Part shown: piece by piece, positions 1 through 32,000 of the stretch | Numbering within the stretch: the first letter of the stretch is position 1 | Layout: each line of letters begins with the position of its first letter | Origin: Erysipelotrichaceae bacterium | Lineage (GTDB): Bacteria > Bacillota_I > Bacilli_A > Erysipelotrichales > Erysipelotrichaceae | NCBI GenBank assembly: GCA_963663995.1 | Contig: OY760660.1 | Span: 960,001-992,000, forward strand | Reading direction: 5' to 3' | DNA: 32,000 nucleotides | Position numbers and translations under genes: made by a program | The notes under the pieces: model-generated | Told to the model about the DNA's origin: nothing | Databases searched by the model: none | The model's input: the letters and a program-made list of their open reading frames with translations, nothing else

Positions 1-516
1 CCCTGGATTGTTATTCATCGCTGGCTAACTCTTACCTTTATCATTACAATCATTTGGCACGTACTAGATGTTGGTAGTATCTTAATCGAAAAATTTATTG
101 GTGGTTCAACTGTTGAAGCAGCCACCATTGAATCATTAAATATTGATGAGACGCTATTAGCAGTTGGTTTTGAAGGAAACAGCTACAATGATGGTACATA
201 TACAGGTAGTGCCCAAGGTTTTGGCGAAAATCTTACAGTTGAAGTAATCGTTCAGAATAATATTGTGATTAGTATTCAAATCGTCTCTCATAACGAGGAG
301 CGTTCACAATATTACTTACCAGCTTTCAATACTATTCCTAGTGAAATCATTGAAGCACAAAGCCTAAGTGTGGATACAGTTACAGGTTCTACATTCTCAA
401 GTGTGGGAATCATAAACGCTGTTAGAGATGCACTAACAAGTGCTATCGTTGAAGGCGACTTGGGACTTGACACAAGTTTACCAACACATAGTGAAGGCGG
501 AAGAAATAGACATTAA
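1..516 (+). CDS. FMN-binding domain protein, 5'-truncated by the window edge
   Basis: Frame 1 is open from nt 1 to the TAA at 514-516; the ORF track shows only the part after an internal Met at 265. The translation begins with a hydrophobic segment (HRWLTLTFIITIIWHVLD). It continues into GTYTGSAQGFGENLTVEV... and DTVTGSTFSS, which fits an FMN_bind-type domain and its D-x-x-(S/T)-G-(A/S)-T flavinylation motif. Confidence 0.6.
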   Translation, partial: PWIVIHRWLTLTFIITIIWHVLDVGSILIEKFIGGSTVEAATIESLNIDETLLAVGFEGNSYNDGTYTGSAQGFGENLTVEVIVQNNIVISIQIVSHNEERSQYYLPAFNTIPSEIIEAQSLSVDTVTGSTFSSVGIINAVRDALTSAIVEGDLGLDTSLPTHSEGGRNRH

Positions 517-553
517 GAAAAAGGAACTTATCTGATGGTAAGTTCCTTTTTTC
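517..553. terminator. Bidirectional intrinsic terminator between convergent genes
   Basis: Perfect 10-bp stem AAGGAACTTA (521-530) / TAAGTTCCTT (539-548) with an 8-nt loop. It is flanked by an A-run on the left and a T-run on the right, and sits between the stop at 516 (+) and the stop at 557 (-). Confidence 0.8.
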
Positions 554-556
554 GTC

Positions 557-1363
557 TTATTTAAATACTCTATTTAACGTATATTGACTGTCACTTATCA
601 AGGAATAAATAATGATTGTATCTAAATCAATAATTTGATAACGATATTCCCAAGACCATGCATCTCCACTATCTTCTTCCATCATAATGACCCCAAAGCT
701 ATTAGGAACATTCCAACCAAAATCACCACTTGTTGAAACTTGATAGAATACTTTACTAGCATCACCATTATTAAATCGTGGAATATCTGAATACAGTGTA
801 CCTTCATAAAATCTAAAATTATTTGTCCCATCTGTCCAATTATCCAAACCAATAATTTGTGGAAGATATTGGTGTTTGATCAATGTTTGATCAGAGTTAA
901 TAAATGGATGAATTGTAATAAAGGCCATTAATTCATTAAAGAAGGAAAATTCATTCTCCATATCAAATTTAAAGATTTGATCAACCGTATTAACACTCGT
1001 GCTATTTAAGATTAATTCAATCCCAGTTTTCATCTCATCAATTTCATTTTGATAAATATCTGTCCTTGAAAGTGAGTGATCAAAGTCAATCATCGCATCA
1101 ATAAAGAAAGCATCTTCATATAAGTCCATACCCTTATTGAAATAACATAAACCTTCTAAATCTACGACTTCAGGAAATAAACTTTTATCTACATTGGATT
1201 CACAATTGCTTGTGTCACCAGCTATAACTTTTGCCTCAAATTCATCGTAAATACCTTGATTTTCATCAATCAAATTTTGTTTTTGGATATTAGAAAAGAT
1301 GATAAATCCTGTAATCACAATGAGTGCAACAACTATCCCAATAATAACTTTTTTATTTTTCAT
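557..1363 (-). CDS. Hypothetical membrane-anchored protein (single N-terminal TM, unknown extracytoplasmic domain)
   Basis: The track ORF is 557-1399. I place the start at ATG 1363-1361 because AAGGGGG lies 8 nt upstream and the product then begins MKNKKVIIGIVVALIVITGFIIF, a signal-anchor-like segment. I recognise no catalytic motif. Confidence 0.6.
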   Translation of the reverse strand: MKNKKVIIGIVVALIVITGFIIFSNIQKQNLIDENQGIYDEFEAKVIAGDTSNCESNVDKSLFPEVVDLEGLCYFNKGMDLYEDAFFIDAMIDFDHSLSRTDIYQNEIDEMKTGIELILNSTSVNTVDQIFKFDMENEFSFFNELMAFITIHPFINSDQTLIKHQYLPQIIGLDNWTDGTNNFRFYEGTLYSDIPRFNNGDASKVFYQVSTSGDFGWNVPNSFGVIMMEEDSGDAWSWEYRYQIIDLDTIIIYSLISDSQYTLNRVFK

Positions 1364-1437
1364 ACTATCTGCCCCCTTTTCTTTTACGATAGACCACATA
1401 CCCTCACTTGTCTACCTACGATAAAGTGCAAGCTATA

Positions 1438-1463
1438 TAAAAAAGCCATATTTTCATATGACT
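1438..1463 (-). terminator. Intrinsic terminator downstream of the aminotransferase gene
   Basis: In the minus sense: AGUCAUAU GAAA AUAUGGCU (8 bp including one G-U pair) followed by UUUUUUAU. It lies 12 nt after the stop at 1475. Confidence 0.55.
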
Positions 1464-1474
1464 TTAATTAACGA

Positions 1475-2662
1475 TTAAGCAGTTCTCATTTCCTCAATTG
1501 CTTCACATAAACGTCTAATACCTTCAGTAATCTCATCAGGATCACCCGCTGTATAGTTTAAACGCATATTGGAATGAACTTTATTATCTGTATAGAATGG
1601 TGCCCCTGGAACAAAGACAACTTTTTTATCAGCTGCAGCAATGTCGAAGAGTTTCATCGCATCCATGCCTTCAGGTAAATTAACCCACAAGAACATGCCA
1701 CCTTCAGGTTTTGTAAAAGAACAATCACTTGGTAAATACTTTTCTAAAGCATCAACCATTGCCTGACGACGAACTTGGTAAAGTTCTGTAATCTTCGCAA
1801 TTTGTGCATCTAAGCTATGTTTAGTCACAAAGCGTTCAATCGCATATTGTGAAAGCATATTTGAATGTAAATCTGAACCTTGTTTTGCGATTAAGAGTTT
1901 ATCATAGATTGATTTAGGCGCAACAAGCCATCCTAAACGCATACCTGGTGAAACCACTTTAGAGAATGAACCCATCATGATTGTATGCTCAGGTAATAAC
2001 TTACGAATCGGTGTTCTATGTTTCCCGAAGAATCGTAATTCCCCATATGGATCATCTTCTACAATTACAACATTGCGATCTTCCATTAATGCTTTTAAAG
2101 CTTCACGTTTTTCTTCACTATAAGTTAAACCTGATGGATTTTGAAAATTAGGGACAAGATACATCAACTTAACATCATTTTCATCTAATACTTTACGTGC
2201 TTCTTCAATATCTAAACCATCCACTTCAAGTTTAACTTGATGATAGCTTGGTTCATATAAATCAAAGGCTTGAATTGCACCTAAATAAGCAGGATCTTCC
2301 ATCAAGACATGATCTTTTTTATTGATAAATACTTTACCAATTAAATCTAAAGCTTGTTGAGAACCATTAACAATTAGAATATCTTCTGGGTCAACTTCCA
2401 TGTCAAAACGTTTCTTATAACGATCTGCAATCCATTGTCTTAAAGGTAAGTAACCTTGAGAACCAGAATATTGAAGGACAGTCTTACCACTTTCACTCAT
2501 TATTTCTTGAAGTGCTTCTTGCATTTCCTTGACTGGGAAACTTTCTGGGTTTGGAAAACCACCTGAGAAAGAGATAATGCCAGGGGCACCTAAGTACTTA
2601 AGAATTTCTCTAACGAATGATTTTTTAGAATTTAAAATACGGTCTGAAAACTGTGGTTTCAT
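1475..2662 (-). CDS. PLP-dependent aminotransferase (fold type I, class I/II; substrate not assignable)
   Basis: 395 aa, with the SFSK PLP-lysine motif in MGSFSKVVSPGMRLGW and NPSG in PNFQNPSGLTYS. The SD GGAGGA lies 8 nt upstream. Only 37 nt separate it from asnB, with no hairpin, so co-transcription is likely. Confidence 0.85.
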   Translation of the reverse strand: MKPQFSDRILNSKKSFVREILKYLGAPGIISFSGGFPNPESFPVKEMQEALQEIMSESGKTVLQYSGSQGYLPLRQWIADRYKKRFDMEVDPEDILIVNGSQQALDLIGKVFINKKDHVLMEDPAYLGAIQAFDLYEPSYHQVKLEVDGLDIEEARKVLDENDVKLMYLVPNFQNPSGLTYSEEKREALKALMEDRNVVIVEDDPYGELRFFGKHRTPIRKLLPEHTIMMGSFSKVVSPGMRLGWLVAPKSIYDKLLIAKQGSDLHSNMLSQYAIERFVTKHSLDAQIAKITELYQVRRQAMVDALEKYLPSDCSFTKPEGGMFLWVNLPEGMDAMKLFDIAAADKKVVFVPGAPFYTDNKVHSNMRLNYTAGDPDEITEGIRRLCEAIEEMRTA

Positions 2663-2699
2663 AACTAATCCTCCAAATTATTTTTACTATTTTATCACA

Positions 2700-4277
2700 C
2701 TATTCGCCCGATTTATTGTAATTGGACAAATAACGTGCACTAGGATCAGTAATATCGTCTCCGACCCACTCATTGTTTGGCATCCAGAAGGATGGAATCA
2801 CTTTTTCATTGCCTTTGTAGAATTCTTCAAATAGATCTCTATACCAAAGCGCTTCCTTAGTATGAGGTGTGCAATATGGATATTTTGCAGCGGCAGCTGC
2901 TAAGTCTGCATCTGTATATTGTTTTTCAGCATAAGCTTTTAACTCATCAACCATCGAGTGTCCAACCGCATCTGAGAAAGCTGCTTTTTCACGCCATAGA
3001 ATACTTTCAGGTAAGAAATCACCTTCTTCAAATGCTTTACGTAAAAGGTATTTACCCATGCCCGTATGATTCATTTTGTGTTTTGGATCAATCGACATGA
3101 CATCTTTGACAAACGCTAAATCACCAAATGGTACACGTGCTTCTAAACAGTTCGCCGCAATACAACGATCAGCACGTAATACATCATAATAATAAAGTTC
3201 AGTTAAACGTTTTTCACTTTCTTTTTGGAAAGCTTCAGCACTTGGTGCAAAATCCGTATATTTATAACCAAATAGTTCATCTGAAATTTCGCCTGAAAGT
3301 AATACTTTAATATCTGTTTCTTCATGGATATATTTCGTTAATAAATACATCCCGACCGAAGCACGAACCGTCGTAATATCATAAGATTCTAAATAATAAA
3401 CAACATCTCTAACAGCTCCTAATACATCTTCAACAGACATTAAGACATCCGTATGATCTGAACCAATATGTTCAGCGACTTGTTTAGCATATTTTGAATC
3501 AATGGAATCAAGAGACATTCCAATTGAGAAAGTACGTAAAGGTTTATCACTCATTTGAGCGGCAATTGAACAAACCAAAGAAGAGTCTAAACCACCAGAA
3601 AGCAAGAAACCAACCGGTACATCAGACATAACCATCCGTTTTTCAACACCTTTAATCAACTTTTCTTTAATAGATGCTAAAGCCTGGCTTTCATCCAATA
3701 AAACATCATGTGTTTTTGTCACATCATAATATTGTCTAAATTCGCCATCGTCATAAACATAACCTGGAGGAAAAGGTGTAATCCCTTCACATAAATCTAA
3801 TAAACTCTTCATTTCTGAGGCAAAAGCAATCTTACCTGTTTCTTTTTGATAACCATAAAAGAGTGGACGAATACCAATCGGATCACGTCCCGCTAGAACT
3901 TTACCATTTCTTTTATCGACTAAAACAAAGGCAAATTCAGCATCTAAATCAACACACATATCACTGCCTTTGTCTAAATACAAAGGAATCAGTGTTTCAC
4001 AATCACTATGGCCATAAAAGGGATAATCTTTATAGCGATCGATAAGTTCTAATTCATTATAGATTTCACCATTTACCATCAAACGAATTTCTTCTACATC
4101 AAATGGTTGCATCCCATGTTCAGTGACATCCATAATCGCTAAACGATGAAAACCAAAGGTTCCAAATTCATCTTGAATAAGTCGTGACATATCTGGGCCA
4201 CGATGAACTAAACAACTATAATCTTTCTTAAAGGTATCAGAACTTTGTAAACCTTCATAAAATACAATTCCACACAT
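2700..4277 (-). CDS. asnB: Asparagine synthase (glutamine-hydrolysing)
   Basis: 525 aa. The N-terminus MCGIV carries the Cys2 nucleophile of class-II amidotransferases, and the PP-loop SGGLDSS is present. The SD AAGGAGAA lies upstream of the ATG. Confidence 0.92.
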   Translation of the reverse strand: MCGIVFYEGLQSSDTFKKDYSCLVHRGPDMSRLIQDEFGTFGFHRLAIMDVTEHGMQPFDVEEIRLMVNGEIYNELELIDRYKDYPFYGHSDCETLIPLYLDKGSDMCVDLDAEFAFVLVDKRNGKVLAGRDPIGIRPLFYGYQKETGKIAFASEMKSLLDLCEGITPFPPGYVYDDGEFRQYYDVTKTHDVLLDESQALASIKEKLIKGVEKRMVMSDVPVGFLLSGGLDSSLVCSIAAQMSDKPLRTFSIGMSLDSIDSKYAKQVAEHIGSDHTDVLMSVEDVLGAVRDVVYYLESYDITTVRASVGMYLLTKYIHEETDIKVLLSGEISDELFGYKYTDFAPSAEAFQKESEKRLTELYYYDVLRADRCIAANCLEARVPFGDLAFVKDVMSIDPKHKMNHTGMGKYLLRKAFEEGDFLPESILWREKAAFSDAVGHSMVDELKAYAEKQYTDADLAAAAAKYPYCTPHTKEALWYRDLFEEFYKGNEKVIPSFWMPNNEWVGDDITDPSARYLSNYNKSGE

Positions 4278-4299
4278 AACGGTTCTCCTTATTTATAAA

Positions 4300-4577
4300 A
4301 ATAAAAAAACAGTATTCTTCCCCTAGGGACGAAAACTGTACTGTTCCGCGGTGCCACCCTGATTACCTAATTGAATAGGTCTCTTTTTCAAGTTCCAATA
4401 AACTCGAGCCTTCATTTAACGGTAGGCCTCCGACACACCTTACTCCAAACACTTGTTTGTTTCAAATGCATACTCATAGGGGTTACAGCTCTAGCATTTC
4501 TGTGTTGACATTTCACCATGACTCAACTCGCTTATTCAGAAAACTTGATGTAGAACTACATATCCTATTCAACGTTT
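4300..4577 (-). promoter_or_regulatory. T-box riboswitch leader (probable tRNA-Asn specificity) with terminator/antiterminator
   Basis: The minus-sense sequence AAUCAGGGUGGCACCGCGG (about 4347-4365) matches the T-box core GGGUGGNACCGCG. An F-box CCGUUA sits at 4422-4417, and GGUGAAA and GCUAGAGC stem-I-like elements are present. GAAACAAAC at 4463-4455 holds two overlapping AAC triplets. The terminator AACAGUA...UACUGUU (4345-4308) is followed by UUUUUUU immediately upstream of the asnB SD. Confidence 0.85.
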
Positions 4578-4583
4578 GAACTG

Positions 4584-4612
4584 ATTATATCTATCTTTGT
4601 AAATTTTGTAAA
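4584..4612 (-). promoter_or_regulatory. Sigma-A-type promoter of the T-box/asnB operon
   Basis: In the minus sense: TTTACA (4612-4607), a 17-nt spacer, then TATAAT (4589-4584). Confidence 0.6.
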
Positions 4613-4641
4613 GTCTTTTTTCATTAATGTAAGAATTTACA

Positions 4642-5802
4642 TCATACCGAGAGCGAAATCATTTTTAAACGCTTTCTAAAAATAAAATACATGACAAGTG
4701 ATAGGGTGATAAATATAATCAATGATCTAAACATTAAGGCATAGCCTAAATGGTCAATTAGATAACCTGCCACTAAAGGTGAAAATAAATAACCAATATC
4801 AATCCCATAATAAGAAGTTGCGCTTGCTGCCCCACTTCTTGATCTTGGGACAGATTTCATACAAAGTGTTTGAACCAATGGTTGACATAAACCATAACCA
4901 AAGGCAAGTAGTATTGCGCCTAGTAAAAATCCGATTAGACTGGTTGAATAACTAAGCACAGCCACCGATATAATAAACATCACAATCGCAAAAGGTAAAA
5001 TTAAATATTCCTTAAAATACGTCGATAGTTTTCCTAAGAGTGGTCGCGAAAATAAAAGTGATAAAGCATTCACCGAGAAGAATAATCCGATATTGCTCAC
5101 TTTCACATCATCCGCAAACAAAGTGATATAAGCCGTAATCGTACTATAAGCCCCTGCCAGAAAAATCATCATACTCGCAGGAATAATTGCTTCAAGTGCA
5201 ATACTTTTTGAGACTTCAATCTTAAACGCTTTGCGTCTTTTCTTAGGGTATTCAACTTTGATACTTAAACTTAAGAAAACTGATATTAGCATAATGACTA
5301 AACCAAGAATGAAACTTGCTTGATAACCCAAACGTTGTGATAGTTCTAAACCAATATATGGTCCAACAGCTCCCGCCAAAGCTTGAAAGGTACCATAGTA
5401 GGCAATGGCTTCCATCAATCTTTCTTTTTCTACGATGTCAGCAAGTATACTTAAAGTCGCAACTGCCGTAAAAGCCATTCCACTTCCTTGAACTAACCTA
5501 AAAAAGATTAATGCATAAATACTTGATGAAAGACTATAGCCTAAGAAAGCCATACTAATAATCCCTAAAGAAAACGCTAGTATTTTAACTTTATTAAAAT
5601 GATCCACCATTGGACCAGATAATGATTTAAAAATAATGGCCGTAATCGTAAAGCTACTTAAAACAAAACCAATAAGCGTCGAACTGGCTCCTAAATCATT
5701 AGCATAACGTGGTAATAAAGTATTCAACATCAAAGATGCCATTGACATCACAAATGAAACGATACTGATTTTTAAATAATTTGTATTTTTAAATAAATCC
5801 AT
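4642..5802 (-). CDS. MFS transporter (substrate unknown)
   Basis: 386 aa and hydrophobic throughout, with roughly 12 TM-length segments by eye. The size and layout are typical of the major facilitator superfamily. The SD-like element (GAAGAG) is weak. Confidence 0.75.
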   Translation of the reverse strand: MDLFKNTNYLKISIVSFVMSMASLMLNTLLPRYANDLGASSTLIGFVLSSFTITAIIFKSLSGPMVDHFNKVKILAFSLGIISMAFLGYSLSSSIYALIFFRLVQGSGMAFTAVATLSILADIVEKERLMEAIAYYGTFQALAGAVGPYIGLELSQRLGYQASFILGLVIMLISVFLSLSIKVEYPKKRRKAFKIEVSKSIALEAIIPASMMIFLAGAYSTITAYITLFADDVKVSNIGLFFSVNALSLLFSRPLLGKLSTYFKEYLILPFAIVMFIISVAVLSYSTSLIGFLLGAILLAFGYGLCQPLVQTLCMKSVPRSRSGAASATSYYGIDIGYLFSPLVAGYLIDHLGYALMFRSLIIFITLSLVMYFIFRKRLKMISLSV

Positions 5803-5867
5803 AGCTCTTCAATCTTAGCACTAATTATGATTTAAAATCATTTATCCAGATAAATGGAATATTTTTT

Positions 5868-5897
5868 CAAAATAAAGGTAAGCTAAATCGCTTACCT
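5868..5897 (-). terminator. Intrinsic terminator after the ChrA pair
   Basis: Perfect 8-bp stem AGGTAAGC (5876-5883) / GCTTACCT (5890-5897) with a 6-nt loop. In the minus sense it is followed by UUUAUUUU. It lies 13 nt downstream of the stop at 5910. Confidence 0.7.
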
Positions 5898-5909
5898 AAT
5901 TAAGAACAT

Positions 5910-6455
5910 TTATAGAAAACTTAAAAAAATACCTAATGCTCCTCCTCCGAATATAAGAAATATCGGGGTAACTTTATATTTCTGCAATAAGAAATACGTT
6001 AGTGAAAATAAAGCAATCGCAAAGAAATTAATACTAAAGCTTGGCTCGATTCTAATAAGGGTAACAGTAATCATTTCATAGGCTGCATAAGCAATTAATG
6101 CTGTAACGGTAGGACGAATACCGTAGAATACTTTCAAAACAATTGGATGATCAGAGAAATGATGTAAGACTTTACCGACATACATCATAAAGGCTACACC
6201 TGTAACCAATACCGCAACCGATGCGATCACACCACCTAATATTCCAGCCGCTTTAAAACCTGCATACGTTGCCATATTTATCCCTATCGGACCTGGAGTT
6301 GATTCTGAGATAGCAATCATATCTATCAACATTGGCTTATCAAACCATGGATATTTTGCCGCTAAGTTATATAAGAATGGAAGGGTCGCAAGACCTCCCC
6401 CAACTGTAAAAGTTCCAACAATGAAGAACTCAAATATTAGAGTTAGATAAATCAT
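5910..6455 (-). CDS. chrA: Chromate transporter family protein (short CHR, second half of a pair)
   Basis: I place the start at ATG 6455-6453 (MIYLTLIFEFFIVGTFTVGGGLATLPFL), which forms an ATGA overlap with the upstream stop. The FxVGGG...LP motif and the fully hydrophobic ~180 aa are typical of monodomain CHR proteins. The longer track ORF (to 6572) would overlap the partner gene by 120 nt. Confidence 0.8.
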   Translation of the reverse strand: MIYLTLIFEFFIVGTFTVGGGLATLPFLYNLAAKYPWFDKPMLIDMIAISESTPGPIGINMATYAGFKAAGILGGVIASVAVLVTGVAFMMYVGKVLHHFSDHPIVLKVFYGIRPTVTALIAYAAYEMITVTLIRIEPSFSINFFAIALFSLTYFLLQKYKVTPIFLIFGGGALGIFLSFL

Positions 6456-6991
6456 GCTTTCACCACTTTTTGTCCAAAGATATTTCCAGAAATTGCTGCA
6501 ATAATAATTAATGGTATAGGATTCACTTTTAAGAAGGTAATAAGCACAAAAGCTAAGACGAAGGAAATCCATCCAAATAAATCAATAATTCCTGTTTTCC
6601 CCATTTTAACGGTAGTATGGACAATCAAAGCTGCTACGATAATGCGAATCGTAGAAAACATTGAAGCCACCCAAGGCAAAGTCATATACGGTTCTAAAAA
6701 CAAAGCAATCAGAGTAATGATAATGACCGATGGTAGTGCTGCAGACAAAGCCGCAACTGCTGCACCAGTTTTCTTGTGAATACGATAACCAATTAAAGCT
6801 GAAGTATTCATCGCGATAAGTCCCATACTGACTTGAGCAATCCCATAAAAATCCATCACTTCTTCAGATGTCACCCAGCCTTTTTTATCAACGATTTCTT
6901 TATCCACTATGGGCAGCATTGCATATCCACCACCAAAGGTAAAAAGACCAACTCTAAAGAATGCAATAAACATCTCAAACAATAACTTCAT
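6452..6991 (-). CDS. chrA: Chromate transporter family protein (short CHR, first half of a pair)
   Basis: I place the start at ATG 6991-6989 (MKLLFEMFIAFFRVGLFTFGGGYAMLP), preceded by GGAAAGG. The track start at 7015 is a TTG without an SD. Confidence 0.8.
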   Translation of the reverse strand: MKLLFEMFIAFFRVGLFTFGGGYAMLPIVDKEIVDKKGWVTSEEVMDFYGIAQVSMGLIAMNTSALIGYRIHKKTGAAVAALSAALPSVIIITLIALFLEPYMTLPWVASMFSTIRIIVAALIVHTTVKMGKTGIIDLFGWISFVLAFVLITFLKVNPIPLIIIAAISGNIFGQKVVKA

Positions 6992-7069
6992 ACAAACCTT
7001 TCCGTATGTAGACAAGCTCCTTATCTACCACATCCATCATACTGTACCATATTTCAAAATAAAATAAAA

Positions 7070-7111
7070 TTCTGAAATGTATTTTGAAGTAAAACTTCAG
7101 ACATTTCAGAA
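7070..7111. terminator. Compound bidirectional terminator hairpin after the P-type ATPase gene
   Basis: Perfect 11-bp outer stem TTCTGAAATGT (7070-7080) / ACATTTCAGAA (7101-7111) plus an inner 5-bp stem TGAAG/CTTCA. In the minus sense it is followed by UUUUAUUUU, and in the plus sense by CTTTTTT. Confidence 0.8.
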
Positions 7112-7120
7112 CTTTTTTAA

Positions 7121-9685
7121 TTATTTCTCACCATTAAGTTTAAGTAACTTCATGATTTCTACTACAGGAATTGGTACAAAGGCAAGACCGAGAACAATTT
7201 CCCAATGCGTTAAATCCATATTCGCTAACTTAAAGATATCTTGTAGAGCAGGTACCGTTAATACAACCACCATCATTAAAGCATTGATAATAGCCGCCAA
7301 TAACAACCATGTATTAAACTTTGACTTTGATAAAATCGAGTGTCTAAACGATCTTAAGTTAAAAGCATGAAAAAGTTGTGAGAACGCTAAGACTGAGAAA
7401 GCCATGGTTTGACCCATTAACACGGATTCTTTCATTCCCATCACAAAGGCTGTTAAAGTTAATCCTCCAACCATAATTCCTTGATAAGCAATACGCCAAT
7501 TCATCGCAGAAGTCAGTAAATTCTTTTCTAATTTAGGTTTTCTTTGCATGATTCCAGCTTCAGCTGGATCAACACCTAAAGCAAGAGCTGGTAAACTATC
7601 AGTGACTAAATTAATCCATAAAATATGAATTGGTAATAACGGTGCTGACCAATTCAAGAAAGTTGCGACCATCAAAGTCATAAGTTCACCCACATTACAG
7701 GATAATAAATATGAAATCGATTTAAGAATATTGTCTTTGATTCGACGTCCTTCTTCAACTGCATCGACAATGGTTGCGAAGTTATCATCCGTCAAGACCA
7801 TATCTGATGCACCTTTCGCAACTTCAGTTCCAACAATTCCCATCGCTGTTCCAATATCTGCTTTTTTTAGAGCTGGGGCATCATTCACCCCATCACCTGT
7901 CATCGCTACAATAGCGCCTTGATTATTCCAAGCTTCGACAATACGAATCTTATGTTCAGGGGATACGCGAGCATAAACTGAAATCGTTTTAACCGCATTA
8001 TTAAGTTCTTCATCGCTTAAATTCTCGAGTTCAACACCTGTTAAAACATTGTCTCCCTCTTCCATTAAGCCAATCTCTTTCGCGATCGCAACCGCTGTAA
8101 CCTTATGATCACCTGTAATCATAACGACTTCAATACCAGCTTCTTTACAAATTTTAATCGCATCTTTAACTTCTTCACGAGCAGGATCCATCATCCCAAC
8201 TAAACCCATAAAAGTAAGTTTTTCTTCAAAGCGATCATGATCGACATTATTAGGATCAATTTCTTTTTGTCCAAAAGCTAAAACACGTAAGGCTTTCGTA
8301 GCCATTTCAGTGTTTTTTTCATGTATTTCATCAATGTGATTTTGATTGATTTTATGAACTTTTCCATCTTTATAAATATGCGTGCATATCGCTAAGATTT
8401 CATCCACTCCACCTTTAACAAGCACTAGTGATTGATCTTCAATCGTATGGGCTGTACTCATCCGTTTACGATTTGAATCAAATGGCAGTTCACCTAGACG
8501 AGGATAAGTTTTATCCGTTTTTAGATCAATCCCTTCTTTAATAGCCCATTCGGCTAAGGCTGTTTCAGTTGGATCACCCACCCAATCGCCATCAACTAAT
8601 CGAGAATCATTACAGAGATAAGAGCTTAAAGCTAAAGCATGTTTATCCTCTCCATAACTTTCTAATACAGTCATCTTGTTTTGGGTAAGTGTACCTGTTT
8701 TATCACTACAGATAACACTTGCACTTCCTAAAGTTTCAACTGAAGATAAATTACGTATAATCGCATGTTGTTTAGCTAAACGTTGAACACCCATCGCTAA
8801 AACGATGGTCGCAACAGCAGGTAAACTTTCAGGAATAACCGCAACCGCTAATGAAATCGCTGTTAAAAATAAATGAAAAGGTTCATTTCCATAGATTAAA
8901 CCTACCGCAAAAATTAATAGAACTGCGACAATGGCTGCAATACCTAAAACTTTACCTAATGAATCTAATTGTTTTTGAAGCGGTGTTTGTTCTTTTTGAG
9001 CTGATTTCAATAGCTTCGCAATTTTACCCACTTCTGTATTCATTCCTGTCGCAACAACCAAAGCAGTTGCTCGCCCATAGGTAACCATACTTGAAGCATA
9101 AGCCATATTTATACGATCACCTAAAGCAGCATCTTCAGCTAAAATGGCTGAAGCACTCTTCTCAATCGGTACTGATTCACCGGTTAAGGATGATTCTTGA
9201 ATCTTAGTTGATATCGTTTCGATTAAACGACAATCTGCCGCCACCACATCACCTGCTTCTAAAAGCAAGATATCAAATGGGACAACATTATAAGATGGAA
9301 TCACTTTAACTTCTCCATCTCTTAATACTTTCGCACTTGGTGCACTCATTTCTTTTAAAGCTTCAAGTGCTTTCTCAGCTTTATCTTCTTGAACAACCCC
9401 AATAATCGCATTCAAAATAACGATTGAAAGAATGATAACTGCGTCAACCGCTTCATCCATAAAGAACGAAATCAGGGCCGCTGCAATCAAAATTAAAATC
9501 ATCGTATCTTTAAATTGGTTTAAGACTTTATGCCACCAAACTTCTTTCTTTTCTTCTTCTAAGCGATTTAAACCATATTGAGCTTGATTTTTGAGCGCAT
9601 CTTCTTGACTTAATCCTTTGTCTTCTGCCGCAACATCTAACACTTTCTCAAGTGATTCTGCATGCCAGTGATAATGTTTATCCAT
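7121..9685 (-). CDS. P-type cation-transporting ATPase, P2-type (Ca2+ and/or Mn2+ exporter)
   Basis: 854 aa with TGES (LTGESVPIEK), the phosphorylation site CSDKTGTLTQN, TM4 PESLP (PEGLP-like), MITGDH and the hinge TGDGVNDAPALKKADIG. The SD AAAGGAG lies 4 nt upstream of the ATG. Confidence 0.92.
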   Translation of the reverse strand: MDKHYHWHAESLEKVLDVAAEDKGLSQEDALKNQAQYGLNRLEEEKKEVWWHKVLNQFKDTMILILIAAALISFFMDEAVDAVIILSIVILNAIIGVVQEDKAEKALEALKEMSAPSAKVLRDGEVKVIPSYNVVPFDILLLEAGDVVAADCRLIETISTKIQESSLTGESVPIEKSASAILAEDAALGDRINMAYASSMVTYGRATALVVATGMNTEVGKIAKLLKSAQKEQTPLQKQLDSLGKVLGIAAIVAVLLIFAVGLIYGNEPFHLFLTAISLAVAVIPESLPAVATIVLAMGVQRLAKQHAIIRNLSSVETLGSASVICSDKTGTLTQNKMTVLESYGEDKHALALSSYLCNDSRLVDGDWVGDPTETALAEWAIKEGIDLKTDKTYPRLGELPFDSNRKRMSTAHTIEDQSLVLVKGGVDEILAICTHIYKDGKVHKINQNHIDEIHEKNTEMATKALRVLAFGQKEIDPNNVDHDRFEEKLTFMGLVGMMDPAREEVKDAIKICKEAGIEVVMITGDHKVTAVAIAKEIGLMEEGDNVLTGVELENLSDEELNNAVKTISVYARVSPEHKIRIVEAWNNQGAIVAMTGDGVNDAPALKKADIGTAMGIVGTEVAKGASDMVLTDDNFATIVDAVEEGRRIKDNILKSISYLLSCNVGELMTLMVATFLNWSAPLLPIHILWINLVTDSLPALALGVDPAEAGIMQRKPKLEKNLLTSAMNWRIAYQGIMVGGLTLTAFVMGMKESVLMGQTMAFSVLAFSQLFHAFNLRSFRHSILSKSKFNTWLLLAAIINALMMVVVLTVPALQDIFKLANMDLTHWEIVLGLAFVPIPVVEIMKLLKLNGEK

Positions 9686-9703
9686 AGGACTCCTTTTTCT
9701 AAT

Positions 9704-9736
9704 AAAAAAACTTCAATCTAAAAATTTAGATTAAAG
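9704..9736 (-). terminator. Leader terminator (expression platform) upstream of the ATPase gene
   Basis: In the minus sense: CUUUAAUCUA AAUUUU UAGAUUGAAG (10 bp including one U-G pair) followed by UUUUUUU. It sits 18 nt upstream of the SD, so it is an attenuator rather than an operon-end terminator. Confidence 0.7.
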
Positions 9737-9815
9737 TCTCAAATTTAAGTGAATTCCAGGCTATTAGCCGTGTTGGTGAAATCCACACCCATAAGTAGGT
9801 TTCTACTCCCTTTAA
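9731..9815 (-). promoter_or_regulatory. Candidate yybP-ykoY (Mn2+) riboswitch aptamer
   Basis: In the minus sense, 5' UUAAAG-GGAGUAG ... GAGA-CUUUAA 3'. This reproduces the P1 pairing and the conserved L1 signature (GGGGAGUAG ... GAGAC) as I remember the family. The P1 3' strand (9736-9731) is also the 5' arm of the terminator, giving ON-switch logic. The location upstream of a P-type ATPase is a known context. I could not verify the distal helices or the L3 signature by eye. Confidence 0.45.
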
Positions 9816-9837
9816 TACTTTATAAGTATAACAATTT

Positions 9838-11001
9838 TTATTCAAAACGCAACGCTTCAACAGGTTCAAGCTTAGAAGCTGTATAGGCAGGATAAATCCC
9901 AAAGATCAAGCCGATCGTTAAAGAGAATCCAAGTGAAATGGTAACGGCACTCCAACCTAATGTGACAGTAAAATCAGTTAAGAACGTAATGAGTAGTGCC
10001 CCAAGATATGACACAACTAAACCAAAGAGACCACCAAGGACGGTAATGATAACCGCTTCAATTAAGAACTGAAGAAGAATTTGGGATTGACGAGCACCTA
10101 AGGCTTTTCGTATACCAATCTCTTTCGTTCTTTCGCGAACAGTAACTAACATAATATTCATAATTCCGATTCCACCAACAATCAATGAAATAGATGCAAT
10201 TCCTGAAAGTAGGGTTGTTAATAAACCCATTAAAGTATCTAAAACTGACAGAATTTGAGATTGCGAGAAAGCTCCATAATAATCACTCGATGGGAAAATT
10301 GAAAGCAAGTATGTCTCAATACGACTGAGTGTGAAATCAATGGTATCTTCTGATTTCGCAGCAATATAATAAATTTTTGCAAACGAGGCATTACCTGCCA
10401 TACGTGAGGCAAATTCAGATGAGATGTAGACCATTAAGTCATTATCTCCACCAAAGTTTGTCCCTCTTTCTTCAACCACACCAACAACCGTAAATGGCAT
10501 ACCTTTGATTAATAATGTATTTCCAAGAACGTCTTGATTTGGAAAGAGTAAGTTTGGAATTTTAGAACCAAGCACCACAGAGGGTACTGAATAGTTAATA
10601 TCTTCTTTGCTTAAGAAACGACCAGCAGTCATATCTAAAGAATTAATATAAGCATAATCTTCATTAACCCCAGAAATTGTGATGTTTTGTGTTTGACCTT
10701 CAACAATATAATTCGCTGAATTTGAAATAAGCGGTGAATAGGCATCAATCTTCGCGTCTTCTTGAATTAAATCTAACCAATTGTTTGGGAGATTCCCTTC
10801 ATTATCACGCACTTGGACATAAACAAGATTAGAACCAATCGATCGAATTTGATTCGCAGCTTCTTCTCTGGCAGAATTTCCTAAAGACATTAATAAGATA
10901 ACCGATGAGACCCCAATCACTACACCAAGGGTTGTTAAAATCGCACGAACTTTATGCGAGAAGACTGAACGAAAGGAAATGGCGAAATACTCTTTAATCA
11001 T
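9838..11001 (-). CDS. ABC transporter permease, MacB/FtsX type
   Basis: 387 aa with an N-terminal TM, a large extracytoplasmic domain and then three C-terminal TMs (FtsX topology). Its start forms an ATGA overlap with the upstream ATPase gene. Confidence 0.85.
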   Translation of the reverse strand: MIKEYFAISFRSVFSHKVRAILTTLGVVIGVSSVILLMSLGNSAREEAANQIRSIGSNLVYVQVRDNEGNLPNNWLDLIQEDAKIDAYSPLISNSANYIVEGQTQNITISGVNEDYAYINSLDMTAGRFLSKEDINYSVPSVVLGSKIPNLLFPNQDVLGNTLLIKGMPFTVVGVVEERGTNFGGDNDLMVYISSEFASRMAGNASFAKIYYIAAKSEDTIDFTLSRIETYLLSIFPSSDYYGAFSQSQILSVLDTLMGLLTTLLSGIASISLIVGGIGIMNIMLVTVRERTKEIGIRKALGARQSQILLQFLIEAVIITVLGGLFGLVVSYLGALLITFLTDFTVTLGWSAVTISLGFSLTIGLIFGIYPAYTASKLEPVEALRFE

Positions 11002-11684
11002 AATTTCACCTTCTTTATTTCATCACTCGCGACTTTTCCATCCCATAAACTAATCTTACGATCAGTCGTATCAGCAATGTCATTGTCATGAGTAATAATC
11101 ACAACCGTTTTACCCAGTTCATTGAGTTTTCTAAGTTGTGCTAAAACTTCTTTCCCGGTTTTTGAATCGAGTGCCCCTGTTGGTTCATCCGCTAAGATAA
11201 TCGCAGGGTCATTAGATAAAGCACGGGCAATTGAAACACGTTGTTGTTGCCCACCTGAAAGTTCAGTTGGTTTATGATCTACACGATCTCCTAAACCAAC
11301 GAGTTCTAAAAGTTCTTGTGCTTTTTTTATCCTTTGAGATTTAGGTACTTTAGCATAAGTCATTGGAATCATGACATTTTCCAAAGCACTAAAAGTACTT
11401 AATAAATTAAATTGTTGAAAGATAAAACCAATTTGACGATTACGGATATCCGCTAAAGTATCTTGGTCATAATCTTTAATAGGAATATTGTTTAGTTCAT
11501 ATTCGCCTTCAGAGACGATATCTAAACAGCCAATTATATTCATTAGTGTTGATTTACCCGAACCAGAAGGTCCAACGATGGAGACAAATTCGCCTTCCTT
11601 AATCGATATATCAACTCCATTGAGAGCCATGACGATATTGTCACCCATCTCATAGCGTTTCTTTACATTCTTGAGTTCAATCAT
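10998..11684 (-). CDS. ABC transporter ATP-binding protein (MacB/LolD-like)
   Basis: Walker [10 protein letters not shown], signature LSGGQQQR, Walker B ILADEPT. There are ATGA overlaps at both ends. Confidence 0.92.
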
Positions 11685-13015
11685 TGATTAGGTCCAAACA
11701 TTAAACCAAATCCACTATCTTGATTTGGTACCACAATTTCTAAACCTTCTAAATTGTCTCCAATAACTTCAACTCGATAAACATCGGCAAAACCGGTTGT
11801 GACTGGGATATAGAAATCTGATTGCGGACGGCCAGGATTATCCATCCAAGCAGCATCAATCACAAATCGATCTGTCCCTTCACTTACTAAAGCTTCATAA
11901 GGAATCACTAAAATATTTGTTTTTGATTCAACAACGATTGAAGCTGAACCACTCATGCCTAAGAAGATAGGACTATCTGCACCATCAAATTCGATGGTAA
12001 TAGGATAGGTTGTATAGTCTAAATTGGTATTACCAATTTGAGAAATCTTAACAATGTGACCATCAAAACTTTGATTTACTGACTCTACATAAATGCTCAC
12101 TTTTTGATCAAAAGATATTTTATGAATATCTGTTTCAGCAATATTAACAACAAGTTCTAATGCATCAGAATTAGAAATAACCACATCGCCACTCAGAGCA
12201 CTTGAAACAGATGAAACAACACCATCTCGTGTTGCGATAATTTTCGCATCAACAGCACGAGCTTGATAGCTTCCTAAACTTTGGCCACTGTTGACATAAT
12301 CACCAACACTAACATTTGTACTTAACATTGTTCCATTAACATCAATCTCACGAGGACTACCATATGAAATACTTCCATGATAATACGTATTACCAGTATC
12401 AGGAATGTCGATTTTCGCAACCGCACTCATCCCTACAACCACTTTATTGGATGTATTTGTAAATTCTAATCCAATCATATATTGACCTAATGCATTTACA
12501 TTACTAGACTTAGATCTGACTTGACCATAAAAGGTTTCATCAGTTGCTTGCACATAAACTTCCGCATATTGACCTAAACTAATTTTATTAATTTGAAACT
12601 CATTAACCGGCATATCCATCGCAAGAATGGAGTAGTTAGAAATTTCAAATGTACTATCTAAACTATTTGCCACCTTAGTAATTACACCTGATGTTGGAGC
12701 GTATAATTCTTGGGCTGTTGTGCTTGTTTTGGTGTATTCACCTAAAATATCACCTTTCGCTACGACATCACCGACTTCCACAAACATCTCTGAAACGGCA
12801 CCTGATAATTTAATTGTATCTTCATCAGAAGATTGAATTTTACCTGTCGCAATTGAGACAAGTTCTATATCTCCTCGGCTAATCGTTGTGACTTCTGCAC
12901 TATTAGCCATTGACCCTTGTGCTAGGTTTCTTAAACCAAAAAATCCAGCTAATACAATGACAACAATTATCCCTAAAACGATTAACCAACGTTTTGTTTT
13001 CTTTTGTTTTTTCAT
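11681..13015 (-). CDS. Membrane-fusion / periplasmic-adaptor-like protein (HlyD family) of the ABC system
   Basis: 444 aa with an N-terminal TM (WLIVLGIIVVIVLAGFFGL) followed by beta-rich barrel-sandwich-like repeats (GDVVAKGDILGEY, VSVGDYVNSGQSLGSY). It is the first gene of the three-gene operon. The SD is AAGGAG. Confidence 0.75.
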   Translation of the reverse strand: MKKQKKTKRWLIVLGIIVVIVLAGFFGLRNLAQGSMANSAEVTTISRGDIELVSIATGKIQSSDEDTIKLSGAVSEMFVEVGDVVAKGDILGEYTKTSTTAQELYAPTSGVITKVANSLDSTFEISNYSILAMDMPVNEFQINKISLGQYAEVYVQATDETFYGQVRSKSSNVNALGQYMIGLEFTNTSNKVVVGMSAVAKIDIPDTGNTYYHGSISYGSPREIDVNGTMLSTNVSVGDYVNSGQSLGSYQARAVDAKIIATRDGVVSSVSSALSGDVVISNSDALELVVNIAETDIHKISFDQKVSIYVESVNQSFDGHIVKISQIGNTNLDYTTYPITIEFDGADSPIFLGMSGSASIVVESKTNILVIPYEALVSEGTDRFVIDAAWMDNPGRPQSDFYIPVTTGFADVYRVEVIGDNLEGLEIVVPNQDSGFGLMFGPNQ

Positions 13016-13028
13016 AAAACTCCTTAAT

Positions 13029-13047
13029 TAGTTAAGTATCTTAACTA
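13029..13047. promoter_or_regulatory. Perfect 8-3-8 palindrome in the ABC operon leader (operator or leader hairpin)
   Basis: TAGTTAAG-TAT-CTTAACTA lies between the promoter -10 (13068-13063) and the SD (13025-20). A related palindrome, TTAAGT-T-ACTTAA, sits at 13100-13112, and the two share the 10-mer CTTAACTATT. Confidence 0.4.
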
Positions 13048-13062
13048 TTTTGTACAAATACT

Positions 13063-13090
13063 ATTTTACACAGTGAAAAAGCAATGTCAA
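13063..13090 (-). promoter_or_regulatory. Sigma-A-type promoter of the ABC efflux operon
   Basis: In the minus sense: TTGACA (13090-13085), a 16-nt spacer, then TAAAAT (13068-13063). Confidence 0.6.
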
Positions 13091-13104
13091 TTAAAATGAT
13101 TAAG

Positions 13105-13878
13105 TTACTTAACTATTCTGAGATAACATATTCTAAGAATGATATAAGCCATCAATATACTCACTAAAGTATCTGTTAAGAAGTGTGCACCAACAACCAT
13201 TCGATAGTACATGACAATTCCTATCCACAAAACAGCTCGATAGGACCTAAGATTTCTAGCTTTTTCACTTTGATGTGGAAAAACAGTAAAGACTAACAAG
13301 ACTGTACTCATTGAAGTATGAAAAGATGGAAATGATCTAAAATTTTCTTGAAAATTAAAAGGTAGCCACTTTAGATAGAAACTGTAATCTAAACATCCAC
13401 CCATAAATAAATAAGGTCTAAAACGCAAGATAAACATTTTAATAACATTAGGTACAATCAATAAGCAAATAAAACTGATTGAAGCAAACAAAAACCATTT
13501 CTTAAAGTTTGAACTTTTAAACGCTTTATGATGATGAACAAAATAATAAATCCCATAGCCTGTTAAAAATGTAAAACTACTTGTATCAATTAAATCAAAA
13601 CCCATTTTTAGATGGGTAATAAAAGATACCGCAATCAACAAAAATATAACAAGTGATTCATAAACTGTCTTTTTAATTAAATCTGTTTCATTTAAGCTCA
13701 GACCTATCAGTGCAAATGTACCCACAGCATAGGCTAATAGGTTTGCATAATCATCAATGACATTCGCCACAAAATCATTTGGTTGAAAAAGTGCACTTGC
13801 GATTTGTATATCGTAAAATAATCCTACAACTATTCCTAGTATTAATAGTCCAATAAAGATAAAGTCATTTTTTCTCAT
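13105..13878 (-). CDS. PAP2-family (type 2 phosphatidic acid phosphatase-like) membrane phosphatase
   Basis: 257 aa and polytopic. The three PAP2 motifs are present: K-x6-RP (KMFILRFRP), PSFH (a PSGH-like variant) and YRMVVGAHFLTD (SR-x5-H-x3-D-like). No SD precedes the ATG (see findings). Confidence 0.8.
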   Translation of the reverse strand: MRKNDFIFIGLLILGIVVGLFYDIQIASALFQPNDFVANVIDDYANLLAYAVGTFALIGLSLNETDLIKKTVYESLVIFLLIAVSFITHLKMGFDLIDTSSFTFLTGYGIYYFVHHHKAFKSSNFKKWFLFASISFICLLIVPNVIKMFILRFRPYLFMGGCLDYSFYLKWLPFNFQENFRSFPSFHTSMSTVLLVFTVFPHQSEKARNLRSYRAVLWIGIVMYYRMVVGAHFLTDTLVSILMAYIILRICYLRIVK

Positions 13879-13893
13879 ATGCTTATTATATGC

Positions 13894-13915
13894 AAAAAAA
13901 GGACTTTCGTCCTTT
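13894..13915 (-). terminator. Intrinsic terminator after the VOC gene
   Basis: In the minus sense: AAAGGAC GAAA GUCCUUU followed by UUUUUU. The stem overlaps the VOC stop codon (13915-13917). Confidence 0.75.
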
Positions 13916-14388
13916 TAAACATTACCAACAACTTGAAGACTACCTTCAGTGTATTGCATGATTTCGAATTTATTGCCTTCAGGATCATGAATCCACATTT
14001 GCCATGTTCTTGATGGACCAATATTCGGTTCAACATCGATTTCAACACCTTTTGCAACAAGTTCATCTCGTGTTTTATGAATATCATCAACCAGTAATGC
14101 AAAGTGAGAATATCCAACATGTTCATTCCACTCTGTATGTGGTTTTTGATTTCCATTTGTAGGGAATAATTCAATAAACTGACCTGGTGCTAACTCAATA
14201 TAAGTTAGAAAAATATCATTCGGTCTTTCTTCTGCTAACTTCTTAAAATGCGGTTTTGGTGAATCTTTATAAACACCATAACGGGTTAATATTTTTTGTT
14301 TGAGTCCCAATTTATTGACGTAGAAATCGACCATTGTATCAAAATCATCTACATAGAATGAGACATGCATCACTGATTTAAAATTCAT
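13915..14388 (-). CDS. VOC (glyoxalase/bleomycin-resistance/dioxygenase) fold protein
   Basis: 157 aa with two VOC-like modules (MHVSFYVDDFDTMVDFYVNKLGL and YSHFALLVDDIHKTRDELVAKGVEI). Its start codon directly abuts the upstream stop (TAAATG). Confidence 0.75.
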   Translation of the reverse strand: MNFKSVMHVSFYVDDFDTMVDFYVNKLGLKQKILTRYGVYKDSPKPHFKKLAEERPNDIFLTYIELAPGQFIELFPTNGNQKPHTEWNEHVGYSHFALLVDDIHKTRDELVAKGVEIDVEPNIGPSRTWQMWIHDPEGNKFEIMQYTEGSLQVVGNV

Positions 14389-15339
14389 TTAATTTAGCTC
14401 CTTTTTAATTTCTGTGATTAATTTTATTAATTGAATAGAGTCTTGATGAGACATCCGTTCATCTTCATATTTTTTATTTTGAATACCTTTTTGTACAGCT
14501 TCGATTTCTCCAAAGAAATCATCTGTATTGTCTTCGTACTCACTAACTTGACCACTATCTAAACTGACTTTTATTTTGCTTGCGCGATGATAATCTGTCA
14601 CAAAGATAGATCCTTTATCACCAATAATCGTCATATTACGATCAATGTTTCTATCTAATGCATTATTCGCATAGCCAATCACACCATTATCAAATTCAAG
14701 GGTAATCCGCTCATAAGCATCAACAGCTTTTTTCATGTCACAGTCTGTTTTAATTGATTTGATATCACTCTTTATTAGATCAAGGATAGCCCCTAAAGTA
14801 TAGGAACCCACATCATAGAGAATCCCGCCTATTTGTGAATCATATAAATAACGAGCATGTTCATCAGGAATCATATAACCAAAACCTGTTTCAATACTTT
14901 TTACTTCACCAATAACTTTTGTATCTAATAATTCATGAAGTTTTACATTCAAAGGCATAAAACGTGTTTTTAGTGCTTCGACAAACATCACATTATTTGC
15001 TTTTGAGATATCTACTAAATCCTGTGTTTCTTCAACACTTAAGGTTGCAGGTTTTTCACATAAAACAGCCATCCCTTTTTCCAAAGCTTTTTTAGCCCAA
15101 AGATAGTGATCATTATGTCGTAATGTAATGTAGATAGCATTTACATTAGAATCATTTAATAATGCATCATAGTCTGTGTAAGTCACACAGTTTGGATAGT
15201 CTGATTTAATCTTATCTAATTTTGATTCAGTTCGACTGGCAATCGCATAGAGTTGTCCACTCTCACTTAAACTTAAACCTTTTAGAAAGCGGGTATAGGT
15301 TGAACCCAAACCAATTATTGCCCAATTAATCTTTTTCAT
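14389..15339 (-). CDS. Gfo/Idh/MocA family NAD(P)-dependent oxidoreductase (third copy)
   Basis: I place the start at ATG 15339 (MKKINWAIIGLGS, a Rossmann GxGxxG-like motif), preceded by GAGG 9 nt upstream; the track start is a TTG. The EKP motif is present (VLCEKPA). Confidence 0.85.
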   Translation of the reverse strand: MKKINWAIIGLGSTYTRFLKGLSLSESGQLYAIASRTESKLDKIKSDYPNCVTYTDYDALLNDSNVNAIYITLRHNDHYLWAKKALEKGMAVLCEKPATLSVEETQDLVDISKANNVMFVEALKTRFMPLNVKLHELLDTKVIGEVKSIETGFGYMIPDEHARYLYDSQIGGILYDVGSYTLGAILDLIKSDIKSIKTDCDMKKAVDAYERITLEFDNGVIGYANNALDRNIDRNMTIIGDKGSIFVTDYHRASKIKVSLDSGQVSEYEDNTDDFFGEIEAVQKGIQNKKYEDERMSHQDSIQLIKLITEIKKELN

Positions 15340-15432
15340 TTCAATAGACCTCAATATAATTTTAAATGCAAGACAATGAAATATTTTTCCAATATTTAAA
15401 AAATAATAATAGTTTATTTCAAACTTGCTTTT

Positions 15433-16377
15433 CTATCTAAATGGTGTAGCCATTTTCTTCCAAGTATATTGCTTTCCTTTTATAGAAACTGCTAACTGAT
15501 AAATATTTTCAGGCCATGTTCCTGCCCCAAATCCACCATCACCTATCGCATGGATATCGGCACCGGTTTGTTTCATAAGTAGTGCAACCTGACGTATTGT
15601 ATCTGTATCTGCCATTTCAACACTACTGTTTAGGAAAGTTAAAACTAGTGTTCCTGGTTTATAGCGATGGGTAAACTCTGCCAATTCTCGAATCATTTCA
15701 ACTGTAATACCATGACGACTTCCTGGTGCTGGTAAATCTATGCAATCAGCACCTGCATCAATTAGTTGTTTAATAATGTCTTTTGCATCATATTCAGCTA
15801 AAGGATCACCTAACACCTTTTCATTGATGCCATCTTCCCATTTACCAGCGCAAATAAGAACTTTGTCACCAGCGGTTTCCTTGGCTAGTTTTGTTGCGGT
15901 AATAACATCGGTAATTGATGTTCCACTACCAGGATTTCCCCCTAACACAATAAAATTTGCACCAATTTCAATAACATGTTGAAGATGTTCTTTGGAAAAC
16001 ATCATTCCACTCATCCGTTGAATACCAGGATCATTTAAATCTGAATCCACTTTAGGACAACCCATATAAATGCCCATCGGTTTATTTCCAACAAGCGCTT
16101 TAAGTTCTTGAAAGCTCATACCTTGTAAACCTTTGTTATTTTCTGGTTCATCAATATTGTAAGTATTTAACATCACCATATCCGCACCAAACGCAAACAT
16201 CAGTTCAGTATTGTTCACACCATGACATAAACCTTCATTAGCAAACAACAAATGTTGTCCCATAATGACGCGCCCTTCTGATTTGTAAATAGATTCTTTT
16301 AATTGTTGAGCTGTATACTTCGCAGCTTTACTTGGCTCAGCTGTAATTAATCGTGTTACTTCATAATCTAATTTCAT
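15433..16377 (-). CDS. Uncharacterised protein, probable phosphate-binding (beta/alpha)8-barrel
   Basis: 314 aa. It has a periodic strand-end pattern (FGADMVML, IGANFIVLGGNPGSG, AGADCIDLPAPG, TGADIHAIGDGGFGAG). The glycine-rich C-terminal loop resembles the phosphate-gripping loops of sugar-phosphate TIM barrels. I cannot assign a family. Confidence 0.5.
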   Translation of the reverse strand: MKLDYEVTRLITAEPSKAAKYTAQQLKESIYKSEGRVIMGQHLLFANEGLCHGVNNTELMFAFGADMVMLNTYNIDEPENNKGLQGMSFQELKALVGNKPMGIYMGCPKVDSDLNDPGIQRMSGMMFSKEHLQHVIEIGANFIVLGGNPGSGTSITDVITATKLAKETAGDKVLICAGKWEDGINEKVLGDPLAEYDAKDIIKQLIDAGADCIDLPAPGSRHGITVEMIRELAEFTHRYKPGTLVLTFLNSSVEMADTDTIRQVALLMKQTGADIHAIGDGGFGAGTWPENIYQLAVSIKGKQYTWKKMATPFR

Positions 16378-16389
16378 AACTCATCTTCC

Positions 16390-17037
16390 TTAATGATTGA
16401 TCTCTATCATGTTTCCTAATAAACCAACTACATCACCTGCTTGCACTTTATCAAGATTTTCTTTATGCGTTATGAACCATTTGTTTACTTTCTTTAAAAT
16501 GCCTAAACGATTTTCTATCGCTTGACCTGTACCTTTTAAAAGTAAACAGATTGTTTTAAACCCATATTGATCTACCGCAATCGGCGTATAGTGTAAACTT
16601 GTCGCATAACATTCAACAACACATCCTTTAGGTACGTAGAAAAACTCACAGTTTGATGAATCATACGTTTGATCAATCAAATCCCAGCGATGTCCAACTA
16701 CTAAAACATAATCAGTTACCGCAATGATTGTTTCACTACATTGATGATATTCAAGTCCATTCACAAGTCTATTGTGACCTAGCACAACACCAGCCATGAC
16801 AGGTAAATATCCATAAACTTGTTTCATCAATTGTTTTATCTTGATTTCATTTTCTAAATTCTCAATACTAGGTTCATATTTATTCCCATTCGTCGGGACT
16901 TGGTAGAGCTTATTTACAGCATTTATAACATCATTTAGATTTAGATGAATAATCTCACCATAGGTTTTAAACGAAGTATCTTTGATATCTTTAATATGCA
17001 AGTTTGGATTTAGTGTTTGTAAATCCGCTAATGTCAT
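16390..17037 (-). CDS. Uncharacterised protein (from memory resembles the DUF4867 class; possible cupin-like fold)
   Basis: 215 aa with no catalytic motif I can name. Its start forms an ATGA overlap with rpiB, and a 12-nt gap separates it from the next gene. The family assignment is from memory and unverified. Confidence 0.4.
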   Translation of the reverse strand: MTLADLQTLNPNLHIKDIKDTSFKTYGEIIHLNLNDVINAVNKLYQVPTNGNKYEPSIENLENEIKIKQLMKQVYGYLPVMAGVVLGHNRLVNGLEYHQCSETIIAVTDYVLVVGHRWDLIDQTYDSSNCEFFYVPKGCVVECYATSLHYTPIAVDQYGFKTICLLLKGTGQAIENRLGILKKVNKWFITHKENLDKVQAGDVVGLLGNMIEINH

Positions 17038-17489
17038 TTTAGTTTCTGTCTTTCTTCAATATCACTCAACAAATCAATACGTACTTGATGACGACCACCT
17101 TCAAACTCAGCACTCAACCATTCGTCGACAATCATCTTAGCTAGTTCAACACCGACCACACGTGCCCCAAAAGCTAGCATATTTGTATTATTGTGTTCTC
17201 TTGAGAGTTTAGCAGAATAAGGTTCGCTACAAGTCACACAACGGATACCGTTAACTTTATTGGCTGACAAACTAATGCCTACACCTGTTCCACAGATAAC
17301 AATTCCTTTATCAACTTCTCCTCTCACAACTGCATTTGCGACAGCTTCTCCTGCAACTGGATAATTAAAACGTTCAGTACTATCAGTTCCGAAATTAACT
17401 ATTTCATAACCATATTTTTCAGTGATATAAGCACTAATCGCATTTTTCATATCAATAGCAACATGATCGTTTCCAATACCTATTTTCAT
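17034..17489 (-). CDS. rpiB: RpiB/LacA/LacB-family sugar-phosphate isomerase (ribose-5-P / allose-6-P isomerase B type)
   Basis: 151 aa and collinear with E. coli RpiB as I recall it: GNDHV, the catalytic-Cys loop ICGTGVGISLSANK, SEPYSAKLSREHNNTNMLAFGARVVG and EGGRHQVRI. Confidence 0.9.
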   Translation of the reverse strand: MKIGIGNDHVAIDMKNAISAYITEKYGYEIVNFGTDSTERFNYPVAGEAVANAVVRGEVDKGIVICGTGVGISLSANKVNGIRCVTCSEPYSAKLSREHNNTNMLAFGARVVGVELAKMIVDEWLSAEFEGGRHQVRIDLLSDIEERQKLK

Positions 17490-18829
17490 AATTGTTCTCC
17501 TTTTGTCTCAATAAATTTCTTATACCAATAGAATGATTTCTTAGGTCTTCTTTCTAAAGTATTTTCATCTACATGAACAAAGCCATAACGTTTAACTAAT
17601 CCTTCACGCGTTGAATATAGATCTGTTGCACTCCACGTCATATAAGCTCTGACATCTACACCATTATCAACCGCGTCTTTCAACTGCTTAATATGAGCTT
17701 TTAGATAATCAATACGATAATCATCATTGATTGATCCATTATCTTCGACATTATCATAGGCACCCATGCCATTTTCAGTAATCACAATTGGCATTTGATA
17801 GCGATGTGAGAATTCCTCAAGCATGTGTCTAAATCCATAAGGATCAATATTCCATCCCCAGTCTGTTTGTTTAACATAAGGATTTTTTCCTTTAATCATG
17901 TTAATACCACTTGATCCATCAGTCGCATCAACTGTTGAAGTCATATAATAAGTCAAGCTGATAAAATCAGGTTGAGCTTTACTGATAATTTCTAAATCTC
18001 CATCTTGAATAACAAGTTTTCGATCATCTTCACTATATTGATTTAAGTATCTTTTCGAATATATGCCTTTACAATAAACATCGCCAAAGTTATAACCAAA
18101 CTTGTAATTAAGATCATCTGCTGCTTGAACATTGACAGGATTACAGGTCGCTGGAATGAAACAACAATTTCCAATATTGCCACCCGTTTTAGCGTTTGCA
18201 TCACATTGATGTATTAATTGTGTTGCTTGCGCGTATGCCATATTAAAATGATGTTCCATTGTGAAAATCTCACGGTCATTTTTTGCCTTATATCCTGTCA
18301 TGTATTCAGAATCAATAGCTAAAAAGTTTTGTTCATTAAAAGGTAACCAGTATTTAACTCTTCCCTTAAAATAACTAACAACTGTTTCAACATATTTTAG
18401 ATAATCCTCAACACATTGACGACTCATCCAACCGTTATATTCTTTTAATAAACTTAAAGGTAAATCATAGGCATAGAGCGTACATACTGGTTGAATTTTA
18501 TATTTTTCTAACTCAGTTAACATACGGTCATAGAAATCTAATCCTTCTTGATTAGGTTCATTATCATTCCCATTAGGGAAAATACGAGCCCACGACATCG
18601 TGAAACGATAAATTTCAAAACCCATTTCTCCGTAATATTTAATATCTTCTTCCAAATGGTGATAGTGATCTGCCGCTACTTTAAATGAATCAAAATTACT
18701 ATCCGTAATTGTCTCCATTTCAATTTTACGGACATCAGCAATGCTTAAACCTTTACCGCCATCCGCATATCCGCCTTCAAATTGTTGGGCATTTGTACTA
18801 CTCCCCCACAAAATATCTTGATAAGTCAT
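17486..18829 (-). CDS. GH1 6-phospho-beta-glycosidase (short paralogue)
   Basis: 447 aa with ILWGSSTNAQQFEGG, the acid/base Glu in LPFNEQN and the nucleophile in VITENGMG. The C-terminal WSATDLYS...VKRYGFVHVD carries the S/K/Y phosphate-binding pattern of phospho-specific GH1 enzymes. Confidence 0.88.
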   Translation of the reverse strand: MTYQDILWGSSTNAQQFEGGYADGGKGLSIADVRKIEMETITDSNFDSFKVAADHYHHLEEDIKYYGEMGFEIYRFTMSWARIFPNGNDNEPNQEGLDFYDRMLTELEKYKIQPVCTLYAYDLPLSLLKEYNGWMSRQCVEDYLKYVETVVSYFKGRVKYWLPFNEQNFLAIDSEYMTGYKAKNDREIFTMEHHFNMAYAQATQLIHQCDANAKTGGNIGNCCFIPATCNPVNVQAADDLNYKFGYNFGDVYCKGIYSKRYLNQYSEDDRKLVIQDGDLEIISKAQPDFISLTYYMTSTVDATDGSSGINMIKGKNPYVKQTDWGWNIDPYGFRHMLEEFSHRYQMPIVITENGMGAYDNVEDNGSINDDYRIDYLKAHIKQLKDAVDNGVDVRAYMTWSATDLYSTREGLVKRYGFVHVDENTLERRPKKSFYWYKKFIETKGEQL

Positions 18830-18830
18830 C

Positions 18831-20949
<2,119 letters not shown>

Positions 20950-20993
20950 ATTTTTATCCTCAATTTATTCGTTAAAAATTTCTAAATTTAAGT

Positions 20994-21023
20994 AGAAATG
21001 AGGAATGAACATTCCTCATTTCT
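20994..21023 (-). other. Strong intercistronic hairpin without a U-tract, between the EIIC and epimerase genes
   Basis: Perfect 13-bp stem AGAAATGAGGAAT (20994-21006) / ATTCCTCATTTCT (21011-21023) with a 4-nt loop. In the minus sense no U-run follows it. Confidence 0.6.
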
Positions 21024-21036
21024 TTATTAATTTAAA

Positions 21037-22368
21037 TTATGCGTTTGCTTTTTCAGCTTCAATTTTTGCTAATTCATTCTTTTCATAAACTCTCCAGAAT
21101 GGTAGGTAAATGAAGTAACCAATCGCTACGTTACATGCAACTACGATAATCCATTTCCAGTCACCAGATGAGGCAGGACCTAATAGGAATGGAGGTGTTG
21201 CCCAAGGTAGTGCAGCGAACATTCTCGCGACTAGTCCTAATTGCACAACGGCATATGTGAAGATTGAACTTACAACTTCTGCTAATAGGAATGGAATGAA
21301 TAGAATTGGATTCAATGCTAAAGGTAGACCAAACATAACTGGTTCAATGATTGTGAAGATACCAGCAGGAAGTGCGGTCGCAGCCAATGCTTTTTTACCA
21401 GGAATTTTAGATGTAAACATGAAGATAAAGAGTGGCCATACAGTGGCTGTCCAGTCATGCATACGTTCAAATGGTTGAGTCCAAATATAAGGTAGAGCTT
21501 GTCCAGCAGACACTGCTTCTGCATTAGCTGCAATAGTCATTGTTGTAAAAGGACCTGTAATTGCACCTAACATATTGTCACCATGAATACCAGCAGTCCA
21601 GAATAATTTACGTAGGAATTGTTGGAATGTATAGAACCAAATATTGTCACCAGCACTCATAAGTGGAGCAAGTAAAGTTGTTAACCAACTTGCTAAATCA
21701 AAGCCCAAAACAGTTCTAATTAACCAAGCGACTGTGAATACAACTGTATAAGGAATTAAAGCTGTAAATGAGTCAGCAATCATTGGTGGAACACCATCAG
21801 GCATTTTAATAACAACACCTGAATCAACAACTAATTTATAAAGTCTTACAGATAATAAGCCCACTAAAATCGCTGTAAATAACCCTGATGCACTGAAGGA
21901 TGATACGGGAATTCCTCCAATTGAGAATGGAATCATATTACCAGCTGCATCAGCTACTTCACCACTTAAACTTGTAGTATTAATAGTGATGAGTAAGAAT
22001 GAAACTAAACCTAAGATAGCTGCAGGTTTTGCACCAATCTCTAATTTTGTAGCATATGCCATCGCAATAGTAACTGCTGCATATAAGCCTAAGAAGTTCA
22101 TTGTTAAACCGAAGAACACCAAGAAGTCACCTGCGTATGGTGTTAAAAATGGTAATAAAACCGTAGGTTCACCACCAACTGCAATCCATGGTAAGGCTAA
22201 AACAGATAAAACGAGGCCAATAGACCCAATAATAACGATTGGCATAATACCAACCATACCTTCTTGAAGTGCTTGAACCCAAGGAATGCTCGCTAATTTG
22301 AACATTGGTTCAGCAATCTTCATCGTGAAGGCTTCGACATTTTCGAAGAAACTTTTCTTCTCTGACAT
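21037..22368 (-). CDS. PTS sugar transporter subunit EIIC, lactose/cellobiose (Lac) family
   Basis: 443 aa and polytopic. The N-terminal FMKIAEPMFKLASIPWVQALQEGMVGIMPIVIIGS is typical of CelB/ChbC-type EIIC. The SD is AAAGGAG. No EIIA or EIIB ORF is present anywhere in the window. Confidence 0.85.
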   Translation of the reverse strand: MSEKKSFFENVEAFTMKIAEPMFKLASIPWVQALQEGMVGIMPIVIIGSIGLVLSVLALPWIAVGGEPTVLLPFLTPYAGDFLVFFGLTMNFLGLYAAVTIAMAYATKLEIGAKPAAILGLVSFLLITINTTSLSGEVADAAGNMIPFSIGGIPVSSFSASGLFTAILVGLLSVRLYKLVVDSGVVIKMPDGVPPMIADSFTALIPYTVVFTVAWLIRTVLGFDLASWLTTLLAPLMSAGDNIWFYTFQQFLRKLFWTAGIHGDNMLGAITGPFTTMTIAANAEAVSAGQALPYIWTQPFERMHDWTATVWPLFIFMFTSKIPGKKALAATALPAGIFTIIEPVMFGLPLALNPILFIPFLLAEVVSSIFTYAVVQLGLVARMFAALPWATPPFLLGPASSGDWKWIIVVACNVAIGYFIYLPFWRVYEKNELAKIEAEKANA

Positions 22369-22408
22369 AAAATCTCCTTTCGTGATTTATCACTTTTTTT
22401 ATGTTGCC

Positions 22409-22455
22409 TTGATCTATATAGCAACCTTTCCCGTAATTGTGAAAATATAGATCAA
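22409..22455. repeat. Perfect 11-bp inverted repeat in the Gfo/Idh/MocA-EIIC intergenic gap
   Basis: TTGATCTATAT (22409-22419) and ATATAGATCAA (22445-22455) are separated by 25 nt. A competing 5-bp pairing, GUUGC/GCAAC, uses part of the same sequence. Confidence 0.6.
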
Positions 22456-22467
22456 TTGAGGCCAAAT

Positions 22468-23436
22468 TTAGGCGTCCGCTTGAAAGCGAACATTTGCACT
22501 TAATCGTGCGTTTGTAAGTAATTCCATACGATGTTGAATGACTTCGAATTGATTTTCTAATGAATGAAAATCTTTGTTTTTATATATCATTTGAAATGTT
22601 TGAATCTCATAGAAAAGTCTATTTTTTTCTTCTTGGATATTGAATCTCTCACCATCTATATCGAAGGATGCTAGTCCATTGATCCCTTGATTTAATTCAA
22701 TACATCCCTTCTCTCCATGAAAGATTCCACTTGGTTTGCCCTTGGCATTCTTTGCCGCAAGTGCACTAACCTTAAATTCACCGTAATCCATCATTAGTAA
22801 ACCCGATACATCAATACCGTTGTTAGCTAATACTGGATAATAATTGATTACCTGTGGATCACCTAGAACATTTAAGACAAAATGCAGGTGATAAATATTG
22901 AGATCCATCAGTGCGCCACCCGAGAACGCAGGGTTGAATACATTGGGTACTTCCCCACGTTTGAATTCATCGTATTTTCTCGAGTATTGACACATGGATA
23001 GTTCTACCCATTTTAGTGGGCCTATAGTATCTAATTTAGATTTCAACAGATCTAAATTAGGCATATAGTTAATGGACATCGCCTCAAATAGAAATAATTT
23101 CTTCTTCTTGGCTAAATCGATAATCTCTTGTGATTCACGATCTGTTGAACAGAATGGTTTTTCTAGAATCACATTTTTATTGGCATTCAAGCAATCTTTT
23201 GCTTGTTGATAATGAAGACTATTGGGTGATGCGATATAGATCGTATCAAAGCTATTTGAATGAATGAATTTTTCATAATCGTCATAGGCTTCCAACATAT
23301 TGAAGCTATCAACCAATTCATTCGCTTTAGCTATTGTTCTTGAATAGGAAGCAATCAAATCAACACCATCGACACTTTTGCAGGCATCTAGAAATTGAAT
23401 GACAATGAATCCACTACCTATCGTTCCAAGTTTCAT
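22468..23436 (-). CDS. Gfo/Idh/MocA family oxidoreductase (second copy)
   Basis: 322 aa with MKLGTIGSGFI (Rossmann) and the EKP motif (VILEKPF). Its start forms an ATGA overlap with the upstream gene. Confidence 0.85.
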   Translation of the reverse strand: MKLGTIGSGFIVIQFLDACKSVDGVDLIASYSRTIAKANELVDSFNMLEAYDDYEKFIHSNSFDTIYIASPNSLHYQQAKDCLNANKNVILEKPFCSTDRESQEIIDLAKKKKLFLFEAMSINYMPNLDLLKSKLDTIGPLKWVELSMCQYSRKYDEFKRGEVPNVFNPAFSGGALMDLNIYHLHFVLNVLGDPQVINYYPVLANNGIDVSGLLMMDYGEFKVSALAAKNAKGKPSGIFHGEKGCIELNQGINGLASFDIDGERFNIQEEKNRLFYEIQTFQMIYKNKDFHSLENQFEVIQHRMELLTNARLSANVRFQADA

Positions 23437-24455
23437 TTGTTTAAGCTAGCCTCAGCTTCCTTAACAATATTTAAGACAAACAATATTTCTTCTGGTTTAA
23501 CAATAAGTTCTCCATCTCCATTGATTACTAAATCTAAGTTGTTATAGATCTTTCCATATTCAGAGACTTCAGTTTGAATATATGTATCAACATCGTTTCC
23601 ATCTTTATCTATATACGATAGATGTCCCCAATTACTTTCTGGCTCTGGATCAAAGCTAACCACTACTGGTTCAGTTCTATTTGAACTTAAATGTCCTTGG
23701 GTGTTTTTAATAAAACTACCTTGGGTTCCATGAGCGATAAATTTTGGGAAATCAATCTTGGCACTCATGCTTGTTTTAACGGTAAATTTCATTTTCTCAT
23801 AATAGAAATCAATATCGATATTGTCATCAAACTCTGAAACAACAGACCGAACATCATATCTAATCTTGTCTGGTTTTCCAAAGAGATAGACCATTTGATC
23901 GATTGGGTGAATCGCTAAGCCAGATACCATTGTCATTTGACGTGGCATATTTGGGTCCGCTTTTTGATAACCTGGTCTGAAATAGTGGTAGTGTGATTGA
24001 ATTTCAACAATATCCCCTAAAACATGTGAATCGATTACTTTTTTAAGTGTTTGCATATCAGCATCGAATCGACGGTTATTATTACATGAGATAACTAGAC
24101 CTTTTTTATCAGCCAATTTAAATAATTCTTCAGCCTCTTTAATCGTGTTTGTAAATGGTTTTTCAACCAAGACATTCTTACCTGCCTCTAAACATTTTTT
24201 TGCGTATTCATAATGCACATCAACGTGTGTATTGATAGAAATTAAATTAACTTCTGGATCATTTAAGACTTCATCAAAATCCGTTGTAAATTTAAATTCA
24301 GGGTATAGTAACTCACGTTCCATTTCACCTGCTAATTCACGATCTTCTTGACGACGATAGACCCATTTCACATTTACATTTTTATTGTCTTTAATAAAAG
24401 GCAAGTGGTAACGTACAACACTATTTCCAAATCCAACATAAGCAACCGTTAGCAT
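23433..24455 (-). CDS. Gfo/Idh/MocA family oxidoreductase (first copy, first gene of the operon)
   Basis: I place the start at ATG 24455 (MLTVAYVGFGNS), preceded by GAAGGGG 6 nt upstream. The EKP motif is present (VLVEKPF). Confidence 0.85.
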   Translation of the reverse strand: MLTVAYVGFGNSVVRYHLPFIKDNKNVNVKWVYRRQEDRELAGEMERELLYPEFKFTTDFDEVLNDPEVNLISINTHVDVHYEYAKKCLEAGKNVLVEKPFTNTIKEAEELFKLADKKGLVISCNNNRRFDADMQTLKKVIDSHVLGDIVEIQSHYHYFRPGYQKADPNMPRQMTMVSGLAIHPIDQMVYLFGKPDKIRYDVRSVVSEFDDNIDIDFYYEKMKFTVKTSMSAKIDFPKFIAHGTQGSFIKNTQGHLSSNRTEPVVVSFDPEPESNWGHLSYIDKDGNDVDTYIQTEVSEYGKIYNNLDLVINGDGELIVKPEEILFVLNIVKEAEASLNK

Positions 24456-24498
24456 TTTGTTCCCCTTCTTTCTACACAAGCAAAATACCAACTTTAAC

Positions 24499-24512
24499 TG
24501 AAAGCGGATACT
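24499..24512. promoter_or_regulatory. Candidate catabolite-responsive element (cre, CcpA site)
   Basis: TGAAAGCGGATACT matches WTGNAANCGNWNNCW at every defined position except the leading W. Against TGWNANCGNTNWCA it matches 8 of 10 defined positions. It lies in the divergent control region. Confidence 0.4.
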
Positions 24513-24518
24513 TTTAAA

Positions 24519-24527
24519 TGCTATAAT
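24519..24527 (+). promoter_or_regulatory. Extended -10 promoter element for rpiR-family gene
   Basis: TGcTATAAT (TG at 24519-20, TATAAT at 24522-27). There is no good -35, as is usual for extended -10 promoters. Confidence 0.5.
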
Positions 24528-24534
24528 GAAATCG

Positions 24535-24587
24535 AATTACATTAATTTTTCATAAATTGATATTATTTTGAAATTCAATTACATTAA
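24535..24587. repeat. Two direct copies of AATTACATTAA spaced 42 bp apart (possible RpiR operator)
   Basis: The copies are at 24535-24545 and 24577-24587, with flanks also similar (TCgAATTACATTAAtTT and TCaAATTACATTAAaTT). They lie between the rpiR -10 element and its start codon. Confidence 0.45.
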
Positions 24588-24606
24588 ATTAAAGGATTAT
24601 ATAAAT

Positions 24607-25422
24607 ATGATTAAACGTAGACTTTTAGAAACCGACCACCTTTCATCAAGCGAACAGACTATTGCCAAATATATTTTGGACAATCCTGAATGTGTTTTAA
24701 ATTGCACTGCAAAAGACCTAGCCGCTCTTGTTTACACATCTTCACCGACAATCATTCGCTTTTGTCGTAAACTAGGTTTTTCAGGATATCCAGATTTCAG
24801 ATATCAATACATCAAAGAACTTTCAGCTATGCCAAAAGAAAAAGAAGAAATATCTGTCTCTTCTTCATTAAATGATGTTTTGAGATTATTGCCCATACGT
24901 TATGAACTTGTCGCAAAGAACAGTGCTGATCGTATTGATACAAAAGAATTTGCTTATATAGTTTCTGAATTTAGAAAAGCTAGTAATATTGATTTTTATG
25001 CAACAGGAATTAATTTGGGAATAGCACAAGCTGCTTGTGTACGGTTTAATAATTTAGGTTATCACGCTCAGGTTCAATTAGGCATTAATAAACATTACAT
25101 CGTTTCTCAAACCCCTCAACAAAGAGAAAAGACATTATCCTTTATCATTTCTCATACCGGGACTAATGAGTCTGTCATAGAAGTTGCTCATTATTTAAAA
25201 GAAGTTCATATGAAGATGGTACATTTAGGACGTACAAACAATAAACTCTATGACTTAGCTGATTATCATATTCTATGGGATAATGATCGTTATGATCATC
25301 GTTATGATAATTTATCGTATCCATTATCATTAATGTTTATATTGGATGTTTTATACTTAGAGCTTACTAACATCAAAAAATATAATGACCCTGAAACAGA
25401 TGAAGTCATTAAACCTATTTAA
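24607..25422 (+). CDS. RpiR/MurR-family transcriptional regulator (HTH_6 + SIS)
   Basis: I place the start at ATG 24607 (MIKRRLLE...), preceded by AAAGGA; the track start at 24568 is a TTG. The N-terminal EQTIAKYILDNPE...AKDLAALVYTSSPTIIRFCRKLGFSGYPDFR is the RpiR HTH. The C-terminal half has SIS-like length and pattern. Confidence 0.85.
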   Translation: MIKRRLLETDHLSSSEQTIAKYILDNPECVLNCTAKDLAALVYTSSPTIIRFCRKLGFSGYPDFRYQYIKELSAMPKEKEEISVSSSLNDVLRLLPIRYELVAKNSADRIDTKEFAYIVSEFRKASNIDFYATGINLGIAQAACVRFNNLGYHAQVQLGINKHYIVSQTPQQREKTLSFIISHTGTNESVIEVAHYLKEVHMKMVHLGRTNNKLYDLADYHILWDNDRYDHRYDNLSYPLSLMFILDVLYLELTNIKKYNDPETDEVIKPI

Positions 25423-25426
25423 TCAA

Positions 25427-25461
25427 ACAAAAGAACGGTCACTTGATCTAACCGTTCTTTT
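25427..25461. terminator. Bidirectional terminator between convergent genes
   Basis: Perfect 9-bp stem AAGAACGGT (25431-39) / ACCGTTCTT (25451-59) with an 11-nt loop. It is A-rich on the left and followed by TTT on the right. Confidence 0.7.
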
Positions 25462-25466
25462 AGTAT

Positions 25467-25709
25467 CTACATGAATTTCCCGTCTTCAACAACACGGAAA
25501 GCAATGAGTTTTCCAAATTTTGTATTTTTAATTAAGTCTTTTGCGATTTTAACGACATCATCTCCGTCATTGAAATTTTCAACCTCAAATTGAATAGTTC
25601 CCCTAAAATTATTGGGATGACCCAAATATTTAAAAATAGGTTGTTCATTTGCTTCCAATAGTTCTATAATTTCATCTTGTTTATTTCCTGAATCAACATT
25701 TATCTTCAT
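25467..25709 (-). CDS. Small acidic hypothetical protein (80 aa)
   Basis: I place the start at ATG 25709 (MKINVDSGNK...), preceded by GAGGTG; the track start at 25736 is a TTG. I recognise no motif. Confidence 0.5.
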   Translation of the reverse strand: MKINVDSGNKQDEIIELLEANEQPIFKYLGHPNNFRGTIQFEVENFNDGDDVVKIAKDLIKNTKFGKLIAFRVVEDGKFM

Positions 25710-25917
25710 ACTCACCTCACGCTCATTAACAATCAATTGTTAGTAAAGCCATTTTCCTTTTAAAAATTTATCAATTCCTAATTAATGTGAATACAATATA
25801 GATTATTAATGAAAGCAAATTACATATATCGAGACAATATCAAGCATTTTATGAAATTCCGTTTCATTTGCACACAGTTTCAAACAAAGAAAATGTCAAA
25901 ATTATAAATATTGTGAC

Positions 25918-25945
25918 TGTTTGAATCATCAAACATGCTTTTTTT
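25918..25945 (+). terminator. Orphan plus-strand terminator-like hairpin in a long non-coding spacer
   Basis: TGTTTGA ATCA TCAAACA (7 bp), then TGC and TTTTTTT (25939-45). There is no plus-strand gene upstream of it. Confidence 0.35.
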
Positions 25946-26059
25946 AATGCTTCTCTAATGAACTTATGATGTTCAAGACCTTTACAATCACTAGCGTTTG
26001 CACCTACCTATTGGCTAGATATTGAAACACTATCTCAATAAAAAAAAACAATATGTAAC

Positions 26060-26089
26060 AAAAAAACCATCCGTTTTACTTGATGGTTT
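26060..26089 (-). terminator. Intrinsic terminator after the lipoprotein pair
   Basis: In the minus sense: AAACCAUC (26089-82) / GAUGGUUU (26071-64) with a 10-nt loop, followed by UUUU. It begins 4 nt after the stop at 26094. Confidence 0.75.
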
Positions 26090-26093
26090 GATT

Positions 26094-27782
26094 TTATTCT
26101 GTTGAAGTTTCTATGATTGGCTCACTTACTTTATAAACACCTTTTTCAAGACTTATCACATATTCAGCATTTTCTATTTCTACTACTTCTTCAGCAACTT
26201 GATATTTCGCATTTACTAAAGCAATATAATCTCCATTTTCATCCGTTGAAATGAAGACTTCACCATAAGATTTCAATTTAGCATCCTTCACTGACTGATT
26301 ATCAGCATAGGTATTCCAATCATTAGCTCTTTCACTTATTGGAGTGAGCAGATATGTGAAAGATAAACGATTACGGATTTGATAATCTAAATAACGTCTT
26401 AAAGCATCTTCTGCACTTCGACCTAATTGATCAACACCTTCAATTTGACTATAACGATTAAAATCTTCAGTAAAGAACGTTTGTGGTAAGTAGCGATTAC
26501 TGGACATCCAGATAATATATTCTTCTAGACCAACATCATATGTTGCCTTAATTTGTGCTTGCATAGCATCTTCATCATATTCGATATAGCCTTTTACCCA
26601 ACTTGCTGTAAAACCCTGAAGCCATGGTCGAATCGTTGCACCATTTTCAAGTGCGGCATTTTTTTCAATACCTTGAAGTAAAGCTTCTTTTACAACTTCA
26701 TATGGATGAGCATCCGGATAAGTAAAACCATAAAAGCCTTCCCCATAATGACTTGGATAGACCATCGGACATATGACATCCACTTGTGGTGCAATCTTTA
26801 TCCACGTCTGACCAATATCTTCTGGTTGATCATTCCAAGAATAGGTAATAACCCCAAAAACATCAGCCGCTAAATTGACTTTATAAGGTTCTAATGCAAT
26901 TCTTGATGCTATTAAGAAATCTTCAATCGCATCGTCTTTAGCACGATCATTACGATTTGAAAACACGGTAATTGGATTATACTTTGCCGCATTATCGGGA
27001 AATCTAACATAGTCATATTGAATTTCATCAAAGCCACGTAGAGCTGCTTCTTGAGCAATCGCTATATTATACTTCCAGACATACTCATCAAACGGATTGA
27101 CCCATGAGAAACCTGACTTATCTTTATAAACACCTGATCCATCTTTTAATTGAATCGCATGTTCAGGATTATTTTCGGCAAAATACGGATCCTTAAATGC
27201 AACAATCCGGGCAATTTTATAAACATCATTCGCATCTAAATAATCTAAAAGTGTTTGATAATCTGTCCATGGAACATACCAGTTCGCTTTAATATCATTT
27301 ACAAGCTGAACATTCGATGGCCATCCAACTAAACCTCGATCATCCTTAACATCAATGACTAAAGAATTGATTTCAGTCGCTTGCACAATTCCTAAGATCT
27401 CTTCTAATCGATTGACAGACTCTAACCGTGATTCATCGAAACTTTCACCATTATGTGTTTTTGTAATGAATTCAGCATAGGTATTAACATCTTCTTCATT
27501 AAAACCTAATCCAGCTATATTAAAGGTCACATAAAGTGCTTTAACCGTTTCAGTTTCTAAAACAACTTCATCATTAGGACTTGGAAGTGGTACATAAAAC
27601 TCACCTAAATCATATTCTCTAATCACTTCATTGGCTTCATATTCCGCTTGAAGACGGGCAGCGATTTCCTCTGCACTCTCAACTTCTTCTATAGGTTCTT
27701 CAATCACTTCTTCATCAATTGTTTGATTTGAACATGCAACAAGCATTGGGATTAATAATAATGAAAATAATTTAGTACGCAT
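26094..27782 (-). CDS. Lipoprotein, putative glycoside-hydrolase-like TIM barrel (DUF4015/GHL-type, from memory)
   Basis: 562 aa with the lipobox LVAC in MRTKLFSLLLIPMLVACSNQ. The central pattern VKALYVT...INSLVIDVKDD...IARIVAFKD...WVNP...GFDEIQYDYVRFP resembles the putative glycosyl hydrolase family related to GH114/PelA-type barrels. Its start overlaps the upstream gene by 11 nt. Confidence 0.55.
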   Translation of the reverse strand: MRTKLFSLLLIPMLVACSNQTIDEEVIEEPIEEVESAEEIAARLQAEYEANEVIREYDLGEFYVPLPSPNDEVVLETETVKALYVTFNIAGLGFNEEDVNTYAEFITKTHNGESFDESRLESVNRLEEILGIVQATEINSLVIDVKDDRGLVGWPSNVQLVNDIKANWYVPWTDYQTLLDYLDANDVYKIARIVAFKDPYFAENNPEHAIQLKDGSGVYKDKSGFSWVNPFDEYVWKYNIAIAQEAALRGFDEIQYDYVRFPDNAAKYNPITVFSNRNDRAKDDAIEDFLIASRIALEPYKVNLAADVFGVITYSWNDQPEDIGQTWIKIAPQVDVICPMVYPSHYGEGFYGFTYPDAHPYEVVKEALLQGIEKNAALENGATIRPWLQGFTASWVKGYIEYDEDAMQAQIKATYDVGLEEYIIWMSSNRYLPQTFFTEDFNRYSQIEGVDQLGRSAEDALRRYLDYQIRNRLSFTYLLTPISERANDWNTYADNQSVKDAKLKSYGEVFISTDENGDYIALVNAKYQVAEEVVEIENAEYVISLEKGVYKVSEPIIETSTE

Positions 27783-28797
27783 AGATTTCCTTATCTAGAT
27801 TTTGTTTTAACTGATCATTTTTTATAGTAGGTATGGTAACTATATCAGGATTCCCATCACTGATAAACTTACGTTCTGGTTGATTGATATCACGTTGTAA
27901 ATAATCATATAAACCAACGCCATCCGTATTCATTTCTGAAGCACGAACACGTGGAACAGATAATGCATTAAAGTCTGCATCATAAGGTGATACGGATGGA
28001 TTTGACCCCACTTTAAGCAAAGTAATGTTATCATATGGCACACCTTCATATTCACCGTGAACCATATAGTCCATTAATGATTCATCAGGACGTGAGCCAT
28101 AGACTAAAGCCATTGTATTAACGTGATAATCTGTGTGCAAATACGACTCAATCTTTTGAGCTTGTGCACCGATTTCATATTGAACACTTGCAGCATCTGT
28201 AATATTTTTAAAGTTAGGATGAGAGACTGTATGATTCCCTACGTCCATGCCCATATCAATTAACATATTTAATTTTGTTTCAATTAGACTGTATTGTCCA
28301 AAGATATTATCACCAGTTAAAAAGAATGTTGCTTCAAGCGGAAAGTCAGGATGTGCTTCATTAAATTCTTTTAATATCCCTACCGCACAATTGGGATCAA
28401 TGCTTCCATCTTCTAAGAGTTTAAAGTTATCCAACTTACCATCATCAAAGGTCAAGACTACTGGCGTAAAACCCATTTCCGTTGTTATATTTCCAGTCAC
28501 AAAATCAGTTAAAGAAATCGGTCTAAAGCCTTGATCATATAGATTTTGTAAATCTTTTTTAAAATTATCGACAGTTCTTACCCAATCAGATTCTTCTTGA
28601 TTGATCCCATGATACATCAAAACCATAATCTCTCCACTCTCATCTGGTTGTAAACTCAAGTCAATTTTATCAATTGGATTTTCAACAACTTCTTCAATTT
28701 CTTCAAGATTCTCATCAATAAGCTCTTCATCAGTTTTTGTGTCATTTTGACTACAAGCACTTAGAAGTAAAACGAATGTTATTAGTATTTTTTTCAT
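27772..28797 (-). CDS. Lipoprotein, polysaccharide deacetylase (CE4 / NodB homology domain)
   Basis: 341 aa with the lipobox LSAC in FVLLLSACSQN, CE4 motif 1 (VLTFDDG) and motif 2 (HTVSH). Confidence 0.85.
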   Translation of the reverse strand: MKKILITFVLLLSACSQNDTKTDEELIDENLEEIEEVVENPIDKIDLSLQPDESGEIMVLMYHGINQEESDWVRTVDNFKKDLQNLYDQGFRPISLTDFVTGNITTEMGFTPVVLTFDDGKLDNFKLLEDGSIDPNCAVGILKEFNEAHPDFPLEATFFLTGDNIFGQYSLIETKLNMLIDMGMDVGNHTVSHPNFKNITDAASVQYEIGAQAQKIESYLHTDYHVNTMALVYGSRPDESLMDYMVHGEYEGVPYDNITLLKVGSNPSVSPYDADFNALSVPRVRASEMNTDGVGLYDYLQRDINQPERKFISDGNPDIVTIPTIKNDQLKQNLDKEIYAY

Positions 28798-28836
28798 ACC
28801 ATCCTATTATCACATAACTTTCTATTTTTTCTTGAT

Positions 28837-28861
28837 AAAAAAACACTTCTTAATAGAAGTG
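28837..28861 (-). terminator. Intrinsic terminator after the lplA-GntR-GntR unit
   Basis: In the minus sense: CACUUCU AUUA AGAAGUG followed by UUUUUUU. The stop codon of the GntR gene lies in the loop. Confidence 0.7.
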
Positions 28862-29614
28862 GTCTAAATCTTTTGCCTCAATTTGCCATTCAACTTGCAT
28901 AAATTCAACAATAGCTGTTTTAGAGAAAACAATTAAATTACTATCCTTATCATATCCATAAAAATAAGCCATAAAAACACTACTTTCATTTTCAATCCCT
29001 AAAGCACTACATGCCATATCTGATCCAATTTCAGCTTTAAATCTTCGACTGGTAAGAGATGTTTCAACACTATAATGTTTTTGTAAAATATCTTGAACAA
29101 TTTCATTTTCAAAATCTACTTTAACAATATCTTTAAAACGTTCAATCGGGAAATAGATATTAATGAAACCAACCGGATTCCCATCTGCAAAATACGTTCT
29201 TTGTAGATGTAATAATTCCTTGTTTGGATCTTGTATTGGATAATCTTTAACTGAATCACATTTTAAGATTTCTTTATGTGTTGTTTTAAAACTTGCTTTG
29301 AATCCAGCATTCTCGATTGATTGAAAGATTGAATTAAAATTCGTTAAAACAGTTTTTGGAGCTTCATAAAAAGCCACCCAATAATCATTTGTTTTCCCTT
29401 TATGAATTAAATTTTCTTCAATTAATCTTTGGTATGCTTTTTCAATGACTTCTATCTTACAGGATAATTTATCAGCTAACTGTTCATAAGAAGGTAGGGG
29501 TCTATTAGGATAAATCTCACGATTAACAATTAATTTGCGGATTTGATTAGCCACTTGTATAGATAGTTCTGTGTTAGATCGACGATCTAGAGTTAATTTC
29601 ATTTGATTTAACAT
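28850..29614 (-). CDS. GntR-family regulator, HutC/UTRA-like length, divergent HTH
   Basis: 254 aa with the N-terminal wHTH pattern IQVANQIRKLIVNREIYPNRPLPSYEQLADKLSCKIEVIEKAYQRLIEENLI. The C-terminal ~170 aa fit the size of a UTRA effector domain, which I cannot verify by eye. Confidence 0.65.
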   Translation of the reverse strand: MLNQMKLTLDRRSNTELSIQVANQIRKLIVNREIYPNRPLPSYEQLADKLSCKIEVIEKAYQRLIEENLIHKGKTNDYWVAFYEAPKTVLTNFNSIFQSIENAGFKASFKTTHKEILKCDSVKDYPIQDPNKELLHLQRTYFADGNPVGFINIYFPIERFKDIVKVDFENEIVQDILQKHYSVETSLTSRRFKAEIGSDMACSALGIENESSVFMAYFYGYDKDSNLIVFSKTAIVEFMQVEWQIEAKDLDHFY

Positions 29615-29616
29615 TG

Positions 29617-30339
29617 TTACACCTCAAATACACTGGTATCACCAGGGTAAGTTGTGATCACAAAAACCATACAATCACCTTTAGCATTTAAAACCTGCGA
29701 ACGATTCACAAAAACCGCATCATCTTTTCGACAATCTAAACTCATCGCATCTTTCACACTGGCACTTTTAACGCTGTAATGATTGACAATTTTTTGCACA
29801 GGATGATACTGATTAATAACTTCTATCCATCTACGATCAAGGGTTAAACGACGTTTAAACTTTGGAAACAAATGATCAGGTAAATACCAATCTTGTGCAT
29901 AGACAGGAAATTTATCAGACACTAGAATTCGTTTAATATGAAGTACTTTATTTTTATGTTCTAAATTGAGTGCGACATAAGCTTGAGGATCATCATCAAT
30001 CATTTCAATAAATTGAATTTGTGACTCAATTTCATGACCTTCTCTTTCAAGTCTTTTTTCAAGAGAGGATGGATTGGTTAGAGATGAGAGAATTTGTGGT
30101 CTCATCTTCACAAATGAACCCTTACCTTTAATACGTATAATAAGTCCATCTTCCATTAATTGATCATAAGCATGACGAATAATATAATGAGAGATTCCAA
30201 AAACAATACAGACTTCTTCTTCAGTTGGAAGTTGTTGACCATCTCTTAAAAGACCACTCATAATGGCATCTTCAAAGCTATTTCTTAGTTGTTGGTACAC
30301 AGGAACCTTTAAGGTTTTGTCTACATGGATATAATGCAT
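29617..30339 (-). CDS. GntR-family regulator, HutC/UTRA-like
   Basis: 240 aa with PVYQQLRNSFEDAIMSGLLRDGQQLPTEEEVCIVFGISHYIIRHAYDQLMEDGLIIRIKGKGSFV, a typical GntR wHTH layout. It lies 2 nt from the downstream paralogue. Confidence 0.75.
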   Translation of the reverse strand: MHYIHVDKTLKVPVYQQLRNSFEDAIMSGLLRDGQQLPTEEEVCIVFGISHYIIRHAYDQLMEDGLIIRIKGKGSFVKMRPQILSSLTNPSSLEKRLEREGHEIESQIQFIEMIDDDPQAYVALNLEHKNKVLHIKRILVSDKFPVYAQDWYLPDHLFPKFKRRLTLDRRWIEVINQYHPVQKIVNHYSVKSASVKDAMSLDCRKDDAVFVNRSQVLNAKGDCMVFVITTYPGDTSVFEV

Positions 30340-30343
30340 GCTT

Positions 30344-31309
30344 TTATTTTAGCATTTCTTTTAGTCGATTTGCGATTTGTGCACTTCGATCATCAATATC
30401 GAAACTAAAAGTAGCGATACGCTCTATGAGTTCACTTTCATTTACGCCAATCACCCAATTCGCTAATGCTTCAACCCATTCGTTTTCTAAGGCATCAGAA
30501 TAGAGGCGGGATTCATTGATGATTGAATTCTCACTTACAAATTCCCATTTCAAACAGCCAAAATCAAAACAATCTTCGAAAAAGAATTTGTCTAATCCTG
30601 TTTGACCAAAAACATAGTCTTGGTCACTATAATGATTGATTGCTTGACTTGCATCTAACTCTTCAAAATTGATAAGTTCACCTTTAACACCAGCATATTT
30701 TTCAACTTCATCAAAGAGATGACTCATTAATTCAGCAATCGTTAAACTTTTAAACACAGAAATATTTTCAATTCTTGCGGCGACAGATTTAACATTTTTA
30801 CGTTGTAGTTTTTTGGGATTTGGACTCAAATATTTCCCAAGCAATTGTTTGTCAACATTGACGAGAAGTGTCCCATGATGTAAATGTGTTTTGTTTTGGT
30901 GAGCAAAGGCATTCCCAGACACTTTAAAACCATCGACTTCAATATCGTTTCGTCCATTGACTTTCGCATCAACACCTAATACTTGTAAAGCATTGGCAAT
31001 CATTTTCATTTGATGATGAATTGAATAAACACCGTCTTGAGCTATAAAAGTAAAATTTAGATTCCCTAAGTCATGATAAACTGCTCCACCACCCGAACTA
31101 CGTCGAGCTACTGTTACATTATCTTCATGGGCTAAATCAAGTCTAACTTCACTTGCACAGTGTTGATGTTTACCAATAACGACGGTATGAGCATTTTGCC
31201 ACAAATAAAAAATTAATGTATCCTTCGGACATGTATCCATTAATACTTGTTCAACCGCTAAGTTTTCATAAGGATTATGTCGAGGTGATGTGATTAGTTG
31301 TAATTTCAT
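30344..31309 (-). CDS. lplA: Lipoate-protein ligase
   Basis: RRSSGGGAVYHDLGNLNF and KVSGNAF (lipoyl-AMP-binding Lys) are present. I place the start at ATG 31309 (MKLQLITSPRHNPYENLAVEQ), which aligns with the N-termini of Gram-positive LplA/LplJ proteins as I recall them. The track start at 31333 is a GTG inside the upstream terminator stem. Confidence 0.88.
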   Translation of the reverse strand: MKLQLITSPRHNPYENLAVEQVLMDTCPKDTLIFYLWQNAHTVVIGKHQHCASEVRLDLAHEDNVTVARRSSGGGAVYHDLGNLNFTFIAQDGVYSIHHQMKMIANALQVLGVDAKVNGRNDIEVDGFKVSGNAFAHQNKTHLHHGTLLVNVDKQLLGKYLSPNPKKLQRKNVKSVAARIENISVFKSLTIAELMSHLFDEVEKYAGVKGELINFEELDASQAINHYSDQDYVFGQTGLDKFFFEDCFDFGCLKWEFVSENSIINESRLYSDALENEWVEALANWVIGVNESELIERIATFSFDIDDRSAQIANRLKEMLK

Positions 31310-31320
31310 GTGTTTATTAT

Positions 31321-31347
31321 AAACAAAATTCACCCTTAAAGGTGAAT
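31321..31347 (-). terminator. Intrinsic terminator upstream of lplA
   Basis: In the minus sense: AUUCACC UUUAAG GGUGAAU (7 bp) followed by UUUGUUU. It begins 9 nt after the stop at 31357. Confidence 0.6.
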
Positions 31348-31356
31348 ATCGTAGGA

Positions 31357-32000
31357 CTAAATTTGTGTACTTAATATTTGCCGATGCAATTTTCGATCAT
31401 ACATTAAATCTTTTAAAGTTTGAACATCTGAGATTGTCAGGTCCAACTCATCAAAGTTCTTTTCAATTTTCTTCAAAAGTTTTAAATAGAAAGGCTCTGG
31501 ATGTTTTAAACTTTGATTTTTCAACTTTGCCTTTAAATAGACAAAGATAAGTGCCGGTAATACTTCACAGATTGAGTTCTCAATCCAGAAATCACATTGA
31601 TCAAAAGGTGGATTAAATTGTTCAAGTAGTTTCATTTCAATATCTAAACCATCGTCATTGGATTGATAGATATCGACGAAAACATAATCAAAGTTATTTA
31701 AATACATTTCATTAAAATAACCAAAAGCATCACCTTCAATAATATTAATATCTATCTTTGCCTTAAATTGAGGCAAAATATAATGTTTAAAAAGTTCAAT
31801 AACACGATGATTTCTCTCGATTACGGTAATAGATTTTACATCTTTATTAAGACTTGCCATATAAACAAAATAACCAATCCCTAAACCAAAACTTAAGACA
31901 TGACCTTTCGCTTTTAGAGCAGATGGATCGATGGTTGCACTTTCAGATGGAACATCTAACATCCAGATATCATCATTAATCGCTAAACTAAGCGTTTTAA
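31357..32000 (-). CDS. Spermidine-synthase-like / class I SAM-dependent methyltransferase-fold protein (5' end possibly outside the window)
   Basis: The reading frame stays open from the Met at 31962 to the window end (…KTLSLAINDDIWMLDV…), so the start is undetermined. Motifs: VLSFGLGIGY (motif I), the acidic loop VIERN, and IIEGDAF ... FDYVFVDIY, as in PABS/MTase folds. Confidence 0.55.
   Translation of the reverse strand, partial: KTLSLAINDDIWMLDVPSESATIDPSALKAKGHVLSFGLGIGYFVYMASLNKDVKSITVIERNHRVIELFKHYILPQFKAKIDINIIEGDAFGYFNEMYLNNFDYVFVDIYQSNDDGLDIEMKLLEQFNPPFDQCDFWIENSICEVLPALIFVYLKAKLKNQSLKHPEPFYLKLLKKIEKNFDELDLTISDVQTLKDLMYDRKLHRQILSTQI

Follow-up and report, generated by a model that had tools for sequence, protein, structure and literature searches.

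Which substrate could be handled by an island that places an orphan PTS EIIC, two GH1 glycosidases, an RpiB-type isomerase, an Rpe-family epimerase and three Gfo/Idh/MocA dehydrogenases (GFO1 to GFO3) next to a divergent RpiR regulator? The initial annotation of this locus from a gut Erysipelotrichaceae bacterium could not assign these genes to any pathway. It offered two readings: either the glycosidases release an aldohexose-6-P whose further use requires the isomerase/epimerase pair, or the aglycone is processed by the dehydrogenases, a VOC-fold protein and two unassigned proteins. Here we analysed the window (the whole 32,000-nucleotide stretch) and compared it with related loci and with characterised systems.

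Gene content of the island

The eleven minus-strand genes and the divergent rpiR gene were recovered as open reading frames where they had been proposed (Table 1), and the families named were upheld by Pfam and NCBIfam profile matches. Two proteins that had been left unassigned are placed by Pfam in DUF4867 (metal cupin) and DUF7916 (TIM barrel). Read directly, the sequence shows ATGA overlaps at three gene boundaries (23433-36, 17486-89 and 17034-37) and TAAATG at the junction 14388/89. The reported 1-nt gap between Rpe and GH1a (20292) holds for the ORF as first drawn, but would widen from 1 to 10 nt if GH1a starts at the ATG at 20282, as it may do. This and the other start-codon revisions are based on ribosome-binding sites and on the gene calls in L001, an independently assembled version of this locus: the probable start is ATG 24607 for RpiR (271 aa) and ATG 24455 for GFO1 (340 aa), while GFO3 may start a few codons further on. 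As the initial annotation had reported for the locus (naming the antiterminator as BglG/LicT), profile searches of the full 32-kb window recognised no gene encoding EIIA, EIIB, a sugar kinase, a PRD antiterminator or a recognisable aldolase. An intrinsic-terminator-like hairpin marks the predicted 3' end of the unit.

Table 1. Genes and sequence elements of the island (positions counted from the first nucleotide of the window)
Feature	Position	Strand	Basis and remarks
Terminator-like hairpin, AAGGAC-GAAA-GTCCTT then T7	13894..13914	-	Direct reading; adjoins VOC stop codon
VOC/glyoxalase-fold protein	13915..14388	-	Pfam and NCBIfam, family level only; TAAATG coupling to GFO3
GFO3, third Gfo/Idh/MocA	14389..15354	-	Pfam
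Six-gene block Rpe, GH1a, GH1b, RpiB, DUF4867, DUF7916	15433..21036	-	Absent from otherwise collinear sister L165
DUF7916 TIM-barrel protein	15433..16377	-	Pfam PF25509, 3e-88; orthologue of Listeria lmo0737
DUF4867 cupin metalloprotein	16390..17037	-	Pfam PF16161, 3e-54
RpiB-type sugar-phosphate isomerase	17034..17489	-	TIGR01120, 185 bits (cut-off 139)
GH1b, 6-phospho-beta-glycosidase-like, YAY subtype	17486..18829	-	Orthologue of Listeria lmo0739
GH1a, 6-phospho-beta-glycosidase-like, YKY subtype	18831..20291	-	Catalytic NE and ENG; C-terminal KRYG phosphate motif
Rpe, ribulose-phosphate 3-epimerase family	20293..20949	-	TIGR01163, 216 bits (cut-off 213)
Strong hairpin	20983..21034	-	13-bp perfect stem, arms extendable to 25 nt; directly after EIIC stop
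EIIC, lactose/cellobiose-family PTS	21037..22368	-	TIGR00410, 255 bits (cut-off 236)
GFO2, Gfo/Idh/MocA	22468..23436	-	Pfam; ATGA overlap with GFO1
GFO1, Gfo/Idh/MocA, YhhX type	23433..24455	-	Pfam; EKP motif intact; initial ORF to 24491
Two operator-like palindromes, TGAAAT-N3-ATTWCA	24527-24541, 24569-24583	.	Direct repeat, 42 bp apart
RpiR-family regulator (HTH_6 and SIS)	24607..25422	+	Pfam; divergent from operon; initial ORF 24568-25422

The island is a composite of two units

The gene order of the island was found again in two further contigs (L166 and L167), in L166 at a different genomic site, and the arrangement is therefore not a chance juxtaposition. At the same site as in the window, a sister genome (L165) carries RpiR / GFO1-GFO2-EIIC-GFO3-VOC, and exactly one 5.6-kb block is absent from it: Rpe-GH1a-GH1b-RpiB-DUF4867-DUF7916. 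The EIIC-GFO3 spacer of the sister aligns with the DUF7916-GFO3 spacer of the window, and past the 3' end of EIIC the window sequence shows no homology to the spacer of the sister in the alignment; the strong hairpin stands at this left edge of the block. A further contig, L168, carries only RpiR / GFO1-GFO2-EIIC. Thus, the island is a composite of two separable units. By its gene content, the first (the six-gene block) represents a variant of a cassette that is widespread in Bacillota and Actinomycetota and has been characterised in Listeria monocytogenes as the D-allose cassette lmo0734-0739. The second, RpiR / GFO1-GFO2-EIIC ... GFO3-VOC, is an RpiR-controlled transporter/dehydrogenase unit that is also found alone.

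Could the locus be no more than an ordinary cellobiose or aryl-beta-glucoside operon with unrelated housekeeping genes as neighbours? A Lac-family EIIC and two GH1s with the phosphate motif are standard parts, shared with the Lac/Cel-family PTS operons (cel, bgl, lic), an example of which is the Enterococcus faecalis cellodextrin PTS (PMC11976118). Unlike those operons, however, the window encodes neither EIIA nor EIIB nor a PRD regulator and adds isomerase, epimerase and dehydrogenase genes, and both GH1s score below the curated 6-phospho-beta-glucosidase cut-offs and lack the canonical His of the -1 subsite. We consider this explanation extremely improbable, since the genes are also translationally coupled, their order is maintained at the other site in L166, and the neighbourhood search that had been proposed, once run, linked DUF7916, RpiB and Rpe in roughly 60 genomes across phyla.

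The core resembles the Listeria D-allose cassette

The initial annotation knew of no described operon with such a combination; for the core this proved wrong, since the Listeria cassette (LacI / Rpe-RpiB-DUF7916-EIIBCA-GH1) has PTS, GH1, RpiB, Rpe and DUF7916. As occurs in the window, Rpe, RpiB, DUF7916 and a YAY-type GH1 (53-64% identity) lie in one PTS-linked operon; the window proteins are 53% identical to lmo0735 (Rpe), 64% to lmo0736 (RpiB), 62% to lmo0737 (DUF7916) and, over the full length, 60% to lmo0739 (GH1b). Note that the lmo0737 typing primers map within the Listeria DUF7916 gene, yielding the published 691-bp product. The Listeria locus differs in its LacI regulator and Bgl-family EIIBCA, where the window has RpiR and a Lac-family EIIC without EIIA/EIIB, and in having a single GH1 and no DUF4867, Gfo/Idh/MocA or VOC gene, whereas the window adds a second, YKY-type GH1. 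In L. monocytogenes lineage II the cassette confers growth on D-allose, which was abolished by deletion of lmo0735 or lmo0736 and slowed by deletion of lmo0737 or lmo0738 (PMC5893763).

The E. coli als regulon (alsR/rpiR, rpiB, alsBACEK) also shares with the window an RpiR-family regulator, RpiB (60% identity; annotated as allose-6-P isomerase in E. coli) and an Rpe-family epimerase, and its route, allose-6-P to allulose-6-P to fructose-6-P, is of the type proposed here. It uses, however, an ABC transporter and the kinase AlsK, has no PTS, GH1, DUF7916, DUF4867 or GFO, and its AlsE and AlsR are 34% and 19% identical, respectively, to the window proteins. In C. innocuum, which belongs to the same order (Erysipelotrichales), an Rpe homologue that adjoins PTS genes and is 35% identical to AlsE is a proven allulose-6-P 3-epimerase, restoring the growth of an E. 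coli alsE mutant on allulose and allose (PMC12216980). That locus, compared with the window through its published description, holds a fructose-bisphosphate aldolase (PMC12216980).

On this basis, RpiB is a predicted allose-6-P/ribose-5-P isomerase and Rpe a predicted allulose-6-P 3-epimerase, the latter scoring 186 bits against the AlsE model, below its cut-off of 271. Both proteins exceed the rpiB and rpe equivalog cut-offs, and Listeria pentitol PTS operons carry extra rpiB and rpe copies, as would suit a pentose-phosphate funnel in which the two acted on ribose-5-P and ribulose-5-P as genuine isomerase and epimerase and the PTS substrate was converted to pentose-5-P, perhaps by DUF7916. 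This is very doubtful: growth on D-allose, a hexose, depends on the Listeria orthologues, neither transketolase nor transaldolase occurs in the DUF7916 cassettes surveyed, and C1-releasing or decarboxylating chemistry is not evident.

The catalytic residues and the phosphate motif are intact in both glycosidases. In GH1a, whose relatives are 79-88% identical, Lys takes the place of the His of TLxH[FW][DE]xP; in GH1b, as in lmo0739, Ala does. A GH1 neutron structure shows this His hydrogen-bonded to the -1 sugar; presumably, it contacts O3 specifically.

Transporter, regulator and dehydrogenases

EIIC is 93% identical to the sister L165 copy and 72% to that of L168, where it comes after GFO1-GFO2 without any glycosidase; this context places it in the RpiR/GFO unit and not in the glycosidase block. 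The absence of EIIA and EIIB is no anomaly, because EIIB sits inside the cassette in relatives and because several EIICs are served by shared EIIA/EIIB in Enterococcus (PMC11976118).

The regulator has family-level NCBIfam matches to HexR, AlsR and MurR, and its divergent position is also kept in L165, L166 and L168. Within the 152-bp divergent promoter region lie the two operator-like boxes, which have no other perfect match in the window; both are kept in L165 and L166, and in the L168 alignment the first alone is clearly kept. RpiR probably binds these paired boxes, and its effector is probably a sugar phosphate; SIS domains typically bind such ligands.

GFO1 matches PDB 3f4l (YhhX) at 1e-77 and scores 293 bits, under the cut-off, with NCBIfam PRK10206; the top PDB matches of GFO2 are 2ho5 and 4iq0. 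In relatives GFO1 and GFO2 are always paired, and the catalytic EKP motif is kept in all three dehydrogenases. Upstream of GFO3, a 78-nt AT-rich spacer contains a weak hairpin followed by a T-run (15412-15424) and promoter-like hexamers, suggesting that GFO3-VOC may have its own promoter. This pair is conserved in relatives, often adjoining a GH1 gene, and GFO2 and GFO3 resemble, at the family level only, dihydrodiol, inositol and xylose dehydrogenases. These features, together with the missing sugar kinase for a freed sugar, would suit a form of the second initial reading, in which GH1 would free glucose-6-P or allose-6-P while the three GFOs and the VOC protein transform or detoxify an aglycone that is itself a second sugar, a cyclitol or a phenolic compound. 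We nevertheless hold it to be quite improbable: the sister L165 has GFO1-GFO2-EIIC-GFO3-VOC without a glycosidase to free any aglycone, the SIS domain of RpiR points to phosphorylated intermediates, and enzymes acting downstream of an oxidised aglycone are absent.

DUF4867 and DUF7916

The reading of the initial annotation was to fail if its two unassigned proteins completed a standard cellobiose/beta-glucoside pathway, which they do not. Neither has a demonstrated activity, and both travel with RpiB/Rpe and PTS genes, not with an aglycone route. DUF4867 matches PDB 9GYY (1e-34), with the Glu/His/Glu/His metal ligands conserved. The same family and 2His-2Glu site are found in SftX/SqvD (PDB 9GYY) of sulfoquinovose pathways, although their setting is sulfoglycolysis and not PTS (PMC11968277). 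A crystal structure exists, yet none of the members has been shown to have an activity, and the family was already noted to include a GH1-linked cluster (PMC11968277).

A PTS permease gene adjoins the DUF7916 gene in nearly all the loci surveyed. The survey counts 80 loci, or 79 genomes, that carry DUF7916, with an RpiB gene close by in about 64, an Rpe gene in about 60 and a GH1 gene in 35, the usual order being LacI / EIIBC-DUF7916-(GH1)-RpiB-Rpe. A DUF7916-GFO1-GFO2 trio under RpiR recurs in Coprobacillaceae and a Clostridium MAG (L008, L021, L026, L034, L057, L067), a GFO gene adjoins DUF7916 in a distant clade too (L083, L084, L153, L157), and the window DUF7916 clusters with the GFO-linked paralogues. 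Its AF2 model has 8 strands (pTM 0.82). Acidic, His and Lys positions are conserved, the clades differ by a Glu-to-Cys exchange where strand 3 ends, and the top fold matches are TIM barrels of the metal-dependent enolising kind.

In the 3-keto-sugar routes a Gfo/Idh/MocA dehydrogenase works alongside a TIM-barrel enzyme, as in E. coli YcjQRS (guloside-to-glucoside), Bacteroides BT2156-2160 and the Agrobacterium 3-ketoglycoside pathway, and in the window the dehydrogenases likewise adjoin a TIM-barrel protein in a glycoside locus. The island could encode a phosphorylated counterpart of these routes: GFO1 and GFO2 would carry out oxidation and re-reduction of the PTS product, either a hexose-6-P or a glycoside-6-P, with C3 as the simplest position, the keto intermediate would be the substrate of DUF7916 as epimerase or lyase, and RpiB/Rpe and the GH1s would handle allo-configured products. 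The linkage and clustering of DUF7916 with GFO genes, the occurrence of RpiR / GFO1-GFO2-EIIC without a glycosidase and the intact EKP motifs are in support of this, and the DUF7916 residues, clade difference and fold matches fit proton-abstraction chemistry. But dehydrogenases are missing from the cassette type seen most often (LacI / EIIBC-DUF7916-RpiB-Rpe, as in Listeria), and therefore DUF7916 must be able to function in their absence. Moreover, the known routes use unphosphorylated glycosides and xylose-isomerase-like barrels, whereas the window would act on presumed PTS products and has the DUF7916 barrel, a xylose-isomerase-like one being absent. The DUF7916 fold matches are weak (TM 0.45-0.55), and the NCBIfam models for glycoside/disaccharide 3-dehydrogenases gave the window GFOs 27-44 bits against cut-offs of 650-750. 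Such an integrated pathway is unlikely.

A proposed route and its substrate

Gene content, Listeria orthology, conserved synteny, modularity and intact catalytic motifs are directly established. The initial interpretation stands in part: its claim of novelty fails for the core, and the first of its two readings, an aldohexose-6-P released by GH1 for the isomerase/epimerase pair, is the best supported, by the Listeria orthologues and the C. innocuum epimerase. We give about an even chance to an island for PTS uptake of a beta-glycoside, its cleavage by atypical phospho-beta-glycosidases and the conversion of an allose-type hexose-6-P to fructose-6-P via RpiB and Rpe. Here the substrate and step order, like the regulator sites, are inferred from sequence. 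The Lac-family EIIC would import and 6-phosphorylate the beta-glycoside, with EIIA/EIIB encoded elsewhere; GH1a and/or GH1b would free a hexose-6-P other than glucose-6-P, most likely allose-configured; RpiB would isomerise it to allulose-6-P; and the Rpe homologue would epimerise this to fructose-6-P.

Against the allose reading, Rpe passes the cut-off for an ordinary Rpe (TIGR01163) and fails that for AlsE, the Lac-type EIIC and RpiR are unlike the Bgl-type EIIBCA and LacI of Listeria, and the His loss is not universal, 9 of the 27 GH1 genes directly adjoining DUF7916, RpiB or Rpe retaining it. It also leaves unaccounted the three dehydrogenases and the VOC protein conserved with EIIC. Finally, no other gene of the cassette is as conserved as DUF7916, although the route from allose-6-P to fructose-6-P has no need of it, and therefore the real substrate may differ; D-allose may be merely a fortuitous substrate of the Listeria cassette.

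Gene content of the island

The twelve open reading frames proposed in the initial annotation were borne out at their positions, and their families were confirmed with Pfam and NCBIfam. In order of transcription, the minus-strand genes encode two Gfo/Idh/MocA oxidoreductases (GFO1 and GFO2), a Lac/Cel-family PTS EIIC, Rpe, two GH1 enzymes (GH1a and GH1b), RpiB, DUF4867, DUF7916, a third Gfo/Idh/MocA oxidoreductase (GFO3) and a VOC protein, while the divergent gene encodes an RpiR regulator (HTH_6 plus SIS). The gene overlaps and junctions described previously were the same when the sequence was read directly. Ribosome-binding sites, together with the gene calls in L001, a second, independently made assembly of this locus, indicated the likely true starts of RpiR and GFO1 (see the table). 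As had also been claimed for the locus, Pfam and NCBIfam scans of the entire 32 kb found no encoded EIIA, EIIB, kinase, PRD regulator or recognisable aldolase; PTS_IIA, PTS_IIB and PRD domains were all missing from the window. This distinguishes it from the canonical cel/bgl PTS operons, which carry EIIA, EIIB and a PRD regulator/antiterminator. The scan for DUF7916 loci identified Longibaculum muris and Candidatus Stoquefichus, both Erysipelotrichales, as the nearest named relatives; in L. muris DSM 29487 the locus L002 contains all the gene families of the island. Note that DUF7916 is broken into pieces of 46 and 272 aa in L001 and intact in the window, and that GFO2 and RpiB are split in the related locus L166; these are either assembly errors or signs of operon decay in some strains.

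Positions of the features discussed in the window and in related loci
Feature	Sequence	Position	Strand	Remark
Terminator-like hairpin	window	13894-13914		after the VOC stop codon; direct reading
DUF7916	window	15433-16377	minus	
DUF4867	window	16390-17037	minus	
Block missing in L165	window	~15433-21036		from just past the EIIC stop codon through the stop codon of DUF7916
Inverted repeat	window	20983-21034		immediately 3' of the EIIC stop codon
EIIC	window	21037-22368	minus	
EIIC	L165	11070-12410		
GFO1 start	window	24455	minus	likely
cre-like box	window	24499-24512		between the paired boxes and the start of GFO1
RpiR start	window	24607		likely; divergent
80-aa ORF	window	25467-25709	minus	
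80-aa ORF	L165	7717-7959		adjoins rpiR
Interval facing the 843-aa gene	window	25737-26093		
843-aa oxidoreductase gene	L165	4977-7508		between DUF4015 and the 80-aa ORF
Second box pair	window	25810-25866		upstream of the 80-aa ORF
Upstream carbohydrate genes	window	26094-30339	minus	
Broken DUF7916	L001	9874-10819		
Split GFO2	L166	3947-4961		
Split RpiB	L166	8694-9330		

The core of the island resembles a Listeria D-allose cassette

The initial annotation held that no described operon combines these parts. This did not stand, since the core of the island, as judged from protein identities of 53-64%, corresponds to a known cassette, the D-allose locus lmo0734-0739 of Listeria monocytogenes. 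In that locus lmo0737 is a hypothetical TIM-barrel protein encoded between RpiB and the PTS gene (PMC5893763). The standard lmo0737 typing primers encode GLQGLT and MASRNR, which are DUF7916 motifs, and in the L. monocytogenes locus that we retrieved (LacI divergent from Rpe-RpiB-DUF7916-EIIBCA-GH1) both primers fall within the DUF7916 gene, spanning 691 bp. The window DUF7916 is 62% identical to lmo0737 over 312 aa, RpiB is 64% identical to lmo0736, and Rpe is 53% identical to lmo0735. GH1b is 60% identical to lmo0739 over its full length and has the YAY motif in common with it, whereas GH1a reaches only 39%. Unlike the Listeria locus, the window has no Glc/beta-glucoside-family EIIBC(A) beside DUF7916 but only the Lac/Cel-family EIIC, and its divergent regulator is RpiR instead of a LacI-family protein.

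In Listeria, deletion of lmo0734 (regulator), lmo0735 (Rpe) or lmo0736 (RpiB) abolishes growth on D-allose, deletion of lmo0737 (DUF7916) or lmo0738 (PTS) slows it (0.108 and 0.106 OD/h, respectively, versus 0.150 with the full cassette), and deletion of lmo0739 (GH1) has no effect on it (PMC5893763). As for the E. coli als route, the window RpiB is 60% identical to E. coli RpiB, annotated as allose-6-P isomerase, and the window Rpe, 34% identical to AlsE, scores 186 bits on the AlsE equivalog NF007266 (cut-off 271). A PTS-linked Rpe homologue of C. innocuum, only 35% identical to AlsE, rescues an E. coli alsE mutant on both allulose and allose (PMC12216980). The als regulon differs in its AlsK allose kinase and AlsBAC ABC transporter, neither of which is found within the 32 kb.

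DUF7916 marks a widespread PTS-linked cassette

A scan of one genome per species retrieved 79 loci with a DUF7916 protein 56-71% identical to that of the window; apart from one Pantoea, the carriers are Bacillota and Coriobacteriia, Collinsella among them. With L001 added, 80 DUF7916 loci were available for neighbour counts. RpiB (64/80) and Rpe (60/80) were the commonest neighbours, followed by GH1 (35/80), the Lac-type EIIC (19/80) and RpiR (16/80); DUF4867, GFO3 and VOC were each near 13 of the 80, GFO1 near 12 and GFO2 near 11. Clustering of ORFs, combined with Pfam labels, gave the usual cassette as a LacI gene divergent from EIIBC(Bgl family)-DUF7916-(GH1)-RpiB-Rpe, with the Bgl-type EIIBC in 39 of the 79 related loci and LacI in 50. 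DUF7916 directly adjoins the permease gene, also in loci without RpiB and Rpe. No other member of the cassette is as conserved or as closely tied to the PTS, yet the allose route can do without it.

A whole-library profile search delineated a family of 526 DUF7916 representatives, and metagenomes were scanned with a narrower alignment as query. Two kinds of distant locus were seen there: one (L083, L153, L157) combines a PTS EIIC, a GFO, a SIS_2 protein and a NagA-like amidohydrolase in an amino-sugar-like context, and the other (L086, L088, L090) combines a Lac-type PTS with GH4 phospho-glycosidases. That distant members also adjoin PTS genes argues that DUF7916 is, as far as gene context can tell, a family of PTS-coupled sugar-phosphate enzymes.

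In six Coprobacillaceae loci (L002, L003, L005, L008, L009, L022) the cassette adjoins a recurring set of a Lac-type EIIC, two small zinc-ribbon membrane proteins, a protein of ~308 aa and canonical His-type GH1 enzymes. Judged by eye, we take the ~308-aa protein to resemble type I mannose-6-P isomerase. Its composition suggests a system of its own, for beta-mannosides or beta-glucosides.

The cassette is a block in a dehydrogenase operon

The sister genome L165 has the same flanking genes, and only RpiR divergent from GFO1-GFO2-EIIC-GFO3-VOC at the site. Its proteins are 77-93% identical to those of the window across the operon (only 60% for the flanking PAP2). The spacer between EIIC and GFO3 in L165 aligns with that between DUF7916 and GFO3 in the window; the difference is therefore exactly one block, running from Rpe to DUF7916. 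Related loci show other combinations. At another genomic site, L166 has RpiR divergent from GFO1-GFO2-EIIC-Rpe-GH1a-RpiB-DUF4867-DUF7916; the L167 contig has EIIC-Rpe-GH1a-GH1b-RpiB-DUF4867-DUF7916; and the more distant L168 has RpiR divergent from GFO1-GFO2-EIIC only. Other Coprobacillaceae carry two units side by side, one in which LacI is divergent from Rpe-EIIB-DUF7916-RpiB-(DUF4867)-DeoC-like-GH1-GFO3-VOC and a second in which RpiR is divergent from DUF7916-(GH1)-(HAD)-GFO1-GFO2-(VOC). The window DUF7916 clusters with the RpiR/GFO-linked paralogues in a neighbour-joining tree. Thus, the comparison of units across relatives places EIIC in the dehydrogenase unit, into which the cassette was inserted or from which it was lost.

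Several other features of the site were observed. The block missing in L165 has a strong hairpin precisely at its left edge, a near-perfect inverted repeat with 25-nt arms, which may act as an internal attenuator, may affect RNA stability or may be the scar of a rearrangement. EIIC is 93% identical between the window and L165, compared to 77-87% for the neighbouring genes, which would mean that the permease gene either is more tightly constrained or was exchanged more recently. L165 also has an extra gene for an 843-aa flavodiiron/rubredoxin/pyridine-nucleotide oxidoreductase that is missing from the window, and so the locus has a second indel.

Regulation and upstream genes

The 152-bp divergent region contains TGAAAT-N3-ATTWCA twice, 42 bp apart, between 24527 and 24583, and these are the sole perfect matches in the window. 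Both boxes are kept in L165 and L166, and L168 clearly keeps the first only. A second pair of TGAAAT-N3-ATTTCA-like boxes, with one mismatch each and the same 42-bp spacing, precedes a conserved 80-aa ORF without a family match. The ORF lies beside rpiR in L165 as it does in the window, and may therefore be part of the same regulon. An Rfam scan of the window detected no riboswitch or leader, and a strict cre site was likewise absent from the window; the box AGTATCCGCTTTCA, which the window shares with L165 and L166, agrees with the cre consensus in just 10 of its 14 positions. Further upstream, a DUF4015 putative glycosyl hydrolase, a polysaccharide deacetylase and two tandem GntR/UTRA regulators, kept in the sister genome, probably form a separate carbohydrate locus.

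DUF4867 and DUF7916

Of the two proteins left unassigned by the initial annotation, both could be placed in Pfam families, and DUF7916 remained without a relative among solved structures. DUF4867 (PF16161, 184 bits, above the cut-off) matches the crystal structure 9GYY at 1e-34, with the Glu/His/Glu/His (2His-2Glu) metal site kept and its ligands aligned. The 9GYY study found no activity for its DUF4867 protein and noted a GH1-linked cluster within the family (PMC11968277).

No sequence relative of DUF7916 was detected among PDB structures. Its AlphaFold model (pLDDT 76, pTM 0.82) is an eight-stranded TIM barrel. Foldseek ranks barrels of the PEP mutase/isocitrate lyase, DRE-TIM and class II aldolase types highest, at TM-scores of only 0.45-0.55. 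A metal-dependent active site is suggested by the conserved residues, which are Arg36, Glu58, Ser252, Glu254, Lys269 and Asp280, joined by several His in the main clade; in the allose-cassette clade several of the conserved family residues are replaced. By analogy with MupG, DUF7916 could conceivably be a new phospho-glycosidase. However, a probable active-site position is Glu in one clade and Cys in the other, a difference that suits base catalysis better than glycosidase chemistry. With an hhalign probability of 0.5%, kinship to BtpA/SgcQ, encoded in the sgc PTS operon of E. coli, was rejected.

One of the 526 representatives, an HPr-DUF7916 fusion (P0245 / P0271; 428 aa, high-GC, with a linker of ~50 residues), occurs on three contigs of separate origin. 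Its HPr part is complete, including the active-site His motif GLHARPA, which hints at a direct link of DUF7916 to the PTS phosphorelay. The idea, raised by this fusion, that DUF7916 is an EIIA-like phosphocarrier is unlikely, as no His or Cys is conserved family-wide, and the complete EIIBCA beside it in the Listeria locus also disfavours it.

The glycosidases

GH1a and GH1b both keep the acid/base NE, the nucleophile ENG and the C-terminal KRYG typical of 6-phospho enzymes, and their best scores on 6-phospho-beta-glucosidase models (510 and 360 bits) are below the respective cut-offs (623 and 639). In the TLxH[FW][DE]xP motif, solved 6-phospho-beta-glucosidases have S-H-F/Y. The corresponding residues are Y-K-Y in GH1a, where His is replaced by Lys, and Y-A-Y in GH1b and lmo0739, where it is replaced by Ala. 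This His is expected to contact O3 specifically; a GH1 neutron structure shows it forming a hydrogen bond with the -1 subsite sugar. Among 66 GH1 sequences (63 from the neighbourhoods, GH1a, GH1b and lmo0739) the residue is Lys in 32, Ala in 6 and His in 28. His loss was not clearly specific to cassette-embedded GH1 enzymes, being seen in 18 of 27 copies directly adjoining the DUF7916-RpiB-Rpe triad and in 17 of 36 non-adjacent ones. Because the other 9 of the 27 triad-adjacent copies keep the His, its loss is a suggestive, not a decisive, signal.

Proposed function and significance

The best-supported reading is that the island is a composite PTS operon, in which phosphorylated beta-glycosides would be cleaved to release an allose-type hexose-6-P, which RpiB and Rpe would convert to fructose-6-P. 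This agrees with the first of the two options of the initial annotation, that GH1 releases an aldohexose-6-P needing the isomerase/epimerase pair. The three dehydrogenases and VOC accompany EIIC even where the site has no glycosidase, as in the sister genome. The main rival is a route of keto-sugar epimerisation or cleavage in which DUF7916 would partner GFO1 and GFO2; it matches the recurring DUF7916-GFO1-GFO2 trios but is at odds with the dehydrogenase-free cassettes of the Listeria type. In comparison with the known 3-keto-glycoside systems (YcjQRS, BT2156-2160), the BT_2158 and BT_2159 models score just 27-44 bits in the window (cut-offs 650-750), and the xylose-isomerase-like TIM barrel of those pathways has no Pfam match there, DUF7916 being the only barrel. 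Solved structures matching GFO1, GFO2 and GFO3 were only structural-genomics entries without function, and functional data on YhhX were not found in the literature.

We consider it unlikely, though possible, that DUF7916 would be a new metal-dependent TIM-barrel family acting on PTS-made sugar phosphates, forming with GFO1 and GFO2 a phosphorylated counterpart of keto-sugar epimerisation/cleavage routes, with the His-less GH1 subfamilies as dedicated 6-phospho-beta-allosidase-type enzymes. If so, gut Bacillota could live on beta-glycosides whose hexose is rare or modified at C3 (allo-configured or 3-keto).

The island is real, and is a variant of a known but poorly understood type of cassette. 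DUF7916-marked cassettes occur widely among gut and food Bacillota, in Collinsella and even in one Pantoea, and lmo0737 is a routine PCR marker for Listeria serogroups. The island shows that such a cassette can be plugged whole into what is otherwise an independent operon for a transporter and dehydrogenases under RpiR control, and ties the cassette to two GH1 subfamilies whose sugar-binding site is altered. It provides concrete candidates for the use by gut bacteria of rare sugars (allose, allulose) and their glycosides, which has practical weight as allulose is now sold as a sweetener.

Follow-up and report, generated by a model that had tools for sequence, protein, structure and literature searches.

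Two described systems resemble the locus studied here. The lmo0734-0739 cassette of Listeria enables growth on D-allose, which does not occur without its Rpe and RpiB genes (PMC5893763). A cassette lacking lmo0737 still supports growth, at a rate of 0.108 versus 0.150 OD/h, which is about 28% slower (PMC5893763). Expression of lmo0737 is induced by allose, and deregulation of its operon attenuates virulence in mice (PMC11323731). Annotation labels the gene product a hypothetical protein and places it in the TIM phosphate-binding superfamily. The second system is that of the DUF4867 proteins SqvB/SqvD of Bacillus megaterium (both names are used in the paper) and SftX of Eubacterium rectale (PDB 9GYY/9GYZ), which occur in the sulfoquinovose pathways sulfo-SFT, sulfo-TK, and sulfo-EMP. 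In structural work of 2025, neighborhood networks linked DUF4867 to isomerases of the FucI or RpiB family and to sulfoglycolysis; sulfoquinovose and sulfofructose gave negative results in mutarotase, kinase, and binding assays, and the metal in the structure carries an unidentified ligand (PMC11968277).

The window analyzed here, a stretch of 32,000 nt from an Erysipelotrichaceae genome (contig OY760660.1, positions 960,001 to 992,000), encodes a DUF7916 and a DUF4867 protein side by side in a PTS/GH1/RpiB operon (Table 1). It has an Rpe/AlsE-like gene, RpiB, a PTS gene, and GH1 in common with the lmo0737 cassette. Whereas the Listeria cassette is simple, LacI regulated, and equipped with an EIIABC of the glucose/beta-glucoside family, the window has an RpiR regulator, an EIIC of the Lac family, two GH1 genes, DUF4867, three Gfo/Idh/MocA genes, and a VOC gene.

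Table 1. Layout of the sugar island within the window (positions counted from the first letter of the window)
Feature	Position	Strand	Evidence
VOC/glyoxalase-fold protein, downstream of DUF7916	13915-14388	-	
Third Gfo/Idh/MocA oxidoreductase, downstream of DUF7916	14389-15354	-	
DUF7916 (PF25509) TIM-barrel protein, 314 aa, B-type (lmo0737-like)	15433..16377	-	Pfam, AF2, tree, alignment
DUF4867 (PF16161) metal-binding cupin, 215 aa	16390..17037	-	Pfam, PDB 9GYY match
RpiB paralogue, likely an AlsI-like hexose-6-P aldose-ketose isomerase	17034..17489	-	Pfam and NCBIfam rpiB
Two GH1 6-phospho-beta-glycosidase paralogues	17486..20291	-	PF00232
Rpe paralogue, AlsE-like ketose-phosphate 3-epimerase	20293..20949	-	PF00834
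PTS EIIC, lactose/cellobiose family	21037..22368	-	PF02378, TIGR00410
Two overlapping Gfo/Idh/MocA oxidoreductase genes	22468..24491	-	Pfam
RpiR-family regulator (HTH_6 and SIS), divergent	24568..25422	+	

Both open reading frames were found where the initial annotation had placed them, and the translational coupling that it proposed was confirmed: the rpiB stop and the start of the 215-aa frame overlap in ATGA at 17037 to 17034. The spacer between the DUF4867 and DUF7916 genes has 12 nt and contains AAGGAAG. In the public gene call, the 314-aa protein is given as 272 aa (P0003); the first 42 codons have probably been missed there, because homologues of 309 to 315 aa align starting at residue 1 to 9. 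Both GH1 genes matched NCBIfam 6-phospho-beta-glucosidase models with scores under the cut-offs, and the island Rpe reached 185 bits with the allulose-6-P 3-epimerase model, under its cut-off of 271. The island RpiB and Rpe are extra copies besides the housekeeping ones; a second RpiB and a second Rpe, better scoring than that of the island, are encoded elsewhere in the genome.

The two proteins had been described as unassigned, which holds for their function; as to family, both are catalogued in Pfam. The 314-aa protein matched PF25509 with 296.1 bits (E 3.1e-88; gathering score, 27 bits), its residues 12 to 311 covering profile positions 2 to 292 of 296, and the 215-aa protein matched PF16161 with 184.2 bits (E 2.6e-54; cut-off, 28.7 bits). 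Judged by these scores and by hundreds of homologues, both are conserved genes rather than chance open reading frames. AlphaFold2 modeled the 314-aa protein as an eight-stranded beta/alpha barrel (pLDDT 93.7, pTM 0.93), as had been predicted from its periodicity, and the glycine-rich segment AIGDGGFGAG lies at residues 277 to 286. In the model, strand 7 is followed by S251-S252 and a short helix (252 to 255), and strand 8 (275 to 278) is followed by G279-D-G-G, a short helix (283 to 285), and a helix at 289 to 300. This is the standard layout of phosphate-binding barrels, in which Gly-rich loops follow strands 7 and 8 and a short extra helix comes after strand 8. The repeated G-A-D/N motifs are present (64 to 66, 139 to 141, 209 to 211, and 272 to 274), but they do not mark strand ends as was thought. 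In the model they precede strands 2, 4, 6, and 8 and lie on the bottom face, where these strands begin; they therefore look structural rather than catalytic. Residues that are invariant in an 18-sequence B-type alignment and kept by the 314-aa protein include Q41, E58, N71, Y104, C107, N148, K179-W-E-D-G, R221, E254, H276, and D280.

Searches for relatives of the barrel singled out no solved family. A PDB sequence search with the 314-aa protein (P0001) alone gave no match. Foldseek against the PDB and a wide VIA-align search returned hundreds of generic TIM barrels without any family standing out; the top matches were the pyruvate carboxylase CT domain, the isocitrate-lyase/PEP-mutase group, BHMT (Z 17.9), MetH, MJ1099, PdxJ, and HPS. 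The shape search of the ESM Atlas recovered DUF7916 itself only, and its feature search gave nothing usable. Since the fold searches led to generic TIM barrels only, catalytic residues of DUF7916 are guesses from conservation. Among the families tested by hhalign, BtpA (PF03437), represented by E. coli SgcQ, scored best (86%, E 4.8e-6); the controls gave 35% for Rpe, 23% for DeoC, 0.7% for GH1, and 1.3% or less for non-TIM families. SgcQ is a TIM-barrel protein from an E. coli PTS operon that also encodes the Rpe-family epimerase SgcE, and one A-type DUF7916 locus (L051) is sgc-like, with an M42 peptidase, EIIC, and EIIB. However, the alignment pairs DUF7916 strands 2 to 6 with BtpA strands 4 to 8, a shift of two strands, and thus demonstrates no shared active site. 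The window protein did not match the BtpA Pfam model, which 2 of 61 family members matched weakly. NanE, N-acetylmannosamine-6-phosphate 2-epimerase, is a cofactor-free sugar-6-P epimerase with a phosphate-binding TIM barrel and a catalytic Lys. Weak Pfam matches to it were obtained for 16 of the 61 members (best E 4.7e-6), the window protein itself giving none, and a profile search against the PDB found NanE with an E value of 7.7e-4. This match is local and likewise out of register by two strands (DUF7916 strands 5 to 7 on NanE strands 3 to 5), and both likenesses were dropped as functional guides for that reason. In one actinobacterial locus (L187), NamZ, GH3, and GntR/UTRA genes lie immediately upstream of the DUF7916 operon, which suggests an amino-sugar context there. 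A glycoside hydrolase, as the N-L-E-P and T-S-Q-E-G motifs of A-type proteins might indicate, was rejected for the window protein, since B-type proteins lack the first Glu. The AlsK-like kinase function once proposed for lmo0737, supported by the barrel superfamily label only (PMC5893763), was also rejected as stated; DUF7916 matched no nucleotide-binding family.

The initial annotation had considered an aldolase, lyase, or decarboxylase, and we found no specific pointer to any of these. A Schiff-base enzyme of the class I type, with K179 cleaving a ketohexose-6-P, would accord with the only conserved Lys, which comes right after strand 5 and is invariant in 105 tree sequences of types A, B1, and B2, and with weak profile matches to DeoC, type I dehydroquinase, and 4-HFC-P synthase. 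We nevertheless regard it as very unlikely. Arg takes the place of this Lys in 11 of the 61 family representatives, among them an HPr fusion (P0197), and strand 6 ends in P216-A-P-G, without the class I Lys at the DeoC/KDPG position. The hhalign probability with DeoC is low, as given above, and related clusters carry a DeoC-family aldolase of their own. Moreover, Listeria needs AlsE, which implies that the flux ends at fructose-6-P.

To place the window protein within its family, 16 A-type, 74 B1, and 15 B2 sequences were compared by column. The A and B clades split with 100% SH-aLRT. The window protein bears the B-type marks Q41, Y104, G106, C107, W180-E181, R221, V253, and A277, the A-type counterparts being E41, N104, E106, P107, M180-H181, V221, Q253, and H277. 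Gene context was surveyed in 79 genome loci from Bacillota and Actinomycetota that were found with the B-type alignment and dereplicated to 56 clusters at 90% identity. Within 6 kb, PTS genes were present in 80% of the clusters, RpiB in 77%, an Rpe/AlsE-like epimerase in 68%, and GH1 in 52%. The direct neighbor was most often a PTS gene on the upstream side (19 clusters) and RpiB on the downstream side (17 clusters). The linkage of DUF7916 to RpiB and Rpe paralogues is strongly conserved, and the window operon contains all three partners, PTS, RpiB, and the Rpe/AlsE-like gene. A-type neighborhoods showed no consistent partner besides PTS parts (PEPCK, PGK, GltX, YchF, amidohydrolase, HAD, and others were seen).

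The window-type context appears to be that of the Listeria lmo0734-0739 cassette, a link drawn through primer peptides and gene order rather than through the full lmo0737 sequence. The lmo0737 primers (PMC10541657), which give a product of 691 bp (PMC11171905), encode the peptides GLQGLT and MASRNR. One Enterococcus DUF7916 protein, 63% identical to the window protein, contains the two at a spacing of exactly 691 bp, which would assign lmo0737 to the same Pfam family. The Enterococcus loci have the order LacI-Rpe-RpiB-DUF7916-EIIBC, matching lmo0734-0738. The earlier suggestion that the two proteins act on the same sugar phosphate as the isomerase is partly supported, by the RpiB/Rpe linkage of the barrel protein, the extra RpiB and Rpe copies, and the D-allose genetics of Listeria (PMC5893763); its aldolase, lyase, and decarboxylase examples gained no specific support.

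The window DUF7916 lies at the base of a clade separate from that of the simple cassettes. Its clade (15 rows, 100% SH-aLRT) contains DUF7916 copies from a module that recurs in relatives, in which a divergent RpiR gene is followed by DUF7916, two Gfo/Idh/MocA genes, and a VOC gene. Since the window clade is often accompanied by Gfo/Idh/MocA and VOC genes instead of a simple cassette, the substrate may be an oxidized sugar. DUF7916 could then work with the three oxidoreductases and the VOC protein in an oxidize-epimerize-reduce or oxidize-eliminate route: one dehydrogenase would make a keto-glycoside or keto-hexose-6-P, the barrel would epimerize or isomerize beside the carbonyl, and another dehydrogenase would reduce the product. 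Such an oxidize-epimerize-reduce route would resemble E. coli YcjQRS, which converts gulosides to glucosides. Besides the clade, the oxidoreductase and VOC genes directly after the window DUF7916, a pair also located behind the cassette in relatives from Longibaculum and Stoquefichus, are in its favor, as are genomes with two B-type copies, one beside Rpe/RpiB and the other beside the Gfo/Idh/MocA-Gfo/Idh/MocA-VOC genes (L053/L096, L082, L101, and L132). However, the window protein has simple-cassette residues at positions where the B clades differ (H42, L43, F45, G49, T72, H131, and S252), is the sole DUF7916 copy of its genome, and adjoins RpiB and DUF4867, while 73% of B-type loci have no Gfo/Idh/MocA gene nearby. 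PDB look-ups with the island oxidoreductases and the VOC protein led only to uncharacterized relatives, those closest to the overlapping oxidoreductase pair being structural-genomics proteins such as YhhX and 2HO5. We consider this route unlikely. The window is an ordinary, composite instance of the DUF7916 cassette with nothing special about it.

An association of DUF7916 with the phosphorelay itself is hinted at by gene fusions. HPr-DUF7916 fusions were found in two clusters (P0197, on contigs from two assemblies, and P0273), and a DUF7916-EIIB fusion was found in one (P0375), all in an actinobacterial clade. Actinobacterial operons of the order DUF7916-EIIB-EIIA-EIIC combine DUF7916 with these PTS genes only. 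Such PTS ties throughout the family also speak for the PTS-fed pathway proposed below. Fusions that involve fragments of a Na/Pi cotransporter, a germination protease, and HrcA were discarded as gene-call or assembly chimeras, given their partial domain coverage. DUF7916 might accordingly be a phosphoryl acceptor, a kinase dependent on HPr~P or EIIB~P (compare DhaM and dihydroxyacetone kinase), or an enzyme docked to the transporter; its gene frequently lies next to EIIB or EIIBC, and in Listeria loss of lmo0737 slowed growth as much as loss of the PTS gene lmo0738. Against this, a fusion may simply tether an enzyme at the source of its substrate, the three clades have no invariant His or Cys in common, and a second phosphate would be superfluous for the AlsE route, the 6-phosphate being supplied by the PTS already. 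We judge these roles to be quite unlikely. A complex prediction of the P0197 HPr domain with its own DUF7916 domain, run without controls, scored 0.00 and weighs neither for nor against them. In a more far-reaching version, to which the HPr and EIIB fusions hint, DUF7916 would be a new class of PTS-coupled TIM-barrel enzyme acting on or with the phosphorelay, which in Bacillota would convert other hexose-6-phosphates or glycoside-6-phosphates to allose-6-P or allulose-6-P, with DUF4867 providing a second new, metal-dependent step. This is improbable in our estimate. If true, the "D-allose operon" of Listeria and gut bacteria would really serve a different natural substrate, an abundant hexose-6-P or glycoside-6-P of plant or microbial origin.

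For the 215-aa protein, the initial annotation could name no motif, yet a cupin metal site, E96-x-H98-x3-E102 ... H149, is present. The four ligands are invariant across 13 cassette homologues, and they aligned with the metal-ligand residues of PDB 9GYY (E 1.4e-34 over residues 7 to 213). SqvB/SqvD and SftX are thus of the same family and have the same 2His-2Glu metal site. They also have in common with the window protein an adjoining aldose-ketose isomerase for a sugar with an anionic C6 group. Because the window DUF4867 belongs to a PTS/GH1/RpiB operon, its ligand is probably a 6-phosphate and not a 6-sulfonate. In most cassettes that have it, DUF4867 directly follows RpiB. DUF4867 is a facultative and not an obligate partner of DUF7916: it was found within 6 kb in only 16% of window-type DUF7916 loci, and only 2 of 400 sampled genomes contained both families.

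We know of no member of DUF7916 or DUF4867 for which an enzymatic activity has been reported. Building on the observed family membership, fold, metal ligands, conserved gene context, and lmo0737 link, we propose, with a probability of about one-half, that both are accessory enzymes in a PTS-fed pathway for an allose-type rare hexose; phosphate binding, catalytic residues, and the type and order of reactions are given here as we infer them. EIIC would import and phosphorylate a beta-glycoside, from which the GH1 enzymes would free the hexose 6-phosphate. The RpiB paralogue would convert the aldose-6-P to the ketose-6-P, which the Rpe/AlsE paralogue would epimerize to fructose-6-P. DUF7916 may grip the 6-phosphate through the Gly-rich loops that follow strands 7 and 8 and catalyze a cofactor-free proton transfer on the PTS-made hexose-6-P, with K179, E254, D280, E58, N71, and N148 as candidate residues. 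Its chemistry could be ring opening or anomerization, or an epimerization adjacent to the carbonyl; either would feed RpiB with substrate or accelerate the RpiB step. The metal cupin DUF4867 would probably play a similar auxiliary part on the ketose side. In other organisms this family accompanies aldose-ketose isomerases, including those for sulfoquinovose, a 6-sulfonate mimic of glucose-6-P.

Accessory sugar mutarotases and pyranases such as RbsD, FucU, and GalM are encoded in operons, are nonessential, and speed up growth. Their behavior fits both the lmo0737 phenotype and the proposal for DUF4867. However, their folds are unrelated, and it would be unusual for a mutarotase to be a TIM barrel of 310 aa in which many polar residues are conserved. 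The Listeria homologue is dispensable for every obligatory step from allose to fructose-6-P. As this route has no missing chemical step, the true substrate may not be allose-6-P. One or both proteins might instead be noncatalytic, for instance by sensing sugar phosphates or by serving RpiB or the PTS as chaperone-like subunits, which the possible growth on allose without lmo0737 would allow, as would the negative DUF4867 assays despite a structure with a metal-bound ligand (PMC11968277). We hold this to be highly improbable given the strong conservation of polar residues at the catalytic face of the TIM barrel in DUF7916, the complete metal site of the cupin, and the location of both genes within enzyme operons across phyla.

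For a missing step in rare-sugar use by gut bacteria, the two proteins offer a good, though not unique, lead. The gut-microbial use of D-allose and D-allulose, sweeteners that are entering the diet, is being studied (PMC12216980). Assigning the DUF7916 and DUF4867 reactions would complete such pathways and could reveal the real natural substrate. It would also bear on lmo0737, which is in worldwide use as a PCR serogrouping marker of Listeria. The DUF7916 type of the window is kept in the PTS/RpiB/AlsE cassettes of many gut Bacillota and Actinomycetota; B-type members were found in metagenome-assembled genomes labeled Faecalibacterium, Collinsella, Lachnospiraceae, and Erysipelotrichaceae and in genomes of Enterococcus and Streptococcus.

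The two open reading frames described in the initial annotation were confirmed from the sequence, together with the ATGA in which the stop codon of rpiB and the start codon of the 215-aa gene overlap. The 12-nt spacer between the two genes holds an AAGGAAG ribosome-binding site. A terminator scan detected no hairpin with a trailing T-run, as expected of an intrinsic terminator, either between the genes or next to them; its sole match nearby falls inside the coding region of DUF7916 and lacks a T-run. Between the EIIC and Rpe genes, the scan picked up, on both strands, a perfect 13-bp hairpin that likewise lacks a T-run. The interpretation in the initial annotation was partly supported. The proteins are unassigned in function but not in family. 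The 314-aa product matched Pfam DUF7916 (PF25509; 296 bits) and the 215-aa product DUF4867 (PF16161; 184 bits). Judged by these matches, they are new members of catalogued families that have no assigned function.

The public gene call for the DUF7916 protein is 272 aa, compared with 314 aa here. The shorter call is probably a truncation, as homologues of 309 to 315 aa align from the N-terminus onward. These homologues and a good Shine-Dalgarno sequence favor the 314-aa start. The 42 codons left out cover the helix at the N-terminus and the beginning of strand 1, including conserved R9, E34, R36, and Q41.

Sequence searches with the 314-aa protein matched neither an NCBIfam model nor a PDB chain. 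An AlphaFold2 model built from an alignment of 61 diverse relatives was a confident eight-stranded TIM barrel (pLDDT, 93.7; pTM, 0.93), in agreement with the barrel-like periodicity noticed earlier. The G-A-D/N repeats are also present, although not at strand ends as proposed: they precede strands 2, 4, 6, and 8 in the model and therefore lie on the barrel bottom. After strand 8 come a glycine-rich loop and a short helix, and after strand 7 Ser-Ser with another short helix; these loops are predicted to form the usual phosphate-binding arrangement. The glycine-rich AIGDGGFGAG spans residues 277 to 286. Fold searches returned TIM barrels of all kinds (Z, 14 to 18), with no family standing out. 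Weak profile similarity to NanE and to BtpA/SgcQ was each two strands out, in opposite directions, and was taken as generic beta-alpha-unit similarity. BtpA/SgcQ (PF03437), also a PTS-operon TIM barrel, has multiplied within the window's bacterial family, with up to 8 copies in one genome.

DUF7916 is a small family, accounting at 50% identity for 361 clusters in a set of 1.8 billion representative proteins. In a tree of 110 sequences, it split into A and B types with 100% SH-aLRT support. A-type members occur mostly stand-alone in Erysipelotrichales and in small TGA-recoding (Mollicute-like) genomes and carry E41, N104, E106, H181, Q253, H276, and H277 on the active-site face, whereas B-type members, from PTS/RpiB/Rpe cassettes of Bacillota and Actinomycetota, carry Q41, Y104, G106, C107, W180-E181, R221, V253, and A277. 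Common to both are, among others, R36, E58, D66, N71, N148, K179, E254, D274, and D280. A Schiff-base lyase activity of DUF7916 and a non-catalytic role of one or both proteins are two rival readings. Very small Mollicute-like genomes (0.7 to 0.8 Mb) keep an A-type gene, read through in-frame TGA, beside varying neighbors (GltX, YchF, amidohydrolase); such retention is surprising for a family annotated without a function.

Gene context was examined at 79 genome loci with B-type DUF7916, dereplicated to 56 clusters, with neighbors within 6 kb labeled by using the window's proteins as queries. Co-occurrence with RpiB (isomerase paralogue; 77% of clusters) and Rpe (AlsE-like epimerase paralogue; 68%), which had been put forward as a check, was borne out. 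Other neighbors were PTS genes (80%), LacI (61%), GH1 (52%), GFO (Gfo/Idh/MocA oxidoreductase; 27%), DUF4867 (16%), and VOC (glyoxalase-fold protein; 16%). The typical cassette comprises LacI, EIIBC, Rpe, DUF7916, and RpiB and was found in Enterococcus, Streptococcus, Paenibacillus, Lactiplantibacillus, Clostridium, and Collinsella, as well as in MAGs labeled Lachnospiraceae, Faecalibacterium, and Atopobiaceae.

The window's island resembles such a cassette merged with an RpiR/GFO/VOC module. Its DUF7916 is the first branch of clade B2 (15 members, 100% support) and mostly has B1 (simple-cassette clade) residues where the two clades differ. The other B2 genes lie either in Longibaculum/Stoquefichus islands (DUF7916-RpiB-DUF4867-DeoC-GFO-GH1-VOC) or in modules in which DUF7916, GFO, GFO, and VOC come after a divergent RpiR gene. 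In several Erysipelotrichales genomes, 2 or 3 diverged DUF7916 paralogues share one island, one beside Rpe/EIIB/RpiB and another beside RpiR/GFO/GFO/VOC, in tandem in Stoquefichus. Further Rpe and RpiB genes, one of each, lie elsewhere in the window's genome, so the island copies are dedicated paralogues; DUF7916 was absent from the four other species of the genus that were searched, and the island is therefore accessory. A rival explanation is that DUF7916 works on keto-sugars from the neighboring oxidoreductases. All three GFO proteins and the VOC protein matched only uncharacterized structural-genomics entries (YhhX, 2HO5, 3E9M, and 3L7T), so the biochemistry of most of the island is undescribed.

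Coordinates of features in the window and in other genome loci (L, locus; G, genome)
Feature	Location	Strand
DUF7916 gene, 314 aa	window 15433-16377	minus
Codons absent from 272-aa call	window 16252-16377	
DUF4867 gene, 215 aa	window 16390-17037	minus
Three GFO proteins and one VOC protein	window 13915-15354, 22468-24491	
EIIC/Rpe intergenic hairpin	window 20994-21023	both
DUF7916 paralogue islands	L005:9003-10945; L053:7983-8915 and 12033-12968	
Actinomycetota fusions of DUF7916 with HPr or EIIB, each in operon with EIIB, EIIA, EIIC genes	L160:664-1950; L187:8001-9302; L188:738-1748	
Small-genome A-type DUF7916	L043, L046 (G307, G003, G048)	
BtpA/SgcQ expansion	L162-L186 (G058, G011, G140)	
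A-type DUF7916 with M42 peptidase-like gene	L051:2903-10266 (G197)	

The Enterococcus order LacI-Rpe-RpiB-DUF7916-EIIBC is that of Listeria lmo0734 to lmo0738. Translation of the lmo0737 serogrouping primers (PMC10541657) yields the peptides GLQGLT and MASRNR, which are both present in the DUF7916 of Enterococcus sp. BWR-S5 at positions predicting a 691-bp amplicon, the published size (PMC11171905). Gene order and primer peptides at this spacing thus identify lmo0737 as a putative B1-type DUF7916. The Listeria cassette gives growth on D-allose and requires its regulator, Rpe, and RpiB genes; without lmo0737, the growth rate was 0.108 rather than 0.150 OD/h, and omission of the PTS gene cost just as much (PMC5893763). 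Allose induces lmo0737 (PMC11323731). Our literature search found no paper that assigns lmo0737 a function or mentions DUF7916.

The 215-aa protein is related to PDB 9GYY (E = 1.4e-34). Its E96, H98, E102, and H149 align with the four residues that bind the metal in 9GYY and are invariant in 13 cassette homologues. The published structure is a cupin dimer with the metal modeled as Fe; a sulfofructose soak left an unidentified ligand on the metal, mutarotase, kinase, and binding activities were all negative, and gene neighborhoods mostly contain FucI- or RpiB-family isomerases (PMC11968277). In most cassettes that have it, DUF4867 lies directly 3' of RpiB. Among 400 sampled genomes, DUF7916 scored above the cut-off in 23, DUF4867 in 16, and both in only 2. 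The two are independent add-ons to one isomerase step and not a pair.

The most economical reading is that DUF7916 and DUF4867 are enzymes that assist the RpiB step, with a hexose-6-phosphate made by the PTS as substrate. DUF7916 would probably catalyze ring opening or epimerization through proton transfer without a cofactor, and DUF4867 would probably act on the ketose via its bound metal. Such roles agree with the conserved context, the Listeria phenotype (non-essential but growth-promoting), and the sulfoquinovose/glucose-6-phosphate analogy. The wide retention of a step apparently unneeded for allose is not accounted for in this way and suggests that allose is not the natural substrate.

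Linkage to the PTS extends across the whole family. In two clusters that are 69% identical, a complete DUF7916 carries HPr at its N-terminus, one (P0197) on contigs of two assemblies and the other (P0273) with enzyme I downstream; in one cluster, EIIB is fused to the C-terminus. An actinobacterial clade has operons of DUF7916-EIIB-EIIA-EIIC only, and EIIA, EIIB, or EIIC adjoins several A-type genes. Thus, the family probably acts on, or in concert with, whatever the PTS delivers. Direct coupling to the PTS phosphorelay is a further rival reading. These fusions, the lmo0737 link, and the clades with differing active-site residues are the useful results of the analysis. At one locus, an A-type gene accompanied by an M42 peptidase-like gene, a GRDB-like fragment, EIIC, and EIIB is reminiscent of the Escherichia coli sgc operon.
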